Shown: positions 1 to 64,000 of the stretch, piece by piece
Position numbering within the stretch: position 1 is the stretch's first letter
How the letters are laid out: every line of letters begins with the position of its first letter
Source of the DNA: Candidatus Bipolaricaulota bacterium
GTDB taxonomy: Bacteria > Bipolaricaulota > Bipolaricaulia > RBG-16-55-9 > DRXL01
Assembly (NCBI GenBank): GCA_025060395.1
Contig: JANXCC010000002.1
Span: 102,234 to 166,233, forward strand
Direction: 5' to 3'
Length of the DNA stretch: 64,000 nucleotides
Position numbers and translations under genes: made by a program
The notes under the pieces: generated by a model
The model's input: the letters and a program-made list of their open reading frames with translations, nothing else
Database searches by the model: none
What the model was told of the DNA's origin: nothing

Positions 1-2
1 TC

Positions 3-1829
3 GAAGGGAACGTCATCACTTCGACAGCCGGGCCGGCGATCCAAAGCTCCGGTGGAGCCGATCTGCGCAATCTGAGGATTCTCAACAACCAATTGAGAAG
101 CACGGTAGCCAACGGGCTGGGCTTCGCGCACGCGGGCGCCCTAGAGAATTCCGTCATCTCCGAGAACATTTTGGAGACCAACGGCAGCGCGGGGATCGGC
201 TTTGGCGGCGCGGTCACTCGTGTCCGACGCCTCTCCATCAGCAACAACCGCATCAACACCAACGCTGCCGACGGGGTTGTCTTTATGAACTCCAGCAGCG
301 TCGAAGAGCTAGAGCTGTCGCGCAACACGATTCGCGGCAACACCGTCGGGGTGCAGTTCAGCAACGCCGGCGGCGTCAGCGAGGTCGAGTTCTCCGGCAA
401 CACGATCTCGGCGAGTACGGCCGGCCCAAACGTGCTCTTTGCCAACAACGGCTTTGTCGAGGACGTCTCGTTTGAAGGGGACGAGCTGAGCAATACGACA
501 GCGATGGGCGCTCCCAGCGTGCTCATTGCGAACACCGGCGTCGCCGAGCGGATTCGGTTCCGCAACGTCTTGATCGAGCGCAATCGCGGGCATGGCATCT
601 GGGTACGGAACGCCGGGCGCTTGCGCGAACTCTCTATTCTCGGCGGGCGCATTCGTAATAACGCCGGGCACAACGTCTTCATCGAGCACAACGCGCCTGG
701 AACAGACTTTGGCGTCTCAGAAGTTCTCTTCGAGGGCGTGACCATCGAGCAAGCCGACGACAACGGGATTCGCATCCTCACCACCACCGCCGAGATCGGC
801 CCGCTGCGCTTCCAGAACGTGCTCTTAGCTAAAAACGGCGCTTTGGGCATTTGTATACGCACCAACACGGGCACGATGGGCGATATTCTCGTCGAAGGCG
901 CAACGATCCGAGAGAGCCAGGGCGTCCCTGGCACCACCGCGTGCGATCTCGCTCCTCAAGCCGAAGGCTCCGGCATCGAAATCCTCACGCTGGGCAACAC
1001 CCCCATCCGCAACATCACGGTGCGCGGCAGCACCTTCACCAACAACGGAGGCTTTGGGCTGCGCCTGCACGCCTTGGGCAACGACCGAGTGACCAATATC
1101 GCGATTCAGAACAATCGTTTTGAGCAGAACGGCACCCGCGCGGCCATCGGCCAAGGCTCCGGCGTCAGCCTGCGCGGCGACATCGTCGAGGAGATCGTCG
1201 TCAATCCCACCGTGGCCAACGACAACAACGATCACGGGATCGAGATCTCCGCGTCGCGCGATATTCTCAACGTCACGATCTCCGGCGGAGAATTCTCCAA
1301 CAACGACCGCAATCGCGACGGCGTCGGCGCGGGGATCTCCGTGAGCGCTAACGAAGATTTATTGGGCTTGCGCATCAGCGACTGCAAGCTCCTGAACAAC
1401 ACCAAGGGCGTGCGCGTCCAGGCCGACATCGCGCGGGATCATCGCGTCACCAACTGCGAGATTGCGAATAACACCCAAGCCGGCGTTGAAGCCTCGATTC
1501 CCAACGGCACGAACCTAGACGCGAGCAACAACTACTGGGGCAGCCCCGATGGGCCGAGCGCGCCCAACGGCTGCGCGGGCCAAGTCGTTTGTACGCCGTT
1601 CTTGACGGCGCCGCCGGCTGGCCCGACACCACCGACACCGCCCACGCCACCGACGCCACCGAGTGGAGACTTTGCTGCGTGTGCCGCGGGTGCCGACAAC
1701 CGAATAGACGACATCGAGATGCTGGGGATCATAGATGCTTGGATCAAAGCACGAGACTATCACGGCTGCGGGGTGCCCACAGACGTGGACGTCCTGCAAG
1801 CGTTGGATCGCTGGATACGCGGCACGTGA
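3..1829 (+). CDS. Secreted right-handed parallel beta-helix repeat protein with Pro/Thr linker and C-terminal dockerin-like tandem repeat; the gene starts outside the window.
   Basis: The frame of ORF 93..1829 is open back to the window edge. It shows repeated N-N-x-I / SGNTI-type beta-helix turns, a PTPPTPPTPPTPP linker at about 1614..1655, and a C-terminal pair of IDAWIK-type repeats at about 1662..1826 shared with 4398..5864. Confidence 0.8.
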   Translation, partial: EGNVITSTAGPAIQSSGGADLRNLRILNNQLRSTVANGLGFAHAGALENSVISENILETNGSAGIGFGGAVTRVRRLSISNNRINTNAADGVVFMNSSSVEELELSRNTIRGNTVGVQFSNAGGVSEVEFSGNTISASTAGPNVLFANNGFVEDVSFEGDELSNTTAMGAPSVLIANTGVAERIRFRNVLIERNRGHGIWVRNAGRLRELSILGGRIRNNAGHNVFIEHNAPGTDFGVSEVLFEGVTIEQADDNGIRILTTTAEIGPLRFQNVLLAKNGALGICIRTNTGTMGDILVEGATIRESQGVPGTTACDLAPQAEGSGIEILTLGNTPIRNITVRGSTFTNNGGFGLRLHALGNDRVTNIAIQNNRFEQNGTRAAIGQGSGVSLRGDIVEEIVVNPTVANDNNDHGIEISASRDILNVTISGGEFSNNDRNRDGVGAGISVSANEDLLGLRISDCKLLNNTKGVRVQADIARDHRVTNCEIANNTQAGVEASIPNGTNLDASNNYWGSPDGPSAPNGCAGQVVCTPFLTAPPAGPTPPTPPTPPTPPSGDFAACAAGADNRIDDIEMLGIIDAWIKARDYHGCGVPTDVDVLQALDRWIRGT

Positions 1830-1951
1830 GAGGGGCGTTTTCCGTGCTTTCTGCGATGCAGAGCATCTGTCCCTTCTTGACGTCTCCGATGTCCCACCCG
1901 CAGAGGGGAGAAGCCCCTGACGCTGTGATCTCCATTACATAAGATAGTAAT

Positions 1952-2338
1952 GTGGGCAAGAAGAGCCAGCCGAAGAAGAAGCGCGCGCCAGGCCTACAGC
2001 AGACACCTTTGCTTGCTGTAGGGCCGGAGCGCATCAGCACGCTCAAAGATTTCTTGCGCTGGCTTGTGCTGCGCGAGCAGCTTGAAATTCAGCAAAATAC
2101 CCCCGAAGCGCAGCGCTTCGCCCATCGCTGGAATATCTTCCCCTACGAAGGCGCAATCTTTGTGGGAATCGTTACAGGGCTCTCAGGACAAGAGATCTTG
2201 AATCGCTTTCCGGAGCTCGATCTGCCCGTGAGCCTGCCCGAAAGCGAAGAACTCCCTGCAGAGCTGCGTGAGCTGCCGTATAAGCCGAATATCTTTTACT
2301 TTGGCCCCTTCAGCCAAGAGTACGACAACCTAGTCTAG
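1952..2338 (+). CDS. Hypothetical protein with a Lys-rich N-terminus and a GTG start.
   Basis: A 128-codon ORF sits in an otherwise empty intergenic gap. No recognisable domain is present and no strong RBS was seen. Confidence 0.3.
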   Translation: MGKKSQPKKKRAPGLQQTPLLAVGPERISTLKDFLRWLVLREQLEIQQNTPEAQRFAHRWNIFPYEGAIFVGIVTGLSGQEILNRFPELDLPVSLPESEELPAELRELPYKPNIFYFGPFSQEYDNLV

Positions 2339-2352
2339 AGGGGTGAGCATCG

Positions 2353-3258
2353 ATGACCAAGAGACGGCTTTTCTCCTTAGCGCTCATAGCATTGCTGGGG
2401 GCTCTGGTGGGCTTTGGCGGGGTGCTGCAGAGCTGCCAGCCTCCCAACAGAGCGCCCCTAGCGCGATTCGTCTTCAGTCCCAAGGAGCCCAAGGTCAACG
2501 AGAGCGTGACGTTCGACGGCTCAGCCTCGTACGATCCCGACGGCAAGATCATTAGCTATTTTTGGGACTTCGGCGACGGCCAGACCGCCCAAGGAGCGAC
2601 GACGACACACGCCTTCAAAAAAGCTGGAGAGTTCGACGTCATCTTGCAAGTGACCGACGACCGTGGGGCGAACACGACATTGGCAAAGACCGTGCGCGTC
2701 GTGCTGCCCAATCAGGCGCCGGTCGCGGTTTTCACCGTCGAGCCGCTGGAGCCCACAGTCAACCAAGAGATCACGTTTGACGCGTCCGTGTCTGCAGACC
2801 CCGATGGAACTATTGTCTCGTACAGCTGGGACTTCGGCGATCAGACGACCGGCCAGGGCAAGATCGTCACGCACACGTATACAGCCGCGGGCACCTACAG
2901 AGTCACGCTCACGGTCACGGACGACAAAGGCGCGACGTCCTCAGCATTTCAGAATCTAGTCATCACAGAGCAGTCATTGCTGCCCAATCAGCCTCCACTC
3001 GTGACGTTCAGCTTCACGCCGGTAAACCCTACAGTTAATCAGCCCGTAGCATTCGACGCCTCGGGTTCGACCGACGACGGCGAGATTATCAGTTATCTCT
3101 GGGACTTCGGCGACGGCCAGACCGGCCAGGGCAAGACCGTCACGCACACGTATAAGACCGCGGGGACGTTTACCGTGAAGCTCACGCTCACCGATGACCG
3201 CGGCGCGAAGAACTCGCTGACTCGCACCATCACGGTCGCCGAAGCCGCAAAGCCATGA
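2353..3258 (+). CDS. Exported PKD-repeat protein with three PKD domains, possibly a lipoprotein.
   Basis: It has a signal peptide and three roughly 85-aa repeats, each with FDxSxSxDPDGxIxSYxWDFGDG...HTY...G.Y.V.L.VTDD. The DNA is repetitive accordingly. Confidence 0.8.
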   Translation: MTKRRLFSLALIALLGALVGFGGVLQSCQPPNRAPLARFVFSPKEPKVNESVTFDGSASYDPDGKIISYFWDFGDGQTAQGATTTHAFKKAGEFDVILQVTDDRGANTTLAKTVRVVLPNQAPVAVFTVEPLEPTVNQEITFDASVSADPDGTIVSYSWDFGDQTTGQGKIVTHTYTAAGTYRVTLTVTDDKGATSSAFQNLVITEQSLLPNQPPLVTFSFTPVNPTVNQPVAFDASGSTDDGEIISYLWDFGDGQTGQGKTVTHTYKTAGTFTVKLTLTDDRGAKNSLTRTITVAEAAKP

Positions 3259-3272
3259 TAGAATAGCCGGGA

Positions 3273-4346
3273 ATGAGCACCAGAGTCCTTTGGGTAGTGC
3301 TAGCGCTGGTGAGCGCTAGCGTCTTGGGTGGAGCAGCGCAGACGACGCTCACGCTCACGGGCGCGCTCCCCTTTGATCTCAGTGGCGTTGGGAAGCCCAG
3401 CCTGGAAGGGAGTTGGCAGTGGCAGCGTGCTCAGTGGACGGTCAGCGCGAGCGCCACGCTCACCCCCACGAGCGTCGAGGGCGCCAAACTCAGCCTGAGC
3501 TATCAGATCTCGCGGCTGCAAGCGAGCGCGACCGCGACGCTCTCTCCTCAAGGGCTGACGAGCGCCGAGGCCAAGCTCAAGGCTGAACTCCCCAGCTTGA
3601 TCGCGGCAGAAAACACGCTGAGCTTTGGGAGGCGCGGCTTCAAAGGCGGAAAAATCGCGATCAAGCTCGGCCCCAGTGCCCTCAACGTCACGGGCAGTGC
3701 CCAGCTCACTCCCGAAGGGATCACGGCTCCTACAGGGACTCTGAACTTCTCGCTCTCCCGAGCGCGCGGCGAGCTCAGCGGGACGACGACGTTCTCGGCA
3801 CAGGGATTCAAGCACCAGTCGCTCTCCATCGTGGGGCATCTTAGCGACGATTGGACTCTTACAATGACGTCGCTCATCACACCAGCGGGGTTTCACTCGG
3901 AGACGTTCGAGCTGGCGACGACCCTGTGTGATGGACTGCTCTCGCTCTCGTTCAATGCCACGGTTGAGGGCCGCGGGATCACCAGCGAGAGCCTCTCGCT
4001 CGATCTGAGGCTCGAGGGACTCTTCGTCCAAGCTTCGATAGAGTTCTCAGGACTGGAGCTGAGCAGCTTGCAGCTTATGGCCAACGGCTTTCTCGGCGAT
4101 TTCTCGGTCGATGCGCTTCTCAGGGGCAGCTTTGAAGGCATTCAGTTCGCTACGCTCACGGCAAGCGGAGAGCTGTTCGGCTTCAGCGTGAGCGCCAGCG
4201 TCGATATAAGTATCTTTGGGCTAGATAATCTCTCGCTCAGTCTCAGCCGTGCTCTCGGGCGCTGGACGTTCAGCGCCGAGGGCAGCTTCGGCAGCGATGG
4301 CTTCCACGGCGGCACGCTCAAAGTAAGCTATAGCCTCAAGATTTGA
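3273..4346 (+). CDS. Secreted beta-rich protein, a candidate outer-membrane beta-barrel.
   Basis: It has a signal peptide and a Ser/Thr/Leu/Gly-rich alternating pattern. The C-terminus ...KVSYSLKI has alternating hydrophobics, resembling a beta-signal. There is no homology anchor. Confidence 0.65.
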   Translation: MSTRVLWVVLALVSASVLGGAAQTTLTLTGALPFDLSGVGKPSLEGSWQWQRAQWTVSASATLTPTSVEGAKLSLSYQISRLQASATATLSPQGLTSAEAKLKAELPSLIAAENTLSFGRRGFKGGKIAIKLGPSALNVTGSAQLTPEGITAPTGTLNFSLSRARGELSGTTTFSAQGFKHQSLSIVGHLSDDWTLTMTSLITPAGFHSETFELATTLCDGLLSLSFNATVEGRGITSESLSLDLRLEGLFVQASIEFSGLELSSLQLMANGFLGDFSVDALLRGSFEGIQFATLTASGELFGFSVSASVDISIFGLDNLSLSLSRALGRWTFSAEGSFGSDGFHGGTLKVSYSLKI

Positions 4347-4397
4347 CAGCCTTCCCCGCATAGCATAAGATAGAACTCAGCGCTCACAGGGAGGCTT

Positions 4398-5864
4398 ATG
4401 ATCTCTATGCGTTACGCCATAATTGTGCTTAGTCTTTTGTTCAGCGTAGGTTTTGTTGGCTCTCAGCTTGGCTACGCGCAGACGATCTCGATCGAGAGCG
4501 ACCAGCTCTCGCTAGGAGCGGCGGTCTGGCTGCCTATTGCGATCAACGCTGCTCCTGATGGGATACATCGTTACGTCCTCAGCGTCGTGGTTGATGTCCC
4601 TGAGATCGCGCACATTGAGGACGTGCGCTTCCCTGAACCAGTGCGGGATTTTGCGAGCTTTCAAATCGCTCCCGATGGTAACTCCGTGCAGATCGCGGTG
4701 CGCGACGAGAACGACGTGATCACCTCTGGGGCGCAGCAGACCCTTCTAGCTGAAGTGAAGCTGCGCGGGACGTTCGGTGGCCGCACAGGGGTTACGCTCG
4801 CTGTCCGCGAGATCGTCAATGATCGCTTGAACGCTTTTAACGTTGCGGTCGCGAACGGGCAGCTCACCGTGGCAGCCGCGCCGAGCGCCCCGACGCTCGT
4901 CGTCGGCTTCGATGGCGTCTTAGTGGGCGACACGGTGCGGGTGCCGATTATCCTCACGAGCACGGTTGGAGGTGTGCAGAGCTATCGTGCGCGGGTACGC
5001 CTAGAACGGCGCGACGTCGCAACGTTCATCGGGGCGGAGTTCCCCTTCTTCGCTGATCAGCAAGACGTCTCGATCACGCCCGATGGCAATGAAATCACCG
5101 TAGGCGCGCGCGATGGGGTCAACGCCGTCCAAGCTGGGGCCAAAGGGATACTCTTGGCGTGGCTGGTCCTGCGCGGCGATCTCCCCGATGGTAGCCCGCT
5201 GCGCCTGCTCAGCAACAATATCACTGAAGATAATAACAACAGCGGGCCGCTGCCGAGCAAGGATGGGCTGTTGACAGTCATTCGCTTAGAAAATTTGCCC
5301 CCGGAATTCTTCGGGCCGCAGCCGCGTCCCCAAGAGATCCTCGGAGATCGCTCGCCATCGATTCAGATCACGATCAGCGACGACAAGAACGCGGTGCTCT
5401 CCGAGACGATTCAGCTAACTCTCCAAGACGAAGTCCAGACATTACAATTTGGCTGGCGGAGCCCTGGGGCCTCGTGGGATCCGACGGCGCGTCTCTTTAC
5501 GGTCAATCTCAAGGCGATTGGAGTACAGCTCAGCGGCGATGTGCGGGCGCGCATCCGGGCGCGCGACCGCCAGGGCGCTGAAGGGCGCTTCGAATGGCGC
5601 TTCACCGTCCCACGGGGCGAGATGCCGCCTCCGCCCCCAGGAAAGACTCTCGAAGATCTCCTTGATGCAGACAGAGATAATCGTCTGAACGATCTTGAAA
5701 TCCTGAGAGCATTAGATGCGTGGATCAAGGGAGCGGAGCTCGCCCCTGGGCTCAAGATCGACGACCTGAAGATGCTCGCGCTCATCGACGCGTGGATCAA
5801 GGGCACCCCACTGCGTCCAACAGCACCCTTGATCGTTCAGGAAACGCTCCCTGTGCCCTTCTAA
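4398..5864 (+). CDS. Secreted scaffoldin-like protein with two tandem cohesin-like beta-sandwich modules and a C-terminal dockerin-like tandem repeat.
   Basis: It has a signal peptide and two internal roughly 130-aa repeats (about 4485..4877 and 4884..5273). These carry motifs such as VGDTVRVPIIL...GGVQSY, resembling the cohesin V-P-V...G-I strands. The C-terminal segment at 5646..5813 is DADRDNRLNDLEILRALDAWIKG followed by IDDLKMLALIDAWIKG. Confidence 0.75.
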   Translation: MISMRYAIIVLSLLFSVGFVGSQLGYAQTISIESDQLSLGAAVWLPIAINAAPDGIHRYVLSVVVDVPEIAHIEDVRFPEPVRDFASFQIAPDGNSVQIAVRDENDVITSGAQQTLLAEVKLRGTFGGRTGVTLAVREIVNDRLNAFNVAVANGQLTVAAAPSAPTLVVGFDGVLVGDTVRVPIILTSTVGGVQSYRARVRLERRDVATFIGAEFPFFADQQDVSITPDGNEITVGARDGVNAVQAGAKGILLAWLVLRGDLPDGSPLRLLSNNITEDNNNSGPLPSKDGLLTVIRLENLPPEFFGPQPRPQEILGDRSPSIQITISDDKNAVLSETIQLTLQDEVQTLQFGWRSPGASWDPTARLFTVNLKAIGVQLSGDVRARIRARDRQGAEGRFEWRFTVPRGEMPPPPPGKTLEDLLDADRDNRLNDLEILRALDAWIKGAELAPGLKIDDLKMLALIDAWIKGTPLRPTAPLIVQETLPVPF

Positions 5865-5915
5865 GGGATTTGCCTTGAGGCCCCTGCAAGGAGTATTATC
5901 ACAGCAGGGGTCTCT

Positions 5916-7547
5916 ATGAGAGTTCTTGTGCTGTGCGGGCTGCTCTTGGTAGGAACGGGGGGCTGTGCCCCACCACCCAATCAGCCGCCTATCGCGGCGA
6001 TCACGGCCGCGCCCATCAGCGGCGGCGTGCCCTTGACGGTGCAGTTCGACGGTTCTGGATCGCGCGATCCCGACGGAAAAATTATTGAGTACTCCTGGGA
6101 TTTTGGCGATGGCACTACAGCTTTTGGAGCGAAAGTCTCGCATACTTACACGCAGGCCGGGCTCTACCCCGTCATTCTCACGGTTAAGGACGACCGCGGC
6201 TCGACCGCCGTCGCCACGGTCATCATCAAAGTCGGCAACCCGCCTCCTACAGCGACCTTTACCGCATCGGTGACTAATGGCTTTGCTCCGCTCACCGTTA
6301 CGTTTGACGCTTCAGCGTCGAGCGATCCGGCATCGCGCTGGGCGCCGCAGCGCATCGTGCGTCACGAGTGGGACTTCGGTGACGGCACGGGCGCTATCGG
6401 CTCGCAAGTCTCGCACACCTACACGCGCGCTGGCGTCTATACTGTTACCCTGCGGGTCTTTGACGAGGACGGCGCAAGCGACCGCGCGCAGCAGACTATC
6501 CGTGTCTTGGACTTCTCGTTCCCACTCTCGCTCCCTGTGGGGCTCGGCCCGACGGCATTAGCGGTGGGAGACTTCGACGCTAACGGGCTCGACGACATCG
6601 CTGTCGCCAACTTCGAGAGCAGATCTGTTACCGTGGTGCTGAGCCGCGACGCCGGGGATTTTCGCATTCAAACGCCGCTTCTACTCACGTATCGTCCGAC
6701 CTCCCTGGTTGGTGGCGATTTCAACCAGGACAGAAAGCTCGATCTGATCGTGACGAACTTCGACGAAGGGCGTCTGTCCCTCTTCCAGGGTGACGGCACA
6801 GGACAGCTTACAGCCGTGCGAGAGATCATTGTCGGCGCCGGGCCGTATGCGCTCATCGGAGAGGATTTCAACGGCGATCGGATCCTTGATATAGCCGTTG
6901 CCAACGCGACGCTCGGACGCGTGACGACGCTGCTAGGGGATGGCACAGGAGACTTCTCCAAGGCTCAGGAGATCACGGTGGGCGGTTGGCCTAGTGCCCT
7001 GGCTCCTGGGGATTTCGACGAAGACGATCGCCTGGATCTCGCCGTGGTGAACTTCTTCGACGATACTGTGACGGTTCTCTTGGGCAACGGCGATGGGACT
7101 TTTGACGCCTTGATGCCCTTTCCCGCAGGCAAGGAGCCAATCGGCATAGCTGAGGGCGATCTTAACGGTGACGGCTTTGCTGATCTCGCTATTGCCGCTT
7201 CGGAGGAGAACTCGTTGAAGCTCTTCTTCGGACAAGGGACGGGGCGCTTTCGCGAGGGGCCAACGCTCTTTGTCGGCCCGGAGCCCCGTGCCGTCGATTT
7301 GGCCGATCTCGATCGCGATGGCGCTCTCGATCTCATCGCGGCGAGCATCCAGAGCAACGAGCTGAAGATCGTTCTTGGCCGAGGCGACGGCTCTTTTGGG
7401 ATGAGCAAGATCTGGCCTGTAGGCGCCGGACCTATAGCGATTGCCACGGGGCGCTTTGTAAGAAGCGAATTTGAAGATATAGCTATCGCGCAGTTCATCA
7501 GCGGGCGCCTGGCTATTCTGCTCAACGAGATGGCACGCTCCCCTTAA
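5916..7547 (+). CDS. Lipoprotein with two PKD domains followed by a seven-bladed FG-GAP (integrin-alpha-like) beta-propeller.
   Basis: It has a signal peptide with a Cys lipobox-like site. Two PKD repeats carry the WDFGDG...HTY motif. Seven repeats of GDF[DN]xDGxxD[LI]A[VI]xN follow. Confidence 0.85.
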   Translation: MRVLVLCGLLLVGTGGCAPPPNQPPIAAITAAPISGGVPLTVQFDGSGSRDPDGKIIEYSWDFGDGTTAFGAKVSHTYTQAGLYPVILTVKDDRGSTAVATVIIKVGNPPPTATFTASVTNGFAPLTVTFDASASSDPASRWAPQRIVRHEWDFGDGTGAIGSQVSHTYTRAGVYTVTLRVFDEDGASDRAQQTIRVLDFSFPLSLPVGLGPTALAVGDFDANGLDDIAVANFESRSVTVVLSRDAGDFRIQTPLLLTYRPTSLVGGDFNQDRKLDLIVTNFDEGRLSLFQGDGTGQLTAVREIIVGAGPYALIGEDFNGDRILDIAVANATLGRVTTLLGDGTGDFSKAQEITVGGWPSALAPGDFDEDDRLDLAVVNFFDDTVTVLLGNGDGTFDALMPFPAGKEPIGIAEGDLNGDGFADLAIAASEENSLKLFFGQGTGRFREGPTLFVGPEPRAVDLADLDRDGALDLIAASIQSNELKIVLGRGDGSFGMSKIWPVGAGPIAIATGRFVRSEFEDIAIAQFISGRLAILLNEMARSP

Positions 7548-7592
7548 AGGGCTATTGCATCCAACGAAATTTTTCGCTATCGTAGGAGTACC

Positions 7593-9701
7593 ATGCAGAA
7601 AGCTCATCTGCTCGTTGCATTGGGCGTTCTTGGGGCTTTCTTGATTGGATCAGCTCACTCGAGCTTATCTGGCGATTGGCCCGCCCCGCCAAAGCCCTCA
7701 GTCTATCATCCGAAGGTCGAGACTGCACTACTGTTAGGAAGTGCGCGAGTTAGCGGGTTGATGGGGTCAGACCCCCGGCACCTTACTGAACTGGTGAACT
7801 ACACGGTGATTCTTGAGAGTGAGCGCCCTCTGGACGAAGCGCTCTTAGCGCGCTTTGGCGCTCATCTCGAATCCCAAGCGGGAAATCTCTATCGCGTGCG
7901 CGTTCCTCGGGAGAACCTTCGGGCGCTCGTTGAGGGCGTGCCGGGGATCTCGTTCGTTCGCCGTCCGCGAACCCTGATCGCTTTGGGCTCACGGGCGAGC
8001 GAAGGGGTCGTGCCCACGGGAGCACTCCTGTTGCAAGGTTCTGGCTTTCGCGGCCAGAACGTTAAGATCGCTGTGATAGATCTGGGGTTCGCGCAGCTGA
8101 GCCGCGCTAAGAAGTCTCAAGTGATCAATCCCGACGTTATCGTGGACGAGCACGACTACACCGACACCGGCTTGGAGACGGGAACTGCTCACGGCACAGG
8201 CGTCGCCGAGATCATTCACACCATGGCGCCCCAGGCTTGGCTCTATCTCAAGAAGATCGCTGATGAGATTGATCTGGCTAATGCGGTTGAGGACGCCATC
8301 GCCCAGGGCGTGCAGATCATTAACTATTCCGTGGGGGTAGCTAACGCGAACTTCGGCGACGGTACGGGCTTTGTCGCCGAGCTTGCCGATCGAGCGCGCG
8401 CTCACGGGATCTTCTGGGTCAATGCCGCAGGCAATCACGCCCAGAGCCATTGGATGGGCCTTTTCAGCGATAGAGACTATGATGGCTGGCTCGAATTCGC
8501 CCCCGGCAGAGAAGAGCTCCTCGTAAAAGCTGACTTCCCCGGCTCGATTGAGTTATATTTGACGTGGGATGACTGGCCGCGCACCGCCCAAGACTTCGAT
8601 CTCTTTCTCTATGACGCCCACGGGCGTCTGGTCGCAAGCTCCCAGAACTATCAGCTGGGCTACGAAGAACCAACTGAACAGATCGAATACATAGCGTGGG
8701 CACCGGGGACGTATCGCGTGCGGGTGCTCGCCCGACACGTTTCCAAAACCCCCATCCGAGTGAAGCTCTTCAATCTCAGCCAACAGACCCTCGATCCGTA
8801 TGTCCCTGAGGGGAGCATTCTCACGCCTGCCGACGCACGCGGGGCCTTTGCCGTGGGAGCGATCAACGTACGCCATTGGAAGACCGGCCCCCAGGAGCCG
8901 TTCAGCTCCCAAGGGCCAACGAGCGATGGGCGCATCAAGCCTGATATCATGGGCCCAGACGGCGTCTCGAGCTTTGCGCTCACGTACTTTTCGGGGACGT
9001 CCGCGTCGGCACCCCATGTCGCCGGAGCTGCGGCGCTCCTGCTCTCACAGCATCCAGCGTGGACCGCTGATCAGCTCCAAAGCACCCTGGAAGCCCAAGC
9101 GATCGATATGGGCATCCCGGGGAAAGATACTATATACGGTGCGGGCAGGCTCGACCTCTCGCTCGGGCTGGTCCAAGCGCGGCGCACGATCTCCCCTCAA
9201 AAAGCACGACCCGGCGATCTCGTCACGGTGACTATCGTAGCGACGATGCCGCTGGGGATGTTTGGGGGTCTGGAGCTGCGCGACATGCCCCCGTGGGCTG
9301 TGGCTCCTCTCTCGTTTACGTGGCCGATTGTGCATCCTGGGGAGACAAGATCGTTCACCTATGAGCTTCGGGTGCCGCAGACGGCTCGGCCTGGGGTCTA
9401 TCGCTGGTCGGGCACAGTCAATAATATTGCGCTCACGGGTGACGATACGATCACGGTAGAGCATCCCCGGGCAAGACTTGTGGATCGGCGAGGCGCCTTG
9501 CGCGTGCCATTCTCGCAATCTGTTGAGATGGCTCGACTGCGCATCTACGATCTGAAAGGGTCTCTGCTCTTTGAAGGCCTCAGCCCAAAAGCCCTCGACT
9601 GGCGTCCCAGCGCTAACGGCGTCTATCTCTATGTTCTTGAGATAGTGCAAGACGGACGGGTCATTGAGCGAAAGCTTGGCAAATGGGTTGTTCTCGAATA
9701 G
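7593..9701 (+). CDS. Secreted subtilisin-like serine peptidase (S8 family) with a C-terminal Por/T9SS-type sorting-domain-like module.
   Basis: It has a signal peptide and the catalytic triad motifs IAVIDLGF (Asp), HGTGVAEI (His) and GTSASAPHVAGAAAL (Ser). The last roughly 75 aa (LRIYDLKGSLL...GVYLYVLEIV...KLGKWVVLE) fit the FlgD-Ig/Por_Secre_tail pattern. Confidence 0.9.
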   Translation: MQKAHLLVALGVLGAFLIGSAHSSLSGDWPAPPKPSVYHPKVETALLLGSARVSGLMGSDPRHLTELVNYTVILESERPLDEALLARFGAHLESQAGNLYRVRVPRENLRALVEGVPGISFVRRPRTLIALGSRASEGVVPTGALLLQGSGFRGQNVKIAVIDLGFAQLSRAKKSQVINPDVIVDEHDYTDTGLETGTAHGTGVAEIIHTMAPQAWLYLKKIADEIDLANAVEDAIAQGVQIINYSVGVANANFGDGTGFVAELADRARAHGIFWVNAAGNHAQSHWMGLFSDRDYDGWLEFAPGREELLVKADFPGSIELYLTWDDWPRTAQDFDLFLYDAHGRLVASSQNYQLGYEEPTEQIEYIAWAPGTYRVRVLARHVSKTPIRVKLFNLSQQTLDPYVPEGSILTPADARGAFAVGAINVRHWKTGPQEPFSSQGPTSDGRIKPDIMGPDGVSSFALTYFSGTSASAPHVAGAAALLLSQHPAWTADQLQSTLEAQAIDMGIPGKDTIYGAGRLDLSLGLVQARRTISPQKARPGDLVTVTIVATMPLGMFGGLELRDMPPWAVAPLSFTWPIVHPGETRSFTYELRVPQTARPGVYRWSGTVNNIALTGDDTITVEHPRARLVDRRGALRVPFSQSVEMARLRIYDLKGSLLFEGLSPKALDWRPSANGVYLYVLEIVQDGRVIERKLGKWVVLE

Positions 9702-9704
9702 ACT

Positions 9705-10523
9705 ATGACGATCCCAGAGCTTCAGCGGAAGGCCAAGGAGCTGCGGCGTATGGTCTTAGAGATGGTAGCGCAGGCGGGCTCGGGGCATCCTGGGGGAGCG
9801 CTCAGCTCGGCTGACCTGCTCACGGTGCTCTATTATAAATATCTGCGCGTGCGGCCGGAGGAGCCGCGCTGGCCTGAGCGTGATCGCTTCGTGCTCAGCA
9901 ATGGCCATGTCTGTCCCATACTCTATGCGATCTTGGCTGATCGGGGCTTCTTTCCCAAGGAAGAGCTCAAGCATCTCCGAAAGCTCGGCTCGATTCTTCA
10001 GGGCCATCCCAGCTTGGCGTTCAAGACCCCGGGGATAGAGCATTCGGGAGGCTCGTTGGGATTGGGGCTGTCGGTATCGGTGGGTATGGCGTTGGCGGCC
10101 AAGCTCGAGAGGAAAGACTATAAAATTTACTGTCTCATCAGCGACGGCGAATGCCAAGAGGGTCAGACGTGGGAGGCCGCGATGGCCGCTGCCCACTACC
10201 AATTAGACAATCTCTGTGCGATGCTCGACCGGAATTTTACCCAGATCGATGGGCGCACCGAAGAGATCATGAAGATCGAGCCCATCGCTGAGAGATGGCG
10301 CACGTTCGGCTGGAATACTCTCGAGATTGACGGACACAACTACGAGCAGATTATCTCAGCGTTCGAGCAGTTCTTAAAAAACCAGGGCACAGGGCGCCCG
10401 ACGATGATCGTCGCTCGGACTGTGATTGGAAAAGGCGTCTCGTTCATGGAAGGGGACTATCACTGGCATCACGGTGCGCCCACGCCCCAGCAGCTTGAGC
10501 AAGCTCTCACAGAGTTGGTTTAA
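9705..10523 (+). CDS. Transketolase N-terminal (thiamine-diphosphate-binding) subunit, lacking an adjacent C-terminal subunit.
   Basis: GSGHPGGALSSADLL, GHxCPILYA and ISDGECQEG are transketolase N-terminal hallmarks. It is 272 aa, which is split-subunit size. The next gene is convergent. Confidence 0.88.
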   Translation: MTIPELQRKAKELRRMVLEMVAQAGSGHPGGALSSADLLTVLYYKYLRVRPEEPRWPERDRFVLSNGHVCPILYAILADRGFFPKEELKHLRKLGSILQGHPSLAFKTPGIEHSGGSLGLGLSVSVGMALAAKLERKDYKIYCLISDGECQEGQTWEAAMAAAHYQLDNLCAMLDRNFTQIDGRTEEIMKIEPIAERWRTFGWNTLEIDGHNYEQIISAFEQFLKNQGTGRPTMIVARTVIGKGVSFMEGDYHWHHGAPTPQQLEQALTELV

Positions 10524-10524
10524 G

Positions 10525-11871
10525 TTATCTGCGGCTGATCATACAAACCCCTGGCCCTGTGATGATCTCAAAGCTTCCCGCAGTGTCTTGGACAGTTACG
10601 ATAGTATTGCGAAAACGTCCAAGTACCAATTCAGGGAATTCCCCGATGAGGATCACCCTTCCCGTCTCATTGTGCGCTTGGGTGCAGATGATCATCTCGG
10701 AGTCGTCGCCGGCATCGCCAGCCCGCACAATGAACGTATCGTTCCCGCCACCACCAATGAGAACATCTGAATCTAAGCCACCATCAATGATATCGTTGCC
10801 GGTGCCACCGTCGAGGGTATCATTGCCCTCGTTGCCCCGCAGCATATCGTTGCCAGAACCGCCGTACAGCTCGTCATCGTCCGCTCCACCAAGGAGAACA
10901 TCCCGGCCAAAGCCGCCTTGCAACAGGTCATCCCCCTTATTGCCCTCGAGATGATCGTTGCCAGTGCCCCCGTCAATGACGTCATTGTCATCCTCACCAT
11001 AGAGGGTGTCGTTCCCCGATTCGCCGTAGATGGTGTCATTACCTTTTCTCCCGTAGATAGTATCCCGGCCGGTAGTGCGCCAGCCGCCAAAACCGTCATC
11101 ACCGTAGATTTGGTCATCGTCATCACTGCCTATAATGAAGTCGTTTCCACACCGCGATGACGAACAGGCATTAGGCCCATCATCAGATACGCCGTTGCCG
11201 TCACCACGAATGATCGGTTCTTCGCATCTCTGAATGATATTGTCTTGCGAAGTTCCTTCACACCCCTCGGGGGGGAGAGTGGGGCGTGCCGTAAACGTGG
11301 CCGTGACGGACTTGTTGGCGTCCATAGTGACCGTGCAGGTGCCCCGACCACTGCAAGCTCCGCTCCAGCCTCTGAAAGTTGAGCCGGAGTCCGCAGTAGC
11401 TGTCAAAGTGACGGTAGTGGGAGGAGTAGTGGCAGCATAGCTCGCTGTGCACGCAGTGCCGCAATTGATCTTTCCGTCATTGCTGGTTACGGTGCCGCTG
11501 CCGGTGCCAGCTTTGGTCACGGTGAGAGTAAAGGCTCGCGTGAAAGTTGCGGTGACTGACTTGTTAGCATTCATAACGACCGTACAGGTAAGGGCTGTAC
11601 CGCTGCAGTCTCCGCCCCAACCCCCGAAGGTTGACCCTGGACTGGGTGTCGCCGTCAGCGTCACTGTGGTATTGAGGGAGAATTGGGCCGAGCAGGCGGT
11701 GCCACAGTTGATCCCCGCGGGGCTGCTGGTGACTGTGCCACTTCCTGTGCCGGTCTTCGTCACCGTCAGCGTAACGAGCACTTGAGAGACCACTGAGCTA
11801 GTGTTGAGCAAGAGAGCCAGTGCCGTACATCCAACCAGTACCCAGAGCCTCCTCCAATATCTAGCTGCCAT
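10525..11871 (-). CDS. Secreted calcium-binding protein with two divergent InlB-type B-repeats followed by RTX (hemolysin-type GGxGxDxUx) repeats.
   Basis: A signal peptide is present and the RBS is GGAGG. Two roughly 80-aa repeats (GSGTVTS..INCGTAC...TLTAT...GW.G.CSG) are followed by at least ten nonapeptide GxGNDxL/I repeats. Confidence 0.85.
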   Translation of the reverse strand: MAARYWRRLWVLVGCTALALLLNTSSVVSQVLVTLTVTKTGTGSGTVTSSPAGINCGTACSAQFSLNTTVTLTATPSPGSTFGGWGGDCSGTALTCTVVMNANKSVTATFTRAFTLTVTKAGTGSGTVTSNDGKINCGTACTASYAATTPPTTVTLTATADSGSTFRGWSGACSGRGTCTVTMDANKSVTATFTARPTLPPEGCEGTSQDNIIQRCEEPIIRGDGNGVSDDGPNACSSSRCGNDFIIGSDDDDQIYGDDGFGGWRTTGRDTIYGRKGNDTIYGESGNDTLYGEDDNDVIDGGTGNDHLEGNKGDDLLQGGFGRDVLLGGADDDELYGGSGNDMLRGNEGNDTLDGGTGNDIIDGGLDSDVLIGGGGNDTFIVRAGDAGDDSEMIICTQAHNETGRVILIGEFPELVLGRFRNTIVTVQDTAGSFEIITGPGVCMISRR

Positions 11872-12271
11872 AAGACCTCCTTCTCTGTGGAAGGCTGCTC
11901 TTCACTATGCAAAATTATAGTCAAACGCTCCAACTTTGTGAAGTCAGATCGCTCACGAAGCATTATATCGGCTGTGATCCCCTAGAACGGTAATACATAT
12001 CACCGTTAACGTTTTCTCCGACCACGCTCTCGCAAGGCGCGACGCACACGCCTCTTAAAGGCTGTTTAACTACCCCAACGACACACTCGCGCCCCGTTGG
12101 TCTGCATACAAATTAAATACTTAGTCTGAAAGTCTGGATGCGCCAAAAGCCCTGCGATGACCGTCGGCTCATAGCTGATGCCGATCCCCTGCGGTGAAGT
12201 GCAACGCCGTCTCGTTCTCGCGGGGATCGGCACTTGCTCAAGCTATCCGCTTTTGCTAAAATAAAAAGCGT

Positions 12272-13540
12272 ATGCACCTGACACGACGCGCGTTCCTTCG
12301 TGCGGCTGCTGGAACAATCTACACGCTGACCATAAGCTGGGCTGCGCAAGCACAGGCCCAGACAAGCGATTGGCCCATGTTCCGCCGCGATCTCTTCCGT
12401 ACGGGGCGAGCCGTCAAAACGAGCAAGATAACGCTTCCCAAGGAGCGCTGGAGCGCCTTCACGCGCGGCTTAGTCGAATCATCGGCAGCCGTAGGCGATA
12501 TCGATGGCGATAGCATTATAGAAGTCGTCGTCGGCTCGTATGATGGGGGACTCTATGCCTATCAAGGGCGCACGGGCATTCTCAAATGGCGCTATGAAAC
12601 AAAAGGCTGGGTCTACTCCTCCCCAGCGATCGCCGATGCCGACGGTGACGGACGCCTCGAAGTTGCCGTCGGTTCCCAAGACAAGAGCTTTGCGCTGGTG
12701 GACGGGCGCACCGGGCGACCCAAATGGTCTTTTCTCACCGGAGACGGCATTCTCTCTTCGCCCGCGATCGCTGACATCGACGGGGATGGAAGATCTGAAG
12801 TCGTTGTAGGATCGGAGCGCGTCTATGCGTTTGACGGGCGTACCGGCTCGGTGAGATGGAAGTTCTTACCCGAGTTTCCTGCGCGCTCCTCGCCCGCTAT
12901 CGCAGATATAGACGGCGACGGCAAACTCGAGATCGTTATCGGTTCGTTGGACGGGAGGCTCTACGCGCTGGACGGGCGCACGGGTGTGGCTCAGTGGGCC
13001 TTCGACACCGGTGGTCCTGTCGAGTCGTCCCCAGCGATTGGGGATCTCGATGGCGACGGCACACTCGAGGTCACGGTGGGCTCGAGCAAGCGCGGCGTCT
13101 TTTGTGTCGATGGGCGCAGGGGGCGACTCCGATGGTTCTTTGAGGCCAGCCGCGAGCGTATCCCCTCGTCCCCAGCAATTGGAGATCTCGACGGCGATGG
13201 GAAGCTCGAAGTCGCCATCGGAACTAACGATCATCGAGTGCTCTCCTTAGGAGGCTCAGATGGCAAGCTGAAATGGAGCTTTCTCACCAACGATCTTGTC
13301 GAGTCCTCCCCAGCGATCGCCGACATTGACGGCGATGGGAGGCTTGAAGTCTTGGTCGGCTCGCATGATGGCCATCTCTATTGTTTGGATGGGCGCACCG
13401 GGGCGCGCAAGTGGGCCTATCGTCCTAAGGCTGCCGCGCAGTTCTTCTCGTCGCCGACGCTCGCCGATCTTGACGGCGATGGGCTTTTAGAGATTATCAT
13501 CGGGAACAACAACAGCGGGCTTTATGTCCTAGGCGCCTGA
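12272..13540 (+). CDS. Tat-exported PQQ-like / FG-GAP beta-propeller repeat protein.
   Basis: It has a twin-arginine signal (RRAFLRAAAG). About eight repeats each carry G.L.A.DGRTG..KW plus IADIDGDG..E..VGS. Confidence 0.8.
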   Translation: MHLTRRAFLRAAAGTIYTLTISWAAQAQAQTSDWPMFRRDLFRTGRAVKTSKITLPKERWSAFTRGLVESSAAVGDIDGDSIIEVVVGSYDGGLYAYQGRTGILKWRYETKGWVYSSPAIADADGDGRLEVAVGSQDKSFALVDGRTGRPKWSFLTGDGILSSPAIADIDGDGRSEVVVGSERVYAFDGRTGSVRWKFLPEFPARSSPAIADIDGDGKLEIVIGSLDGRLYALDGRTGVAQWAFDTGGPVESSPAIGDLDGDGTLEVTVGSSKRGVFCVDGRRGRLRWFFEASRERIPSSPAIGDLDGDGKLEVAIGTNDHRVLSLGGSDGKLKWSFLTNDLVESSPAIADIDGDGRLEVLVGSHDGHLYCLDGRTGARKWAYRPKAAAQFFSSPTLADLDGDGLLEIIIGNNNSGLYVLGA

Positions 13541-13963
13541 AGGGCGCTCGATGCAGATTCGTCGTCTCTGATCGGGCAAGAGTTCTATATACACACACCA
13601 GCATCCTGGAGGCAGCAGCCCTGAGGCCTTCTCCCCCCACTCAATGACTGTAATCCCTTGGGAGCGCACTGTCTCCTCGAAGCCGATCTCACGCAGCTCG
13701 TCGACGGTCTTGATTCTGTATGCGTCGACGTGGTAGAGTGGGATCCTCCCTCGATACTCGCGCATGAGGAGAAACGTTGGCGAGCGCACTATGTCAGGAA
13801 TCCCCAGGCCGTAAGCCAATCCTTGCACAAAGGTTGTCTTCCCTACCCCCAGATCTCCTCTTAGCGAGATACAATCACCGGGCTTAAGATATGACGCAAG
13901 CTGGGCTGCGACGCGACGCGTCTCCTCGGGGCTAGCTGAGATAAACTCCTCTCGCTGTCTCAT
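13529..13963 (-). CDS. tsaE: tRNA threonylcarbamoyladenosine biosynthesis ATPase TsaE.
   Basis: It has a GDLGVGKTTF P-loop. The size and motifs match the YjeE/TsaE family. It overlaps the upstream gene by 4 nt. Confidence 0.8.
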   Translation of the reverse strand: MRQREEFISASPEETRRVAAQLASYLKPGDCISLRGDLGVGKTTFVQGLAYGLGIPDIVRSPTFLLMREYRGRIPLYHVDAYRIKTVDELREIGFEETVRSQGITVIEWGEKASGLLPPGCWCVYIELLPDQRRRICIERPSGA

Positions 13964-14445
13964 GAGGCGTGCTTATCGGCCACACAGGAGGCGGCATAGG
14001 AGTCGGGCTTAGTCTTGACGGGGAAGCCGCTGGCCATGATCATCCCGACGACTTCATCGATCAGCTCTCTGGTGCGCCCGGTGTGCCCTACATCGACATG
14101 AATCTCCAGGTTATAATCGAGCAGGGTACGCTGCTCCAGCTCGTCCATGAGCGCCTTGGCTACCTCGAAGCTGAGCAGTGCCTCGCGATAGATCTTCTGA
14201 CGCAATGTATAGATATTGCGCTCACGAATGCGCCTCCAGAAGTACCGTCCCCCCTTCCCCACGCGGTGGACTATGATAGCTGTGACGAAATCCATCTCGC
14301 CGGGGCCGGAATGGGAGTCGCTCCCCACCATGATCTCGTAGCGTGTTTGCGGGTCCTCTTCCATGATACGCACGATCTCGTCGACGACTTGCTCAAAAGT
14401 CAGTCGGCCCATCGTGGGGCTGTAGAACCGCGCGGTCTTGAACAT
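13960..14445 (-). CDS. YkuK/DUF458-family RNase H-like protein.
   Basis: The ORF 13960..14568 was trimmed to the internal Met (MFKTARFYSP...). There is a -10/-35-like promoter around 14467..14500. Similarity is at family level only. Confidence 0.65.
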   Translation of the reverse strand: MFKTARFYSPTMGRLTFEQVVDEIVRIMEEDPQTRYEIMVGSDSHSGPGEMDFVTAIIVHRVGKGGRYFWRRIRERNIYTLRQKIYREALLSFEVAKALMDELEQRTLLDYNLEIHVDVGHTGRTRELIDEVVGMIMASGFPVKTKPDSYAASCVADKHAS

Positions 14446-14554
14446 ACTCGGTCCTCCCCTTGCGCAATTATATAGCACTGGGCACCGCGCGGCAATCTGA
14501 GAAGGGAGGAGGCAGGGAGGGAAGGCGGGAGGGGTTGGTCCCGCCTTCCCGGGG

Positions 14555-14940
14555 AATGAGGTTAGCAACCACCGGCCATAAGGGCGCCCCGGAGGAGGGG
14601 GCCCCTACGACCGCAGAAGGAACCTAGGTTTCCCTCGCCCGTGGGGACTCGAACCCCGGCCAAGTCCAGACTGGGGAAAAATCCGCGCCGAAGGAGGTTG
14701 GCAGGAGCGACGCGGCAAAACCCTGGTCCGTCGGGCCGTAAACCCGCTCCCTTGGCTGGCACCGTGCCACGGACTCTGCTCTGTCGGTCCCTTCTGTGAG
14801 CGATCATCGTTCCTTACTTTACCCCCTTCCCGCGGGAGCTCAAAGGACCCCTGTCTGTTCCCTGGAGAGCTTTTGTCAAAACACTCCATCTCTCATGTCC
14901 CCAACTCCCTGGGACATCTTTCTTCTTAGTATAGAAGCAA
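14555..14940 (-). ncRNA. Candidate structured non-coding RNA, possibly a divergent RNase P RNA. Its identity is unresolved.
   Basis: This is a roughly 500-nt gene-free gap. The minus-strand sequence contains GUCCGUGGCACGGU and UACGGCCCG, which match E. coli M1 RNA segments. It also contains GGGGUUCGAGUCCCC, a T-arm-like element. The gap ends in a 12-bp GC hairpin at 14514..14550. The universally conserved GGAAAGUCCGG P4 strand was not found. No tmRNA tag-reading frame was found. Confidence 0.25.
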
Positions 14941-14955
14941 CTCGGTCCAAACGAG

Positions 14956-15387
14956 TTACGATGGCGGGAGTTCTGAGATCTCCCAGTAATCGAGGACCGT
15001 ATTAATGACCTTGATAAACTCGGTAGTGCTTGGGGGCTTGGGAATATAGCCGCTCGCCCCGGAATTATAGGCCTTCACGATGTCTTCCTCGCGCTTGGAG
15101 ACCGTCAGCACGATAACGGGGATGCGCTTTAAGTTTGGGTCTTGGCGGATCTCCGCGAGGACCTCGTGGCCGCTGAGCTTTGGGAGATTCAGATCCAGGA
15201 AGATGAGGTCGGGCCGGGGCGCGTCGGCAAACTTCCCCTTCTTGCGGAGGAAGTCGAGCGCCTCCTGGCCATCCTGTACGACATAGAGATCGCTCTGGAC
15301 GTTGCCCTTCTTCAGCGACCGCTCCGCGATCTTCACGTCGTCGGGGTTGTCCTCGACTAAGAGTATCTTTAGTTTTCTGTTGCGCAT
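14956..15387 (-). CDS. Single-domain response regulator (CheY-like receiver).
   Basis: LLVEDNPDD, the phospho-acceptor Asp in LIFLDLNLP, and a conserved Lys in YIPKP. Confidence 0.9.
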   Translation of the reverse strand: MRNRKLKILLVEDNPDDVKIAERSLKKGNVQSDLYVVQDGQEALDFLRKKGKFADAPRPDLIFLDLNLPKLSGHEVLAEIRQDPNLKRIPVIVLTVSKREEDIVKAYNSGASGYIPKPPSTTEFIKVINTVLDYWEISELPPS

Positions 15388-15391
15388 AGCT

Positions 15392-17194
15392 TCACCTCAG
15401 AGTGCTCTGGGCCAGGGCTGCTCCGTGGATGGTGGTGCCGTTACCGGAGAATCTCTGGGAGAAGCGCGGGTTGGGGAGCGTGAAGTAGAACGTGCTCCCC
15501 TCGCCAACCTTCGACTCCACCCAGATGCGTCCCCCGTACTCTTCGACGATCCGTTTGCAGATGGTCAAGCCCGCTCCGGTGCTCTCGTAGTCGTCTCCAC
15601 GCGGGTTGAGCCGCTCAAAGAGCTCAAAGATCTTCTCTCGGTATTGCTCCTCAATCCCGATCCCGTTATCCCGCACGTAGAATTTATAGAATTCCCCTTG
15701 TTGGGACCAACCGATCTCGATACGCTTGAGGGGTTTATCGTTATACTTAATAGCGTTGGAGATGAGATTACTAAAGAGCTCGACCATGTGGGTGCGATTG
15801 GCGATGATAATGGGCATCGTCTTAGGCAGCCGGAGGTCGACGTTCTCCAAGCGGGCTTTCATATCTTCTTTGATCTGTTCAAAGACCTCACTGAGATAGA
15901 CCTTCTCCAGGGTTTCGTGGCGCGTCCCGATGCGGCTGAGCCGCAGGAGATCATCGATGAGATTCTGCATGCGTAAGCTGGCGCGGTTGATTCTGTTGAG
16001 ATAGTCCTTGCCGTCATCGTCGAGCTTCTCGTAGTAATCCTCTAGGAGGTACTGGCTAAAGGCTGAGATCGTCCTCAGGGGTTCTTTCAAATCATGGGAG
16101 ACGACATGGGTGAATTGTTCTAGCTGTTGGTTCTTCTCCTCAAGGCGCTTGGTCTTCTCGTGGAGGCTCTCCTCCAGGCGCTTCTTCTCAGTGATATCGA
16201 TGAAGTGATCGATGCGTCCGCCCTTGTAGCGCTCCGTAGCCACAGGAATACTCCGATACTCTAAGATGCGCTCTGTGGTATGCGCCCGTACGGTGAAGAT
16301 GAACGGGTCTGCAGAACCGTTGATGATTCTTTCAAGGTCATCGGGGTTGGCAAGCAGGCGCTTGGCTCTCCCCAGGGCGCGGCGCACCTCGCACCCGACC
16401 ATATCATCGCGGTCGATATCGAAGAATCTTTCTAGAGTACGATTGGCCCAGATGACCCGTTGATCTTTATCTAGGAGCAGGATCCCGGTGTTGAGGGTAT
16501 CGATCGCATCTTCGATGAGGTAACGATAGCGCGCCTGCGCTTCGCGCACTTTGTTCTCCAACTCAGCAAGAGCTGAGAGATCGCGCATCTCCAGGGCCAG
16601 AGGGGCAAAGCGATTCTGCTCTAGGCGCACGAGCTTGAGCTCAACAGGGATCATCTCTTTCGAGTGGGAGATAGTGCGGAACTTAGTGGGGCCGGCTTCG
16701 CCGCGTAGGGCCGCGTGGCCGAGCTCCTCACGAAAGCGTGCCTGATCGTCGGGATGGATAAACTCCCAGACTCGTCGGGGGGAGCCGAAGACCTCGTGCG
16801 CACGGTCATTGCCCTCTAGGATTTGACCATCGGCATCGATCACGTAGACGAAGTTCAACGAGCGCCGGAAGAGCTGATGCTCTGCGGGTCTTGCCCTCTT
16901 GGAGACAGGCGGATGGGTGAGGCGGTGCCAGAGCCCCATCCCCCCTCCGACCGCGATATAGCACATCCCTGCCCAGGGAAGCAGCTTATCAGGGACAAAA
17001 GGCAATGAGCAAAGGAAGCTTGCCACCGCGCTGAGGACCCCAGCTGGCATTCCCCAGAGCCCCCCGCTTACTGCAACCGGGACGCTGAGCACTAGTATCA
17101 CTTCTATCCCACGATAGAATCCTAATCCCAATAAGAAAAAGATTGCCAAGCCATACAAGACGAGAATCCCCGTAATGCGCGTGAGTCCACTCAT
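15392..17194 (-). CDS. Membrane-anchored PAS-domain sensor histidine kinase.
   Basis: It has N-terminal TM helices and PAS segments. The H-box is VVSHDLKEPLR. HATPase N/G-box motifs are present (NAIKYN, DNGIGI, GAGLTI). Confidence 0.9.
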   Translation of the reverse strand: MSGLTRITGILVLYGLAIFFLLGLGFYRGIEVILVLSVPVAVSGGLWGMPAGVLSAVASFLCSLPFVPDKLLPWAGMCYIAVGGGMGLWHRLTHPPVSKRARPAEHQLFRRSLNFVYVIDADGQILEGNDRAHEVFGSPRRVWEFIHPDDQARFREELGHAALRGEAGPTKFRTISHSKEMIPVELKLVRLEQNRFAPLALEMRDLSALAELENKVREAQARYRYLIEDAIDTLNTGILLLDKDQRVIWANRTLERFFDIDRDDMVGCEVRRALGRAKRLLANPDDLERIINGSADPFIFTVRAHTTERILEYRSIPVATERYKGGRIDHFIDITEKKRLEESLHEKTKRLEEKNQQLEQFTHVVSHDLKEPLRTISAFSQYLLEDYYEKLDDDGKDYLNRINRASLRMQNLIDDLLRLSRIGTRHETLEKVYLSEVFEQIKEDMKARLENVDLRLPKTMPIIIANRTHMVELFSNLISNAIKYNDKPLKRIEIGWSQQGEFYKFYVRDNGIGIEEQYREKIFELFERLNPRGDDYESTGAGLTICKRIVEEYGGRIWVESKVGEGSTFYFTLPNPRFSQRFSGNGTTIHGAALAQSTLR

Positions 17195-17288
17195 ATATGC
17201 CCTGCCTACGCGTTCTTGTGCTGAGTCTACTTTCCGCGGGTCCCTAGGAAAAGGACATCTGTCCCGTCCCGAGGCGAAGGTTGACCCC

Positions 17289-17975
17289 TCAGATAATTAA
17301 GTTGTCGCTGAGGCGGAAGGGGAACGGCTCGGCCATCGCTTCGAGCGACTTGGGATCGAGCACGGTTACCTTGCGGTCATCGACCGCGATGACGCCGCGC
17401 TCCTCTAGTTCCCCCAAGGTGCGGATGGCCGTCTTAGAGCTGACTCCCGCCATCTCCGCCAGCTCGGTACGCGAGAGCTCGATCCCACTCTCCCCTAGCT
17501 TCAAAATAATTCGAGCGAGTCGCTCCTTGCTCCCGTTGTAGGAGCGTTCGGCCAGTTTACACTGGAACGCTTTCAGCTCCTCGCTCAGCTTTTCGAAGAG
17601 CCGAAAGACCACGGGAGGGTGACGGATCAAGAAATCGAAGAAGTCGCCGCGCTCTAAGAACCCTACGACCGTCTTGGTGAGGGTCTTGGCGTAGGCGATG
17701 TGCACGCCCTTGTCAAAGAGCGTCGTCTCGCCGAGGATCTCGCCGGGGCCGACCAATTTGAGGATCTGCTTCTTGCCTCCCAGCGTCCGCTTGACGAGCT
17801 TCACTTGCCCCTCAAAGACCAGATAGAACCCGAACGCCGGTGCGCCCTCTTGGAAGATGATCTCGCCACGACCGTACTTGATCTTCCGGACCTTGCTCTC
17901 CAATTCGCTGAGGTCCTTGGGGCCCAGATCCGCGAAGATCTTAAAATCCTTGAGCTCCACCATCCCTCTCACCAC
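17289..17975 (-). CDS. Crp/Fnr-family transcriptional regulator.
   Basis: It has a cNMP-binding beta-roll (GEIIFQEG...GE) and a C-terminal HTH (RTELAEMAGVSSKTAIRTL). Confidence 0.88.
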   Translation of the reverse strand: MVRGMVELKDFKIFADLGPKDLSELESKVRKIKYGRGEIIFQEGAPAFGFYLVFEGQVKLVKRTLGGKKQILKLVGPGEILGETTLFDKGVHIAYAKTLTKTVVGFLERGDFFDFLIRHPPVVFRLFEKLSEELKAFQCKLAERSYNGSKERLARIILKLGESGIELSRTELAEMAGVSSKTAIRTLGELEERGVIAVDDRKVTVLDPKSLEAMAEPFPFRLSDNLII

Positions 17976-18022
17976 CGTGTGCAGTGTGTATTATTATAAG
18001 CAAGTCTCCTCCTGTCAGTCAA

Positions 18023-18475
18023 TTATTGGAGTATCCCGATGGGGGCTTCTTCCTTGGCTACGGCCAGTACGATGCTCGTGTTGGTTCGCTCGATAGCCGG
18101 ATGGCTTAAGAGTCTTTTGATCTCTTGGTTCATGCTCTCTTGGTCGCGGAATTTCCCGATCACTAGAATATCGAACTCCCCAGTGATCTCGTAGACATGG
18201 GTGAGATGCTCGTCGTTCTTCTTCAGCTCTTCGACGATCTGAGGGATTTGATTGCCTCGGGCCTTGATGAGCGTCACGGTTGTGATGGGGTAGCCTAGCT
18301 TCTCGTAGTCGACGATGGCCTTGTAACCGCGGATGACTCCTTGGAGTTCGAGTTCGCGCAAGCGATGGCTGACGGTCGCGGTAGAGACTCTCAGGTGGCG
18401 TGCGATCTGGCGCAGGCTAGCGCGCCCGTCCCTTTGAAGGTATTCTACAATCCGTCGATCTAAGTCTTTATACAT
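18023..18475 (-). CDS. Lrp/AsnC-family transcriptional regulator.
   Basis: It has an N-terminal HTH (DGRASLRQIARHLRVSTATVSHR) plus a RAM domain. Confidence 0.88.
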   Translation of the reverse strand: MYKDLDRRIVEYLQRDGRASLRQIARHLRVSTATVSHRLRELELQGVIRGYKAIVDYEKLGYPITTVTLIKARGNQIPQIVEELKKNDEHLTHVYEITGEFDILVIGKFRDQESMNQEIKRLLSHPAIERTNTSIVLAVAKEEAPIGILQ

Positions 18476-18558
18476 AAAGGGCAGTTCCCGCCTCTCCCGT
18501 AGGGGGACGGACTCCGTTCCATGGTGATTCTAGCACATCGAGGCCCTCGCGTGCAAGC

Positions 18559-18587
18559 TTGACGCCCGAAATCGCTCGTGTTATGAT
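18559..18587 (+). promoter_or_regulatory. Sigma70-type promoter for panB, TTGACG-17-TATGAT.
   Basis: The hexamers and spacing were read directly. The panB ATG lies 15 nt downstream. Confidence 0.5.
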
Positions 18588-18601
18588 CAAGGCAGATTCT
18601 C

Positions 18602-19438
18602 ATGGACGAGAAGATTACTATCCCCAAGCTCCGTGCCATGAAAGAAGCCGGCGAGAAGATCACCATGCTCACGGCGTATGATTGGCCTACAGCCCTCTTG
18701 TTAGATCGCGCCGGCATTGAGGTCCTCCTAGTGGGTGATTCCGTGGGCAACAACATCTTGGGCTATTCTGATACTATTCCCGTGACGATGGAGGAGATGA
18801 TCCATCATACGAAGGCCGTGCGGCGCGGGGTCAAGCGCGCCTTGCTTGTGGGGGATATGCCCTTTCTTTCGTATCAGATCTCGCCCGAGCAGGCGCTCGC
18901 GAATGCCGGGCGCTTCCTTAAGGAAGGAGGGGCTGAGGCGGTCAAGCTCGAGGGTGGGGCCGAGATGGCTGATATTATTAGTCTCTTAGTACGACGTGGC
19001 ATCCCTGTGATGGGGCACATAGGGCTGACACCGCAGCGCGCGGCCCAGCTTGGAGGCTTGAAAGTCCAAGGACGTGACGAGGAGACTGCGCGCAAACTCT
19101 TGAATGACGCACGCGTGTTAGAAGAAGCCGGGGTGTTCTCGCTCGTGCTCGAAGCCGTCCCCTGGGCGCTAGCCAAGCTGATCACAGAGCGCGTCAAGGT
19201 CCCAACTATTGGGATCGGTGCAGGGCCCTACTGCGATGGCCAGGTCCTTGTGGTCACGGATATGATCGGGCTGTCGCTTGGGATCTCGCCCAAGTTCTCC
19301 AAGCGCTACGCGCATCTAGCTGCGGAGATCGAGCGTGCCGCAAAAGAATATCTGCACGAAGTCAAATCCGGACGGTTCCCCACTATCGAGGAGCACAGCT
19401 TCACGATCAGCGAGGAAGTCTTACGGAAGCTCCAATGA
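18602..19438 (+). CDS. panB: 3-methyl-2-oxobutanoate hydroxymethyltransferase.
   Basis: The sequence is conserved over its full length with the PanB family (LTAYD, VGDSLG-like VGDSVGN, DMPFLSY). Confidence 0.92.
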   Translation: MDEKITIPKLRAMKEAGEKITMLTAYDWPTALLLDRAGIEVLLVGDSVGNNILGYSDTIPVTMEEMIHHTKAVRRGVKRALLVGDMPFLSYQISPEQALANAGRFLKEGGAEAVKLEGGAEMADIISLLVRRGIPVMGHIGLTPQRAAQLGGLKVQGRDEETARKLLNDARVLEEAGVFSLVLEAVPWALAKLITERVKVPTIGIGAGPYCDGQVLVVTDMIGLSLGISPKFSKRYAHLAAEIERAAKEYLHEVKSGRFPTIEEHSFTISEEVLRKLQ

Positions 19439-20346
19439 GGATCTGCATTGTAGGTGCGGGGGCATTAGGGAGTCTCTTTGGTGGGCTGCTGGCGCGTGCC
19501 GGTGCGTCGGTTGCCTTGTATAACCCTTCAAACGTCGAGCATATTCGAGCTATTCAGAGCTCTGGACTCATCCTCGAGAGCAACGGCACGGCGCTCCAGA
19601 TTCCTCTAGAGGCGGCAACGACGCCAGATATTGTCGAGGGCGTCGATTTGGTGATGATCTTCGTCAAGGCGCATCAGACGGCATGTGCTATGGCGCAGAT
19701 CGCTCCCAAGCTCGCTCAGCGTTCGTGGGTGCTCAGCTTGCAGAACGGCTTTGGTATGGAGGAAGAGATTCTGCGCTGGGTTCCTGCTGAGAGATTTCTG
19801 CGCGGGGTGACCTCCCAAGGGGCGACGATGGTCGGGCCTGGGCGCGTGCGGTGGGCTGGAGCGGGCCCAACTAAGCTTGGCCGGTGGAGTGGGCCGGTGG
19901 TGCCCATGATCGAAGAGTTGCTTGCGCTCTTGCGGAGCGCCGGCATAGAGACGGAATATTCTTGCGAGATCGAGCGCCTCATCTGGGAGAAGTTGCTCGT
20001 GAGCTGCGCGATCAATCCTTTGACGGCGCTCTTTAATCAGCCCAACGGAAGTATTATCTCAGATCCGCACTTGCGTGAGATCGCTGAGGCGGTAGTGCGC
20101 GAGGCGTTGCGGGTGGCCTCCGCGCATGGGGTCTCCATGGGCGAAGGGGAGGCACTAGCATGGCTGGAGACGGTCGCGCGCAAGACCGCGCAGAATATCT
20201 CCAGTATGCTCCAGGATGTGCGGCGTGGCCGCCCCACGGAGATCGACTATATTAACGGGGCGGTAGTGCGTGCAGGGCGGAGGTTGGGAATCCCAACCCC
20301 ATTGAATTTGTTATTAACTCAGCTCATACACCAGAGGAGTCAATGA
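19435..20346 (+). CDS. panE: 2-dehydropantoate 2-reductase.
   Basis: It has an N-terminal Rossmann GxGxxG (IVGAGALG) and the ApbA/PanE family pattern. Its start overlaps the panB stop. Confidence 0.82.
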   Translation: MRICIVGAGALGSLFGGLLARAGASVALYNPSNVEHIRAIQSSGLILESNGTALQIPLEAATTPDIVEGVDLVMIFVKAHQTACAMAQIAPKLAQRSWVLSLQNGFGMEEEILRWVPAERFLRGVTSQGATMVGPGRVRWAGAGPTKLGRWSGPVVPMIEELLALLRSAGIETEYSCEIERLIWEKLLVSCAINPLTALFNQPNGSIISDPHLREIAEAVVREALRVASAHGVSMGEGEALAWLETVARKTAQNISSMLQDVRRGRPTEIDYINGAVVRAGRRLGIPTPLNLLLTQLIHQRSQ

Positions 20347-21527
20347 GAGCCACAAAAGAGATCAAAGGTCCGACCCAGGTGCTAGTGCGTGTCGAGATTC
20401 CGGCCGAGGCAGTGAGCCGAAAGATCGATGAGCTCTTCCGTCGTGCCAGCCGCGAGATTCAGTTGCCGGGGTTTCGTCCCGGGCGTGTCCCCCGGGCTGT
20501 GCTGGAAGCCCGCTTCGGAAGAGATTTCCTAAACGAAGACGCCCAAGCAGAGCTCATCGAAGAGTATCTCCCTCAGGCGTTGGAGCAGTTACAGATCCAT
20601 CCCGTCAGTCCCCCGCAAACCAAGCCTGGAGAGTTCGACCCACATAAAGACTTCGCGTTTGAAGCTGAAGTAGAGGTCCTCCCCGAGATCACGGTGCAGC
20701 ACTATACGAACATAGAGATCGCAGACGTGCCTGTTGAAGCCGTTCAAGAGTCGGACATAGATGCTGTTGTAGAACGGCTTCGGATTGACCATGCGACGCT
20801 CCTTCCCAAGGTGGGCGACAAGAGCGCTGTCGTTGAGGCAGGAGACATTGTCGAGCTCAAGATCTCTGGCGAGGACGAGATCCGTGAATGGCAGGCCTCT
20901 CCTGGGGAGCTGACGGGTCAGCTCATCGGGCGCCGGGTAGGCGAAACGGTATTGTTGCAGGCCGAAGGGCAGCAGCTTCGGGTGCGGATTGAAGGTGTCA
21001 AGATCTTAGAGAAGCCCGATCTAGAAGAGCTTGCAAAGACCTTGGGGCACGCAGACGTAGCGGCCTTGCGTGCGAAGGTCCGCCAAGAATTAGAAGAGAG
21101 CCGGGCGCGACAACGAGAGCGGACGCTCAAGCTCAAGATCTTAGATACGATTATCGCTCAGACGCCCATAGAGTTGCCGCTGCGCTTCATTGAGCGCTTG
21201 GTGGCGCAAGAGCTGGAGCGCTGGCACCGGCAAGGGATGTCAGAGCCCACAGCCGAAGCCGTACGAAGACTGAGAGAAGCCATCGAGCAGCGCGTGAAGC
21301 GCGAGCTCGTCCTTGATGCGATCAAGCGTCAAGAGGGCTTAGCTCTCAGCGACGCGGACTTCGAGAGGCTCTTAGAAGCAGAAGCCCAGAGGCGCGAGAT
21401 GAACCCCATCAAATTCCGGGCGCTCTTGGAGCGTGAAGGGCGGTTGCAAAGCTTCCGCTCCGAGGTAGAAGACGAGCGCGTCTTGCAATTTCTCTATGAA
21501 AGGGCGAAAATCCATCCCCAGGGGTAG
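20343..21527 (+). CDS. tig: Trigger factor.
   Basis: It has GFRPGRVP, a ribosome-binding-region-like N-terminus, and a position immediately upstream of clpP. Confidence 0.85.
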   Translation: MRATKEIKGPTQVLVRVEIPAEAVSRKIDELFRRASREIQLPGFRPGRVPRAVLEARFGRDFLNEDAQAELIEEYLPQALEQLQIHPVSPPQTKPGEFDPHKDFAFEAEVEVLPEITVQHYTNIEIADVPVEAVQESDIDAVVERLRIDHATLLPKVGDKSAVVEAGDIVELKISGEDEIREWQASPGELTGQLIGRRVGETVLLQAEGQQLRVRIEGVKILEKPDLEELAKTLGHADVAALRAKVRQELEESRARQRERTLKLKILDTIIAQTPIELPLRFIERLVAQELERWHRQGMSEPTAEAVRRLREAIEQRVKRELVLDAIKRQEGLALSDADFERLLEAEAQRREMNPIKFRALLEREGRLQSFRSEVEDERVLQFLYERAKIHPQG

Positions 21528-21536
21528 GGAGCTACT

Positions 21537-22142
21537 ATGAGAGATCAGATTACAATCCCGATAGTGATTGACCGTACCGGCCAGTATGAGCGTGTCTACG
21601 ATATCTACTCGCGCTTGCTTGAGGATCGGATCATCTTCTTACAGGGAGTGATCACGGACTATGTGGCCAATCTCGTCGTGGCTCAGATGCTCTTCCTCGA
21701 ATCGAAGGACCCGGAGAAAGATATTAATCTCTATATCAATACGCCGGGGGGAAGCACGACGGCGGGACTAGCCATATATGATACAATGCAATACGTGCGG
21801 TGCGATGTGCGCACGATCTGTGTTGGGTCGGCCTTCTCTATGGGGGCAGTGCTCTTAGCGGCAGGGACGAAGGGGAAGCGCTTCTCCTTGCCTAATGCGC
21901 GCATTATGATCCATCAACCGTGGGGTGGGGTGCAAGGCCAAGCCGCGGATATCAAGATTCACGCTGAAGAGATCTTGAGGATGCGCGATCAACTCAATAG
22001 AATCCTAGCAGAGCACACGGGGCAGCCCCTCGAGCGCATCGAGCGCGATACTGATAGAGATTTCTTCATGAGCCCCGAGGACGCTAAGAACTATCACATT
22101 ATCGACGAAGTGATCAAGACGCGCCGCGGGGCGAGGTTCTGA
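21537..22142 (+). CDS. clpP: ATP-dependent Clp protease proteolytic subunit.
   Basis: Classic ClpP motifs are present (INSPGG, catalytic Ser in GxAxSMG, MIHQP). Confidence 0.95.
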
Positions 22143-22144
22143 TT

Positions 22145-22699
22145 CTACGGGCAGGTTGGGGGAATGATCGGCACGGCAAAGCGTGTCGAGACCCCCAGTA
22201 CGCCCTCAGAGGTTCCATCGTTATTTAAGTCCACGGAGAGCATCATAAACCACGGCCCCCGTATATCTCCCGTCGACAAGAAGAGTATTGTGCCAAACTG
22301 CTTCCCGCCTTGAGCCCGTCCGTTGAGTGTGACTTCAAAATCTGCTAGGACGTGAATCCGGATCTCGACAAACGGTGTTGGGCCGCTGCAGAAGACCGTC
22401 GTTCGAGCGGTAACCAAGCGGGGATACCCATTGATCGAATAGACGGGATCGACACCAGCCTCGAATTTGCCGTTCCCATCGGCGTCAACGACGTATTGCG
22501 CGGTAAAAAAGTCGGTCTTATGAGGAAGGTTGAAGAGTTCGAGTTGCCATTGGCCGAGGGCGGCTTGAAGATCTGAGGATGTTATATCGCCTTGGGCTGA
22601 GAGAACTCGGACGATCTCGTGGGTGGAGAGGGTCTGGGCCTGGCCACTCATCACGACCGTGACGACGCTGAGCACTAAGGCTATAAATATACGTCGCAT
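22145..22699 (-). CDS. Secreted hypothetical protein.
   Basis: It has a signal peptide and no recognisable domain. Confidence 0.55.
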   Translation of the reverse strand: MRRIFIALVLSVVTVVMSGQAQTLSTHEIVRVLSAQGDITSSDLQAALGQWQLELFNLPHKTDFFTAQYVVDADGNGKFEAGVDPVYSINGYPRLVTARTTVFCSGPTPFVEIRIHVLADFEVTLNGRAQGGKQFGTILFLSTGDIRGPWFMMLSVDLNNDGTSEGVLGVSTRFAVPIIPPTCP

Positions 22700-22754
22700 G
22701 TGATACCTCCTTGACTGATATGCTACCCTGGTACGGGTGCGTTGTCAAATTCTA

Positions 22755-22793
22755 TAAAAAACAACCGGCCCTGGGCGTGCTGCCCAGGGCCGG
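22755..22793 (-). terminator. Rho-independent terminator of the three-gene outer-membrane operon.
   Basis: A 12-bp GC stem (ccggccctgggc / gcccagggccgg) is followed on the minus strand by UUGUUUUUUAUA. Confidence 0.7.
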
Positions 22794-22816
22794 GCCAATT
22801 CCGTCCAGGACCTTCA

Positions 22817-24313
22817 CTAGAAGGTGAAGGTGATGGAGATCATCTGCGCCTCGAGCCGGTTCTCGGTCAAGAGCGTGGCGCTCTTGAGCAAGGCAGCGCC
22901 CATCTTCCAGCTCAGCTCGATGGTCGCGCCATAGAAGCCGGTGATGAGGCTTGTCAGGCGGATGCCGATGCTGATCGACATATCGCCGACGGTGGCCGAC
23001 AGCAACAGGTCGTGATAGAAGAGCGCGGTCGTGCAGTTGAGCTCTTCATTGCAGAACTGGATGTCGCTGACGACCTTCATCCCCGGCGGATCGAACGTCG
23101 AGATGACGCGGCTCCAGTAGAGGGTGAACGCCCGGGTGATGTCCGGCCAGATGTACCCTATAATCGTCATCGAGATATCCCCCACCTTCAGGCTCGTGAC
23201 GAAGACGTCTGAGCTGAGGGTGAGATCAGGCCCGATGATATTGAGGGTATTGGTCACCTCTAGCCGGAACGGGTCGAGGCGGAAGGACTGGGTCAGCTCG
23301 ACGAAGCGCAATCCCGCGGGACCTTCGGCGAACTCGAACTCCAGGCGTGCACCCCAGGTGATGCCAGCCAGCTTGAGGTTGCGGATGAAGATCTTCTCCT
23401 CGTAGAAGGTGAACGGGGCATCGGGGAGCATGCCACCGCGCACAATCTGGAGAGGCTTACACTCCGCAAAGCACTCAAGACCTTGGCGGGCGCCGATCCA
23501 GCTCTCAGCGCGGATTGTGATGCCGCTGACGGTCTGGCCCTCGACGCTGCTGACGACACCCATGCGCCAGCTGGGGACAGCCGCCGAGCCGACGTTGCCA
23601 AACAAGCCGCGCAGCCCGATGGTCAACCCCGCTAGCGACAGGGCCAAGTCCACGACCTTCTTGCGGAAGGTCAGCGGCTGACCCAGCGGGTTAGAGGCCT
23701 GCGCCTCCATGATGGTGGCCAGGTACCAATTGCGCAGCGCCGGGTGCAAGTAGAGGACGTTAGTCAGGTAGAGATCGACGCCCTCAATCAGCAAGTAGAG
23801 GTAGTGCTCGCCGGCGTCTACTGGGGTCCCGCAGTTCCAGTTAAATCCGGCAGGCGGGACGATAGTGGGGTTGGCCAGCGCTACGCAGTACGCCGGCAAT
23901 CCTAGGCTATCGCGCACCGCGCGGATCTCCAGGATATTAGGCGCGAAGATGAACTGCGAGCGCACGACCAGAGCACCAATCGTCCCGGTGAAGACGAACG
24001 ACTGATACTCCAGCCCGCGGAAGGTGAAGACCGACTGGCTGGTGATATCCACGCCGCTGATGGACAGCGTCAAGATGAGGTCCAGCTCCAGCTTGACATA
24101 GATCTTGTCGATCTTGCACGGCGCGAGTGCTGGACCGGGATCGCAGTCATAGTACCCTGCAGGAGCGAAGACGATATCTAACGTCGCGGAACCGCTGACC
24201 GGAGCGGCATGAGCGGGGAGACTCCAGCCTGCCGCGGTCACTGCCAGTGCCGCTAGGATTACCATGAGTCTTCTAAACATTGACAGAACCTCCTTTTTCT
24301 CGGTTTTTCTCAC
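22817..24313 (-). CDS. Paralog 1 of a secreted putative outer-membrane beta-barrel protein family.
   Basis: It has an MFRRL... signal peptide and shared motifs with its two neighbours (QPLTFRKK, GQTVSGI, GARQGLECF.ECKP, EEKIF). The C-terminus is ...ISITFTF, ending in Phe. Confidence 0.8.
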   Translation of the reverse strand: MRKTEKKEVLSMFRRLMVILAALAVTAAGWSLPAHAAPVSGSATLDIVFAPAGYYDCDPGPALAPCKIDKIYVKLELDLILTLSISGVDITSQSVFTFRGLEYQSFVFTGTIGALVVRSQFIFAPNILEIRAVRDSLGLPAYCVALANPTIVPPAGFNWNCGTPVDAGEHYLYLLIEGVDLYLTNVLYLHPALRNWYLATIMEAQASNPLGQPLTFRKKVVDLALSLAGLTIGLRGLFGNVGSAAVPSWRMGVVSSVEGQTVSGITIRAESWIGARQGLECFAECKPLQIVRGGMLPDAPFTFYEEKIFIRNLKLAGITWGARLEFEFAEGPAGLRFVELTQSFRLDPFRLEVTNTLNIIGPDLTLSSDVFVTSLKVGDISMTIIGYIWPDITRAFTLYWSRVISTFDPPGMKVVSDIQFCNEELNCTTALFYHDLLLSATVGDMSISIGIRLTSLITGFYGATIELSWKMGAALLKSATLLTENRLEAQMISITFTF

Positions 24314-24322
24314 GTGCGCACC

Positions 24323-26026
24323 TTAGAACTTGATCTCGATGCTGAACTGTTGCGCCGCCAGCTCGATGCGGGTGCCATCAAAGGCATCCACGCCAAAGCC
24401 AAAGGGTAAGTTCCACGTGTTACGGGCCGCCTGGAGGTTCTGGAAGATCGTCCAGCTTGTGAAGGTCACCGGGCCAATCTTCCAGCTGGCCTTCACAGAG
24501 AACAGGTACAGGTCCTTCAGCAGGCTCCCGTACGTGGCCGCGAACAAGTAGACCGTCAGGTCACCGACCTCAAAGAGCAGGTCGTAGTCGACCTCAAGGA
24601 ACGGGTTGGGCGTACCAGGAGCTAGGAAGTTACCCTGGTAGCACCGCCCTGGGACGCCACCAAACTCATTGGGGTCACAGGTGACCGCGACGATCGAGGC
24701 CTTGGCGCCCGGCGCGTCGAACTCAGCGTAGAATATCCTAAACAGCGACTCCATCGCTCCGATAGCGGTTGGGCGGAAGTCCCACTGGATGAAACCGCTC
24801 GCTTCGCCGAAGGAGACGCTGACTCGGATCTGATCGCGGATGAAGCTCAAGCCTGGGCCAAACCGCGCGATGTTGAGCACTGTGATCCCCAGCGGGGTGA
24901 TGCGCGGCGTGGTCGTTATGACCGACAGGAAGGTCGGCTGGAGCGAGCTCGCGGCAACTCCGGCCAGCTGCATCTCGATGAGGATCGAGTTGGTGAGCCC
25001 GGCAAACCTCAACCCGGTGATGTAGAGCTTCTCCTCCTCGGGCGAGAAGCCAGGGACGACGATACCGCCAGTGGCCGGATAGGGCACGATGAGAGCCGCC
25101 CCTTGGGTGCCCAGGCGCTGATTGGGCTTGCACTCGCCGAAGCACTCAAAGCCCTGGCGGGCGCCGATCCAGGTCTCGCTGCGCACGTTGATGCCGCTGA
25201 CGGTCTGGCCCTCGAGGATCAGGACCGTGCCGGTGACAAAGCTCGGCGTAGCCGAGGTGCCGAAGTTGGCAAAGAGCGCGCGCAGCCCTAGCGTCAACCC
25301 GGCAATGCTCAAGGTCACCTCAGCCGCCTTCTTGCGGAAGGTCAGAGGCTGATCGAGCATCGAGCCAGAGACATTACCGGGCACTACCGGGGGATGCCAA
25401 GCATCGTACAGGCCGTCGGCCCAGCGGCCAATGACCAGATTGCCAATAGGGCCAGAGGAGATCTCTGCGTAGCTCAAGAAGAACAGCGCGCCCCAGGGTA
25501 AGTAGCCGTAGATCGGGTCGATGATACCCGCCGAGGTCCCATAGATACAGTTGTTGAGGTTTGGAGACCCAGAAGCCACCCCGTAGTCATGGGGTGCAGA
25601 CCGCAGGAGGCAGTAGGAGCGGGTACCGGCGCCGGTGCGAGCCTCCTCAAACTCCAAGATGTTTGGAGCAAAGACCAGGGCCGTCTGGAAGACCATCGCA
25701 CCGACCGTCGCCTTGACAAAGAAGATCTGGGTCTCGATGCCCTTGAACGTGAACGAGGTAGAGCTGGTCAGCTCAAGGCCGCTGATCGACATCGTCAACA
25801 ACAGATCGGCCTCGAACTTGACCGAGATCCGGTCAATCTTGTTGATCAGATCCTCAGTGCAGATGATATCCCCCAAAGGCCCATCAACGTAACAAGACAG
25901 CTCTGGGTGAAAGACGATGTCGAAGGTGAAGCTGCCCGTGATGGGAGCAGCGGCTGCCGTCCAGGAGAGTGCTCCAGCTAGGAACAACGCTAGCGCACTT
26001 GCTAGAACTGTGATTCTTCTAAACAT
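24323..26026 (-). CDS. Paralog 2 of a secreted putative outer-membrane beta-barrel protein family.
   Basis: It shares the N-terminus, internal motifs and the conserved leader/RBS with its neighbours. The C-terminus is ...SIEIKF. Confidence 0.8.
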   Translation of the reverse strand: MFRRITVLASALALFLAGALSWTAAAAPITGSFTFDIVFHPELSCYVDGPLGDIICTEDLINKIDRISVKFEADLLLTMSISGLELTSSTSFTFKGIETQIFFVKATVGAMVFQTALVFAPNILEFEEARTGAGTRSYCLLRSAPHDYGVASGSPNLNNCIYGTSAGIIDPIYGYLPWGALFFLSYAEISSGPIGNLVIGRWADGLYDAWHPPVVPGNVSGSMLDQPLTFRKKAAEVTLSIAGLTLGLRALFANFGTSATPSFVTGTVLILEGQTVSGINVRSETWIGARQGFECFGECKPNQRLGTQGAALIVPYPATGGIVVPGFSPEEEKLYITGLRFAGLTNSILIEMQLAGVAASSLQPTFLSVITTTPRITPLGITVLNIARFGPGLSFIRDQIRVSVSFGEASGFIQWDFRPTAIGAMESLFRIFYAEFDAPGAKASIVAVTCDPNEFGGVPGRCYQGNFLAPGTPNPFLEVDYDLLFEVGDLTVYLFAATYGSLLKDLYLFSVKASWKIGPVTFTSWTIFQNLQAARNTWNLPFGFGVDAFDGTRIELAAQQFSIEIKF

Positions 26027-26064
26027 TGACTGAACCTCCTTTTTCTGGTTTTAAGACCCGTCCC

Positions 26065-27648
26065 TTAGAACTTGGTGCTCAGGCTGACCCCAATGCCACC
26101 GACTATATCGGCTAGGATCACGGCCGAGAAGGTCACAGCCACCGGCTCGAACGCAAAACCGATCTCGACGTCCAGCTCCTTGAAGGTGCCCAGGAGACCC
26201 CCATCGAAGATCACTAGGGTGGCGATGCTCACCGGACCGACAGCGCCGGTCAGGCTCAGGCGATGCTCGACCACGGGCGGGATCAGCGGGCCACCACCCC
26301 AGAGCGGGCTGCAGTAGACCGGGTCGGTGCAGAAGGTGATGTCGCTGGTCACCTTCAGGCCAGCTGGATCAAACGAGGAGATGACCTGACTGAGAGCCGG
26401 CTGACCGAAGGACCACTGGCCGTTGTTGCGCCAGACGAGGAAGGCCACGATGGAGATATCGCCAGCCTTCAGCTCCAACCGCGTGATATTGCTGATCAGG
26501 TCGAAGTTGCCGTTCCAGTTCCAGGTCGCCTGGACGTTGAGCCGCCACGGGGCCAGGACATAGGTCTGGACCAGCTGCATGAAGCACAACGGGCTGGTGA
26601 CGTCCTTGTTCTCGACCGCATCGGGGTCATAGGGCCAGAACCAGCCGTCGTTGTCGTCATCGACCTGATCGATGGTGCACTGGCGCAGATCGAAGTGGAA
26701 CTCGGCGCGGAAGTCATGGCGCACGCCGGCAATCACGAGGTTAGTGAGGAAGATCTTCTCCTCCTCATAGTTATTGACTCCACCGCCGGTGAGCGCCTGG
26801 TTGAAGAAGCGCTCCAGAGGCTTGCACTCGCCAAAGCACTCCAACCCCTGCTTAGCGCCCAACCACAGCTCGCCGCGCACGCCCACGCCGCTGACCGTCT
26901 TGCCCTCCGCCGCCAGGACTAGCCCGCTGCGCAGCGTGTAGCCGGTCGCAGTCAGGCTCACGTTGGCAAAGAGCGCCTTGACGTTGAGGACCAAGCCGGC
27001 GATGTTGAGGCTCAGGTCGGCGATCTTCTTGCGGAAGCGGATAATATTGTTCAGGGCGTTGGTGGGTTGGATCCAGCGAGCCAGGATGAGGTTCTGGGCA
27101 ATCGGATGGATCCGGTTGCGGAAGATCTCCCAGAAGGCGACAGTTCCGAAGACCGGGTCGCTAATGGTACCGTTGATTCGAGGGGTCGCTACCGCTGAGT
27201 AGAGGGTGCAGACCGCCGGGTTAGCGGCGGGGAACTGCGGCAGCGAGACCGAGCCGAAAGGCGCGCCCTCAAACTGCATCAAGCACCAGCGCAACGACCC
27301 ATACTGATCCCGCGTCTCCTCGAACTCGAAGAAGGTCGGGGAGAAGATGATCGTATCCTTGATGGTCAGAGCACCAACCGTGGCGCTGATCACGAACGAT
27401 TGGAATTCAACGCCAAGGAAGGTGAAGATCGTTGTGCTGGTGATGTCCAGGCCGCTGATGGAGAAGGTCAGGATCAAGTCGGCCTCAAACTTCACATCGA
27501 TGAGGTCGACCTTGTTGATCTCGGGACCCTGAGGATGGAAGACAAAGTCGAGAGAAAAGCTTCCGCTGATTGGAGCAGCGTTCGCTCCCCACGAAAGCGC
27601 CCCCACAACGGCGAGCGCACAGGTTAGAGCGAGTAATCTTCTAAACAT
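26065..27648 (-). CDS. Paralog 3 of a secreted putative outer-membrane beta-barrel protein family, the first gene of the operon.
   Basis: It shares the same family features as its two neighbours. The C-terminus is ...LSTKF. A roughly 125-nt leader lies downstream of a consensus promoter. Confidence 0.8.
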   Translation of the reverse strand: MFRRLLALTCALAVVGALSWGANAAPISGSFSLDFVFHPQGPEINKVDLIDVKFEADLILTFSISGLDITSTTIFTFLGVEFQSFVISATVGALTIKDTIIFSPTFFEFEETRDQYGSLRWCLMQFEGAPFGSVSLPQFPAANPAVCTLYSAVATPRINGTISDPVFGTVAFWEIFRNRIHPIAQNLILARWIQPTNALNNIIRFRKKIADLSLNIAGLVLNVKALFANVSLTATGYTLRSGLVLAAEGKTVSGVGVRGELWLGAKQGLECFGECKPLERFFNQALTGGGVNNYEEEKIFLTNLVIAGVRHDFRAEFHFDLRQCTIDQVDDDNDGWFWPYDPDAVENKDVTSPLCFMQLVQTYVLAPWRLNVQATWNWNGNFDLISNITRLELKAGDISIVAFLVWRNNGQWSFGQPALSQVISSFDPAGLKVTSDITFCTDPVYCSPLWGGGPLIPPVVEHRLSLTGAVGPVSIATLVIFDGGLLGTFKELDVEIGFAFEPVAVTFSAVILADIVGGIGVSLSTKF

Positions 27649-27779
27649 GTACAGAAACCTCCTTTTTTACTCGGTTTTTGGCGTACGCACGAACGACTCT
27701 CTCTCCGTGGTGTGTTGTTGTTGGCGTGTTCCCCCAGGTGAAGATCACCTCCTTATGAGGATCGTTTTTTGGTGACTGT

Positions 27780-27808
27780 ATTATAACACACACTCACCTC
27801 GCTGTCAA
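27780..27808 (-). promoter_or_regulatory. Perfect consensus sigma70 promoter (TTGACA-17-TATAAT) driving the three paralog genes.
   Basis: Read on the minus strand, the -35 is at 27803..27808 and the -10 at 27780..27785. Confidence 0.6.
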
Positions 27809-27814
27809 GACCCC

Positions 27815-28471
27815 CTATGTTAATAGAGCCACGATGACCGCAACGACGCCGGCGAAGACCGCAAACCCTGTGATAAGTAGGGCGTTATTCATCTGACTTT
27901 GTAGTTTCTCGAGCTCTGCGGGGGCAACTCCTCCTCCCGAGGCCCGCGCCTGCTGGAGCTCGGCCTTGAGCGTCTGGACTTGGGCTTGCAAAGAGGCGAT
28001 CTGCGCCTCGCTCTGGGCGAGCTTCTCCTGGAGGGCGGCGACCGCCGCGCTGCTGTCGGCACTGGGCCGACTCTTGAGCGTAGTGACCTCGTGCTCGAGC
28101 TTGTCGAGCGCCTGGACGCGCTCAGAGAGCTTGAAGATCAGGTCTTGGAGGATCTTCAGATCTGCTGGCTGGATCTTCTCCGGATCGTTCTGGAGGTACC
28201 GAATCGCTCGCGCGATGAGGACGGCTGCATCATAGCGAGTCAGGGCCTTACCCCCTTGAAACTCCCCGGTGGGCAGCCCAGTGATGATCCCGCGCTCGAC
28301 CAAGAACTTCAGATCGCTTGCCGCATAGTGATCCGATGGGACGTCGACGAAGATCGAGCCGCGCTGGGCGGTGGGCTTGGAGGGCCGCTTCGGCTGACCA
28401 TCGGCTAAAGCTACCAGCCCCACACTCAGCACCATCAACCCGATAACAACGACCTTGAGACCTCTCATCAT
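27815..28471 (-). CDS. Ompalpha-like envelope tether with signal peptide, SLH domain, coiled coil and C-terminal transmembrane anchor.
   Basis: The SLH motif is FVDVPSDHYAASDLKFLVERGIITG...ALTRYDAAVLIARA. A heptad-rich roughly 90-aa Ala/Gln/Leu segment follows. The C-terminus ITGFAVFAGVVAVIVALLT is a hydrophobic helix. Confidence 0.85.
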   Translation of the reverse strand: MMRGLKVVVIGLMVLSVGLVALADGQPKRPSKPTAQRGSIFVDVPSDHYAASDLKFLVERGIITGLPTGEFQGGKALTRYDAAVLIARAIRYLQNDPEKIQPADLKILQDLIFKLSERVQALDKLEHEVTTLKSRPSADSSAAVAALQEKLAQSEAQIASLQAQVQTLKAELQQARASGGGVAPAELEKLQSQMNNALLITGFAVFAGVVAVIVALLT

Positions 28472-28531
28472 CTACCTCCCGAGTGTGCGTGTTCAACCTC
28501 CTCGGGGTTTTTGGCCCTGCCTCGGGAGCGT

Positions 28532-28561
28532 ATTGTAGGTTACGTGTCCAGCGGCTGTCAA
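28532..28561 (-). promoter_or_regulatory. Sigma70-type promoter for the SLH tether gene, TTGACA-18-TACAAT.
   Basis: The hexamers were read on the minus strand. The RBS GGGAGG follows before the ATG at 28471. Confidence 0.5.
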
Positions 28562-28620
28562 GTCCGCATGTCCGCTCCCCGCGTCATCGGTGGCCCCTCC
28601 CTACCTTCCACGATTCCCCC

Positions 28621-28649
28621 TTGACAGCAGGAAGCCCGTCCCGTATAAT
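28621..28649 (+). promoter_or_regulatory. Perfect consensus sigma70 promoter (TTGACA-17-TATAAT) for clpC.
   Basis: TTGACA is at 28621..28626 and TATAAT at 28644..28649. Confidence 0.6.
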
Positions 28650-28676
28650 TTAGCAGAGAAATCTATAGTCTGCTAA
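28650..28676 (+). promoter_or_regulatory. CIRCE-like 9-N9-9 inverted repeat (TTAGCAGAG-N9-GTCTGCTAA) overlapping the clpC transcription start. It is a candidate HrcA-type operator.
   Basis: The outer TTAGCA...TGCTAA half-sites match the CIRCE consensus TTAGCACTC-N9-GAGTGCTAA. The inner triplets differ. Confidence 0.4.
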
Positions 28677-28697
28677 TTTTAAGGGAGTGAGCATACG

Positions 28698-31133
28698 ATG
28701 ATAAGATTCGACCGCTTCACCGAGAAAGCCCAGGAGGTCTTTCGCGACTCCGCAGAGCTTTTAGAGAGATATAAGCACAACCAACTCGACGTCGAACATA
28801 TCTTCTATACGCTGGCGGCTAAGGAGGGCGTCGGCCGAGAATTACTCAAAGAGATGGGCGTCCCCATCCCCGGCCTGCTCAAAGACCTAGAGCTTCTCTT
28901 GACCGAAAAGCCCAGCGTCTCTACGACCTTTGTCGGCCAGCAGATCTATATCACGCCCAGATTAGAAATGCTCGTCAAGGCCGCTCAAGTCGAAGCTGAT
29001 CGATTAAAAGACGAGTTTATAGGGATCGAGCATCTCTTAATAGCTATTAGCCAGGACCCCAACACAGCTCTCAGAAGGGTCTTATATAAATACGATATAA
29101 CCCCGGAGCGAGTCTACCACGCCCTGTCGCGGGTGCGCGGGGCCCAGCGCGTGACGGATAGAGAAGCCGAGAGTCGCTACAAAGCCCTAGAACGATTCTC
29201 GATCAACCTGACAGCGCTGGCTCGTGAAGGCAAGCTCGACCCAGTTATCGGACGCTCGCGAGAGATTCGTCGTGCCGTCCAGATTCTCTCTCGCAGAAAG
29301 AAGAACAACCCGGTCTTTATCGGGGAGCCGGGCGTGGGCAAGACGGCGATCGTTGAGGGCTTAGCCCAAAGGATCGTCGCCGGCGATGTCCCCGATACCC
29401 TCAAGAATAAAGAACTGATTCAGTTGGACTTGGCAGCGCTCGTGGCGGGCACCAAGTTTCGTGGAGAGTTTGAAGAGAGACTGAAAGCCGTCATCAACGA
29501 GATCGAGAGCACTAAGGGCAAGATTATTGTGTTTATCGACGAGCTGCACACGGTCGTAGGCGCCGGGGCGGCCGAAGGCGCCATCGATGCTTCTAATATC
29601 TTAAAGCCCGTCTTAGCTCGCGGGACGTTCCAAGTGATCGGCGCGACGACTTTGGACGAATATAGAGAGCATATCGAGAAAGATCCGGCGCTCGAGCGGC
29701 GCTTCCAGAAAGTTCTCATCGAGGAGCCTTCGGTCGATGAGACTATCGCGATCTTAGAAGGGATGCGCCCGAAGCTCGAAGCCCATCATAACGTCAAGAT
29801 TACGGACGACGCCTTGCGCGCGGCCGCGCGGCTCTCAGCGCGCTATATCTCTGACAGATTCTTGCCCGACAAAGCCATCGATCTCTTAGACGAAGCGGCG
29901 GCCAAGCTGAGAGTCGATCGGACGTTCGCCCCCGAACTCCAAGAGATCACCGAGAAGATTAAACTATTAGAAGGGCGCCTCAAGAACGCCGACCCCAAGA
30001 CGGCCAAGCAGCTTCAGAAAGAGCTAGAGAAGCTTCAAGCCGAGAAGACCAAGCGCGAGGCCGAGCACGCCCAGCGAGTCCAGCGCGAACCCATCGTCAC
30101 GGATCGCGAGATCGCCGAGACGGTCGCGCTCTGGACGGGCATACCCGTCGAACAGATGTTTGAAGAGGAACGCGAGCGCTTGGCCAAGCTCGAAGAGCGA
30201 CTCCATCAGCGGGTTGTTGACCAGAATGACGCTGTCAAGGCCGTCGCCCAAGCCGTGCGTCGCGCTCGCGCCGGGCTGAAAGACCCCAAGCGCCCTGCGG
30301 GCAGCTTCTTGTTCTTAGGGCCCACGGGCGTGGGCAAGACCGAGCTCTCGAAAGCATTGGCCGAAGCGCTCTTTGGCGACGAAAACGCCCTGCTCAGATT
30401 CGATATGTCTGAGTTCATGGAGCCGCACTCAGTAGCCAAGCTGATCGGTTCTCCTCCTGGCTATGTGGGGTACGAGGAGGGCGGACAGCTCACCGAAGCC
30501 GTGCGCAGAAAGCCCTACAGAGTCATTCTCTTTGACGAGATCGAGAAGGCTCATCGCGACGTCTTTAACATTCTCTTGCAAGTCTTAGATGACGGCCGGC
30601 TCACCGACAGCCACGGGCGCACCGTTGACTTCAAGAATACTATCATTCTGATGACGAGCAACTTGGGGAGCGAGCAGATCGTCTCCAAGACGACCCAATT
30701 GGGCTTTGTCAGCGAGAAGAGCGACGCTCACGAGCGATCTTATCAAGAGATCCGGGAGCGCGTCTTGAGCGAAGTGAAGAGATTCTTCCGGCCCGAATTC
30801 TTAAATAGACTGGACGGGATCATTGTCTTCCGTCCCCTCTCTAGAGAGAATCTCTTGGACATTGTCACCCTGAAGTTAGAAGCGCTGCGCAAGAAGCTCG
30901 CCGAGAGGGAGATCGCTCTTGAAGTCACAGAGAGCGCCAAGGCGCTCTTGGCTGAAAAAGGCTATGACCCGCTCTACGGGGCACGCCCCCTACAGCGCGT
31001 CATCCAAGAAGAGATCGAGAACGAACTCGCGATGCAGATCGTCGAGAACAAGCTCAAAGAAGGAGACACAGTGCGCGTCGACGCGCGCGAGGGGAAGTTT
31101 ATGATCGAAGTCACCGTCGGGGCAACAGTTTGA
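28698..31133 (+). CDS. clpC: Clp ATPase ClpC (AAA+ class III, two nucleotide-binding domains).
   Basis: It has N-terminal Clp_N repeats, two Walker A motifs (GEPGVGKT and GPTGVGKT), and a short middle domain. The length is 811 aa. An LGF loop is consistent with ClpP docking. Confidence 0.88.
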
Positions 31134-31180
31134 CGGTTTGGCGCTTGTGCGCGCGTCTGCTAAGCTCATCTGGGGAGATT

Positions 31181-31562
31181 ATGGCTATCTCCGGAGCGAA
31201 GCGGCGCTTCACCGTGACAGAGTACTCTCGGATGGTGTAGGTGGGCATTCTCTCCGAAGATGACCGCGTCGAGCTGTTAGAAGGGGAGATCTTCGAGATG
31301 AGTCCGATCAGCAGTCGCCATGCGAGTTGCGTCAAGCGTTTGAATGACCTTCTTGTAAGCAAGCTCAGTGGGCGTTTCGTCGCCGGCGTGCAAGACCCGA
31401 TTCGTCACGCAAAAAGCGGGCATTCCCGAGCTCTGGCTCGTCGATCTGACCCAGGAGCAGATCGGGGTCTATCGCGCCCCTTCGAGGCGGGGCTACGGTG
31501 ACTCGCAGACGCTCAGACGCGGCCAGATCCTCCAAGCACACTTCGAAGAGATTCTGGGCTAG
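31181..31562 (+). pseudogene. Uma2-family (DUF820) endonuclease pseudogene with an in-frame TAG and a frameshift.
   Basis: MAISGAKRRFTVTEYSRMV is followed by TAG at 31238..31240, then GILSEDDRVELLEGEIFEMSP... in the same frame. The C-terminal part (IPELWLVDL...) continues in another frame from about 31370. Confidence 0.6.
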
Positions 31563-32044
31563 AACAGGGCAATCACCCCCAGCGTCGCCAGCGTCACGAG
31601 CACCCCCGCAAGGCACACCCCCACAGCGATCAACGGAAGCGCGTATCTGAAGGGAATCCCAAAGACGTGCGCCACCAAAGCCCCCGTCCACGCCCCCGTC
31701 GCCGGCAACGGGATGGCTACCAAAAGCACGAGCGCCATCGCCCCCAGACGCGCCATCAGCACGCTCTGGCGTCGGCGCGTCCACGCAAAGAGCCAAGTTA
31801 TCAAGCGATCAAAGAGCACAGCTCGGCGGAGCAGCGCCGTCATAGGCTCTAAGAGTTTCAATAAGATCGGCACCGGCAGGAGATTCCCCAAAACCCCCAG
31901 CAGATATGCCGTCACCGGATCGAACCCATAGACCCAAATCGCTACGGGAATCGCCCCGCGCAGCTCGCTAAGCGGCATCGCCGCCAGCAGCACCACCGTC
32001 ACAACCTTCCCGATCACGCGCTCTATTATACGCTCGTTGCACAT
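31559..32044 (-). CDS. Small polytopic membrane protein of unknown function.
   Basis: The ORF was trimmed to the internal Met (MCNERII...) because the longer form overlaps guaB on the other strand. It has four predicted TM helices. Confidence 0.55.
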   Translation of the reverse strand: MCNERIIERVIGKVVTVVLLAAMPLSELRGAIPVAIWVYGFDPVTAYLLGVLGNLLPVPILLKLLEPMTALLRRAVLFDRLITWLFAWTRRRQSVLMARLGAMALVLLVAIPLPATGAWTGALVAHVFGIPFRYALPLIAVGVCLAGVLVTLATLGVIALF

Positions 32045-32093
32045 CGTGAGAAACTCTGTATAATAGCCCAAAGCGAGCAGAGGAGGGATCACC

Positions 32094-33551
32094 GTGAGGC
32101 TCGCGCTCACCTTCGACGATGTCTTACTCGTGCCTAAGTACTCCGAGATCCTACCCCACCAAGTCGACGTCTCGACCAAGTTGACGCGCACTATCACCTT
32201 GAAGATCCCCATTATCAGTGCGGCCATGGACACCGTCACGGAATCGGCCATGGCCATCGCTATGGCCAAAGAAGGGGGCTTAGGGGTCATCCATCGCAAT
32301 CTCACCCCGCAGCAGCAAGCCGAAGAGGTCCGCAAAGTCAAGCGCTACGAAGCCGGGATCATCAAAGATCCCTGGACGCTCACCAAAGACGAGCCCGTCA
32401 GAAGAGCCCTCAAACTGATGGCAGAGCATAACATCTCCGGGGTGCCCATCATCGATCCCAAGACGCGTGTCTTGGAAGGGATCATCACCATGCGGGATCT
32501 GCAGCTCCGCGAAGATTTGGACGAGCCCATCGCTCGCCGCATGACCCCCAAAGAACGACTCATTACCGCCCCCCTAGGGGTCACCCTTGAACAAGCCAAG
32601 AAAATCTTACAGGAGCATCGCATCGAAAAACTCCCCTTGGTCGACGAGAAGTTTCGGCTCTGTGGGCTCATCACCATGAAAGACATCAAGAAAGCTGAGC
32701 AGTTCCCCAACGCGTGCAAGGACGCCCACGGACGCTTGCTGTGTGGGGCGGCGGTAGGAGTCTCTCTAGATATGGAGCGCGAGGAGTTGCTCGTTGAGGC
32801 TGGAGTGGATGTCTTCGTGGTCGACACGGCCCATGGCCACAGTGCCCAGGTCATCGAGAAGGTCCGGGCACTAAAGAAATGGTTTAAGATCGACGTGATC
32901 GCGGGGAACGTGGCTACGGCTGAGGGAACCAAAGCCTTGATCGATGCCGGGGCTGATGCGGTCAAGGTGGGCATCGGTGGCGGCTCGATCTGTACGACGC
33001 GGGTCATCAGCGGGGTCGGCGTTCCGCAGCTATCGGCGGTGCTGGAATGCGCTCCGGTCGCCCAGGCGGCCAAGGTCCCGCTCATCTCGGACGGGGGAAT
33101 TCGCTATTCAGGGGATATTGCTAAGGCGTTGGCCGCGGGGGCCAACGCCGTAATGATCGGCGGGTTGCTAGCGGGCACTGAAGAAGCCCCCGGAGAGATC
33201 TTCACGCTCAAGGGCGAAACGTATAAGACCTATCGCGGGATGGGGTCGCTTGGAGCGTTGAAAGATGCCCCTCGGGGAGATCGGCGGTACTTCTGGGATG
33301 AGTCGAAAGAGCCGATTGCCGAGGGGGTAGAGGGCCGGGTGCGCTATCGTGGTAAGGTCGCTGATGTGCTCTATCAGTTGGTTGGGGGCGTCAAGGTCGC
33401 CATGGGCTATTGTGGTGCCCCGGATATTCCAACTTTGCAGAGAACCGCAGAGTTTGTGCAGATCACACGCGCGGCCCTGGTGGAGAGCCATCCCCACGAC
33501 GTCCAGATCACTAAAGAAGCTCCCAATTATCGATTTGGGGAGGATGGGTGA
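32094..33551 (+). CDS. guaB: IMP dehydrogenase with a CBS pair, GTG start.
   Basis: It shows full-length IMPDH conservation (catalytic Cys loop [19 protein letters not shown]). TATAAT at 32056 and a GGAGGG RBS lie upstream. Confidence 0.95.
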
Positions 33552-33672
33552 AACTTTCAAAGCCTCCCAGGGTATAGTATAATAGAGTCAGCTGGTGGGC
33601 TAGAGAACCTCCTTCTTTGGCGAGGCGACCCCGGTAGGCGATAAAGACGACGCCTCGGCCGCCAGGGTTTTG

Positions 33673-33706
33673 CCCCGTCTCTTGCCTCCGGAGCGGGGAT
33701 TTTTCC
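33673..33706 (+). terminator. Possible rho-independent terminator after guaB, the first of two.
   Basis: CCCCG...CGGGG stem followed by ATTTTT. Confidence 0.4.
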
Positions 33707-33752
33707 CCAGCGGCTCTAAGGGGTCGCCCCCCCCTCCCTCACAAGCCCAAGC

Positions 33753-33786
33753 GGGGTGATGTCCCTCTCATCACCCCGTATTTTTG
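33753..33786 (+). terminator. Rho-independent terminator after guaB.
   Basis: GGGGTGATG-tccctct-CATCACCCC is followed by GTATTTTTGG. Confidence 0.7.
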
Positions 33787-33834
33787 GCATTCCCCGGGGA
33801 GAGGGTACAATAACTACAATAACAAAGGGAGTGA

Positions 33835-34341
33835 GTGCCAATGATTGCCTTTATTCTCTTGGCTGCGGTTGGACTGATACTCTTGCTGATCTCGGCGTTC
33901 TTTGAGGAGGAGGTCGAAGCCGCTCCTGAGGTTGAGGGCGGCGGGCCGCAGTTCTTGAGCTTGCGCTCGATTGCAGTCTTTCTCACGGCCTTTGGGACTG
34001 TCGGTGCTATCGCACGGTATTACGAGCTCTAGGTGATGCTCAGCTCGCTGTGGGGTGTGCTCGCGGGGGTCGCGATGAGCGGCATCTATCTGTTCGCGAT
34101 GAATCTTGTACGCTCCCAAGAAGCCAGTTCGCTCATCGAGAGCAGAGACTTAATCGGGCTGATGGGAAGGGTGACGGTAGCGATTCCCCCTGACGGCTTG
34201 GGCGAGGTCAGCTGCACTGTCAAGGCTCAAGTGACCCGACGGTTGGCGCGCTCTAGGACCCGTCAGGCAATCCCTGAAGGGGCTCTCGTGCGCATCACGG
34301 ATGTACAGGGGGACGTCGTGCTCGTCGAACAAATTAGCTAA
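33835..34341 (+). pseudogene. NfeD-like membrane protein (TM segment plus OB-fold domain) interrupted by an in-frame TAG at 34030..34032. It may be a pseudogene, a two-piece gene or a readthrough gene.
   Basis: ORFs 33835..34032 (two TM helices) and 34033..34341 (one TM plus an OB-fold-like C-terminus) are in the same frame, separated only by TAG. Their combined length of 168 aa and architecture match YuaF/NfeD short forms, which pair with flotillin. Confidence 0.55.
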
Positions 34342-34357
34342 GAAGGGAGGAGCGAGT

Positions 34358-35920
34358 ATGTTCGGGATAGTTCTCCCTATCTTGCTGGTGCTCGTCGCGT
34401 TGATCGTGCTTGTGGTCGTAATGACCGCGGTGCGCAACTACATCAAAGTGCCGCCCAATAAAGTCGCAGTCTTCTATGGGCGCAGGCATCGGCTCCCTGA
34501 TGGTCGGGTCGTGGGATTTCGCCTTGTGACGGGCGGAGCGGCCCTCAAGTGGCCGGTCATCGAGAGCGTCACCTATCTGGATCTCTCGATCTTCCCAATC
34601 GATCTAGAAGTGCGGGATATGCCGAACAAGGACGGGGTCTTAGTGAGCGCTCAAGCTGTGGCCAACGTCAAGATTCGCAATGACCAAGAATCTCTTATTG
34701 CGGCAGCGGAGCGCTTCCTAGGGCGCAGCTTGGAAGATATCAAACAGATTGCGTACAAGAACTTGGAGGGCCATCTGCGTTCGATCATCGGGCGGTTGAC
34801 GGTTGAGGAGATCGTGCGGGATCGCGCGAAATTCAATCAAGAAGTCCTCACCGAAGCCGCAGCAGACTTGGCCAAGATCGGGCTTGGGGTCGACGTCTTG
34901 ACTATTCAAAAGATCTGGGATTCTGAAGGGTATATCGAGGCGTTGGGCAAGAAACGCACGGCCGAGGTCAAGCGCGATGCGCGTATCGGCGAGGCCGAGG
35001 CCGAGCGCGAGGCGATTATTAAGTCCAGTACGGCAATCCGTGAAGCCAAAGAACGCGAGAACGAGAACTTAGCGCTCATTGCCCAAGCCGAGAAAGAACG
35101 GGACGTCAAGAAAGCCCAATTTGAAGCGGAAGTCCAAGCGCAGCAAGCCAGAGCCCGCCAGGCTGGCCCCTTGGCCGAAGCTATAGCACGCCAACAAGTC
35201 GTCGAGCAAGAGGTCCAAGTCGAGCTGGTGCGCACCAAGAAGCAGATCGAAGTGGCTGAAGCCGAGGCGATCCGCCGGGAGCGCCAGCTCCTTGCCGAAG
35301 TGATCAAGCCCGCCGAAGCCCAGCGCCAGCAGATCATCCTCCAAGCCGAAGCGACCAAACAGAAGGAGATTCTCGAGGCCGAAGGGCGCAAGACGGCCAT
35401 CATTGTGATTGCTGACGCCGAGAAACAGAGACTAGCTTTAGAGGGCATTGGCGAGGCCGACGCCATGCGCGCTAAGCTCTTGGCCGAAGCTGAAGGGATC
35501 AAAGCGAAGCTCTTAGCTGAAGCCGAGGGGGAGAAGGCAAAGCTCTTAGCCGAGGCTGAGGGGATCAGGGCGAAGCTCCTTGCGGAAGCTGAGGGCGCGC
35601 TCAAGAAGGCTGAGGCGTTCGCCAAGCTCGACGAGTCCGCCAAGACGATGCTCGTCTTGGAGAGGCTGCCCGAGGTGATTAAGGCGTTCGCCCCGGTGGC
35701 CGGAGCCGTCGCCGCTCCGCTGGGCAATATCGATAAATTGGTCGTGCTCGATAGCGGCTCCCCCGATGGGACTAATACCCTGAGTCGGCTGGCCAACACC
35801 GTCCCCACGATGATGTTTACCGTGATGCAGGCAGCTCAGGCTTTGGGACTGGACATCAGCGGGCTGTTGAGCAAGCTCGGGATCAAGGCCGAAGAGGAGA
35901 AGAAGAAAGGCGAGGTGTGA
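34358..35920 (+). CDS. floT: Flotillin (SPFH/band-7 domain) with a C-terminal Ala/Glu-rich repeat region.
   Basis: It has an N-terminal TM helix and an SPFH domain. There are four tandem 33-nt / 11-aa repeats, AKLLAEAEGxK, at about 35470..35602. The ORF was trimmed to the Met preceded by RBS AAGGGAGG. Confidence 0.88.
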   Translation: MFGIVLPILLVLVALIVLVVVMTAVRNYIKVPPNKVAVFYGRRHRLPDGRVVGFRLVTGGAALKWPVIESVTYLDLSIFPIDLEVRDMPNKDGVLVSAQAVANVKIRNDQESLIAAAERFLGRSLEDIKQIAYKNLEGHLRSIIGRLTVEEIVRDRAKFNQEVLTEAAADLAKIGLGVDVLTIQKIWDSEGYIEALGKKRTAEVKRDARIGEAEAEREAIIKSSTAIREAKERENENLALIAQAEKERDVKKAQFEAEVQAQQARARQAGPLAEAIARQQVVEQEVQVELVRTKKQIEVAEAEAIRRERQLLAEVIKPAEAQRQQIILQAEATKQKEILEAEGRKTAIIVIADAEKQRLALEGIGEADAMRAKLLAEAEGIKAKLLAEAEGEKAKLLAEAEGIRAKLLAEAEGALKKAEAFAKLDESAKTMLVLERLPEVIKAFAPVAGAVAAPLGNIDKLVVLDSGSPDGTNTLSRLANTVPTMMFTVMQAAQALGLDISGLLSKLGIKAEEEKKKGEV

Positions 35921-36423
35921 ATCAGGGGTACTTTATGGCAGAGCCAAGCTACACGTCACAGGCGCCGTTTGCTGAGCAGGAGAGCGCTGTGCTGGTGATC
36001 TGCTGCTCGAGCAATGTCTTTCTGCCCTACACCCAAGAGTTCCTTGCAAAGCACTTAGGGCTTGAGCCGGGCAGCTATGATCTATTGGCGGTGCCTGGCG
36101 GGCCGCAGTTTCTCTTGCTGACGGAGTATCTTCCGAAATTTGCCTGGGTCGGGCACAGATGGGTGAAGTTCCTCGTCGAGCGCCATCGACTCAAGAGGAT
36201 CATTGTGATCTCTCACGAGGACTGTGCGTGGTACAGTGACGAGCGCTTCGTCCCGCAATTTTTGCAGAAGCTTGGGGTAGGGAGATCGCTGAAGGACCGG
36301 CAGCGCGAGGACTTGCGCGAGATCACCCAGGCGCTGCACAATCTGGGGCTGCCCATCTCGGTCGAGGCCTACTACGCGGAGAAGAGCGCTGATGGGAGGG
36401 TACGCTTTGTGAAAGAAGCGTGA
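35917..36423 (+). CDS. Hypothetical protein co-transcribed with flotillin.
   Basis: It overlaps the flotillin stop by 4 nt (ATGA). No recognisable domain is present. Confidence 0.55.
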   Translation: MNQGYFMAEPSYTSQAPFAEQESAVLVICCSSNVFLPYTQEFLAKHLGLEPGSYDLLAVPGGPQFLLLTEYLPKFAWVGHRWVKFLVERHRLKRIIVISHEDCAWYSDERFVPQFLQKLGVGRSLKDRQREDLREITQALHNLGLPISVEAYYAEKSADGRVRFVKEA

Positions 36424-36440
36424 AGGCCCTCGCCCCCAGC

Positions 36441-36470
36441 CCCTCTCCCGCCCTCACCGACGGGAGAGGG
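36441..36470. terminator. Bidirectional GC-rich hairpin between convergent genes.
   Basis: CCCTCTCCCG-N10-CGGGAGAGGG. Confidence 0.5.
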
Positions 36471-36499
36471 GGCCCGCAGGGGGAGGGCCTCGGCCCGGC

Positions 36500-36853
36500 C
36501 TACGGCTTCAAGTTGTAGAACGTCAAGAGCAGAATAAGCTGCTTTTGGGACAGCAGCGCGCGCCCCTTGCTATTTTTGAGACTGACCAATTTGCTCACTG
36601 TCTCGATGGGTGCAGCTCTCTTCAGCGCTTCGACCGTCCCCTCCCCAAAGTCGGGGAAGTACGCAATGCGCTGATCGATTTCAGCAACCGTGATGCTTGT
36701 AGGCCGATTGCCGATCTTATAGTACGCGGCGAGCGCGCTCGCGATATCTGCAGGGGTTGTCAGCTGCTGCGCCGTCCCCGCCATAAACGTCCCAAAGACT
36801 CCCAGAGCCAGAACCGCCACAACCGTCCGTACAGCTGTCACTTTCGTGAACAT
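36500..36853 (-). CDS. Small secreted hypothetical protein.
   Basis: It has a signal peptide and no recognisable domain. Confidence 0.55.
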   Translation of the reverse strand: MFTKVTAVRTVVAVLALGVFGTFMAGTAQQLTTPADIASALAAYYKIGNRPTSITVAEIDQRIAYFPDFGEGTVEALKRAAPIETVSKLVSLKNSKGRALLSQKQLILLLTFYNLKP

Positions 36854-36994
36854 CTGTTATCGCCTCCTTCTGTGGTGAGTGATATCGTTCGACGGTAGGA
36901 GTCTAGCAGCCCTGTGCAAAGTCGGTGCAAAGTGCGCACTTTGCAGGCTTGTCTTGAGATAGTTATAATCCCTCCGCTCTCGGAGGTGGAAGTG

Positions 36995-39900
36995 ATGCTT
37001 AAAATCTTTCTCTTTGGAAGGTTCTCCGTTGAGCGCGATGGGCAGCTTCTTGGGGCGGAGGCGTGGCGGAACGCTAAGACCAAGACTCTTTTAAAAGTCC
37101 TCGCCAGCGAGCGCGGGCGAGTCTTCTCCGTCGATGAACTGATTGAGTATTTGTGGCCCGGCGAAGAGCCAGATCTGCGCTCTGCTGCATCGAACCTGCG
37201 TAGTCGCATTGCCGAGCTGAGAAAGCTCTTGGAGCCCTCTCTGGAGCGCGGGGAGCAATCGCGCTATATTCTCACACGCCGTGGGGGCTATTTGCTTGCG
37301 GAGGGGAGCGACTGTTGGCTGGACATCGAAGAATTCTCTCGGTGTGAAGAGCGCGGGCACCGTGCCTACCATGACGGGAATTTTGACGAAGCGATTGGGC
37401 TGTTTGAGCAAGCTCTGGCGCTCTATCGCGGGGAGTACTTGGCCGAAGATCGATACGAAGAATGGACCTTCCAGACACGAGAGCGCTTTCGGGAGCGGTC
37501 TGTCGAGATCTTAAGTCTTCTTGCGGACTGCCTGGCGCGGCGTGGGCAGTATCGCTCGGCCCTGGGGTATCTAGAGCGTGCCCTAGCAGAGTCCCCCTTA
37601 GACGAAAAGCTCTACCGTCAGATGATGGTCTATGCGTTCTGTGCAGGGGAGAAGGCTCGTGCCCATCAGGCTTATGAGCGCTGTCGTGCTGTTTTAGAGC
37701 GTGAGCTAGGAGAGTCCCCCTCATCGCAAACAGAGGAGATTTACAGACAGATTCAATCTGCAAGAGCCCCTGAGTGGGAGCGATTCTACCCGAGGGCTGG
37801 GGCAGAAGGTGTAGCTCTCCCTGAGAAGATCCGACGGCCGCCGTTTGTGGGGCGAGTGCGCGAGTGGGAGCAGCTTACAGCAACGCTTAGTAGAGTTTGC
37901 GCTGGCGCAGGGCACTTCGTGCTTATCTTGGGGGAGGCTGGGGTCGGTAAGACGCGCCTGAGTGAAGAATTTCTGCGCTGGGCGCAAGAACACAAGAGGG
38001 CGCTCACCCTGTGCGGACGATGCTATGAACTAGAAAACTCTATACCCTTCTCTCCGTGGGTTGAAGCCCTGCGCCAGGGGATCCCGCACATATCAAGAAC
38101 TGATCTAGGAGGAGTGCCGCCCGCCTGGTTGGCAGAGCTTGCCGAGATGCTGCCAGAGCTTGGGCGCGTAGTCCCTGATTTGCCACCTGCGCCACTATCC
38201 CCAGAACATCGCCAGTATCGAATCTTTGAGACGCTGTACAGAGTTATCAGCTCCCTGGCACTGCGCCACGCCCCGCTTGTCGTTTTCATAGACGACTTAC
38301 AGTGGGCTGATAGTAGGTCGATCGATTTTCTTTGCTATCTTCTTGAGAGAATGGCGAGCGAGCCAGTGCTGCTTGTGGGAGCAGCGCGCTCTGAGGAGCT
38401 GAGTTCTGGGGTGGAGCGGGTGCGGCATCATGGGGTACGGCTAGGTCGGCTTTCAGAGATGACTCTGTCGCGCTTGAGTGAGCGCGAGATCTATGAGTTG
38501 GTGCAAAGCTTAGCTGACGCAATAGAGACGCCAGCGGATTTTGGCGGGCGGCTCTATCGAGCTAGTTGGGGCAATCCGCTCTACGCGACTACTGTCCTCC
38601 AAGCGCTCTTTGAGAACGGGGCGTTTGTGGCGGAGGGGCCACGCTGGCGCTTGAGTGATCCGTCGCGGGTCGCGCTGGCCCCTTCAGCAGTGCAGCTTCT
38701 GGAGCGCAGGGTGAAGCGCGCGGGCATGTCAGCTCAGCGGATCTTACAGATCGTTGCGTGTGCCGTCCAGCTCGATCTTGAAGTCTTAGAAACTATATGG
38801 GATGGCCCTGCTGAGGAGCTGTTTGCGCATCTTGCCGAGCTTCAGGGACTGGTGGTGGAGCGGGAGGGGCGGTACGAGTTGGCGCATGAGATGTTCCGGA
38901 ATATTGTGTATGAATCTCTTGAAAGGCCGCGGCGCGTATGGCTGCATCGACGGATTGCCCAAGCGATTGAGAAGGTCTATGCCGATCCCGTGGCGGCAGG
39001 GGTAGCGGATCGGCTCGCTTGGCACTATGAGCAGGGTGGTCAACCGCGGAAGGCATTGGCATGGATTCTTAAAGCCATTGACGAGCATCAGAGGCGCTTT
39101 CATATAGAAGAGGGTCTTCGCAGTGTCGAGCTTGGGCTGCTTGTGCTCCGTAAGCTTCGTGGACGTTTCAGTGAGGAGGAGCTTGCGGCTCAAAAGTTCT
39201 CTCTGATCATCGAGCAACTCAACTTTTACCTGAAGAGCGGGCAGGTTCAAGCAGCTCAACAAAGCTGCCACCAAGCCCTTGTGCTTGCTGAACAACTCGG
39301 CCTCAACGAACAGGCTCAAGCATTTGGATGGAACGCTTCCTGCCTCATCCGCGCAGCCCGCTACGAAGACGCGCTTCGCTCCCTCCAGACCGCTCTGGCG
39401 CTCAATCCTCCCAATCCCAAAGTACGAGCAAATCTCTTCAGCCAACTGGGGTTAGTATACTTCTGTCGCGGGGAGTACCGCTCTGCTTTAGAATACTATC
39501 AAAAAGCCCTAGAGATCTTTCGCATCCGCGATCCGCTCCAGGCAGCTTATACATGGAACGACTGCGCCAATGCCCTGATGAAGCTTGGAGAGTACCAGCA
39601 AGCCCTCATGTATTATGAGAGGGCCTTGCGGCTCTATCGCGAGCTCCACGAGTTGCACAAAGCCAGCGCAGTCCTCAACAACATCGGGGCGACCCTGCGG
39701 TATCTTGGGCAATATCACCGCGCTCGACAATACTTAGAGCAGGCGTGTGACCTTGATAGGAGGCACGGCGATCGTCGTGGCTTGGCCTATAGCCTCTGCA
39801 ACCTCGCCCAGACATATCGACTCTTAGGAGAGCCAGCTCAAGCCCTCAAGCTGAGCACAGAAGCCCACGAGATCTTCAGCGCTCTAGAGGATCCTCTAGG

Positions 39901-40348
39901 CCAATGCATGATGCAGCGATGGATTGGGGTCGTCTATCGCGACTTAGGTCAGCATGAGCGCGCTCTCACCTTTTTACGCCAAGCACTAGACCACGCGCGA
40001 ACTATAAATGCTCAGTCCGAAGAAGGAGCATGCCTGGTGGAGCTCGCTCACACCTTACTCGATATAGGCCAAGACACCCAAGAAGCTATAGAGACCCTTC
40101 GGCAGGCGCTGGCCTTGATCGAGCAGCACCGCTGGAGCGGTGAGCTCGTGATCCGCGCTTATTATCTTTACTACCGAGCTCTGAAGGCACTCCACCATCC
40201 CCACGCCGCTGAAGCGTGGCGCAGAGCTTATGAAGAGCTTCAACGAACCGCTCAGCAGCTCACCGATGACTCCTTGCGCCGCAGCTTCCTCGAAATCCCC
40301 TTCCATCAGCATATCCTCCACGCGCTTGACAGTCCGCCCCACCCCTGA
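36995..40348 (+). CDS. SARP/AfsR-family regulator with OmpR-type winged helix, BTAD, NB-ARC (STAND) ATPase and a C-terminal TPR array.
   Basis: It has a wHTH (RNAKTKTLLKVLA), a BTAD region, a Walker A motif GEAGVGKT, and long TPR repeats. The start was trimmed to the Met after GGAGGTGG. TATAAT lies at about 36962. Confidence 0.85.
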   Translation: MLKIFLFGRFSVERDGQLLGAEAWRNAKTKTLLKVLASERGRVFSVDELIEYLWPGEEPDLRSAASNLRSRIAELRKLLEPSLERGEQSRYILTRRGGYLLAEGSDCWLDIEEFSRCEERGHRAYHDGNFDEAIGLFEQALALYRGEYLAEDRYEEWTFQTRERFRERSVEILSLLADCLARRGQYRSALGYLERALAESPLDEKLYRQMMVYAFCAGEKARAHQAYERCRAVLERELGESPSSQTEEIYRQIQSARAPEWERFYPRAGAEGVALPEKIRRPPFVGRVREWEQLTATLSRVCAGAGHFVLILGEAGVGKTRLSEEFLRWAQEHKRALTLCGRCYELENSIPFSPWVEALRQGIPHISRTDLGGVPPAWLAELAEMLPELGRVVPDLPPAPLSPEHRQYRIFETLYRVISSLALRHAPLVVFIDDLQWADSRSIDFLCYLLERMASEPVLLVGAARSEELSSGVERVRHHGVRLGRLSEMTLSRLSEREIYELVQSLADAIETPADFGGRLYRASWGNPLYATTVLQALFENGAFVAEGPRWRLSDPSRVALAPSAVQLLERRVKRAGMSAQRILQIVACAVQLDLEVLETIWDGPAEELFAHLAELQGLVVEREGRYELAHEMFRNIVYESLERPRRVWLHRRIAQAIEKVYADPVAAGVADRLAWHYEQGGQPRKALAWILKAIDEHQRRFHIEEGLRSVELGLLVLRKLRGRFSEEELAAQKFSLIIEQLNFYLKSGQVQAAQQSCHQALVLAEQLGLNEQAQAFGWNASCLIRAARYEDALRSLQTALALNPPNPKVRANLFSQLGLVYFCRGEYRSALEYYQKALEIFRIRDPLQAAYTWNDCANALMKLGEYQQALMYYERALRLYRELHELHKASAVLNNIGATLRYLGQYHRARQYLEQACDLDRRHGDRRGLAYSLCNLAQTYRLLGEPAQALKLSTEAHEIFSALEDPLGQCMMQRWIGVVYRDLGQHERALTFLRQALDHARTINAQSEEGACLVELAHTLLDIGQDTQEAIETLRQALALIEQHRWSGELVIRAYYLYYRALKALHHPHAAEAWRRAYEELQRTAQQLTDDSLRRSFLEIPFHQHILHALDSPPHP

Positions 40349-40363
40349 TACCATAAGACGATC

Positions 40364-41059
40364 ATGCAGACCCTCTACAACGGCAAAGCAAAAACCCTCT
40401 TCGCCGGCCCCTCCCCCGATACCATCATTATCTTCTTCAAAGACACTGTCACCGCTGGCAACGGGGTAAAACACGCCACCATCCCTGGCAAAGGCGCCCT
40501 GACCGCTCAGATCTCCATCAAGCTCTTCGAGATGCTCAAAGATTCCGTCCCCTCACACTACATAAAGAAGCTCGATGCCCAAAGCTTCTTAGCTAAAAAG
40601 CTCCAGATCCTTCCCTTAGAAGTCGTCGTGAGAAACTACGCCACCGGCAGTATCGTTAAGAGATTAGGGCTCCCTCGTGGCCAAGCCTTTCAACCCCCTC
40701 TTGTCGAGTTCTTCTATAAATCTGATGCCCTCCATGACCCGCTCCTCTGCCTCGCCCATATCCAGGCCCTGGGCCTAGCCACCCCCCACGAGCTCGCCCA
40801 GATGGAGACCTACGCCCGCCACACCAATGCGCTCTTGACCGACTACTTCTGGGCACTAGGGCTAAAACTGATCGATATGAAACTCGAGTTCGGCAAGACG
40901 CCCGACGGAACCCTTCTCCTCGCTGACGAGCTCAGTCCCGACACTATGAGGTTGTGGGACGCTCGCACCCATGAGAGCTTCGATAAGGATGTCTTCCGTG
41001 AGGACAAAGGGGATCTGCTAACAGCCTACAGAGAAGTAGCTCGACGGATGGGATTATGA
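40364..41059 (+). CDS. purC: Phosphoribosylaminoimidazole-succinocarboxamide synthase.
   Basis: It carries the SAICAR synthetase family pattern (YNGKAKTLF..., LPLEVVVRNY, DTMRLWD). Confidence 0.9.
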   Translation: MQTLYNGKAKTLFAGPSPDTIIIFFKDTVTAGNGVKHATIPGKGALTAQISIKLFEMLKDSVPSHYIKKLDAQSFLAKKLQILPLEVVVRNYATGSIVKRLGLPRGQAFQPPLVEFFYKSDALHDPLLCLAHIQALGLATPHELAQMETYARHTNALLTDYFWALGLKLIDMKLEFGKTPDGTLLLADELSPDTMRLWDARTHESFDKDVFREDKGDLLTAYREVARRMGL

Positions 41060-41310
41060 AGGAATTTGTCGTGCGGGTGCTGATAGAGCCCAAACCTGAA
41101 CTCTTCGATCCCCAGGGGCAAGCGGTCGAGCGCGCCATGATCGAGCTGGGGTTGAAGAATATCTCAGGGACACGTGTGGGCAAATTTATCAAATTTAAGC
41201 TGAAGGCAGTTTCAGTACAGCAGGCGCGCGAGAAGGTCGCTGAGATCTCCCAGAAATTTCTGGCAAACCCCGTGATCGAGAGGTACTCTATTGAGCTGGA
41301 GGAACTCTGA
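41056..41310 (+). CDS. purS: Phosphoribosylformylglycinamidine synthase subunit PurS.
   Basis: It is an 84-aa PurS-fold protein between purC and purQ. Confidence 0.85.
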   Translation: MKEFVVRVLIEPKPELFDPQGQAVERAMIELGLKNISGTRVGKFIKFKLKAVSVQQAREKVAEISQKFLANPVIERYSIELEEL

Positions 41311-41975
41311 TGCGTGCGGCCGTCGTCGTCTTTCCCGGCTCCAACTGCGATTACGATACCTACTATGTTTTAAAAGATCTCTTAGGGGTGGAGACAGATC
41401 TGCTCTGGTACCGCGAGACGGCCTTACACCGATACGACCTGATCGTACTGCCTGGGGGGTTCTCCTATGGAGACTATTTGCGGGCCGGAGCGATCGCGCG
41501 GTTCGCCCCGGTGGTGCAGGCCCTGCCCGAGTATATTGCCCGAGGACATGGGATCGTGCTTGGGATCTGCAACGGTTTTCAGATCTTAACCGAGGCGGGC
41601 TTGCTGCCAGGGGCTCTGACGAAGAATATCTCCCAGAGATTTATCTGTAAGACTGTCAAACTGCGGGTGGAAAACAACGCCACTCCGCTGACCCAACTCT
41701 TTCGCTACGAAGAGATCATAGAGCTGCCTATTGCGCATGGGGAGGGACGCTACATCGCGCCCCCTGAGACCCTTGAGAGACTCAAAAGAAACCGTCAGAT
41801 TCTCTTGACGTATCACGGGGAGAACCCCAACGGCTCGGTAGAGAATATAGCGGCGATCATGAACGAGAAGGGCACAGTCTTCGGGATGATGCCCCACCCG
41901 GAGCGCAACAGCGAGCAGCTCTTTGGGACTGGGGCCGGCCTAAAGATCTTCCGAGGGTTGGTGCATCTCGTATGA
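41310..41975 (+). CDS. purQ: Phosphoribosylformylglycinamidine synthase glutaminase subunit.
   Basis: It has a class-I amidotransferase catalytic Cys (GICNGFQ) and a terminal His (MPHPER). Confidence 0.92.
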   Translation: MRAAVVVFPGSNCDYDTYYVLKDLLGVETDLLWYRETALHRYDLIVLPGGFSYGDYLRAGAIARFAPVVQALPEYIARGHGIVLGICNGFQILTEAGLLPGALTKNISQRFICKTVKLRVENNATPLTQLFRYEEIIELPIAHGEGRYIAPPETLERLKRNRQILLTYHGENPNGSVENIAAIMNEKGTVFGMMPHPERNSEQLFGTGAGLKIFRGLVHLV

Positions 41976-44152
41976 CCAAGTTCGAACTAGCCCTTGGGCT
42001 CTCTCAACGCGAATACGAAGCGATCTGTGCGGGTCTCCACCGCGAGCCCAACGAACTCGAACTGGGGCTGTTTGCGCTCAACTGGTCGGAGCATTGCAGC
42101 TATAAGAGCTCGAAGAGGTTCTTAAAGCTCTTGCCTACGACGGGCAAGAGAGTTCTGCAAGGGCCTGGGGAGAACGCCGGGGTCATAGAATTAGAAAACG
42201 GCTGGTGCGTGGCGTTCAAGGTCGAGAGCCACAATCATCCGTCGGCTGTAGAGCCGTTCCATGGAGCGGCTACGGGGGTTGGAGGGATCATCAGGGATAT
42301 TTTGAGCATGGGGGCGCGGCCAATCGCGCTCCTAGACTCGTTGCGCTTTGGGGAGTTCTCCGATCCCAAGGCGCGGCGACTCTGTGTCGGCGTGGTCTCC
42401 GGGATCAGCCATTACGGCAACTGTGTCGGGGTGCCTACCGTCGGCGGAGATATCTATTGCGACGACGCCTATGCTGATAACTGTCTGGTCAACGTGATGT
42501 GCGTGGGGCTACTGAAAAAATCCGAGCTCAAGCGCGCCATTGCCCAAGGGGTGGGCAATAAGATTCTCTTAGTTGGGGCGTTGACGGGCCGGGACGGCAT
42601 CCACGGGGCTACGTTTGCCTCGGAAGATCTCGTCGGCGAGACGGAAGCAAAGCGCCCTAACGTGCAAGTTGGGGATCCGTTTACGGCGAAGCTGCTCATC
42701 GAAGCTACGCGAGAAGCCTGTCAATTGCCAGAGCTGATCGGGCTGCAGGACTTAGGGGCAGGGGGGCTCTCCACCGCCCCAGCTGAGATGGCTGCTCGCG
42801 GTGGGGTCGGCATCGCCATAGATATCGAAGAGATCCCGCTGCGCGATCCCACCATGACCCCTTATGAGATTCTCCTATCGGAGTCGCAAGAGCGCATGGT
42901 GCTCTGCGTCCGGGCGGGCTCGGAACAGAAATTCTTACAGATCTATCGCAAGTGGGGCTTGGCCGTCGCGGTGATTGGTGAGGTGATCGCAGAAAGAGTT
43001 TATAGGGTGCGTCATGAGGGGCGGACGATTGCTGAGGTCCCTATCAGCCTCTTGGTAGGTGGGGCGCCAGAGCCAGACTTCGTGCGGATCGCGCATCGTA
43101 CTGCCCGTGGCGGCACTATGCGCCCTGCAGCTGAAGCGCACTCTGCTTTGCATGGGGACAGGTCCTGGTGCGAGGCATTGAAACGCCTCCTACACTCCCC
43201 GACGATTGGCTCGAAGCGCTGGGTCTGGGAGCAGTACGACCATATGGTGCAGATCAATACCGTGATTGGCCCTGGGGCTCACGATGCGGCCGTGCTGCGT
43301 GTCAAGGGGGAGCGTTTCGCTCTAGCCGTGACGTTGGGGGGCAACGGACGCTATTGCGCTCTTGACCCATACGAAGGGGGACTGCGAGCCGTCTGTGAAG
43401 CCGTCCATAATCTCTTAAGCGTTGGCGCTGAGCCTTTGGGGATCACCGATTGTTTGAACTTCGCCAATCCGACTGTCCCTGAAGTCTTGTGGGCCTTCGA
43501 GCAAGTGATTCGGGGGATGGCCGACGCCGCTCGGGCGTTTGAGCTGCCGTTTGTCTCGGGCAACGTCAGCTTCTACAATCAGTCCGAGACAAGAAAGATC
43601 CATCCCACCCCCATCGTGGGGATGGTTGGACTTTTGAGAGACATAGAATGTCGGGTACCCATGGGGTTTCAGCGTGAGGGTGATCAGATCTATCTACTAG
43701 GGAAGCTCTCAGGCAAGGTCGGGGGTAGCGAGTATCTGAAGGTCTTCTATGATGCTTGGGGGGATGCGCTAGAGCCAACAGATCTCGAACTCGAGCGCAA
43801 GCTGTTCCAGACGATGCTGACGCTTGCGCAGCAGCGCCTGTTGCACAGCGCTCATGACGTTTCGGACGGTGGGCTTTTAGTAGCTATAGCCGAGAAGAGT
43901 TTTGTGCGGGGGTTGGGAGCGCACCTTGAGCTCGATGATCTTTCAGAAGGGAATCTCTTTGGGGAGTGGCCCACACGGTTTATCGTGACGGTAGCTCCGG
44001 AGCGCGAAGACGCGCTCACGGAGCTTCTCCAGAGCGGGGGGGTGCCGTATAGGAGACTAGGCACTGTAGCGGGAGATGCGCTCGAGATAGCGGGGGAGCG
44101 CATCTTGGTAGAAGAGCTGCGTCAGGCGTATGAGACGGCGTTGGACCTATGA
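41972..44152 (+). CDS. purL: Phosphoribosylformylglycinamidine synthase II.
   Basis: It has small-PurL architecture (726 aa, duplicated PurM-like domains). Confidence 0.92.
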   Translation: MTKFELALGLSQREYEAICAGLHREPNELELGLFALNWSEHCSYKSSKRFLKLLPTTGKRVLQGPGENAGVIELENGWCVAFKVESHNHPSAVEPFHGAATGVGGIIRDILSMGARPIALLDSLRFGEFSDPKARRLCVGVVSGISHYGNCVGVPTVGGDIYCDDAYADNCLVNVMCVGLLKKSELKRAIAQGVGNKILLVGALTGRDGIHGATFASEDLVGETEAKRPNVQVGDPFTAKLLIEATREACQLPELIGLQDLGAGGLSTAPAEMAARGGVGIAIDIEEIPLRDPTMTPYEILLSESQERMVLCVRAGSEQKFLQIYRKWGLAVAVIGEVIAERVYRVRHEGRTIAEVPISLLVGGAPEPDFVRIAHRTARGGTMRPAAEAHSALHGDRSWCEALKRLLHSPTIGSKRWVWEQYDHMVQINTVIGPGAHDAAVLRVKGERFALAVTLGGNGRYCALDPYEGGLRAVCEAVHNLLSVGAEPLGITDCLNFANPTVPEVLWAFEQVIRGMADAARAFELPFVSGNVSFYNQSETRKIHPTPIVGMVGLLRDIECRVPMGFQREGDQIYLLGKLSGKVGGSEYLKVFYDAWGDALEPTDLELERKLFQTMLTLAQQRLLHSAHDVSDGGLLVAIAEKSFVRGLGAHLELDDLSEGNLFGEWPTRFIVTVAPEREDALTELLQSGGVPYRRLGTVAGDALEIAGERILVEELRQAYETALDL

Positions 44153-45546
44153 AGCTCAAGGACGAGTGCGGGCTCTTTGCGATCTATAGCCAGTCCTCGG
44201 AGATCGCCGACGCGTTACAGCTGGGGCTCTTTGCCCTGCAGCATCGCGGCCAAGAAGCCGCAGGTTTTGCTATCTCCGACGGCAGAGAATTGCGCTGCTA
44301 TAAAGACTTGGGCTTAGTGCAGGACGTCTTCGCCAAGGGGCACGTCAGGATCTTGCGTGGGCACATCGGGATCGCCCATACTCGTTATTCAACCCAAGGA
44401 GAGAGCGCGCGCCCCGAGAACGCTCAGCCGTTTGTGCTCAAGCGCGAGAGACGCTGGATAGCTATAGCCCATAATGGGAACCTCTCCAACGCCGCGCAGC
44501 TCCGCGAAGAGCTCTTAGCCGAAGGCGTCTACTTCACCAGCACCTCAGACACCGAGAGCTTGTTGCATCTGTACGTGCGAGCGCCAGGAGCGACCCCACA
44601 AGAACGGTTTCACACTCTTGCTTCCAAGGTGCTGGGGGCATACTCCGTCGTAATGATTGACGGAGATAAGCTGATTGCGGCACGAGATCCCTTTGGGTTT
44701 CGGCCACTGGTGCTGGGGCGCCGCGGGAGCGACTATTGCCTTGCTTCGGAGACGGCCGCCTTCGATATTCTCGGAGCCGAGCCCATCCGGGAGATCGAGC
44801 CTGGAGAAGTTCTCGTGATAGATCGAGATGGGCTGCACAGCGCGCGCTTTGGCCCGGTACGCCCTCGACGCCAGTGCGTCTTCGAGTTAATCTATTTTGC
44901 TCGCCCAGATAGTAAGCTCTTTGGGCAGAACGTCTATGAGTTTCGCAAAATCTGCGGGGCACGCTTGGCCGACAAAGAGACATACGAAATCGACATTGTC
45001 GTGCCCGTGCCCGATTCGGGCCTGCCCGCCGCGTTAGGGTACTCCAGAAGACTCAATAAGCCCTTGGAGTTCGGGCTGATTCGCAGTCACTACATTGGGC
45101 GCAGCTTCATTGAGCCCTATCAAGAGTCGAGGATTCATAAAGTGCGGATGAAGCTGCTGCCGTTACGAGACGTCTTGCAAGACCGTCGCGTAGCGCTTGT
45201 AGACGACTCGATTGTGCGGGGGACGACGTCGCGCGCGATCGTACATGTCTTGCGGGAATTTGGGGCCAAGGAAGTCCATCTCAGAATCGCTTCCCCGCCC
45301 TTGATTGCACCATGTTACTTTGGGATTGACATGCCCACGCGCGAGGAGTTAGTTGCGTCCAGCCGGACGGTCCCCCAAATCGCGCAGTTTATGAACGCCG
45401 ACTCGGTCATCTATCTCTCTCTCGAAGAGCTGCAGCAGTGCGTTGGTGACGCGGAGCACTTCTGTATGGCGTGCTTTACGGCGCGCTATCCGGAGGGCAG
45501 TCTTCCTGCCGAGCACCCGGCGTTGGAGTATCTCTTGCCCAAGTGA
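44149..45546 (+). CDS. purF: Amidophosphoribosyltransferase with a short propeptide before the catalytic Cys.
   Basis: DECGLFAI at the N-terminus, a PRTase motif (VDDSIVRGTT), and 4Fe-4S Cys residues near the C-terminus. Confidence 0.92.
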   Translation: MKLKDECGLFAIYSQSSEIADALQLGLFALQHRGQEAAGFAISDGRELRCYKDLGLVQDVFAKGHVRILRGHIGIAHTRYSTQGESARPENAQPFVLKRERRWIAIAHNGNLSNAAQLREELLAEGVYFTSTSDTESLLHLYVRAPGATPQERFHTLASKVLGAYSVVMIDGDKLIAARDPFGFRPLVLGRRGSDYCLASETAAFDILGAEPIREIEPGEVLVIDRDGLHSARFGPVRPRRQCVFELIYFARPDSKLFGQNVYEFRKICGARLADKETYEIDIVVPVPDSGLPAALGYSRRLNKPLEFGLIRSHYIGRSFIEPYQESRIHKVRMKLLPLRDVLQDRRVALVDDSIVRGTTSRAIVHVLREFGAKEVHLRIASPPLIAPCYFGIDMPTREELVASSRTVPQIAQFMNADSVIYLSLEELQQCVGDAEHFCMACFTARYPEGSLPAEHPALEYLLPK

Positions 45547-45552
45547 TTATGT

Positions 45553-46572
45553 ATGCGTTACCGCGACGCCGGTGTCGACCTAGACCAAGCCGACCAGCTC
45601 GTCGAGCTGATTAAGAGACTCAATCCCAAGGGCAGGGCTCAGATCGGCCCCTTTGCCGGGCTGTTCGAGCTCACAGCGATTCTCCAAGAGTATACAGACC
45701 CCGTCCTAGTGAGTTCTACCGACGGCATCGGCACCAAGACGAGAATCGCTCTTGAATACAGAAGATTTGACGGCCTGGGCCAAGATCTCGTAGCCATGAA
45801 CGTCAACGATTTAGTCTGTCTGGGAGCTAAGCCCTTGTTCTTCTTAGATTACTACGCAACGGCTCAGCTCGATCTGGAGATGAGCCGTGAGATCTTCGCG
45901 GGGCTGGTGAGAGCGTGTGACGAAGCCGGCTGCGTGCTGATCGGGGGTGAGACGGCGCAGCTTCGTGATCTTTTTGTGAGAGTCGATGATTTTGAGTTGG
46001 TCGGCTTTGTGGTGGGGATCGTTGAGCGCTCTCAGATCCCCAACCCAGAGCGAGTCGAGCCAGGAGATGTACTCATTGGGCTAGCGGCGAGCGGGCCGCA
46101 CTGCAACGGCTTCTCGCTCATCAGAAAGATCATAGAGAAAGAGAAGCTCGATTTGAGAAAGATCTATAGAGAGGCTGGGGAACGCCCCTTGGGGGAATTG
46201 CTCTTAGAGCCGATGCCGATCTACTCGAACGTTGTGCTCAGACTGTTTGAGAGATTTTCTGTCAAAGGGGCGGCTCACATCACTGGGGGAGGGATCTCTG
46301 GGAATCTCGTGCGCGCGCTCAACGACCGAGTCAATGCCGTCGTGCATAGGGGGAGTTGGCCAATCCCTCAGCTCTTTCGCGCGCTTCAGAGCTGGGGGGA
46401 GGTGCCAGAAGACGAACTCTGGGAGGTCTTCAATATGGGCCTAGGATTTATCGCAATCGTGCCCCAGGGCCAAGCCGATGCTGTGCTCCAGTTCCTCGAG
46501 AGCCAGGGGCAACGAGCCTATCGCGTTGGCGAGATCACCAGCGGGACCGGAGGGGTCGTCATCAAAAATTAA
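45553..46572 (+). CDS. purM: Phosphoribosylformylglycinamidine cyclo-ligase (AIR synthetase).
   Basis: It carries the PurM family pattern (DGIGTK, GGETA). Confidence 0.92.
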   Translation: MRYRDAGVDLDQADQLVELIKRLNPKGRAQIGPFAGLFELTAILQEYTDPVLVSSTDGIGTKTRIALEYRRFDGLGQDLVAMNVNDLVCLGAKPLFFLDYYATAQLDLEMSREIFAGLVRACDEAGCVLIGGETAQLRDLFVRVDDFELVGFVVGIVERSQIPNPERVEPGDVLIGLAASGPHCNGFSLIRKIIEKEKLDLRKIYREAGERPLGELLLEPMPIYSNVVLRLFERFSVKGAAHITGGGISGNLVRALNDRVNAVVHRGSWPIPQLFRALQSWGEVPEDELWEVFNMGLGFIAIVPQGQADAVLQFLESQGQRAYRVGEITSGTGGVVIKN

Positions 46573-46573
46573 T

Positions 46574-46608
46574 CCCCGGGGCATGTGAGCCCCGGGGATC
46601 TTCTCTTG
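46574..46608. terminator. Bidirectional terminator hairpin after purM.
   Basis: CCCCGGGGC-atgtga-GCCCCGGGG is followed by ATCTTCTCTTG. Confidence 0.65.
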
Positions 46609-46615
46609 CTGTGCG

Positions 46616-47311
46616 TTAACCACCCGTGCACGCCCAGTCGACTCTCGGCACTGCGACCTTACCCGTCACGAAATTGATATCCCGGTGAGCCCGACCCTCC
46701 CCACTGCCCTTGTGCTGGGTAGTGAGGTCGTCCGCATCGGAATACGCCAGATAGACCTCCATCCTCACCGGCACCGCTACGTCATACCGGTCCTGGGTAT
46801 ACAGCTTGCGCTGGAACTCGACGATAGTGAAGGTCGTGCCGCCCTCGACGATCTCCCGACCCGCGGCTTTGGCTATGTCATTCTTGCCCCCAAAAGCCGT
46901 GTCGGGCTTATGGCCGAAGTTCCCATCGGCGTAGCTGTCTTCGATGGTGAGCTTATTCCCCTCGGTCACATAGCCAATGACTATATCAGCCACGCCGGCC
47001 TTCGGGTTAGCGCTCGTAGGCACCAGGGGCATCAACCCCCAGCCAACCCACCCCTTCGTCGGAGCCTTCAAGCCCACATAGATAAACTCCCCGTCAATGG
47101 TCCAGTACATGTCCATCTTGAACGTGGCTCCCGGCGTTCGCTTCGACGCATCGACCGTGCACCGATATTGGTACTCTCCAACGAGAATATCCCCATCTAT
47201 CACTGGTGGGTACTGGGACACAGCCGGTGTACCCCCCATGAACGCAGCGAAGACGCCTCCTAGAAGCACCAACATCGCCAACACAGCAAGCGGCCTATTG
47301 ATTTTCATCAT
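46616..47311 (-). CDS. Secreted protein with a DOMON/CBM9-like fold. This is a tentative call.
   Basis: It has a signal peptide and beta-rich composition with conserved aromatic residues. The family assignment is from weak pattern memory only. Confidence 0.5.
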   Translation of the reverse strand: MMKINRPLAVLAMLVLLGGVFAAFMGGTPAVSQYPPVIDGDILVGEYQYRCTVDASKRTPGATFKMDMYWTIDGEFIYVGLKAPTKGWVGWGLMPLVPTSANPKAGVADIVIGYVTEGNKLTIEDSYADGNFGHKPDTAFGGKNDIAKAAGREIVEGGTTFTIVEFQRKLYTQDRYDVAVPVRMEVYLAYSDADDLTTQHKGSGEGRAHRDINFVTGKVAVPRVDWACTGG

Positions 47312-47429
47312 TATTTCCTCCTTTCTTGATAGTGTTTTGCTCAGGAAAATTCCTTCCTCTAGTCATTGAGGGACTGAGGACCTCTAGGAAAAGTACTGGC
47401 GACGCCTTGGCCTATTGGTTGAAGAGCCC

Positions 47430-47458
47430 TTGACATCCTGCGCGCTTTGTGTCATAAT
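47430..47458 (+). promoter_or_regulatory. Sigma70-type promoter for leuS, TTGACA-17-CATAAT, followed by a roughly 170-nt structured leader.
   Basis: The hexamers were read directly. A leader hairpin CTCCGTGCC-tgaaca-GGCACGGAG lies at 47508..47531. Confidence 0.5.
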
Positions 47459-47630
47459 TCTGGCGTGAATCCTATAACCGTCCTACAACAGACGCTGATA
47501 CTCCTGCTGCTCCGTGCCTGAACAGGCACGGAGACCTCCGCACTTGATTCTCTCTCACTCTTTCAGCGAAAATACTCCCAACTGACAAACTGAAAACTGT
47601 CCAACTCAGAACTGAACAGCGAGGTGCCCT

Positions 47631-50201
47631 ATGCCAAGGATTGCCAAATACGACTTCAAGAAGATCGAAAAGCGCTGGAAGGACTTCTGGGACAAGCAAG
47701 GGTTCTTCAAGGTCGACACCAACCACACCGAGAAGAAGTTCTACTATCTGAATATGTTCCCGTACCCATCAGGGGTCCTGCACGTGGGCCACGGACGAAA
47801 TTATATTATTGGAGATGCGTTTGCCCGCTACAAGAAGATGCAGGGGTTCAACGTCCTCAACCCGATGGGCTTCGATGCGTTTGGGCTGCCCGCCGAGAAC
47901 GCCGCTATCGAGAACAAGACCCACCCCAGAGACTGGACCATTGCCAACATCGAGGGGATGAAAAAACAATTTCGGGACTGGGGTATCGTCTACGACTGGG
48001 ACCGCGAGATCCGTACCTGCGAGCCCGATTATTATAAATGGAACCAATGGTTCTTCTTGCAGTTCTACAAACACGGCTTGGCCTATCGCGCTGATGCCGT
48101 GGCCAACTGGTGCCCCGGCTGCGAGACCGTCTTAGCCAATGAGCAAGTCATAGACGGCCGCTGTGAGCGCTGCGACTCTCTTGTAGAAAAGCGCAAGCTC
48201 ACCCAATGGTTCTTCAAGATCACTCAATACGCTGAGGAGCTGCTCAAAGACTTAGAGAAGTTAGAGCACTGGCCGGAGCGGGTCAAGAAGATGCAGTATA
48301 ATTGGATCGGCCGGAGCGAAGGCGTCGAGGCCGACTTCGCCATTGAGGGATCATCCCATATCCTGAAGATCTTCACGACCCGTCCCGACACGATCTTCGG
48401 CGTGACATTTATGGCGATCGCGCCGGAGCACCCGCTGGTAGAAGAGTTTCTCGCCCACGAGCCCGATCCGCACCGGCGCGCCCAGATGGCGGAATTCGTC
48501 CAAAGAGCCCTGCAGCAAGGAGAGATCGCTCGCGGTGCCGTCACCGTTGAGAAGGAGGGCTTCTTCACGGGACACTACGCGATCAATCCCGTCAACAACG
48601 AGAGGGTCCCCATCTATATCGCGAATTATGTGCTGATGGAGTACGGCACCGGGGCGATCATGGGGGTGCCCGCTCATGACCAGCGCGATTTTGAATTTGC
48701 CAAAAAGTACGGCCTTGAAATCCGAAGGGTGATCGAGAGCGAAGAGAGCAAGGGCGAGCTGACGGCAGCGTTTGAGGGTGAGGGCTGGCTCGTCAACTCC
48801 GGACAGTTTAATGGGCTCTCAAGCCGCGAAGCCTTCCGTAAGATTGGGGAGTTCTTAGAATCACGTGGGCAGGGGCGCTTTGCCGTCAAGTATAAGCTGC
48901 GAGACTGGCTCATCTCGCGCCAGCGCTATTGGGGTACTCCCATTCCCATGATCCACTGTGAGCGTTGCGGGATCGTCCCCGTGCCCGAAAGCGAGCTCCC
49001 TGTCTTGCTCCCCAATGTGCCGTTCATCGGCAAGAAGGGCTTAGCCGAGATCCCAGAGTTCTACCAGACGACCTGTCCGCAATGTAAAGGTCCCGCCAAG
49101 CGCGATACCGACACGATGGATACCTTCGTCGATTCGAGTTGGTATTTCTTACGCTTTGTCTCGCCACATGAGCAGACACGGCCGTTCGACCCCGACGCCG
49201 TCAATCGGTGGCTCCCAGTCGATCAGTATGTGGGTGGGGTTGAGCACGCGATCTTGCATCTGCTCTATTCGCGCTTCTTTACGAAAGCCCTGCGCGATAT
49301 GGGACTGGTGAAGTTCGACGAGCCGTTTGCGCGGCTCTTCACCCAAGGGATCATCAAGCATCTGGCGTATCGCTGCCCAGAGCACAATTGGATCCATCCC
49401 AGCGAGGTCAAGGAGGACAATAAGTGCCCCCACTGCGGGCGCGAGCTCAAAGTAGACTTGCACAAGATGTCCAAGTCCAAGCGCAACACGATCTCCCCCC
49501 AACACGTGATCGACGAATACGGAGCCGACACCGAACGGCTCTACACGCTCTTCATGGGGCCTCCAGAGAAAGACATCGAATGGACGGACGAGGGCGTGCG
49601 CGGGAGCTTTCGCTTCTTAAATCGCGTCTGGAATCTCGTGCTCTCGCAGGCGCGCAAGCTCACCGACGCTGGCGAGCTGAATCCAGCTCAGTTCACTGAG
49701 CGTGAGCGGACAGTCTGGCAGAAGCTCCACCAGACGATAAAATCCGTGACCGAAGACATCGAGCAGTTTCATTTTAACACGGCCATCTCGGCGATCATGG
49801 GGCTGACCAACGAGCTGACCGACTATGTGGCCGAGAACCCCAAGAAGATCAATAAAGCGCTGATGAAGCATGCGCTGGAGAACTTGGTCTTAATCATGTC
49901 CCCGTTTACGCCGTTCATCTGCGAAGAGCTGTGGAGGCGACTTGGACACGATGATGCTGTGCTGGAGCAGCGCTGGCCAAGCTACAATTCCCAGGCGTTG
50001 CAGGCGGCAGAGCGCGAGATCGTCGTTCAAATCAACGGCAAGGTGCGAGCTCGCTTCACCGTTCCTGCCGAGCTCAGTGAAGATCGCGCGGAGCTGGAGA
50101 AGCGCGCTCTAGCGCAGATTCAGGGACGTTTGGATGGCGAGCAAGTCGTCAAAGTGATTGTTGTCCCTGGGCGATTGGTCAATATAGTCGTGAAGAAATA
50201 G
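47631..50201 (+). CDS. leuS: Leucine--tRNA ligase.
   Basis: It has the HVGHGRNY (HIGH) and KMSKS motifs and is 856 aa, conserved over its full length. Confidence 0.95.
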
Positions 50202-50224
50202 AATTGAAAAGGGAGGTGTATCCC

Positions 50225-51262
50225 ATGCGGAAGAGCAGCTGGGTCAAGCTCGGAATTGCTGTCGGGGTAGCGTGCGTGCTTGGGCTCGGATGGGCCTTAG
50301 CTGCACCGCGTGTGCAAGACGTGCAACTGGAGATCCCTCTCTATGAGGGGGCGCAGGTCAAGTGGGAAGTACATCTGACAGAGCAAGAGATGGCTAAGAG
50401 CCTGGCCGAGTGGGCCCAAGAGCTGTCGGTGCTCAAGATTGCTGGTTATACGATTGCGGGCGAGCGTGCTCTGGAAGTGCTCAACTTCTACGATCAGACG
50501 CTGAGCGGGTGGAGGCGAATCCTCTGGACCCAGCCCACCGAATCGGGCGGAGCACGGGTCTTTGCGAGAGATCAGATCTCCATTGCGCAAGATGTTTTTC
50601 GGAAACTTGCGCTTGCGCTAGGCAAGCAGGTGCAGGTCGGATCGATCCAAGTCGTTGGAATGAACAGAGTGCAATCCTTGCCAAACTATCTCTTCATTGC
50701 GGTTTCAAAGCGATACAAGGCGACTGATCTGATCGTTGTCACGGCACAAGTCATCGAGGATCTGGACGTGCCGATCTTTGAAGGCGCGGAGCTCCAGTGG
50801 GAGGTCGTGCTCACTAAGAACGATCTTTTAGGGCATCTGGCCCGTTGGTTTGGGAATCTCATGGAGAATCCCCCGCTCGCGATGAGAATGCGGATCTGGG
50901 AGCAGCCAGAGCGCCCTCAAGACTCCCTTACACAATTGATGGGATGGCTGGGGATTCTGGGAATCGAGTTGGTCTCTCGGCTCTTCACCGATTTCTCTGA
51001 GCTGCGCGTCGTGGGCTATGGGCTCGATGGGGACAAAGCTCTCGATGTGTTACGTTTTTATGAGCAGCACTTTAGTGAGTGGATCCGCAACTTCTGGGCT
51101 AAGCCTGAAGAATCCGGAGGTGTGCGGGTCTTCAGTCAAGGAAGCGCGGAAGGTCTCAGAGAATTAGCCTTGATCATGAGCCAGCGCTCCCTGGAGTTCC
51201 GTGAGGACCTCCAGCGCCATCAGGAGACCACCTGGGTAATTGTGCTGCACGCGCGACGCTAG
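50225..51262 (+). CDS. Secreted protein with an internal tandem duplication.
   Basis: It has a signal peptide. Two homologous halves each carry IPxxEGAxxxWEVxLT...ALxVLxFY...GGxRVF. The start was trimmed to the Met after AAGGGAGG. Confidence 0.6.
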   Translation: MRKSSWVKLGIAVGVACVLGLGWALAAPRVQDVQLEIPLYEGAQVKWEVHLTEQEMAKSLAEWAQELSVLKIAGYTIAGERALEVLNFYDQTLSGWRRILWTQPTESGGARVFARDQISIAQDVFRKLALALGKQVQVGSIQVVGMNRVQSLPNYLFIAVSKRYKATDLIVVTAQVIEDLDVPIFEGAELQWEVVLTKNDLLGHLARWFGNLMENPPLAMRMRIWEQPERPQDSLTQLMGWLGILGIELVSRLFTDFSELRVVGYGLDGDKALDVLRFYEQHFSEWIRNFWAKPEESGGVRVFSQGSAEGLRELALIMSQRSLEFREDLQRHQETTWVIVLHARR

Positions 51263-51807
51263 CTTCGTGAGTATCTTCCCATGAGCTCGGCTTGGGCGAG
51301 GATGTGTCCCTCCATCGCCTTGAGCAGCTCGTCTTTGGTTGCTCCAGAGGCGAGCGTGAGCACCGTATCGAGCGCGTAGAGTTTAAAGAAATATCTATGG
51401 GTGCCACTGGGTGGGCACGGCCCGCCATAGCCGATTCTTCTCCAACTGTTGCGCCCTTGGCGGCTCCCGTCGGGAAGATCTGCGTCCTTGGGAACGCCCT
51501 CGGCTAGGCTGCGTGCTGTCGCTGGGATGTTGTAGATCACCCAATGGACCCACGTGCCCATCGGTGCATCGGGGTCATCCATGATCAGTGCGAAGCTTCG
51601 GGTCTTCTCTGGAGGGTCGCTCCAGCTTAGCGGCGGTGAGATGTCCTTGCCATCACACGTATAGTCTTTAGGGATCATCGCCCCGTGAGTGAATGCCGTG
51701 CTTGTCAAAGTCATCATCACAGGCCCTCCTTTCTGTTGAGGAGTTTTCTCGCTTGGGCATCCTGTCAACAATAGGCCGACAAGCGTAAAGAGCATAGCGT
51801 ATCTCAT
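51259..51807 (-). CDS. PEBP/YbhB/YbcL-family lipoprotein.
   Basis: It has a lipoprotein signal (LLLTGC) and the PEBP motifs DPDAP...H, GYxGPxPPxGxHRY. The ORF was trimmed to Met at 51807. Confidence 0.8.
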   Translation of the reverse strand: MRYAMLFTLVGLLLTGCPSEKTPQQKGGPVMMTLTSTAFTHGAMIPKDYTCDGKDISPPLSWSDPPEKTRSFALIMDDPDAPMGTWVHWVIYNIPATARSLAEGVPKDADLPDGSRQGRNSWRRIGYGGPCPPSGTHRYFFKLYALDTVLTLASGATKDELLKAMEGHILAQAELMGRYSRS

Positions 51808-52568
51808 AGTTGTTTGTCTAAGAAGATCTCTGTTGCTTGGACAGCAACTTGGATCGCATGGATTTCTGCGCGCTGAAGGCTTTCCGGAGTGATCTGCTCT
51901 TGTGTTGGCGTGTCTACAACGCCGCAGACGCAGCCGGCGCGCAGCCCCAGCGTGCTGCACATCGTGAGCAACGTAGCGGCTTCCATCTCGTAGTTGAGCA
52001 CGCCTAGGCGTTGCCATTCGCTCTTCGTTCCACGCAGATCTCTGATAATATACTGACTGAACGAGTCTGAGCGCTCTTGGCCGGGGTAAAACGTCGCCGA
52101 CGAACACGTGACCCCGACGTGATAGGGAATCTTGAGTCTTTGGGCAGCCTCGACGAGCGCCCATACTAAGTTATAATCAGCGACAGCTGGGTATTCTATT
52201 GGCGCATAGTGCGCCGAAGCGCCGTCAAGACGCACAGCTCCGGTAGTGATGACCACGTCGCCCATATTGATATGGTGTTGGAGTGCGCCCGTCGTTCCAA
52301 CACGGAGAAAGATTCTCACACCAAGCTGCGCAAGCTCTTCGACGGCGATCGCTGTTGAAGGCCCGCCGATTCCCGTCGACGTGATCACGACGGGCCTATC
52401 TTTGATATGCCCAAGCCATGTGCAGAACTCGCGATGGGACGCGACGAAGCGTCCGCGCTCGGCCATCCGAGCAATCTTCTCCACCCGTGCGGGATCGCCA
52501 GGGAGGAGGGCGATCTGGGCTCCCGCAATCTCCCTCTCGCTCAAGCCGAGATGGTATAGGCGTGGCAT
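51804..52568 (-). CDS. Nucleoside phosphorylase (PNP/UDP family 1, DeoD/Udp-like).
   Basis: It carries the family pattern (GIGGPS, TTGA.RLDG, YEMEAA). Confidence 0.82.
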   Translation of the reverse strand: MPRLYHLGLSEREIAGAQIALLPGDPARVEKIARMAERGRFVASHREFCTWLGHIKDRPVVITSTGIGGPSTAIAVEELAQLGVRIFLRVGTTGALQHHINMGDVVITTGAVRLDGASAHYAPIEYPAVADYNLVWALVEAAQRLKIPYHVGVTCSSATFYPGQERSDSFSQYIIRDLRGTKSEWQRLGVLNYEMEAATLLTMCSTLGLRAGCVCGVVDTPTQEQITPESLQRAEIHAIQVAVQATEIFLDKQL

Positions 52569-52597
52569 CGCTCCTCCCCCCGACGATCGTTGTGCTC

Positions 52598-52882
52598 TTA
52601 GCGAGTCTTAGAGACCAATTGCTTGAACTTGCGGCCGGCCTTGAACTTGGGCACGCGCTTGGCCGGGACGTCTATGGGTTGACGGGTGCGGGGATTGAAG
52701 CGCCGTGCCGCCTTACGCGTTACGGCTTGGAATGTCCCAAACCGTGCGAGCGTGACTGAATCCCCACGGGCGACCGCTTCCATAATTACATTGAGCATTG
52801 CGTCGATAGCACGCCTGGCTGCGGTCTTTGAGGGCAGCTTGGCTTGCTTAGCTACCAGCTCCGCCAGATCGCTCTTGTTCAT
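52598..52882 (-). CDS. hup: DNA-binding protein HU.
   Basis: It is a 94-aa protein with the HU/IHF signature (RFGTF, GRNPRT-like RFNPRTRQPI). Confidence 0.92.
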   Translation of the reverse strand: MNKSDLAELVAKQAKLPSKTAARRAIDAMLNVIMEAVARGDSVTLARFGTFQAVTRKAARRFNPRTRQPIDVPAKRVPKFKAGRKFKQLVSKTR

Positions 52883-52976
52883 CTTGTCTCACCTCCTCTC
52901 TTTTGCGTTTTATTATAATGATTTTCCGACCCTTTGACCAATTGATCTATTCAGATGAGCTGGGTATACTGACACT

Positions 52977-53975
52977 ATGGCGCATGTGCAGTACGTCACA
53001 GATCTTGAAGGGCCGCTCACTCTCAACGATAATGCGTTTGAGCTCGCGGCGCACTTTCTCCCCAACGGCGCGCACTTCTTCGCGCTCATCAGCAGATACG
53101 ACGACGTCCTCGCCGACATCGTGAAGCGTTCGGGGTATCGAGCCGGCGACACGCTCAAGCTCATCGTCCCTTTTCTCAAAGCTTTTGGGTTGTGTGATCG
53201 CGATCTGAGGGAGTTCTCTCGCAAGACCCTGAAGCTCGTCCCCGGTGCTCGCGAGGCTCTGCGTCGCATCACTTTGCAAATGCCAACGTTTATTATCAGC
53301 ACGAGCTATGAGCCCTATGTGCGTGCTGTCTGCGATGCTTTCGAATTTCCCTTCGGGAATGCATACTGTACAAAGATCTCTCTGGACGCCTATGCGCTCT
53401 CAGCACAAGAGCGCCAGGAATTGCTCAATCTCTACAATCAGATTGTCGAGCGCCCTCAGATCGGGATTCCTTCGGGGGCTCGCAGTCTCGAGGAGCTCTC
53501 AGCGCGTGATCGCCAGACTGTCGAGTTTCTTGATAAGATCTTTTGGAAAAATATTTGGGGGATGGAGATCGGACGCGTCTTACGGGAGATTCAGCCTATC
53601 GGCGGCCCAGAGAAAGCGCGTGCTCTTAGAGAAATTGCCCAGCGTACAGGGATTGCGCTCGCGCAGACGATCTACGTTGGCGACAGCATCACCGATGTTG
53701 AAGCACTAGAGCTAGTCCGCCGTGAAGGAGGAATGGCTCTGGCATTCAACGGGAACGGCTATGCGTTACGTGCTGCGGAATTTGGGTGTGTCAGTGCAAA
53801 TGCGTTGATGCTCGCTGAGCTTGCGGAAGCGTTTGCCCAGGGGGGGCGTGAGCACGTGCTTCATCGTCGCTTTGAGCAAGCTGAACTTGCAGTCCAGGTA
53901 GACGATGCATTTATTGCCAGAAGTGAGCAGATGCGGCGCCGCTTGCGCGGCGAAGCGATTGGGAGCCTAGGATGA
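52977..53975 (+). CDS. HAD-superfamily-like hydrolase of unknown specificity.
   Basis: It has an N-terminal DLEGPLT (motif I-like) and a distal GDSITD motif. The promoter TTGATC-17-TATACT ends 7 nt before the ATG, so the transcript is probably leaderless. Confidence 0.55.
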   Translation: MAHVQYVTDLEGPLTLNDNAFELAAHFLPNGAHFFALISRYDDVLADIVKRSGYRAGDTLKLIVPFLKAFGLCDRDLREFSRKTLKLVPGAREALRRITLQMPTFIISTSYEPYVRAVCDAFEFPFGNAYCTKISLDAYALSAQERQELLNLYNQIVERPQIGIPSGARSLEELSARDRQTVEFLDKIFWKNIWGMEIGRVLREIQPIGGPEKARALREIAQRTGIALAQTIYVGDSITDVEALELVRREGGMALAFNGNGYALRAAEFGCVSANALMLAELAEAFAQGGREHVLHRRFEQAELAVQVDDAFIARSEQMRRRLRGEAIGSLG

Positions 53976-54886
53976 AGCGCTTTCGGTTTGGAATTCTCAC
54001 GTCACTCCACGACGATGACGCAGTCACGCTCTTGCGCGATCTTGATAGTGCTCTTGTGTCTGGGCGCATTACGGCTGACGTGCCGTGTGTACTCTGTAAC
54101 GTCCCAGAGCGTCCTTCAGATGACAAGCTAGCCCAGCGCGTTGCAGCTGTCAAGGCTCTCAAATCCCTGAAGAATTTGATCTTCTTCCCGTCGCGGGAGT
54201 TTCAGCCGGAGTTACGTGAGCAGGCTCGCAAAGATCCTGCACTTTTGGCGCGCTGGCGCATGGAACACGACCGCGCGGTGTTACAGCTTTTGCCCCAAGA
54301 CACAAAGCTCTATCTCTCTGTCGGGTATATGCAGATTCTCAGCTCAGAGATTTTGAATGCGCTCGATGTGCTCAATCTCCATCCAGCGATCCCCCAGATC
54401 GGCCCCATCGGGATGTGGACCAAAGTGATGGAGGAGCAAGCCGAGCGCCCACTACCCTATCTGCTGGCCGTGCCACACGAGCACTTAGCTCAAGAGATCC
54501 CCAAAATTATGAGCATAAGCCATCTCAAGGCTGGGGGAATGCTGCACATCGCGACGGAGCAGACAGATCGTGGGCCGGTCATCTCCTGGTACGAGTTCCC
54601 GCTCAGCTCAGAGCGTCTGACTCGACTGTGGCTCGAAGTGACCGCGCTGGTGCGAGCGCATGGCTTAGAGCACGTCAAGCGAGAGCCCGTTTGGAAAGAG
54701 CTGATCCGGCAAATCCGGCGCGAGCAATTTGCGGGCGAGACGCCGCTGATCGTCTTAACCCTAGAGAAGCTTTCCCAAGGGCTGTGGGAGATCAAAGAGA
54801 GAACGCTCCACATTGAGGGGCGGCCCTATCCCTACGGGTACTGTCTCAATCGCGAGCTCGCGGCCTTCAGCCGCCCACCCAACTGA
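53972..54886 (+). CDS. Formyltransferase-fold protein, a divergent PurN-like candidate.
   Basis: The N-terminal FGILTS block, a central LNLHPAIP segment (compare PurN NIHPSLLP) and a TDRGPVI segment (compare PurN DGGPVI) indicate the fold. The fit to canonical PurN is poor. Confidence 0.5.
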   Translation: MKRFRFGILTSLHDDDAVTLLRDLDSALVSGRITADVPCVLCNVPERPSDDKLAQRVAAVKALKSLKNLIFFPSREFQPELREQARKDPALLARWRMEHDRAVLQLLPQDTKLYLSVGYMQILSSEILNALDVLNLHPAIPQIGPIGMWTKVMEEQAERPLPYLLAVPHEHLAQEIPKIMSISHLKAGGMLHIATEQTDRGPVISWYEFPLSSERLTRLWLEVTALVRAHGLEHVKREPVWKELIRQIRREQFAGETPLIVLTLEKLSQGLWEIKERTLHIEGRPYPYGYCLNRELAAFSRPPN

Positions 54887-55743
54887 CCAACGGCGAGTTT
54901 GGCAAGCCGTGCCCCAAGCTCCGCGCATTCGCGCAGCTCGCGCTCTTCAAAGAGCCCGTAGAGAAAGCCCGCAGCGAATGCGTCTCCTGCGCCGGTCGTG
55001 TCTATGACTTTTCTGACGTGCGGCGCTTCGACCCTATGCGCATGCTTCCCGTCCGTGACGTAGCTGCCCTCGGCTCCCAATGTTACTGCGACGATCTGCG
55101 GCCCGGCCTTGAGAAGCGACCGTGTCCCAATCTCTAAATCGTCGGTGTGCACCAAGAGCTTCAGCTCGCGCCGGTTGAGAAAGAGCACGTGCGTTCTCTT
55201 TAATAAAGGGAAAAGTGTTCGCAGACCCCGCCGCACCAAGAGTGCCCCCGGCGCAAAACTCACGAGCGTCTTGGGCGAGAGCGCGCGCACCAACTCGCAC
55301 TGGATTACCCATTGCTCCTCCCCAACAAACGACGAGAGGTGCACCCATTGAGCCCGAGCGACATAGCTGAAGTCTACATCGGCTTTGCGTAGAAGGCTAT
55401 TCGCTCCTGGCTCAATATACAGGGTGCGTCGCCCTTGGGCATCTATGAAGCCTAGAACACGCCCGGTCTTCGCCTTGGACTTGATCACGATCCCGGAAGT
55501 ATCTACACCGACGCTGCGAAAACTCTCGAGAAGAGTTCTTCCGGCGTCGTCATCGCCCACGGCGCCGAGAAAGCCCGCGCGCAGCCCAAGCTGCGCTAGA
55601 GCATAAATAGTATTCGCCGCTGAGCCCCCTGGATAAGCCCCGGCAAAGACGACTTCGCCCTCGTCGTCATCGAGTATTCGTTCGACACGGTAGAGTTCGT
55701 CGAGATTGAGCGCTCCAAAGCCGACGATATCGAATGCACGCAT
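54832..55743 (-). CDS. PfkB-family carbohydrate/nucleoside kinase.
   Basis: It has the ribokinase-like pattern (GGSAANT, DTTGAGDAF). Confidence 0.85.
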   Translation of the reverse strand: MRAFDIVGFGALNLDELYRVERILDDDEGEVVFAGAYPGGSAANTIYALAQLGLRAGFLGAVGDDDAGRTLLESFRSVGVDTSGIVIKSKAKTGRVLGFIDAQGRRTLYIEPGANSLLRKADVDFSYVARAQWVHLSSFVGEEQWVIQCELVRALSPKTLVSFAPGALLVRRGLRTLFPLLKRTHVLFLNRRELKLLVHTDDLEIGTRSLLKAGPQIVAVTLGAEGSYVTDGKHAHRVEAPHVRKVIDTTGAGDAFAAGFLYGLFEERELRECAELGARLAKLAVGQLGGRLKAASSRLRQYP

Positions 55744-55795
55744 GTCTCTATTCTACACATTTTGACACGACGCGCCGACTTCGGTAAGCTACATT

Positions 55796-57325
55796 GTGAT
55801 CCCTATGAAACCTAGAGCACTCCTCTCTGTTAGCGATAAAGCGAATTTAGCCGAGTTTGCTCACGGTCTCGTCGAGTTAGGGTGGGAGCTCATCTCTACC
55901 GGAGGCACGGCTAAGTTCTTACAAGAGCGCAAGATCCCCGTGACGTCCATCGAGTCTGTGACGGGATTCCCTGAAATTTTAAGCGGACGCGTCAAGACCC
56001 TGCACCCTAAAATATTTGGAGGGATTCTCGCCCTCCGAGACGATCCGAAACACCAAAGCGAGCTTGCTGCCCAAGCGATCCAAACAATAGACTTGGTCTG
56101 CGTCAATTTCTACCCGTTCATCGAAGCTGCGAGGAGGCCTGATCTCTCTGAAGGACAGCTCATCGAAGAGATCGACATTGGTGGGCCTTCGCTCGTCCGC
56201 GCCGCTGCGAAGAATTTTCAGCATGTCATCGTGCTGACCGATCCGTCAGATTATTCAAATGTCTTGGAAGAGCTGCGTCGAGGAGGCGTCTCGGAGATGA
56301 CGCGGCGGCGCTTAGCCCTGAAGGCCTTCGCCAAAGTCGCTGAGCTCGATATCGCGATCTATCAGACGCTGCAAGGGCGATGGAATCTCCCACGCGAGAA
56401 GCTCTTCTTTGCATACAGCAAGGCCCACGAGCTGCGCTATGGCGAGAACCCTCATCAGAGAGCTGCGCTCTATCAGAACGCACTTGCGCCGGGACTCGCA
56501 TCACAGATAGAAGTCTTGTGGGGTAAAGAGCTCTCATATAATAATTGGCTCGACACCGAGTCGGCCTTAGCGCTCTTAGGCGAGCTAGTGCCGCCGGCGT
56601 GCGTGATCATCAAGCACAATAACCCGTGCGGGGTCGCGCGCGGCAAGACCCTGCTCGAAGCTTATGAACGCGCTCTCGAATGCGATCCCATCTCGGCGTT
56701 TGGAGGGATCGTCGCACTAAATGAGATTGTAGACAAGAAGCTCGCTGAGAAGCTCAATGAGATCTTTTTGGAGATCATCGTTGCGCCGGATTTTGCGCCC
56801 GACGCCCTGCCCGTCTTACAGCAAAAGAAAGACCGTCGGCTCTTGCGCTTCAGAGCGCTGCGCTTCCCCTCAGAGTCGCTGCGCTTTCTCTCCGGAGATC
56901 TGCTCGTCCAAGATACCGACAGCATTGTGATTCAAGAAAGCACGTGGAAGGTGCTCGACGACGGTGCGCTCTCAGAATCGGAGAGAAGCGATCTGATCTT
57001 CGCATTTACTGTGTGCAAGCATGTCAAGTCCAACGCGATTGTTGTGGCTAAAGATGAGGCGACACTGGGAATCGGCGCAGGGCAGATGAACCGGGTTGGC
57101 TCGGCACGGATTGCGCTTACCCAAGCTGGAGAAAAAGCTCGCGGCGCGGTGCTCGCGTCGGATGGGTTCTTCCCATTCCCCGATACTGTAGAATTAGCTG
57201 CACAATATGGGATCGCAGCGATCATCCAGCCGGGCGGCTCGGTGCGCGACGAAGAAGCCTTTGAAGTCGCGAGAAAGCACAAGATCAAGATGGTCATAAC
57301 GGGGGTGCGCCACTTCCGCCATTGA
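55796..57325 (+). CDS. purH: Bifunctional AICAR transformylase / IMP cyclohydrolase. The start may be the ATG at 55805 rather than the GTG at 55796.
   Basis: It has an MGS-like N-terminal domain (LLSVSDK) and an AICARFT C-terminal domain, conserved over its full length. Confidence 0.92.
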   Translation: MIPMKPRALLSVSDKANLAEFAHGLVELGWELISTGGTAKFLQERKIPVTSIESVTGFPEILSGRVKTLHPKIFGGILALRDDPKHQSELAAQAIQTIDLVCVNFYPFIEAARRPDLSEGQLIEEIDIGGPSLVRAAAKNFQHVIVLTDPSDYSNVLEELRRGGVSEMTRRRLALKAFAKVAELDIAIYQTLQGRWNLPREKLFFAYSKAHELRYGENPHQRAALYQNALAPGLASQIEVLWGKELSYNNWLDTESALALLGELVPPACVIIKHNNPCGVARGKTLLEAYERALECDPISAFGGIVALNEIVDKKLAEKLNEIFLEIIVAPDFAPDALPVLQQKKDRRLLRFRALRFPSESLRFLSGDLLVQDTDSIVIQESTWKVLDDGALSESERSDLIFAFTVCKHVKSNAIVVAKDEATLGIGAGQMNRVGSARIALTQAGEKARGAVLASDGFFPFPDTVELAAQYGIAAIIQPGGSVRDEEAFEVARKHKIKMVITGVRHFRH

Positions 57326-58035
57326 CGCTCAAAGTGATCTTCTTCGATCTCGACGAGACTCTTTTGGACACGTCGGGCTGTCGGCCTCCGGCGGTCGAGG
57401 CAAGCTTTCGCGTTGCAGCGCAGAAGTACCCGAATCTTAGCTTAGAATCATGGCGCAGGGCTTCAGAGGAAGTTAAGGCCGAGATGCACGACTTATGGCT
57501 CAACTCGCCCAACTCCGGCGCAGAGCTCTTGCGCGAGGGCTCATATCGCATCTTGAAGAAGCTGGGCATAGACGATAGCGAATTAGCAACCGACGTCAGT
57601 CAAGCGTACTATCGGACGTGGGTGAGCCATCTGAAGCTCTTCCCGGACGCGCGAGCAGTGCTTGAAGCCCTGCGCGGGCGATTTCGTCTGGGGATGATCA
57701 GCAACGGGCCGAGCGACGTGCAGCGATATAAGCTGAAGCTTTTCGATCTGGAGCGCGAGTTCGACCCGATTGTGATCTCTGGAGAGATTGGGGTAGCCAA
57801 GCCCGATCCGGCAATCTTTCGTCGTGCGGTAGAGCTCGCGCGGGTCTTGCCGAGCGAGGCGCTTTACGTCGGGGACTCGCCGATGTATGATATCACGGGG
57901 GCCAAGAGTATAGGAATGAAGATGATCTGGGTGAATCGAAATAGTCTGCCCACCGAGAATCTGGAGATTAAACCAGATGGAGTGGTGCGGGATTTACGAG
58001 AAATTCTGAAGATTACCGTTCTGCAGAGAGTCTAG
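57322..58035 (+). CDS. HAD-IA family hydrolase.
   Basis: FFDLDETLLDT (motif I), SNG (motif II) and GDSPMYDI (motif IV). Confidence 0.8.
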   Translation: MTLKVIFFDLDETLLDTSGCRPPAVEASFRVAAQKYPNLSLESWRRASEEVKAEMHDLWLNSPNSGAELLREGSYRILKKLGIDDSELATDVSQAYYRTWVSHLKLFPDARAVLEALRGRFRLGMISNGPSDVQRYKLKLFDLEREFDPIVISGEIGVAKPDPAIFRRAVELARVLPSEALYVGDSPMYDITGAKSIGMKMIWVNRNSLPTENLEIKPDGVVRDLREILKITVLQRV

Positions 58036-58051
58036 AGTAGCTGAGGCAAAT

Positions 58052-59305
58052 ATGAAAGTCCTTCTCATCGGCTCTGGCGGTCGCGAACACGCGCTTGCGT
58101 GGGGGATGGCCCAATCTCCCAAGCTCTCGAAGCTCTTTATCGCCCCGGGCAACGCCGGCACAGCTCAGCTCGGAGAGAACGTCCCCATCAGCGCCGAAAA
58201 TCTCTCCGAGCTTGCCCAGTTCGCCCGAACAGAGAAGATTGACTTGACTGTCGTCGGCCCCGAAGCCCCCATCGTCGCCGGAATCAGGGATCTCTTCGAG
58301 AGAGAGAATCTCAAAATCATCGCACCTACTCAGAGGACATCGTTCCTCGAGGGCAGCAAGGTCCATGCGAAAGCATTCATGGAGAAGCACGGCATCCCCA
58401 CGGCGCGACATGCGAGCTTTGAGAGCTTTGAGCGTGCTGTCACGTTCGCCCGCACGATGCAGCCCCCCATTGTGATCAAAGCTGACGGGCTCGCGGCAGG
58501 CAAGGGCGTCGCCATCGCGCAATCACACGCCGAAGCCGAACAGGTTCTCAGAGAGTTTATGATCGCGAAAAGATTCGGCGCAGCCTCCCAGCGCGTCGTC
58601 GTCGAAGAGTTTTTAGCCGGAAAAGAGTTCTCACTCTTTGTCGCTTCGGATGGAGTCTCTTGGAAATTGCTGGGCACAGCCCAAGATTATAAGAGACTGC
58701 TCGACGGCGACCGCGGCCCCAACACCGGCGGCATGGGCTCGATCTCCCCAGTGCCCTGGCTCACCGAAAAGATGCTTGACGAGACAGTAAGCAAGATCGT
58801 AGCGCCAACTTTTGAAGCCCTACGCAACGAGAATCTCAGTTATGAAGGAATTCTATACTTCGGGCTGATCTGGACGGAGCGCGGCCCGTGTGTCTTAGAG
58901 TACAATGTGCGCTTTGGCGACCCAGAGACCCAAGTCTTAGTGCCCCGCTTCAACTTCGATCTACTCGAACTCTATCTCGCTATCGCTGAGCGTCGCTTAG
59001 AGAGCTTTGAGACACAGCTCAAGCCCCTTAGTGCTGTGTGCGTCGTATTAGCATCGGGAGGGTATCCGGAGCATTACGAGAAGGGCTTTGTGGTCGAAGG
59101 GCTTGAAGCACTCAAGGGGGAGAGGGTGCTGGTCTTTCACGCCGGCACGGCGCTCAAAGATAGCGCAGTTGTGACATCTGGCGGACGGGTGCTCAACGTC
59201 GTCGGGCTTGGAGCTTCTGTGAACGAAGCTCGTGAACGCGCTTATACGGCGATACCGAAGATCAGCTTTCAGAGGATGCACTACCGTCGGGATATTGCAG
59301 CCTGA
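58052..59305 (+). CDS. purD: Phosphoribosylamine--glycine ligase.
   Basis: It has the ATP-grasp GARS family pattern over its full length. Confidence 0.92.
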
Positions 59306-59377
59306 CGCACTCCTCTGATATAATACAACAATCACTCGCGCACTCGTCCACTGCTGGTAAAGATAGGGGAGATACCT

Positions 59378-60823
59378 ATGGCTGAGATCGAGCTGAGGAG
59401 AATTTCAGAATATATCTGGGAGATCCCGCAGACGGGCGGGATGCGCGTCCCAGCACGCGTCTTTGCGAGCGAGAAGCTCTTAGAGAAAATCAAGGAAGAT
59501 GAGACGCTCCTCCAAGCGCGCAACATGGCCTATCTGCCGGGGGTGCATAGCCCCGTCTGCGTCCTCCCTGATGCCCATCAGGGCTACGGCTTCCCCGTAG
59601 GCGGCGTCGCTGCGCTCGACGCCGAGAAAGGCGTCATCTCCCCTGGAGCAATTGGCTTTGACATCAACTGTGGGGTGCGCGTCTGCAAGACGAACTTAAC
59701 GTACGACGACCTCAAGGGCAAGGAACAGCTCTTGGTCGACACGCTCTTTAGCGAGATCCCCACCGGGATTGGCGAAGGGTCTATTGTCGGCAAGCTCTCT
59801 AAGTCCGAGCTCGATAAAGTCGCGGTCGAAGGGGTGCGCTGGGCGCTGCGCCATGGCTTTGCTGTCGAAGAAGATCTTGAGCATTGCGAAGACAATGGCG
59901 TCCGCCCCGGCGCGGACCCTGACGCCGTATCTAACGAAGCCAAGGAGCGTGCGCAGAAGCAATTGGGCTCTTTGGGGTCTGGAAATCACTTCTTGGAGGT
60001 CCAGCGCGTCGCCGAGATCTTCGACGAGGACGTCGCCAGAGAGTTCGGGCTCTTTAAAGACCAGATCGTCGTGATGATTCATTGTGGCAGCCGTGGCTAT
60101 GGGCATCAGATCTGCACGGACTATTTGAGGTTGATCGAAAAGGAGCATCGCGATCTGTTGAACTCGCTGCCAGATAGACAGCTTGCGTGCGCACCGGTCC
60201 ATAGCAAGCTCGCCCAAGACTATTACGCTGCTATGAACTGCGCGATCAACTTTGCCTGGTGCAATAGACAGATTATTATGCACAAAGCTCGGGAGTGCTT
60301 TGAGAAAGTCTTTCGGGCGAGCTGGCGCGAGCTGGGTATGCAATTGCTCTACGACGTCGCGCACAATATCGGCAAGCGCGAGACCCACAGAATCAACGGG
60401 CGCGAGATCGACGTCTATGTCCATCGCAAGGGGGCGACGCGGGCCTTCGCGCCGGGGCGTCCTGAAGTCCCTGAAGCATTTCGAAGAGTTGGGCAGCCCA
60501 TTATCATCCCCGGTTCGATGGGCACCGGCGGCTATATCTTAGTGGGCACGGAGACTGCGATGCGTGAGACGTTCGGCAGCACGGCCCACGGAGCTGGTCG
60601 CGTCATGAGCCGTACGAAAGCGACCAAGGAGTATCGCGCAGACAATCTCGTGGCGGAGCTGCGCGAGCGCGGGATCTACGTGCGCGGGCAGAGCAAGGCT
60701 ACTATCGCCGAAGAAGCTCCTGGGGCGTATAAAGACTTGGATGAAGTCGTGCGGGTCAGCCACGAGGTGGGGATTGGCCGGAAAGTCGCAAAACTCTTGC
60801 CCGTTTGTAATATCAAGGGCTAA
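59378..60823 (+). CDS. rtcB: RtcB-family RNA 3'-phosphate/5'-hydroxyl ligase.
   Basis: It has conserved RtcB metal-binding His/Cys blocks (FDINCGVR, GSGNHF, HCGSRG, AHNI) and the GMP-His motif. Confidence 0.9.
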   Translation: MAEIELRRISEYIWEIPQTGGMRVPARVFASEKLLEKIKEDETLLQARNMAYLPGVHSPVCVLPDAHQGYGFPVGGVAALDAEKGVISPGAIGFDINCGVRVCKTNLTYDDLKGKEQLLVDTLFSEIPTGIGEGSIVGKLSKSELDKVAVEGVRWALRHGFAVEEDLEHCEDNGVRPGADPDAVSNEAKERAQKQLGSLGSGNHFLEVQRVAEIFDEDVAREFGLFKDQIVVMIHCGSRGYGHQICTDYLRLIEKEHRDLLNSLPDRQLACAPVHSKLAQDYYAAMNCAINFAWCNRQIIMHKARECFEKVFRASWRELGMQLLYDVAHNIGKRETHRINGREIDVYVHRKGATRAFAPGRPEVPEAFRRVGQPIIIPGSMGTGGYILVGTETAMRETFGSTAHGAGRVMSRTKATKEYRADNLVAELRERGIYVRGQSKATIAEEAPGAYKDLDEVVRVSHEVGIGRKVAKLLPVCNIKG

Positions 60824-61719
60824 AGCTTGCCGCGCAAGCGGGGGTCGAGCACGTCTCGGAGTCCGTCTCCTAAGAGATTGAACCCCAAGACCGAGAGCAT
60901 AATCGCCAAGCCTGGGAAAGTCGCAATATGAGGCCAGTCTCGTAGATAATCCCTGCCTGTACTCAGCATGACACCCCATTCGGGCATAGGGGGCTTGGCT
61001 CCTAAGCCTAAAAAGCCCAAGCCCGCTGCAAAGAGAATCGCTGTGGCGATCTGAAGCGTTGACTGCACGATGATCGGAGCAAGGCAGTTGGGCAATATAT
61101 GCCGAAAGATGATGCGGCTATCGCTCATGCCTATAGCCTTCGCCGCCGCTATGTAGTCCATCTCACGCAGCGCCAACACTGATCCCCGCACCAATCGCAC
61201 ATACGTGGGGATCGATGCAACACCGATGGCCACCATCACATTAGAAAGCCCGACCCCCAAGATGCTGATCAAGACGATAGCTAAGAGCAACCCTGGGAAG
61301 GCCAGCATGATATCGACAAGCCGTTGCATTAAGATATCGAGGCGCCCGCCATAATAGCCCGAGATCGCTCCCAGGGGCACCCCACACACTACCCCGATAG
61401 CCACGGCGATAAACCCAATCCACAACGAGATGCGTGCCCCATAGATGATTCGACTCAAGATATCGCGTCCTAGCTCGTCTCGCCCCAGGGGGCTGTCCCA
61501 GCTTGGGCCCTCGCGAGCGCGCCCAAAGTCAGGCCGCAACGGATCGTGAGGGGCAATCCAGGGAGCCAAGAGCCCCGCCCCCATGAAGAGCACGACAATA
61601 GTTAACCCCAACATGGCCGAGGGGCTCTTGCGGAAGCGGCGCCAGAGCGTGCCACGCCGCACAAGAGTTACCTCGTCCGCGCTCTTCTCAGCTCGCGAGA
61701 CCAACGTCTTGTTAATCAT
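60820..61719 (-). CDS. Peptide ABC transporter permease, DppC/OppC-type.
   Basis: It has six TM segments and the ABC permease EAA-like motif (AAKAIGMSDSRII). Confidence 0.88.
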   Translation of the reverse strand: MINKTLVSRAEKSADEVTLVRRGTLWRRFRKSPSAMLGLTIVVLFMGAGLLAPWIAPHDPLRPDFGRAREGPSWDSPLGRDELGRDILSRIIYGARISLWIGFIAVAIGVVCGVPLGAISGYYGGRLDILMQRLVDIMLAFPGLLLAIVLISILGVGLSNVMVAIGVASIPTYVRLVRGSVLALREMDYIAAAKAIGMSDSRIIFRHILPNCLAPIIVQSTLQIATAILFAAGLGFLGLGAKPPMPEWGVMLSTGRDYLRDWPHIATFPGLAIMLSVLGFNLLGDGLRDVLDPRLRGKL

Positions 61720-62650
61720 AGCGAATCCGGGGGTCTATATACGCATAGAGCAGATCCACTAAGAGATTGACCACGACGAACGCGAGAGCAACGATGAGAA
61801 TTGCTCCTTGCACGATGGGATAATCTCGCGTCAAAATTCCCTCTTCCACGATGAGCCTGCCGATGCCAGGCCAAGCAAAGACCGTCTCGGTGAGCACGGC
61901 GCCGCTGAGCAACCCTCCAAAAGCTAGGCCTACAACCGTCACCACGGGGATGAGCGCGTTGCGCAACGCGTGCTTGAAGATCACCGAGATCTGCGGCGCT
62001 CCCTTCGCTTGCGCTGTTAAGATATACTCTTGGCGCAGGACCTCGAGCATCGTCGAGCGCACCATGCGCGCGATGATCGCTGCAGAAGTCGTTCCCAATG
62101 TAATAGCAGGCAAGATGACATGCCAGATCGTGCCCCGGCCAGTAGCCGGCAATCCCCACCCCAGCCACTGCGGCAACCATAATGAGAAGATAAGCATTAA
62201 CATAATGCCTTGCCAAAAGACGGGCATAGAGACGCCAAAGAGCGCGCCGATCATGCTGATATTGTCCCAGATCGAATAGGGACGCAGCGCCGAGATGATC
62301 CCGGCAGTAAAGCCAATGATCACGGCTACGACCATTGCCGCTACGGTCAATTCCAAGGTGTTGAGAAAACGCCCCCAGACCTTAGAAGCTACGGGTTCTT
62401 TGGTCTTGAGCGACTTGCCTAGATCCCCTCGCAGAAGCTTCTCGAGGAAGTCAAGATACTGGACCATGAAGGGGCGATCCAGCCCAAGTTCCTGACGAAT
62501 AGCGCGCAAGATCTCTTCCGTAGCTCCTTGGCCAGCGATCTCGAGCGCTGGATCTCCTGGCTGCAGGCGCACCACAGCAAAGATTAAAAAAGTGACCCCC
62601 AAAAGCGTTGGGATAGCAAGTAGAAGGCGTCGTATGATGTAGCTGAGCAT
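61712..62650 (-). CDS. Peptide ABC transporter permease, DppB/OppB-type.
   Basis: The N-terminus MLSYIIRRLL..IPTLLGV is typical. It has the EAA motif. Confidence 0.88.
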   Translation of the reverse strand: MLSYIIRRLLLAIPTLLGVTFLIFAVVRLQPGDPALEIAGQGATEEILRAIRQELGLDRPFMVQYLDFLEKLLRGDLGKSLKTKEPVASKVWGRFLNTLELTVAAMVVAVIIGFTAGIISALRPYSIWDNISMIGALFGVSMPVFWQGIMLMLIFSLWLPQWLGWGLPATGRGTIWHVILPAITLGTTSAAIIARMVRSTMLEVLRQEYILTAQAKGAPQISVIFKHALRNALIPVVTVVGLAFGGLLSGAVLTETVFAWPGIGRLIVEEGILTRDYPIVQGAILIVALAFVVVNLLVDLLYAYIDPRIRYD

Positions 62651-62721
62651 AGGGGAGCCCTCTCGGCCTCCCCTCTCCCCCGAGGGTGGGGGAGAGGGGA
62701 GCGAGAGAGCCTACACAGCAC

Positions 62722-64000
62722 TTACTCGAGCCAGGTCTTCCAGAGGATGAGCCGCTCGGTTACGTGGACTTCAGCGTTCTTGACGTTCTTGCGGATGCCG
62801 GTGATCTGGCTCTCGCTGTGCGAGAAGATCCACGGCGCATCCTCCCAGATCAGCTTCTGAGCTTCGGCGTAGATTGCCTTGCGCTTAGCCGGATCGGGTT
62901 CCTCGCGCCCCTGTTGCAAGAGCGCGTCGACGCGCTCGTTCTTGTAATAGCCACGGTTGAACGGCCCTGGTGGCCACTGCGACGAATGGAACAAGCTGTA
63001 GAGCCCGTAGTCGGCATCGAGCGTGATCGTGCCCCAGCCCAACAGATAGAGCTGATGCTCGGCCTCGCTAGGCGCCTTGTTGATGAGCGCCAAGAACGAG
63101 ACGAACTCCATGGGGATCAGCTCGACCTCGATCCGGCAGGTGCCCAGCATTGCCTGGACGGCTTGGGCGATCTGGACGTCGCGCACGTAGCGCCCACGCG
63201 GATGATGGAGCTTGAGCTTCAACGGCAAGGTGACGCCGGCCTCACGCAGGAGCGCTGCCGCGCGTGCCGGATCAAACGGGTAGGGGCCGACTTTGGCATA
63301 CCCGAAGACCTGAGGCACAATCGGCGCATCGGAGACGCGGGCCTGCCCGCCCATGATCGTCTTGACGATCGCTTCTTTGTCCACGCAGTAGTTGAGCGCC
63401 TGGCGGACGCGCTTGTCGGCGAGCGGGTTTGGCGCACCGTCGGGCTTATCAGGGATGCGCTCGCGCACGTTCATCCCGATGTAGATCGTGCGCACGCTGG
63501 TAGTGAAATCGAGCACGATGTTGGGATCGCGTTGCAAGCGCGGCACATCCAGGGGCGGGACGCGCACCGCGATGTGCACCGTGCCCCGCTCCAGCTCGAT
63601 CATGCGCGCGGCATCATCGGGGATGACGCGCCACTCCAGCTCATCCACATAGGGCAGTGGGCGTCCCGCGGCGTCCTTCTCCCAGTAGTTGGGGTTCTTG
63701 ACCAGGATCATCCGTTCGCCGCGCTTCCATTCTTTGAGCATGAACGGTCCAGTCCCGGCGACTTGGTCTTGTAACCCCTTGCCGCAGGGGGGCGCCGCTG
63801 CGATGGCCTCGCGGATGCGCTTGGCGCTCACGATCGTCGCGGCGGTGTGCGCCAGGTGCTGGAGCAAGGGGGCGAAGGGCGAGGCCAGGTTGATCCGCAC
63901 GGTGCTCGCGTCGGGGGCCTCGACAGAAGTAGCGAAGCCTGCTAAGCGCGTGGCGGCAACAGGCTCGACTACCCCGCTGCCGTCGCTGCCAGGAGCGTTG
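62722..64000 (-). CDS. Peptide ABC transporter substrate-binding protein (family 5). Its 5' end lies beyond the window.
   Basis: The frame remains open upstream of the annotated Met to the window edge. Cluster 5 SBP motifs are present. Confidence 0.85.
   Translation of the reverse strand, partial: NAPGSDGSGVVEPVAATRLAGFATSVEAPDASTVRINLASPFAPLLQHLAHTAATIVSAKRIREAIAAAPPCGKGLQDQVAGTGPFMLKEWKRGERMILVKNPNYWEKDAAGRPLPYVDELEWRVIPDDAARMIELERGTVHIAVRVPPLDVPRLQRDPNIVLDFTTSVRTIYIGMNVRERIPDKPDGAPNPLADKRVRQALNYCVDKEAIVKTIMGGQARVSDAPIVPQVFGYAKVGPYPFDPARAAALLREAGVTLPLKLKLHHPRGRYVRDVQIAQAVQAMLGTCRIEVELIPMEFVSFLALINKAPSEAEHQLYLLGWGTITLDADYGLYSLFHSSQWPPGPFNRGYYKNERVDALLQQGREEPDPAKRKAIYAEAQKLIWEDAPWIFSHSESQITGIRKNVKNAEVHVTERLILWKTWLE

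What the first reader, a model, noticed from the sequence alone, without database searches (positions are those of the whole stretch)
1..9701. Candidate cohesin/dockerin-type cell-surface assembly in a high-GC, probably diderm, bacterium
Seven consecutive same-strand genes all encode exported proteins:
- a parallel beta-helix protein with a Pro/Thr linker;
- a PKD-repeat lipoprotein;
- a beta-rich protein with a C-terminal beta-signal-like ending;
- a protein with two cohesin-like modules;
- a PKD + FG-GAP propeller lipoprotein;
- a subtilisin.

The beta-helix protein and the cohesin-like protein end in the same distinctive two-repeat module. That is the architecture of dockerin-borne enzymes plus an adaptor scaffoldin. 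Together the locus reads like a compact cellulosome-like or adhesin-like extracellular complex. I do not recognise it as a described system.
Basis: partly seen in the sequence, partly recalled or inferred. Interest (0 to 1): 0.82.

Follow-up and report, generated by a model that had tools for sequence, protein, structure and literature searches.

The report
Divergent cohesin scaffold with dockerin-like tails
A conserved gene cluster in an uncultured Bipolaricaulota bacterium encodes a secreted protein with two very divergent cohesin modules. That protein and a neighbouring beta-helix protein both end in an uncatalogued calcium-loop repeat module placed where a dockerin would sit, which suggests, but does not prove, a non-cellulosomal protein-docking system on the cell surface.

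Summary
The observation largely holds. Seven + strand genes lie at 1-9701. Six are exported; g2 is not. g1 (beta-helix) and g5 share a two-repeat C-terminal module (40% identity over 47 aa, E=5e-8).

**Cohesin: supported.** No Pfam, NCBIfam or PDB sequence hit is found directly. A profile of the two paralogous g5 modules finds 1548 relatives, many carrying Pfam Dockerin_1 or Cohesin domains. A deeper profile hits solved cohesins (5lxv 8.8e-6, CipA Coh9 1e-3).

**Dockerin: analogue, not member.** The tail ("W module") occupies the dockerin position. It has two 24-residue repeats, one EF-hand calcium loop, and a modular spread on beta-helix proteins, an astacin and PKD proteins (at least 13 copies in one genome). 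It fails every dockerin sequence test, matches only EF-hands weakly, and its fold similarity to dockerins is non-significant.

No glycoside hydrolase or CBM is present, so this is not a cellulosome.

The cassette g2-g7 is syntenic across Bipolaricaulota, and beta-helix-W plus Coh-Coh-X-W proteins are also adjacent in an unrelated genome.

Binding is untested. I rate it a new variant of non-cellulosomal cohesin/dockerin-like systems, of moderate interest.

The parts
1..1829 (+). g1: exported right-handed beta-helix (CASH/NosD-like) protein. Its N-terminus lies off the window; orthologues are about 746 aa with a signal peptide.
   Evidence: Pfam Beta_helix 1.8e-24; translation; full-length orthologues with signal peptide.
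1611..1661 (+). Pro/Thr-rich linker of g1 (PPAGPTPPTPPTPPTPP).
   Evidence: Read directly from the translation.
1686..1826 (+). W module of g1. It has two repeats (DDIEMLGIIDAWIKA / TDVDVLQALDRWIRG). Its Ca-loop ligands are degenerate and a conserved Cys pair is present.
   Evidence: BLASTP to the g5 tail 40%/47 aa, E=5e-8; profile A9 E=3.6e-16; alignment A9.
1952..2338 (+). g2: conserved 128-aa protein with a basic N-terminus, no signal peptide and no known family.
   Evidence: No Pfam, NCBIfam or PDB hit; syntenic orthologues at 58-92% identity.
2353..3258 (+). g3: exported protein with 3 PKD domains and a conserved Cys after the signal peptide (probable lipoprotein, atypical lipobox).
   Evidence: PKD_4 2.5e-75; conserved GGVL(Q/E)(S/R)C.
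3273..4346 (+). g4: exported all-beta protein, a candidate outer-membrane beta-barrel.
   Evidence: Amphipathic dyad pattern throughout and a beta-signal-like C-terminus. 7 of 13 orthologues give sub-threshold PelB C-terminal barrel hits, best 1.2e-4. The family is restricted to Bipolaricaulota. The fold was not predicted.
4398..5864 (+). g5: adaptor-like protein with the order signal peptide - cohesin M1 - cohesin M2 - Ig-like M3 - Pro linker - W module - short C-terminal extension.
   Evidence: 25 orthologues at 62-100% identity, all Bipolaricaulota; AF2 model; module evidence is given in the entries below.
4479..4877 (+). Cohesin-like module M1 (g5 residues 28-160).
   Evidence: A4/A8 profiles; solved cohesins hit at 8.8e-6 and 1e-3; predicted beta-sandwich; Foldseek lists cohesins 4ums and 4dh2 with TM 0.53-0.54.
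4878..5291 (+). Cohesin-like module M2 (residues 161-298), a paralogue of M1.
   Evidence: About 28% identity to M1. Its five best non-orthologous BLAST hits are the second modules of W-tailed proteins.
5292..5621 (+). Ig-like module M3 (residues 299-408), in the position of a scaffoldin X module.
   Evidence: AF2 beta-sandwich with pLDDT 70-87; conserved in P0034/36/37/38/45/87/90; sub-threshold Big_5/HYR hits in relative P0036.
5646..5807 (+). W module of g5 (residues 417-470): short helix, EF-hand loop DADRDNRLNDLE, helix ILRALDAWIKG, degenerate loop, helix MLALIDAWIKG.
   Evidence: AF2 pLDDT 89.3, pTM 0.74; alignment A9; weak EF-hand hits only; dockerins appear among the few non-significant fold hits.
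5808..5861 (+). C-terminal extension of g5, ending in a conserved P-x-P-[YF].
   Evidence: Alignment A1; function unknown.
5916..7547 (+). g6: lipoprotein with 2 PKD domains and a seven-repeat FG-GAP beta-propeller.
   Evidence: PKD_4 4.7e-46 and FG-GAP_3 1.1e-41 in 7 stretches; conserved lipobox Cys.
7593..9701 (+). g7: exported subtilisin (S8) with an insert and C-terminal CARDB/NPCBM_assoc-like and Por_Secre_tail/CHU_C-like domains.
   Evidence: Peptidase_S8 3.8e-28 and sub-threshold C-terminal hits. D/H/S motifs are read in the sequence. The C-terminus is shared with other W-module proteins.

Best explanation
The locus is a conserved Bipolaricaulota envelope cassette built around g5, a secreted adaptor-type protein.

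g5 carries two highly divergent cohesin modules (M1, M2), an Ig-like spacer (M3) and a C-terminal 'W module'. The W module is about 55 residues long and EF-hand-derived. It consists of two 24-residue loop-helix repeats, each ending in W-I-x-G. The first loop is a 12-residue calcium-binding loop. The module sits where related Coh-Coh-X proteins carry a canonical dockerin.

The same module ends the neighbouring beta-helix protein g1. In related genomes it also ends at least two further exported proteins.

The most likely mechanism (inferred, not shown) is that W modules dock onto the M1/M2 cohesin faces. Calcium would stabilise g5-type modules and a disulfide would stabilise g1-type modules. Docking would tether beta-helix (carbohydrate-binding or carbohydrate-cleaving type) proteins, and possibly other g5 molecules, into a surface assembly.

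The co-conserved PKD and FG-GAP lipoproteins g3 and g6, and the candidate outer-membrane barrel g4, would provide the envelope anchorage. The S8 protease g7 would process or accompany the complex.

It is a non-cellulosomal cohesin-based docking system, not a cellulosome.
For: **Shown**
- Cohesin homology of M1/M2: with fold-level support.
- The tail is shared by g1 and g5.
- The W module is a confidently folding unit: helix, loop, helix, beta-turn, helix, pLDDT 89.
- Positional equivalence to a dockerin. 59 of the 174 held proteins (mostly cohesin-profile relatives) carry canonical DxNxNGxxDxxD loops, mostly as a C-terminal pair, and 18 of 82 scanned relatives hit Dockerin_1. The closest relatives of g5 (P0034, P0036, P0037, P0038, P0045, P0087, P0090) all carry W tails after Coh(-Coh)-X.
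- Dockerin-like modularity. The W module occurs at N- or C-termini behind Pro-rich linkers on beta-helix proteins, an astacin, and PKD or DUF11 proteins. One 3.2-Mb contig has at least 13 W modules and also encodes one Coh-Coh-X-W protein.
- Conserved partnership. beta-helix-W and Coh-Coh-X-W genes are adjacent both in Bipolaricaulota and in the distant L032 genome.
- Cassette g2-g7 is syntenic in 13 loci.
- Other W proteins exist in Bipolaricaulota. L027 lies next to a g1 orthologue, L040 is on the same contig as L002, and L026 is a further type.
- Three of the six Foldseek PDB hits for the tail are dockerins; 2ccl_B has TM 0.48/0.51 over 61 columns.

**Inferred**
- The binding itself, the calcium dependence, and the roles of g3, g4, g6 and g7.
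Against: - No test of physical interaction was possible.
- The W module fails all sequence tests for dockerin: Pfam none; hhalign against 20 dockerins from the same protein family gives probability 3%; the profile against PDB returns only EF-hand proteins.
- Only one of the two loops keeps its calcium ligands, and the g1 tail has lost most of them.
- The correlation between g5-type cohesins and W tails may simply reflect orthology of the whole protein.
- The full-length g5 model is only moderate (pLDDT 62.7).
- g1 is not adjacent to the cassette in every genome.
Confidence: 0.55

Rival explanations
1. The W module is a general cell-envelope or ligand-anchoring domain. It would be a calcium- or disulfide-stabilised EF-hand derivative that binds S-layer, outer-membrane glycan, peptidoglycan or a polysaccharide. 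It would be unrelated to the cohesin modules. g5 would then be one more anchored surface protein whose cohesin modules bind something else.
For: - The W module matches only EF-hands, not dockerins.
- It occurs at N-termini, at C-termini, and internally before Por_Secre_tail-like domains.
- It is present in many copies per genome against a single Coh-Coh-X-W protein seen.
- Fold hits are non-specific.
Against: - The module sits exactly where canonical dockerins sit in homologous Coh-Coh-X proteins.
- The nearest relatives of the g5 cohesins all carry it.
- beta-helix-W and Coh-Coh-X-W genes are adjacent in distant lineages.
- A many-dockerins-to-few-cohesins ratio is normal for scaffoldin systems (own knowledge).
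Confidence: 0.25
2. g5-type proteins self-assemble. The W tail of one molecule would bind a cohesin of the next. Because each molecule has two cohesins and one tail, this would build chains or a lattice, forming a matrix, sheath or S-layer-associated network. g1 would be a minor decoration.
For: - Cohesin and dockerin-position module are always on the same polypeptide in this family.
- A hexagonal S-layer on a toga-like sheath is reported for the cultured Bipolaricaulota strain.
- The g5 and g1 tails differ (40% identity), as do M1 and M2 (28%), which allows separate specificities.
Against: - No evidence of abundance or lattice formation.
- The architecture equally fits an adaptor scaffoldin.
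- This is a special case of the best explanation rather than a true alternative.
Confidence: 0.12
3. There is no complex. The region would simply be an island of independently acting secreted or surface proteins (adhesins, a protease), and the shared tail would be a stabilising or secretion-related appendage.
For: - Surface-protein genes continue beyond the cassette: an RTX/Flg_new_2 protein and an FG-GAP/PQQ propeller.
- Toxin-antitoxin genes can be inserted between g1 and g2.
- g1 is not always adjacent.
Against: - Gene order g2-g7 is strict, with 3-51 bp gaps, across 62-100% identity orthologues.
- Cohesin modules are dedicated protein-protein interaction modules in every characterised case (own knowledge).
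- The beta-helix-W / Coh-Coh-X-W adjacency recurs in a distant genome.
Confidence: 0.08

Closest known systems
Non-cellulosomal cohesin- and dockerin-like modules of archaea and non-cellulolytic bacteria (Peer et al. 2009, FEMS Microbiol Lett 291:1, cited in PMC8542988; for example the archaeal-type Coh-Coh-Doc proteins found, and PDB 2xdh 'cohesin')
   Same: - Signal peptide followed by one or more cohesin modules and a C-terminal Ca-loop repeat module on the same polypeptide.
- No link to cellulose degradation.
- The g5 modules belong to the same sequence family as these proteins.
   Different: - The C-terminal module is not a Pfam dockerin. Its repeats are 24 residues apart, not about 32.
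- Only one calcium loop is retained.
- It has a preceding short helix, as in a true EF-hand.
- It has invariant Trp-[IV]-x-Gly helix ends.
Clostridial cellulosome scaffoldins, in particular the CipA Coh9-X-DocII segment (PDB 3kcp, 4fl4)
   Same: - Domain order cohesin, Ig-like X module, C-terminal two-repeat module.
- 3kcp/4fl4 are the best cohesin-containing Foldseek hits of the full g5 model (about 350 columns).
- CipA Coh9 aligns over its full length to the module profile (E=1e-3).
   Different: - No CBM, no glycoside hydrolases and no SLH anchor.
- Two rather than nine cohesins.
- The host is a Gram-negative-type, deep-branching phylum.
- The cargo is beta-helix proteins and possibly proteases.
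Inferred cellulosome-like complex of Ca. Stygibacter (Cloacimonadota), PMC8542988
   Same: - An uncultured diderm lineage with cohesin scaffold and module-tagged enzymes inferred from a MAG.
- An S8 peptidase is part of the system.
- A T9SS-type C-terminal domain is present on some components.
   Different: - There the domains are canonical Pfam cohesin and dockerin, and the scaffold is 3755 aa with CBMs.
- Here both partners escape Pfam, and the S8 protease g7 carries no W module.
EF-hand pair (Pfam EF-hand_7 and relatives)
   Same: - Repeat 1 is helix, 12-residue DxDxDxxxxxxE loop, helix.
- All 22 PDB profile hits are EF-hand proteins (best 2.3e-3).
- Pfam EF-hand hits are sub-threshold (5e-4 to 6e-3).
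   Different: - The second site is degenerate and lacks an entering helix.
- The module is extracellular and is appended to exported enzymes behind Pro linkers.
- Some variants have a conserved Cys pair where calcium ligands are lost.

Membership tests
Cohesin (Pfam PF00963) | Direct match of the module to the family's sequence model | tested here: not met
   No PF00963 hit for g5 or its isolated modules, even at E<=10. phmmer against PDB finds nothing.
Cohesin (Pfam PF00963) | Homology to bona fide cohesins demonstrable through profiles or intermediates | tested here: met
   - Profile A8 (window M1/M2 plus 40 relatives): 13 of 14 PDB hits at E<=1 are cohesins (5lxv 8.8e-6; 3kcp CipA Coh9 1e-3, full length; 2xdh 6.7e-3).
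- 6 of 82 relatives hit PF00963, best 2e-9.
- P0038 M1 gives a full-length sub-threshold hit.
Cohesin (Pfam PF00963) | Beta-sandwich of about 140 residues (nine-strand jelly roll) | tested here: inconclusive
   The AF2 model shows beta-sandwiches of the right size but with pLDDT 40-83. Foldseek lists cohesins (4fl4 5.9e-8; 4ums and 4dh2 TM 0.53-0.54) among many generic Ig-like arrays.
Cohesin (Pfam PF00963) | Binds a dockerin-type partner | not testable with these tools
   No multimer prediction or experiment was available.
Dockerin (Pfam PF00404) | Match to the dockerin sequence model or profile | tested here: not met
   - No Dockerin_1 hit for window tails or for six other W modules at E<=1-10.
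- hhalign of A7 against 20 canonical dockerins: probability 3%, 16 columns.
- Profile A9 against PDB: no dockerin among 22 hits.
Dockerin (Pfam PF00404) | Two tandem segments of about 22 residues, each a calcium loop plus helix (F-hand) | tested here: not met
   Two 24-residue loop-helix repeats are present. Only the first loop has EF-hand ligands (DADRDNRLNDLE). The second (ELAPGLKIDDLK) does not, and the g1 tail has lost most ligands in both.
Dockerin (Pfam PF00404) | Three-dimensional similarity to solved dockerins | tested here: inconclusive
Dockerin (Pfam PF00404) | Modular appendage of diverse exported proteins, and C-terminal to cohesins in adaptor scaffoldins | tested here: met
   The W module occurs on beta-helix proteins, an astacin and PKD/DUF11 proteins, at N- or C-termini behind Pro linkers. 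It occupies the dockerin position in Coh-Coh-X proteins.
Cellulosome | Module-tagged glycoside hydrolases plus a CBM-bearing scaffoldin | tested here: not met
   No GH or CBM domain is found in g1-g7 or in the W-module proteins scanned.
EF-hand | Helix, 12-residue loop with ligands at positions 1, 3, 5 and 12, helix | tested here: inconclusive
   The pattern is present in repeat 1. All PDB profile hits are EF-hands, best E=2.3e-3. Pfam EF-hand models stay below their cut-offs.
Outer-membrane beta-barrel (g4) | Amphipathic beta-strands throughout and a C-terminal beta-signal | tested here: inconclusive
   The dyad hydrophobicity pattern and the ending are compatible. Only sub-threshold PelB barrel hits are found. 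No PDB sequence hit.

The most novel reading that the evidence does not exclude
The W module would be a previously unrecognised class of dockerin. It would be an EF-hand-derived, single-calcium or disulfide-stabilised two-repeat module with invariant Trp. It would specifically bind the g5-type divergent cohesins. Together they would define a widespread non-cellulosomal surface-assembly system in uncultured, mostly diderm bacteria, including deep-branching Bipolaricaulota. That system would display beta-helix proteins and proteases on the outer sheath.
Probability: 0.4. Interest if true: 0.7.

Novelty: new variant of a known kind. Interest (0 to 1): 0.55.

Why it matters
Cohesin-dockerin pairs are among the strongest known protein-protein interactions. 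They are the basis of cellulosomes and of many synthetic-biology scaffolds.

A cohesin family invisible to Pfam would extend the system's known range and repertoire. So would its pairing with an uncatalogued dockerin-position module that is widespread in uncultured bacteria. The pair would supply orthogonal, probably thermostable, docking parts.

It would also give a first molecular handle on how the unusual toga-like envelope of Bipolaricaulota is decorated. If binding fails, the W module is still an undescribed extracellular EF-hand-derived domain family that deserves a Pfam entry.

Tried and rejected
- Direct Pfam, NCBIfam and PDB sequence searches of g5 and its pieces found nothing.
- A word-indexed search of the 5.8-billion-protein set with the tail profile returned only one fragment, P0027. 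It did not even recover the g5 family, so it says nothing about distribution.
I replaced it with a hand-made degenerate DNA pattern.
- hhalign of W modules against canonical dockerins gave no support.
A 17-sequence alignment was used instead.
- g4: the homologue search gave only unannotated Bipolaricaulota orthologues, and the profile against PDB gave nothing.
- g2: no hit anywhere.
- The promoter/terminator scan was uninformative.
- Peer et al. 2009 is not held in the paper library.
- Rejected ideas: a true cellulosome (no GH or CBM), and an SLH-type anchor (no similarity seen by eye and no Pfam hit).

Full report
**What is in the sequence**

Window 1-9701 carries seven + strand ORFs separated by 3-122 bp.
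- g1 (<1-1829) is a right-handed beta-helix protein (Pfam Beta_helix 1.8e-24). It has a PPAGPTPPTPPTPPTPP linker and a C-terminal tail.
- g2 (1952-2338) has no family hit and no signal peptide.
- g3 (2353-3258) has three PKD domains.
- g4 (3273-4346) is an all-beta protein with no family.
- g5 (4398-5864) has no Pfam, NCBIfam or PDB sequence hit.
- g6 (5916-7547) has two PKD domains and seven FG-GAP repeats.
- g7 (7593-9701) is an S8 peptidase.

GC is 59-62% here.

The g1 and g5 tails align at 40% identity over 47 residues (E=5e-8). They are the only such modules in the 64 kb window, by regex and by a profile HMM run without filters. g5 is 100% identical to a hypothetical protein of a Candidatus Bipolaricaulota MAG.

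g2 is not an exported protein. g1 is cut by the window edge, although its orthologues carry a signal peptide.

**Conservation and synteny**

g5 has 25 orthologues at 62-100% identity, all from Bipolaricaulota-type MAGs and metagenomes. Some of the related genome records are labelled Fraserbacteria or Thermotogae.

The order g2-g3-g4-g5-g6-g7-transketolase N subunit is kept in every locus long enough to show it (L001-L013).

g1 is usually directly upstream. In L002 it is separated from the cassette by HicAB/Uma2 genes, and in L003 it is not adjacent at all. The conserved core is therefore g2-g7, and g1 is a frequent neighbour.

**Are the g5 modules cohesins?**

Residues 28-160 (M1) and 161-298 (M2) are paralogues of each other (about 28% identity).

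A profile of both modules, run against 1.84 billion representative proteins, found 1548 proteins at E<=1e-3 and 743 at E<=1e-10. I scanned 82 of the top hits with Pfam. Eighteen carry Dockerin_1 (best 4.8e-19), six carry Cohesin PF00963 (best 2e-9), and five carry EF-hand_7.

Of the 174 proteins held at that point, mostly these relatives, 59 carry canonical DxNxNGxxDxxD loops. Most have two loops about 32 residues apart at the C-terminus, after the modules.

A 42-sequence profile seeded with the window's M1 and M2 then hit solved cohesins. Thirteen of the 14 PDB hits at E<=1 are cohesins: ScaC cohesin 5lxv at 8.8e-6, CipA Coh9 (3kcp/4fl4) at 1e-3 aligned end to end, 2xdh at 6.7e-3, and 6kgc at 8e-3.

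The AF2 model of g5 is only moderate (pLDDT 62.7) but shows three beta-sandwiches followed by a helical tail. Foldseek lists cohesin-containing chains among many generic Ig arrays. These include the Coh9-X-DocII segment of CipA over about 350 columns.

I conclude that M1 and M2 are genuine, very divergent cohesins. M3 occupies the place of a scaffoldin X module.

**Is the tail a dockerin?**

By position and logic, yes. By family membership, no.

The closest non-orthologous relatives of g5's modules are P0034, P0036, P0037, P0038, P0045, P0087 and P0090. They share the Coh(-Coh)-X architecture and the same kind of tail. More distant relatives carry canonical archaeal-type dockerins at that position.

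The tail, which I call the W module, has the consensus I..ALD.N.N..LDD.EIL.AI..WI.G..VPGTG..I.D..IL.LI..WI.G. It consists of two 24-residue repeats with invariant D/E/W and D/W.

Repeat 1 contains a 12-residue EF-hand loop, preceded by a short helix: DADRDNRLNDLE in g5 and DQNKNGFLDDLE in L015. Repeat 2 has no calcium ligands. In g1-type and some other variants the ligands are lost and a conserved Cys pair appears.

Tests for dockerin membership failed:
- No Pfam Dockerin_1 hit.
- hhalign against 20 dockerins taken from the same cohesin-bearing family gives probability 3% over 16 loop columns.
- A 36-sequence profile against PDB returns 22 hits, all EF-hand proteins (best 2.3e-3) and no dockerin.
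- NCBIfam has nothing.

The W module is therefore an uncatalogued EF-hand-derived module in the dockerin position. Common descent with dockerins is possible but not shown.

**Distribution of the W module**

A scan of GTDB genomes found it in 14 loci:
- ten of g5 type;
- three of g1 type;
- L015, where a NosD-like beta-helix protein carries it at the N-terminus, right after the signal peptide and before a poly-Pro linker. A g1-type protein is encoded next to it.

A degenerate DNA pattern scan of metagenome contigs gave 55 loci. Translation shows bona fide two-repeat modules in most of them. Their hosts include:
- beta-helix proteins (L018, L025, L027, L043, L056);
- an astacin metalloprotease (L062; Pfam Astacin 1.7e-47);
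- PKD- or DUF11-rich proteins and TIG proteins.

In several proteins the module is followed by NPCBM_assoc and CHU_C/Por_Secre_tail-like domains.

One 3.2-Mb contig carries at least 13 W modules and one Coh-Coh-X-W protein. There the gene order is CARDB-W-NPCBM-CHU_C protein, 980-aa beta-helix-W protein, a 173-aa beta-rich exported protein, then Coh-Coh-X-W. This mirrors the g1/g4/g5 arrangement in a distant lineage.

Bipolaricaulota themselves encode further W proteins. One is a protein of about 1400 aa (beta-helix, W module, NPCBM-like and CHU_C-like domains), found two genes upstream of a g1 orthologue in L027 and on the same contig as L002 in L040. Another type is seen in L026.

The rest of this particular genome could not be searched.

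**The other genes**

- g4 orthologues are confined to Bipolaricaulota and unannotated. The alternating hydrophobicity, the ...Y-S-x-K-[ILF] ending and the sub-threshold PelB barrel hits (7 of 13 members, best 1.2e-4) fit an outer-membrane barrel but do not prove one.
- g3 and g6 keep a Cys after the signal peptide.
- g7 has the Asp, His and Ser motifs of an active subtilisin. It shares its C-terminal domains with W proteins but has no W module itself.
- The cultured Bipolaricaulota strain is described as Gram-negative with an outer toga-like sheath bearing a hexagonal S-layer. An outer-membrane-anchored assembly is therefore plausible.

**Mechanism and rivals**

The best-supported reading is a non-cellulosomal cohesin docking system. 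W modules on g1, and on other exported proteins, would dock on M1 or M2 of g5. g5's own W module would attach it to another cohesin, either on another g5 molecule or on an unidentified anchor. g3, g4 and g6 would be envelope partners, and g7 an associated protease.

What is shown: cohesin homology, the module anatomy, positional equivalence, modular spread and conserved gene partnerships. What is inferred: the binding, its calcium dependence and the roles of the neighbours.

The main rival is that the W module anchors proteins to some other envelope component, with g5 being just one more anchored protein. The lack of dockerin homology and the many-to-one copy ratio allow this. The strict Coh-X-W coupling and the recurring gene adjacency argue against it.

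No GH or CBM is present, so 'cellulosome-like' holds only in the architectural sense.

**Comparison with the known, and verdict**

Non-cellulosomal cohesin and dockerin modules are a recognised class (Peer et al. 2009, as cited in PMC8542988). Cellulosome-like complexes have been inferred from MAGs of other diderm candidate phyla using canonical Pfam domains. I found no paper linking Bipolaricaulota or Acetothermia with cohesins or dockerins.

Two things are new here. The cohesin subfamily escapes the curated models. Its dockerin-position partner is a distinct, widespread and undescribed module.

I class the finding as a new variant of a known kind, with moderate interest (0.55). My confidence that the modules are cohesins is about 0.9. 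My confidence in the docking mechanism is 0.55.

Noticed in passing
window 5808-5861 (g5 residues 471-488): After the W module, g5 orthologues keep a short extension that ends in a conserved P-x-P-[YF] at the extreme C-terminus (for example LPVPF, YPVPY). It may be a sorting or processing signal.
   Followed up: no
window 1668-1826; P0036/P0045; L027 3157-7482: W-module variants that have lost the EF-hand calcium ligands carry a conserved Cys pair instead (g1 'FAACAAG...GCGVP', 'SDC...RVC', 'AACLPF...VPGC'). This suggests a disulfide replaces calcium.
   Followed up: partly
window 9300-9701 (g7 C-terminus); L027, L032 11-1183, L053, P0034: A CARDB/NPCBM_assoc-like plus CHU_C/Por_Secre_tail-like C-terminal unit ends the S8 protease. 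In other proteins it follows the W module (CHU_C 1.9e-6 in L032). It is a T9SS-type sorting-domain look-alike, and T9SS is not, to my knowledge, reported from this phylum.
   Followed up: partly
window 10525-11871 (-): An exported protein with two Flg_new_2 (InlB B-repeat-like) domains and RTX calcium-binding repeats (HemolysinCabind 4e-38). Paralogues lie directly upstream of g1 orthologues in L002, L014, L016 and L027, so the surface-protein island probably continues beyond the left edge of the window.
   Followed up: partly
window 12272-13540 (+): A 422-aa FG-GAP/PQQ-like beta-propeller protein whose N-terminus looks to me like a twin-arginine signal (RRAFLRAAAG). It is another envelope protein near the cassette.
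   Followed up: no
window 9705-10523 (+): The gene for the N-terminal subunit of a split transketolase starts 3 bp after g7. It is syntenic with the cassette in all loci, and no C-terminal subunit gene lies next to it.
   Followed up: no
window 1952-2338 (+): g2 is a conserved 122-128-aa protein with a variable Lys/Arg-rich N-terminus and an invariant ISTLKD(F/L)LRWLV motif. It has no signal peptide and no family, and it is always the first gene of the cassette. It could be a regulator or chaperone.
   Followed up: partly
L002 6313-7439: HicB/HicA toxin-antitoxin genes and a Uma2 endonuclease gene are inserted between the g1 and g2 orthologues. A second HicAB pair follows the transketolase gene.
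   Followed up: no
P0044 (428 aa, metagenome): Two g5-like cohesin modules run straight into a prolipoprotein diacylglyceryl transferase (Pfam LGT 3.2e-31 within set A5). This is either an assembly or frameshift chimera or a real fusion.
   Followed up: no
L032 4631-5152: In a distant genome, a 173-aa exported beta-rich protein lies between the beta-helix-W gene and the Coh-Coh-X-W gene, in the position g4 holds here. It has no Pfam hit.
   Followed up: no

Follow-up and report, generated by a model that had tools for sequence, protein, structure and literature searches.

Cohesin-dockerin pairs are the usual high-affinity parts from which extracellular protein assemblies and designer scaffolds are built, and to our knowledge little has been established about what they do outside cellulosomes. 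Non-cellulosomal archaeal proteins that carry a dockerin together with up to five cohesins have been described (PMC9012536), and proteins combining a dockerin with several cohesins have been noted in ANME archaea (PMC9012536, citing Peer et al. 2009). In the window, that is, the whole 64 kb stretch of DNA analysed here, a gene on the plus strand (4398..5864, from the ORF list) encodes a secreted protein of 488 aa whose domain order is a signal peptide, two divergent cohesin-fold modules, a bacterial Ig-like spacer, a poly-proline linker and a 53-aa tail. The preferred reading, to which a probability of about one half is given, is a secreted non-cellulosomal scaffoldin-like protein whose cohesins may serve as docking sockets for a lineage-specific tail.

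An identical homologue of 485 aa in a public MAG (P0001, NCBI) fits an alternative ATG start at 4407. About 25 homologues share 62-100% identity with the protein, the named ones all being from Candidatus Bipolaricaulota MAGs, and the plus-strand frame of 4398..5864 is conserved at the protein level in these 25 homologues. Two minus-strand ORFs inside the gene (4661..4963 and 5057..5281) are without family support. Just 5' of the gene, a consensus scan gave a sigma-70-like promoter match, TTGACA-17-TAAGAT (10/12; 4343..4371, plus strand), which is a pattern match only. The N-terminus, MISMRYAIIVLSLLFSVGFVGSQLGYA followed by QT, combines a basic n-region, a hydrophobic h-region and a small-x-small site, and reads as a Sec signal peptide, predicted from sequence reading, the family alignment and the structural model to span aa 1-27 (4398..4478, plus strand) with cleavage between GYA and QT. 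Residues A27, Q28 and T29 are invariant in the secreted-protein family (23 homologues), and the predicted signal peptide forms a helix at 2-21 in the full-length AF2 model. The close-family profile A1 found no match among PDB sequences, and the Rfam and tRNA scans of the whole 64 kb window were empty.

The sequence-only reading of this DNA had placed two tandem cohesin-like modules at 4485..5273, which corresponds to aa 30-292, and all the peptide strings that it quoted are present in the translation. Module 1 (aa 28-164; 4479..4889, plus strand) is supported by AF2, Foldseek, a window-free remote profile and a PDB profile search, and module 2 (aa 164-297; 4887..5288, plus strand) by BLASTP against module 1, the remote profile, a PDB profile match and hhalign. 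These tandem repeats of about 134 aa each align over 131 residues with one gap at 27% identity (BLASTP E=1e-12), a similarity that, at the sequence level, is well beyond chance. The window-free profile draws on 29 remote modules and on no sequence of the window; it matched module 1 at aa 27-164 (109.7 bits, i-E 3.6e-33) and module 2 at aa 164-297 (70.8 bits, i-E 3.8e-21), which makes the boundaries slightly wider than those first proposed.

Structure prediction on module 1, the check that had been suggested, gave a cohesin fold. Its AF2 model (pLDDT 97.2, pTM 0.89) has a nine-strand pattern whose strand order fits the nine-strand cohesin jelly roll, so that module 1 shows the roughly 140-aa architecture of solved cohesins. 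In a Foldseek search of this model against the PDB, the best 50 matches were all cohesins at a probability of 1.00 and TM scores of 0.7-0.8, including 2ccl_A (E 6e-10, TM 0.80), 1aoh, 1anu and 1ohz; the highest identity among the listed structural matches, 24%, was to 2xdh of A. fulgidus. Module 2 was modelled at low confidence only, in the full-length AF2 run, and its fold is supported by homology to module 1 (hhalign against the module-1 family, probability 100%) together with a colinear cohesin match, the best hit of the module-2 profile in the PDB being 4ums_A (E=0.02, colinear over 1-130). The full-length AF2 model, made with a shallow alignment of 23 sequences, rendered the modules poorly (mean pLDDT 61), and a fold search with it returned generic multi-Ig adhesins and was uninformative.

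The opposing case, in which the repeats are generic Ig/CBM-like beta-sandwiches that resemble cohesins by chance, could draw on the lack of any Pfam or NCBIfam match at E<=1 for the 488-aa protein and on the marginal E-values (0.007-1.1) obtained when the module-family profile A3 was searched against the 177,635 PDB sequences. However, all nine PDB sequences matched by that profile at E<=10 are cohesins, as are the best 50 structural matches of module 1 without exception, and relatives match Pfam Cohesin (12 of the 31 module-only sequences, 29 of which are from remote relatives; best E 2.6e-7); this alternative is effectively refuted. Pfam Cohesin (PF00963) was not matched by the window protein or by isolated module 1, even at E<=1, and the link of the window modules to that family is transitive only, via relatives. 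Both repeats are cohesin-fold modules with cohesin homology. They belong to a large cohesin-like family that escapes standard annotation: at E<=1e-3, 801 cluster representatives match part of the protein, in most cases its module, and the majority of those checked carry no Pfam call. Outside Bipolaricaulota, the nearest sequence relatives seem to be archaeal; only Haloplanus and Natrinema are named among them.

The modules are followed by a bacterial Ig-like (BIg) beta-sandwich (aa 298-404; 5289..5609, plus strand), recognised from AF2 (pLDDT 75-90) and from profile matches to the adhesin Ig domains 6xi3 (E 1e-4) and 4m03; relatives give weak Big_5, Big_7, Big_13 and HYR matches. Next comes the proline-rich linker PRGEMPPPPPGK (aa 405-416; 5610..5645, plus strand), read from the sequence, with its poly-Pro kept in the family. 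The protein closes, beyond the tail, with a variable extension (aa 470-488; 5805..5861, plus strand; alignment A1) ending in P-x-P-F, and P-x-P-[YF] is the end of most close homologues in that alignment.

The tail between linker and extension (aa 417-469, 53 aa; 5646..5804, plus strand) is a duplicated loop-helix module, defined by sequence reading, AF2 and family alignment A4. Its repeat 1, DADRDNRLNDLEILRALDAWIKG, and repeat 2, ELAPGLKIDDLKMLALIDAWIKG, are identical at 9 of 23 positions, all within the helix; the two helices (432-443 and 456-468 in the AF2 model, pLDDT 83-89) both end in DAWIKG. In repeat 1, sequence and alignment reveal a canonical EF-hand calcium loop, D423-x-D-x-D-N-x-L-x-x-x-E434 (5664..5699, plus strand): aa 423-434, DADRDNRLNDLE, satisfy the 12-residue pattern D-x-[DN]-x-[DNS]-[GN]-x-[ILV]-x-x-x-E and are followed by a helix, and 23 homologues all share D423, D427, N428, R429, L430, D432 and E434. 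The calcium ligands (D423, D425, D427 and E434) are kept in repeat 1 only, the corresponding segment of repeat 2, ELAPGLKIDDLK, being without them. In the PDB, the tail profile matched only EF-hand proteins (the loops of ALG-2 and similar), all below threshold at E>=0.15; among 16 tails the best E-value for Pfam EF-hand_7 was 0.0033, and EF-hand models were matched weakly by relatives. Judged from the conserved loop, the tail of the 488-aa protein may bind calcium.

The sequence-only reading had called this tail dockerin-like. With regard to layout the description stands, since the tail has a duplicated loop-helix with one EF loop and occupies the C-terminal position of a dockerin after a proline-rich linker; as a statement of homology it fails every test, and the second loop is degenerate. 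Pfam Dockerin_1 gave no match at E<=10 for the 16 tails, no dockerin was found among the PDB matches of the tail profile, and hhalign of the tail against the dockerins of relatives reached a probability of 2.1%, covering only the 16-column EF loop. As a control, the A5 profile, built from 22 dockerin motif segments of relatives, does find solved dockerins, alongside EF-hand proteins. On these sequence grounds the tail was rejected as a dockerin. Of the 150 representative relatives listed, at least 35 have the same module together with a pair of canonical dockerin motifs at the C-terminus, these dockerins of remote relatives stand in the same position as the Bipolaricaulota tail, and in Bipolaricaulota proteins a WIxG tail takes that position in at least three architectures.

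The same type of tail is also found, after a PT-rich linker, at the C-terminus of a right-handed beta-helix protein (tail at 1644..1826, plus strand; profile A1 and motif scan), 2.5 kb upstream of the double-cohesin gene. This protein (ORF 3..1826, truncated N-terminally at the edge of the window; Pfam Beta_helix) is matched by the A1 profile at hmm 408-468 (i-E 1.5e-06), and its tail lacks the full DxDxD motif. Beyond the window, at least 13 other protein clusters that have no cohesin module bear the tail; Pfam domains found on these proteins are cupredoxin, FecR, PKD, MG2, astacin and NosD, and a further cohesin-bearing relative, P0037, has CARDB ahead of its tail. Two tails are present in one protein, where one of them is internal, and a tandem pair in another. 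In one MAG (locus-tag prefix K6T71) a scaffold homologue coexists with a separate tail-bearing protein. The word-indexed homologue searches returned 5 matches for the tail profile and 13 for the module profile, and a genome scan with a narrow tail sub-alignment gave 8 loci. No cohesin genes adjoin the tail-only genes at the related loci in other genomes.

The combination of cohesins and a dockerin-like tail had been taken as an adaptor-scaffoldin architecture. In its classical form, such a protein would belong to a cellulosome-like polysaccharide-degrading complex, in which glycoside hydrolases with dockerins would be held by its cohesins and a separate anchoring scaffoldin would receive its own dockerin. 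The cohesin-cohesin-Ig-linker-tail order is compatible with this role, as is the tail on the upstream beta-helix protein; a beta-helix can serve as a polysaccharide lyase or hydrolase domain. However, of the cohesin and dockerin that an adaptor unites in one polypeptide, the former is confirmed and the latter is replaced by a non-homologous dockerin-like tail. The 64 kb window and 130 kb of related loci (11 loci) contain neither a second cohesin-bearing or anchoring scaffoldin nor a canonical dockerin, so that neither an anchoring scaffoldin nor dockerin-bearing enzymes accompany the protein within that scope. Dockerin-motif matches in the window were trivial calcium-loop matches in an FG-GAP protein only and were discarded. 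The known tail-bearing proteins (cupredoxin, FecR, PKD, astacin and NosD-like) are not glycoside hydrolases, the cluster genes scanned gave no sign of a glycoside-hydrolase context, and an SLH or sortase anchor protein was likewise not observed. An adaptor scaffoldin is therefore not demonstrated, and a classical cellulosomal one is very improbable. Since the tail is not a recognisable dockerin, the protein is probably a non-cellulosomal protein-assembly scaffold rather than a cellulosome adaptor.

A further alternative accepts the cohesin folds and separates them from the tail, which would be a calcium-dependent anchor or oligomerisation module fixing secreted proteins to the cell envelope, while the cohesins would bind another protein (perhaps the PKD, FG-GAP or subtilase neighbours) or a glycan, or act as a stalk. 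The failure of the tail in all dockerin tests accords with this proposal, and its distribution, as one C-terminal module shared by many unrelated secreted proteins, suits an anchor and a dockerin equally well. In the Pfam scan, nothing else in the scaffold could be recognised as an anchor, and the scaffold gene lies in a conserved cluster with tail-less lipoproteins and a secreted beta-rich protein; as no tail is present on the conserved neighbours (PKD lipoproteins and an S8 subtilase), docking does not account for the conserved cluster. Moreover, some haloarchaeal relatives are single modules on proteins named in UniRef as PGF-CTERM sorting domain-containing, which looks like surface-layer decoration. 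In contrast, the true dockerin of remote relatives sits at exactly the position of the tail, the window yielded no further module that might be a ligand of the cohesins, and the tail is in some proteins internal or in tandem, in which respect it differs from a terminal sorting signal. On balance, the anchor proposal is considered rather unlikely.

In the preferred reading of a non-cellulosomal scaffold, the cohesin modules would act as protein-docking sockets that probably bind the lineage-specific tail, and the WI(K/R)G tail would be the dockerin equivalent of the lineage, either a very divergent dockerin or an analogous F-hand module. It would be borne by secreted beta-helix/NosD-like, astacin peptidase, cupredoxin, FecR-like, PKD and CARDB proteins. 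Given two sockets per scaffold and the presence of the tail on many secreted proteins, one scaffold could accommodate as many as two tail-bearing proteins. The scaffold has a tail of its own, and might therefore chain onto another copy through that tail, or self-associate. The outcome would be extracellular or cell-surface multi-protein assemblies, whose stoichiometry and localisation are deduced from the architecture. A more specific proposal, put forward tentatively and with considerable doubt, is that the WI(K/R)G tail represents a previously unrecognised dockerin class whose partner is a divergent cohesin subfamily mostly missed by Pfam, and that the two form a lineage-specific, non-cellulosomal system in Bipolaricaulota (Acetothermia) for assembling peptidases, cupredoxins, FecR-like, PKD and beta-helix proteins extracellularly.

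The locus places tandem cohesins in an uncultured, often thermophilic phylum, and in Bipolaricaulota a different small calcium-loop module, common to many secreted proteins, replaces the canonical dockerin. If the tail binds cohesins, the two would constitute a new orthogonal and possibly thermostable docking pair, as well as a handle on the organisation of the Bipolaricaulota extracellular proteome; if it does not, the protein would be an ordinary non-cellulosomal cohesin protein with an uncharacterised C-terminal module.

Compared with type I dockerins (PF00404), the tail is alike in its size class of about 55-60 aa, its C-terminal placement after a Pro-rich linker, its internally duplicated loop-helix with a first loop that is a 12-residue EF-hand-type calcium site, and its presence on many different secreted proteins. 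It is unlike them in having no sequence homology beyond the EF loop and no calcium ligands in the second loop, and the canonical dockerin segments in alignment A5 do not have the conserved (I/L)D-x-W-I-(K/R/E)-G signature of its helices. With the EF-hand motifs of ALG-2/PDCD6 and calmodulin it shares a D-x-D-x-D-N-x-L-x-x-x-E loop followed by a helix, whereas it has no helix-loop-helix pair with two intact loops and is extracellular, appended as a C-terminal module. The type I cohesins of C. thermocellum CipA (1ANU/1AOH; complex 1OHZ/2CCL) are likewise tandem modules of a secreted protein with the nine-strand jelly-roll of about 140 aa (module 1: TM 0.78-0.82, rmsd 2.2-4 Å, Foldseek probability 1.00), but module identity to them is just 10-17%, below Pfam Cohesin detection. 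Unlike cellulosomal scaffoldins, the 488-aa protein was found without a cellulolytic context, a CBM or a canonical dockerin partner. The archaeal cohesin/dockerin proteins resemble it in the 24% identity of A. fulgidus 2XDH and in the pairing, seen in many relatives, of the module with a C-terminal dockerin; here, in contrast, the C-terminal module is not a canonical dockerin but a WI(K/R)G-helix tail in which one EF loop is intact, and the host is a bacterium of the Bipolaricaulota.

The scaffold gene (positions 4398–5864, plus strand) encodes a secreted protein of 488 aa with a typical Sec signal peptide (predicted cleavage between GYA and QT), which is kept in all homologues. Approximately 25 homologues with 62–100% identity were found, and those with names derive only from Candidatus Bipolaricaulota MAGs. 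No part of the scaffold was recognized by Pfam or NCBIfam at E ≤ 1. The sequence-only reading had placed two tandem cohesin-like modules at positions 4485–5273 (aa 30–292), followed by a dockerin-like tail, and all peptides quoted in it were found in the translation of the ORF at 4398–5864. The internal duplication is real, as the repeat halves align over 131 residues with one gap and 27% identity (BLASTP, E = 1e-12).

A search of 1.84 billion cluster representatives with a profile of the close scaffold family gave 801 matches (E ≤ 1e-3); of the 150 best, most align to the module of about 135 aa alone. Pfam identified Cohesin in 7 and Dockerin_1 in 16 of 91 module-bearing relatives; when 31 module segments were scanned alone, 12 matched Cohesin (best E = 2.6e-7) and no other family came close. 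A profile of the module relatives retrieved nine matches at E ≤ 10 from all PDB sequences, every one a cohesin (5lxv, 6kg8, 6kgc, 2xdh, 4ums, 5m2o, 3ul4, 5aoz, and 4dh2), with the first and last strands aligned colinearly. A module profile that left out the window's own sequences matched both modules end to end (module 1, aa 27–164, 109.7 bits; module 2, aa 164–297, 70.8 bits). The AlphaFold2 model of module 1, built from the alignment of module relatives without templates (pLDDT 97.2, pTM 0.89), has an order of strands that fits the nine-strand cohesin jelly roll, and its top 50 Foldseek matches in the PDB were all cohesins (probability 1.00, TM 0.65–0.82, best E = 6e-10). Among the listed Foldseek matches, the non-cellulosomal cohesin 2xdh of A. 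fulgidus showed the highest identity to module 1 (24%). The module 2 family profile found cohesin 4ums_A as its best PDB match (E = 0.02, colinear along 130 residues) and aligned with the module 1 family at an hhalign probability of 100%. The module 1 fold and the profile matches of both modules to cohesins therefore dispose of the unrelated Ig- or CBM-like folds that the sequence-only reading had set against its own claim. That the modules are not cohesins at all is effectively excluded; both belong to the cohesin fold superfamily as divergent representatives that the Pfam model does not reach.

Behind the modules lies a bacterial Ig-like domain (aa 298–404; AF2 pLDDT 75–90). Its profile matches Ig domains in the LapA-type adhesin 6xi3 and in SraP, and its relatives give weak Big_5/7/13 matches. 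A PPPPP linker joins this domain to the C-terminal tail (aa 417–469), which is internally duplicated (DADRDNRLNDLEILRALDAWIKG and ELAPGLKIDDLKMLALIDAWIKG, 9/23 identical) with helices predicted at 432–443 and 456–468 (AF2 pLDDT 83–89). Loop 1 is a classic EF-hand loop (D1, D3, D5, N6, L8, and E12) with ligand positions invariant in 23 homologues, and the ligands of loop 2 are lost. The tail resembles a dockerin in layout, but the homology implied by that name could not be demonstrated. Dockerin_1 was absent from Pfam scans of 16 tails even at E ≤ 10, with weak EF-hand models appearing instead, and the tail profile matched only EF-hand proteins in the PDB (E ≥ 0.15). Comparison with canonical dockerin segments of remote module-bearing relatives gave an hhalign probability of 2.1%, confined to the EF loop; the control, a search with the relatives' dockerin profile, did recover solved dockerins. 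In close homologues, a variable extension of 15–20 aa follows the tail (5805–5861, plus strand, in the scaffold), usually ending in P-x-P-[YF]-COOH, and is absent from tail-only proteins.

In at least 35 of 150 representative relatives, the same cohesin-like module is accompanied by a canonical pair of dockerin motifs at the C-terminus, and the scaffold's tail occupies the exact place of that dockerin. The tail is also mobile, and at least 13 other protein clusters have it at their C-terminus; the domains that Pfam recognized in the scanned tail-bearing proteins include cupredoxin, FecR, PKD, MG2, astacin peptidase, and NosD-like β-helix, and one protein (P0037) unites a CARDB domain, the tail, and a cohesin-like module. 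Carriers with names are Bipolaricaulota/Acetothermia, and a genome scan located the tail in MAGs labelled Bipolaricaulota (four), Fraserbacteria (two), Thermotogae (one), and Caldarchaeum (one). The shared position, the mobility, and the distribution of carriers argue for functional equivalence of the tail to a dockerin. Some copies are internal or doubled: P0046 (NosD-like, 1359 aa) bears the tail once internally and once at its C-terminus, and in P0152 (272 aa) two copies stand in tandem, which argues for a folded module rather than a terminal sorting signal. Upstream of the scaffold, a right-handed β-helix protein (3–1826, plus strand; N-terminus cut by the window edge) has the same WI(K/R)G-type tail at its C-terminus, preceded by a PTPPTPPTPP linker; in related contigs this neighbour is not kept beside the scaffold. 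A homologue of the scaffold and a tail-bearing protein distinct from it are both encoded in the MAG with locus-tag prefix K6T71.

The best-supported reading, with a probability of roughly 0.5, is a non-cellulosomal scaffoldin-like protein. The two cohesins would dock secreted proteins bearing the tail, the scaffold's own tail could permit chaining or self-association, and calcium may stabilize the tail. An adaptor scaffoldin in the cellulosomal sense, as first suggested from the architecture, is very improbable because the window and 11 related loci contain no second cohesin type, no further cohesin-like module, and no canonical dockerin, and glycoside hydrolases are absent among known tail-bearers.

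The scaffold lies in a same-strand cluster (1952–10523, plus strand), the order of which is conserved down to 62% identity (L001–L003 and L012, homologous loci): a small ORF, a 3xPKD protein (lipobox LQSC), a 357-aa secreted protein, the scaffold, a PKD-PKD-FG-GAP protein (lipobox TGGC), an S8 subtilase, and a transketolase N-subunit. The tail is absent from all cluster neighbours, so docking does not explain the logic of the cluster. In the main rival explanation, which is possible but doubtful, the cohesins are kept and bind something else, and the tail is a calcium-dependent envelope anchor or oligomerization module. The β-strand-rich 357-aa protein (3273–4346, plus strand), encoded always immediately 5' of the scaffold gene, has a repetitive 'S..G..L' pattern and matched no known family apart from a sub-threshold PelB C-terminal β-barrel hit (E = 0.006); it may serve as a barrel in the outer membrane or as an anchor. 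A strong sigma-70-like promoter match (TTGACA-17-TAAGAT, 10/12; 4343–4371, plus strand) lies 27 nt before the scaffold ORF, and a weaker one (5870–5899) stands ahead of the following gene. Between the genes of the cluster (1952 to 9701), no terminator-like site was found on the plus strand, where the sole match (9928–9943) falls within the transketolase gene. Just downstream are an RTX (HemolysinCabind) and InlB-B-repeat protein (10525–11871, minus strand) and an FG-GAP/β-propeller protein (12272–13540, plus strand). Calcium-binding repeat proteins that are secreted abound in this region, and at this position related loci have a HicAB toxin-antitoxin pair as well as two or three RTX proteins. 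On the contig of a 64%-identity homologue (L013), a 1172-aa LptF/LptG-family gene (4118–7636, minus strand) lies directly upstream, which hints at an LPS outer membrane in the lineage and would bear on the scaffold's final location. The whole window (1–64000; GC about 0.55–0.61 throughout) yielded no Rfam match at the gathering threshold, no tRNA, and no tmRNA.

Outside cellulosomes, cohesin and dockerin modules are already well documented: ANME archaeal proteins with a dockerin and up to five cohesins have been described, and binding of archaeal pairs has been demonstrated (PMC9012536, citing Peer et al. 2009 and Haimovitz et al. 2008). Compared with these known proteins, the cohesin part of the scaffold is a new, divergent example of a familiar type, and the difference lies in the C-terminal module, where a lineage-specific tail of EF loop and WIxG helix stands in place of the dockerin.

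Follow-up and report, generated by a model that had tools for sequence, protein, structure and literature searches.

A putative split tether and barrel locus of the outer envelope in Candidatus Bipolaricaulota

Results

Gene Content and Conservation of the Locus

The locus was found in a MAG of Candidatus Bipolaricaulota (Acetothermia), of the Acetothermia/OP1 lineage, and was analyzed within a 64-kb stretch of DNA, referred to here as the window. The four open reading frames that a preliminary description of this DNA had listed, one for an SLH protein and three for paralogs of one another, are all present on the minus strand where it had placed them (Table 1). The gene order clpB / SLH-B1-B2-B3-184 aa / clpP-tig, in which B1 to B3 are the three paralogs, occurs either whole or truncated by a contig end in 17 distinct related loci. 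Across these loci the barrels are 47–85% identical, and the SLH tether gene adjoins the barrel genes in every related locus that covers the region. The triplication of the barrel gene is ancient. MAGs labelled Fraserbacteria also contain the present Bipolaricaulota locus.

Table 1. Features of the tether and barrel locus, with positions counted from the first letter of the window.
Feature	Position	Strand	Description
Tether promoter-like site	28532..28561	-	TTGACA-18-TACAAT; 11/12 in the consensus scan; ~60 nt upstream of the start codon
SLH tether gene	27815..28471	-	218 aa; signal peptide, SLH, coiled coil, C-terminal hydrophobic helix
Barrel promoter	27780..27808	-	Sigma-70-type consensus TTGACA-17-TG-TATAAT; 12/12, extended -10 TG
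Barrel leader	27649..27779	-	~125 nt; upstream Shine-Dalgarno-like site and initiation block
Barrel paralog 1	26065..27648	-	527 aa; signal peptide and predicted ~24-strand outer-membrane beta-barrel, Phe end
Barrel paralog 2	24323..26026	-	567 aa; positional orthologs in related loci; common ribosome-binding context
Barrel paralog 3	22817..24280	-	487 aa from ATG 24280; positional orthologs in related loci
Intrinsic-terminator-like hairpin	22755..22793	-	12 bp, 11 GC, then TTGTTTTTTA
Promoter-like site of 184-aa gene	22748..22720	-	Own site
Downstream 184-aa secreted protein gene	22145..22699	-	Same place after paralog 3 in relatives

Wherever a related locus extends far enough, the 184-aa gene comes after paralog 3. 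Its product has 33 homologs (67–98% identical) with two invariant Cys residues, and an AF2 model of it is unreliable (pLDDT 57). Codon bias in this gene is the lowest among 31 genes compared. Synteny suggests that the 184-aa protein belongs to the tether/barrel system.

The SLH Tether Protein

The SLH protein has the Ompalpha-type architecture attributed to it in the preliminary description, as judged from Pfam and phmmer searches and from reading the sequence. A hydrophobic, signal-like N-terminus ends in VALA|DG, and translation may actually begin at the second ATG (28468). It is followed by a single SLH domain (Pfam SLH, residues 41–83, 27.4 bits vs a cutoff of 20.8) and by a region at residues ~100–195 that is matched by many coiled-coil families. 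The coiled coil amounts to ~80–95 residues, is interrupted into three segments and is far shorter than the Ompalpha rod. A C-terminal hydrophobic helix occupies residues ~197–218; the final 21 residues (LLITGFAVFAGVVAVIVALLT) are uncharged, and the protein stops at VALLT with no basic residues beyond the helix.

Searched against the PDB with phmmer, the tether matches Sap (3e-14), D. radiodurans SlpA (7zgx; residues 11–170, E 2e-12, spanning the SLH domain and the coiled coil) and V. parvula OmpM1 (8bym; E 5.6e-5). The 7zgx match is also recorded as covering residues 14–175, at E 2e-12. Every related locus that extends this far has a tether ortholog, of 219–234 aa, in the corresponding position.

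Sequence Characteristics of the Three Paralogs

The three paralogs are 40–42% identical over their full length (paralog 2 vs paralog 1, 40%; paralog 3 vs paralog 1, 42%). The common MFRR start and terminal Phe noted earlier are present in all of them, the C-termini reading SLSTKF, SIEIKF and SITFTF. The internal blocks described as common to all three are more variable. Paralogs 2 and 3 contain QPLTFRKK and GQTVSGI unchanged, and paralog 1 has IIRFRKK and GKTVSGV in their place; EEKIF occurs in paralogs 1 and 3 and is EEKLY in paralog 2. Within the proposed block GARQGLECFxECKP, the core ECFGECKP (ECFAECKP in paralog 3) is found in all three and the flanking residues vary. Lengths of 527 and 567 aa stand; the third paralog, previously given as 498 aa from GTG 24313, is most likely 487 aa and begins at ATG 24280, since only this ATG has the AAAAAGGAGGTT-N6 context of the other two.

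In keeping with the earlier statement that the family has no nameable domain, the paralogs gave no Pfam, NCBIfam or PDB sequence match. Plug and TonB_dep_Rec had no match at E <= 1, and no TonB-box, usher or LptD family match was obtained. An exhaustive search with a family profile gave 149 cluster representatives, and Phe is the C-terminal residue in 74 of the 93 full-length family representatives.

Predicted Structure of the Barrels

As the preliminary description had anticipated, in AF2 models the paralogs are large transmembrane beta-barrels and not soluble sandwich or propeller proteins. The barrel model is confident (pLDDT 85, pTM 0.81) and consists of one closed antiparallel sheet of ~24 strands, the first of which begins directly after the signal peptide. 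The strands have a hydrophobic face (mean Kyte-Doolittle +1.9) and a polar face (-0.5). On one side of the barrel all 11 connections are 2–5 residues long, and on the other side they reach up to 80 residues. Long conserved loops (124–203 and 264–293) may occlude the barrel, so that the label “porin” is not established; C271, C275 and C440 are invariant Cys residues in the long conserved loops. All structural neighbors of the model are membrane barrels, and the low TM-scores against ushers and LptD (0.28–0.42) identify a generic large barrel only. With 24 strands, such a barrel far exceeds a general porin in size. By geometric estimate it would be ~5–6 nm across, close to the ~6.25 nm spacing of the hexagonal lattice that cryo-EM revealed in the toga-like outer sheath of the first cultured Bipolaricaulota (10.1101/2025.11.21.689855).

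Promoters, Leader and Terminator

The perfect TTGACA-17-TATAAT promoter reported ahead of the paralogs is indeed present at 27808..27780 (minus strand), with a TG extension. Such a match is not unique to the barrel operon, since the promoter of the neighboring clpB matches the consensus perfectly as well; five promoter-like sites were observed in the region vs 1.7 expected. Both hexamers of the barrel promoter are kept in the closest relatives (L003, L004, L010 and L014), and the -10 is also found in L008, L009 and L041. At the barrel-promoter position, loci further removed carry GC-rich hairpin sequences instead. Tether and barrels are each served by a promoter of their own, and in some relatives a hairpin lies between them, so the two do not form a single operon in the strict sense.

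The conserved ribosome-binding contexts and the strong terminator of the preliminary description were likewise recovered: AAAAAGGAGG precedes all three barrel genes, in contexts that are strong and near-identical, and a 12-bp hairpin with 11 GC pairs and a T-run lies at 22793..22765. The barrel leader carries an upstream Shine-Dalgarno-like sequence, AAGGAGGTGATC, at 27754..27743, and GGAGGTG, ~95 nt ahead of the ATG, is unchanged in 14/14 aligned loci. A translation-initiation block of ~33 nt (27678..27646) is near-invariant among relatives. Its last 25 nt (AAAAAGGAGGTTTCTGTACATG and the three bases that precede it) are identical in 14/14 loci, and 12/14 share all 33 nt, L013 and L032 being shorter at the 5′ end. 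The leader yielded no Rfam match and no covarying structure, and might act as an mRNA stabilizer or a standby site. Codon bias in the window is strongest in the three barrel genes, which hold ranks 1–3 among 31 window genes for both C-ending codons and GC3.

Discussion

Proposed Role of the Locus

We consider that this is probably the main outer-envelope structural locus, encoding a two-part system of the Thermotoga Ompalpha/Ompbeta type that links the outer membrane to the wall. The tether would trimerize through its coiled coil, and by analogy with SlpA and OmpM its three SLH domains would bind a pyruvylated secondary cell-wall polymer on the peptidoglycan. The coiled coil would form a stalk crossing the periplasm, roughly 12 nm long if estimated from ~80 coiled-coil residues, and the C-terminal helix may insert into, or beside, the outer layer. 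This layer would be built largely from the three barrels, which the expression proxies suggest to be abundant. The barrels would be inserted by BAM via the C-terminal Phe signal, and could act as diffusion pores while also providing the protein scaffold for a toga-like sheath. A search for BamA found none among window ORFs of at least 150 aa or in the neighboring loci scanned; support for it comes from the literature on the phylum (Bipolaricaulis Ran1, PMC6092417). Similarly, CsaB (PS_pyruv_trans) had no match in window ORFs of at least 150 aa, nor within 10 kb in the related loci, and is reported for the phylum (10.1101/2021.05.31.446380).

Other readings of the paralogs deserve consideration. 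They could be soluble, secreted beta-rich proteins (sandwich or propeller) or S-layer subunits that are not embedded in a membrane, as might be supposed from the failure to find a family assignment and from the use of the term S-layer for the lattice of the cultured relative (10.1101/2025.11.21.689855). This is extremely improbable given a confident model with a closed antiparallel sheet whose neighbors are all membrane barrels, strands with an alternating hydrophobic face, and proteins that end in Phe. It is unlikely, to a lesser degree, that the barrels are specialized translocons or anchors, comparable to ushers, LptD or plugged transporters, with the tether merely a neighboring envelope gene. 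The conserved long loops with their invariant Cys residues could make a plug or a binding site, more distant members of the family in Bipolaricaulota adjoin giant proteins that combine DUF11 repeats with a CHU_C-type C-terminal sorting-like domain, and elsewhere, too, one distant homolog has a DUF11 neighbor. The paralogs of the window, however, have no such cargo gene alongside, lack matches to the Plug, TonB-box, usher and LptD families, and show only the low TM-scores to ushers and LptD noted above (0.28–0.42); their high-expression signatures and invariant pairing with the SLH tether also argue against a specialized translocon.

As for the tether, a cleaved signal peptide combined with a C-terminal hydrophobic helix is textbook inner-membrane topology, and the protein could be held in the cytoplasmic membrane by a stop-transfer helix, linking the wall to the inner membrane independently of the barrels. 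Its own promoter, and the hairpin that parts it from the barrel genes in several relatives, would fit such an arrangement. We nevertheless regard it as quite improbable, because the helix lacks trailing basic residues at the VALLT end, Thermotoga Ompalpha, which has the same architecture, is enriched in the toga and co-purifies with it (PMC3387000, PMC10160955), the first 160 residues of the tether can be aligned with the periplasmic stalk of SlpA/OmpM, proteins that have their far end in the outer membrane, and the barrels are adjacent in every related locus that includes the region.

Within the preferred reading of a two-part link between outer membrane and wall, a more far-reaching proposal may be made, which we hold to be doubtful. 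B1, B2 and B3, taken to be co-expressed, might form a fixed hetero-oligomer that tiles into the ~6.25 nm hexagonal lattice on the toga, in which case the reported “S-layer” would be a lattice of membrane barrels hung from the wall by a mini-Ompalpha. If so, the wider unnamed superfamily could constitute a new class of outer-membrane proteins, and its DUF11-paired members might anchor or export giant proteins with a type-IX-like C-terminal domain. To our knowledge, a type IX secretion system has not been reported in Bipolaricaulota.

Relationship to Known Tether and Barrel Systems

One of the closest known systems is the Ompalpha (OmpA1, TM0477)/Ompbeta (OmpB, TM0476) pair of T. maritima, in which the tether gene likewise lies immediately upstream of a gene in the same orientation that encodes a Sec-exported barrel with a terminal Phe. 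The two lineages are related, and a toga-like sheath is known in the present one as well; in Thermotoga the toga consists of arrayed beta-barrel trimers together with several Ompalpha proteins (PMC10160955). The two systems differ in scale. Whereas Ompalpha has ~400 aa and a rod of ~50 nm, the present tether has 218 aa and a predicted stalk of ~12 nm, and in place of the single 417-aa Ompbeta of Thermotoga there are three barrels of about 500–570 aa with ~24 strands. The search revealed no sequence link to Ompbeta: none of the 148 retrieved profile hits carries the Thermotogales OmpB/analog C-termini of PMC3387000, a comparison covering 10 of 12 of them and judged by C-termini rather than by the whole of TM0476. 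This agrees with Sexton et al., according to whom homologs of the Thermotogae barrels are lacking outside that phylum.

The OmpM/SlpA proteins (V. parvula OmpM1, D. radiodurans SlpA and T. thermophilus Slp) resemble the tether in having an SLH domain and a coiled-coil stalk that are homologous in sequence, and in their presumed role, the attachment of the outer membrane to a wall polymer. In those proteins stalk and barrel are fused into one chain, whereas the present stalk terminates in a hydrophobic helix and separate genes encode the barrels. A single-chain architecture is ruled out for the present locus, as the SLH protein ends in its helix at residue 218 and the barrels are separate ORFs with their own signal peptides.

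In fold and size class, with 22–26 antiparallel transmembrane strands, the barrels are comparable to FhuA-type TonB-dependent transporters, PapC/FimD ushers and LptD, although sequence identity to these large barrels of Proteobacteria is only 7–10% and TM-scores are low. The paralogs lack the N-terminal plug and TonB box of TonB-dependent transporters: there is no Plug/TonB_dep_Rec match at E <= 1, and in the model the first strand comes right after the signal peptide.

Split pairs of the Ompalpha/Ompbeta type have been reported bioinformatically in Bipolaricaulota and Fraserbacteria by Witwinowski et al. (10.1101/2021.05.31.446380). Their pairs (for example, MBC7098427.1/MBC7098428.1 and HHM70416.1/HHM70417.1) come from the same phylum and likewise place an SLH protein beside a predicted barrel. 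In their Bipolaricaulota example CsaB is two genes from the SLH protein, whereas here clpB is upstream and there is no CsaB within 10 kb; the differing placement of CsaB suggests that theirs may be another locus. The separation of tether and barrel is thus already on record for these groups, and separate adjacent genes are classical in Thermotoga (PMC3387000). The barrel family itself remains unnamed, and the features particular to this locus are the mini-tether, this family of ~24-strand barrels and its ancient triplication.

Organization of the locus

Five co-oriented genes occupy 22145..28561 of the reverse strand, encoding an SLH protein (the tether), three barrel paralogs (B1, B2 and B3) and a secreted 184-aa protein. 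The preliminary description had reported the SLH tether, the three Phe-ending paralogs, a promoter and a terminator-like hairpin, and all of these are confirmed. Two details require adjustment. The barrel-operon promoter does match the consensus perfectly, but clpB has such a promoter too, so a perfect match is by itself nothing special in this genome. Similarly, the third paralog had been read as 498 aa; an ORF of this length does begin at an upstream GTG, but the ATG at 24280 is the better start, since only this codon has the AAAAAGGAGGTT-N6 context common to B1 and B2.

Features of the window and, where a locus handle (L0xx) is given, of loci from other genomes
Feature	Position	Strand	Detail
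Tether gene	27815..28471	-	218 aa
B1 gene	26065..27648	-	527 aa
B2 gene	24323..26026	-	567 aa
B3 gene	22817..24280	-	487 aa from ATG at 24280
184-aa secreted protein gene	22145..22699	-	downstream of B3
Barrel-operon promoter	27808..27780	-	TTGACA-17-TATAAT, extended -10 TG; consensus scan
TTGACA-18-TACAAT	upstream of tether gene		consensus scan
12-bp hairpin and T-run	22793..22765	-	consensus scan
clpB promoter	28621..28649	+	perfect TTGACA-17-TATAAT; clpB divergently transcribed
B1 initiation block	27646..27678	-	...AAAACCGAGTAAAAAAGGAGGTTTCTGTACATG
Upstream SD-like element	27754..27743	-	AAGGAGGTGATC
Surface-type protein gene cluster	93..13540
Subtilase gene	7593..9701		ends ANGVYLYVLEIVQDGRVIERKLGKWVVLE
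357-aa ORF	3273..4346	+	ends ...GTLKVSYSLKI
Barrel and giant protein	L022 2215..9533
Barrel and giant protein	L025 1873..6452
Barrel and giant protein	L026 7782..14476
Barrel and giant protein	L027 3703..8848
Barrel and giant protein	L029 7785..12343
Barrel and giant protein	L033 7782..14851
Barrel and giant protein	L035 224..6107		giant upstream of barrel
IS605 OrfB/TnpB-type gene	L037 19934..21058
P0207 and DUF11/CLIPPER protein	L042 10001..12664
Contig-edge family members	L043 1..2340; L044 1..2234; L045 1..1947		partial ORF at contig edge

The tether

The N-terminus of the tether is hydrophobic. Residues 41–83 match the Pfam SLH domain (27.4 bits, cutoff 20.8), residues ~100–195 match many coiled-coil families, and the last 21 residues, LLITGFAVFAGVVAVIVALLT, are uncharged. 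A PEP-CTERM or LPXTG-type sorting signal at this C-terminus was ruled out, as there is neither such a motif nor a basic tail. In a phmmer search against PDB sequences, residues 14–175 aligned with residues 11–170 of D. radiodurans SlpA, comprising the SLH domain and coiled-coil stalk (E = 2e-12); B. anthracis Sap (3e-14) and V. parvula OmpM1 (5.6e-5) were also matched. By these alignments, the tether is the “SLH plus stalk” module that forms the N-terminus of OmpM/SlpA superfamily proteins. In OmpM and SlpA, however, a barrel continues after the stalk, whereas the tether ends in a hydrophobic helix, which is the architecture of Thermotoga Ompalpha. The coiled coil comprises ~80 residues in three segments, for which we estimate a stalk of roughly 12 nm, compared with ~50 nm for Ompalpha (PMC10160955).

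The barrel paralogs

B1, B2 and B3 are 40–42% identical to one another over their full length. Each starts with MFRR, has an A-x-A-type cleavage site followed by AP(I/V)(S/T)GS, and ends in Phe; B1 is 100% identical to the hypothetical protein MCS7197522.1 from a Candidatus Bipolaricaulota MAG. The preliminary description could name no domain in these proteins, and indeed none of the three has a match in Pfam or NCBIfam, nor did a 68-sequence profile of the family match any PDB entry by sequence.

An AlphaFold2 model of B1, built on the 68-sequence alignment, is confident (pLDDT 85.2, pTM 0.81) and is nearly all long antiparallel hairpins, with 23 clear strands and one short one in the DSSP string, or about 24. 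Connections on one side are all 2–5 residues long and those on the other range from 2 to 80, and alternate strand positions, averaged over the family, have hydrophobicities of +1.9 and -0.5. Such a pattern typifies transmembrane barrels, in which the turns are periplasmic and the loops external. In a Foldseek search with the B1 model, the top-ranked structures are the ushers PapC and FimD and LptD, at low TM-scores (0.28–0.42); ushers and LptD have 24 and 26 strands, respectively. We regard the predicted barrel fold class as secure, with no specific solved relative. Two long B1 loops may fold into the lumen of the modeled barrel; the loop at residues 124–203 contains helices, and that at 264–293 carries a conserved ...ECFGECKP... 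with invariant cysteines. Barrels of this size may or may not be open pores.

Leader sequence and expression

The SLH-to-B1 intergenic regions of 14 orthologous loci were aligned. The last 25 nt of the B1 initiation block are identical in all 14 and the full 33 nt in 12, the block being shorter at its 5′ end in L013 and L032. Also invariant in all 14 is a GGAGGTG ~95 nt before the B1 ATG, which in the window forms part of an element fully complementary to the 16S 3′ end. The consensus barrel promoter is kept only in closer relatives. An upstream ORF starting at the SD-like element was ruled out, there being no start codon at a workable distance. No Rfam family matched in 22000..29000, and RNAalifold detected no covarying fold across the leader (covariation term 0.08). 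SD-like stabilizers exist at the 5′ ends of Gram-positive mRNAs and, by analogy, the upstream element may be a ribosome-binding mRNA stabilizer or a standby site.

Among the 31 window genes, those for B1–B3 rank 1–3 in codon bias (C-ending two-fold codons 0.74–0.75, GC3 0.79–0.83), the tether gene falls in the middle range, and the 184-aa gene comes last. This ranking, a proxy only, is in line with abundant barrels and an accessory 184-aa protein of low abundance. Despite having the strongest bias, all three barrel genes open with ATG TTT AGA AGA, and in B1 and B3 these two AGA are the sole AGR codons in the gene; this A/U-rich start looks to be under selection.

Conservation and the wider family

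Scanning one genome per species gave 34 loci, all in MAGs labeled Bipolaricaulota, Acetothermia, Fraserbacteria or “uncultured Thermotogae.” Seventeen distinct related loci keep the order divergent clpB, SLH protein, B1, B2, B3, 182–202-aa protein and convergent clpP-tig, either complete or cut short where a contig ends, with ortholog identities of 54–77% (B1), 52–75% (B2) and 47–85% (B3). The presence of one positional ortholog of each paralog per locus indicates that the triplication is older than the divergence of these lineages and that the three are distinct rather than redundant copies. The MAG of the window has at least a fourth, more distant paralog elsewhere (P0068, partial).

An exhaustive profile search of 1.84 billion cluster representatives identified 149 proteins at E ≤ 1e-3. 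Phe is the final residue in 74 of the 93 full-length family proteins, and in a subfamily of ~400–470 aa the homology extends from end to end (hhalign probability 99.9%, E 2.5e-34). Distant relatives include one cluster labeled Candidatus Acetothermia. Ten of the 12 published C-termini of Thermotogales OmpB orthologs and analogs (PMC3387000) were compared with the 148 retrieved family matches, none of which carries any of the ten, in agreement with the published lack of homologs of Thermotogae barrels in other phyla (PMC10160955). This is indirect evidence that the family has no detectable homology to Ompbeta, as judged through its published C-termini.

Contigs of 0.38–3.2 Mb (L043, L044 and L045) start a short way upstream of a distant family member and carry a partial ORF at that edge, and four family members lie on the same 3.2-Mb contig. 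Tandem paralogs may be breaking the assemblies at these edges.

Neighboring and associated genes

The 184-aa protein gene is found downstream of B3 in every related locus reaching that far. Its 33 homologs are 67–98% identical, with two invariant Cys, two Asp-rich DxDxNG/DxNxDG-like motifs and a C-terminal PIIPPxCP. The protein has no family match, and AlphaFold2 models it poorly (pLDDT 57).

In seven Bipolaricaulota loci, a distant family member (34–42% identical to B3) directly adjoins a gene for a giant secreted protein of roughly 1050–1880 aa. The giant lies downstream of the barrel in six of these, all with the conserved C-terminus VA[KR]G[VI]YLY[VI]V...QKL[IV][IV][KR]; the upstream giant of L035 ends in ...SRLQKLVILR. 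In L026 the giant carries a CHU_C “type IX secretion signal” domain (36 bits, cutoff 27) along with eight DUF11/CLIPPER repeats, and the L035 giant is similar. Anchoring or export of such giants is a role that this pairing suggests for some of the barrel family. In L042, a 223-kb metagenomic contig, a DUF11/CLIPPER protein is likewise next to a very distant homolog, P0207 (433 aa), which is encoded downstream of a Bmp-type ABC uptake system, so the pairing may reach beyond this lineage. A comparison of PfkB for L042 gave 24% identity, too low to place this contig.

The window also contains clustered genes for secreted proteins of surface type, among them beta-helix, PKD-repeat, PKD plus FG-GAP, S8 subtilase, RTX/InlB-B-repeat and FG-GAP/propeller proteins. 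The subtilase C-terminus resembles that of the giant DUF11 proteins by eye; its last 99 aa have no Pfam match. The 357-aa ORF, within this cluster, has a signal peptide and no family match except a faint one to the PelB C-terminal barrel (E 0.006), and may encode another small outer-membrane barrel. In one Acetothermia relative (L037), an IS605 OrfB/TnpB-type gene with a Cas12f1-like TNB domain lies between panB and an AsnC-type regulator; it is absent from the window.

Proposed function and alternatives

The analysis shows the domain architectures, predicted barrel fold, synteny, promoter, ribosome-binding site, terminator and codon bias. The overall interpretation of the preliminary description, an Ompalpha-like tether with separate barrels, is supported. 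The tether would trimerize, its SLH domains would bind a pyruvylated wall polymer, its stalk would span about 12 nm, and its terminal helix would sit in the outer layer. BAM would insert B1–B3 through their Phe-terminated last strand, and the three barrels would form most of the sheath and provide its diffusion pores.

We rate three other possibilities lower. B1–B3 could be a specialized translocon or anchor, a role given some support by the distant relatives paired with giant DUF11 proteins; the codon bias of the window copies fits abundant barrels. The tether could be anchored in the inner membrane, against which speaks its sharing the architecture of Ompalpha, a toga component. Finally, B1–B3 could be non-membrane proteins. 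A soluble sandwich or propeller had been named as the outcome that would count against barrels, and the confident model with its usher and LptD neighbors is neither.

Comparison with known envelope systems

In Thermotoga, Ompalpha (SLH, coiled coil and TM) and Ompbeta (a Phe-ending barrel) are encoded adjacently and are both components of the toga (PMC3387000), a barrel-trimer array with several Ompalpha proteins and several barrels, described as a “bipartite OM-tethering system”; Thermotogae barrels, apart from BamA and the ABC-permease barrel, are stated to lack homologs in other phyla (PMC10160955). The present locus indicates that the “split OmpM” design can employ a barrel family with no detectable sequence relation to Ompbeta, which bears on whether the split had a single origin or involved barrel swapping. 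Bipolaricaulota and Thermotogota are both deep branches that figure in the debate on outer-membrane origin and loss.

A simple diderm envelope was inferred for Ca. Bipolaricaulis Ran1, which has a BamA-like gene and no LPS genes (PMC6092417); BamA was not found among window ORFs ≥ 150 aa or some neighbors in related loci. In J31, the first cultured member of the phylum, a toga-like sheath and an outer lipid layer are present, and the surface bears a hexagonal lattice of 6.25-nm spacing (10.1101/2025.11.21.689855). SLH, porin, barrel, Omp and BamA go unmentioned in that preprint. The mini-tether, the three conserved, probably highly expressed ~24-strand barrels and the conserved 184-aa partner are candidates for the lattice proteins.

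By screening SLH proteins for neighboring barrels, Witwinowski et al. described a split system in Bipolaricaulota and Fraserbacteria, with accession pairs whose barrels include MBC7098428.1 and HHM70417.1 (10.1101/2021.05.31.446380). In their Bipolaricaulota system CsaB adjoins, whereas none was found within 10 kb of the present locus or of related loci, or among window ORFs ≥ 150 aa. The window system is of a kind already published for this phylum and will not surprise specialists. What is particular to this locus is the mini-tether, the unnamed family of ~24-strand barrels with no detectable sequence link to Ompbeta, the conserved triplication and the conserved 184-aa partner.
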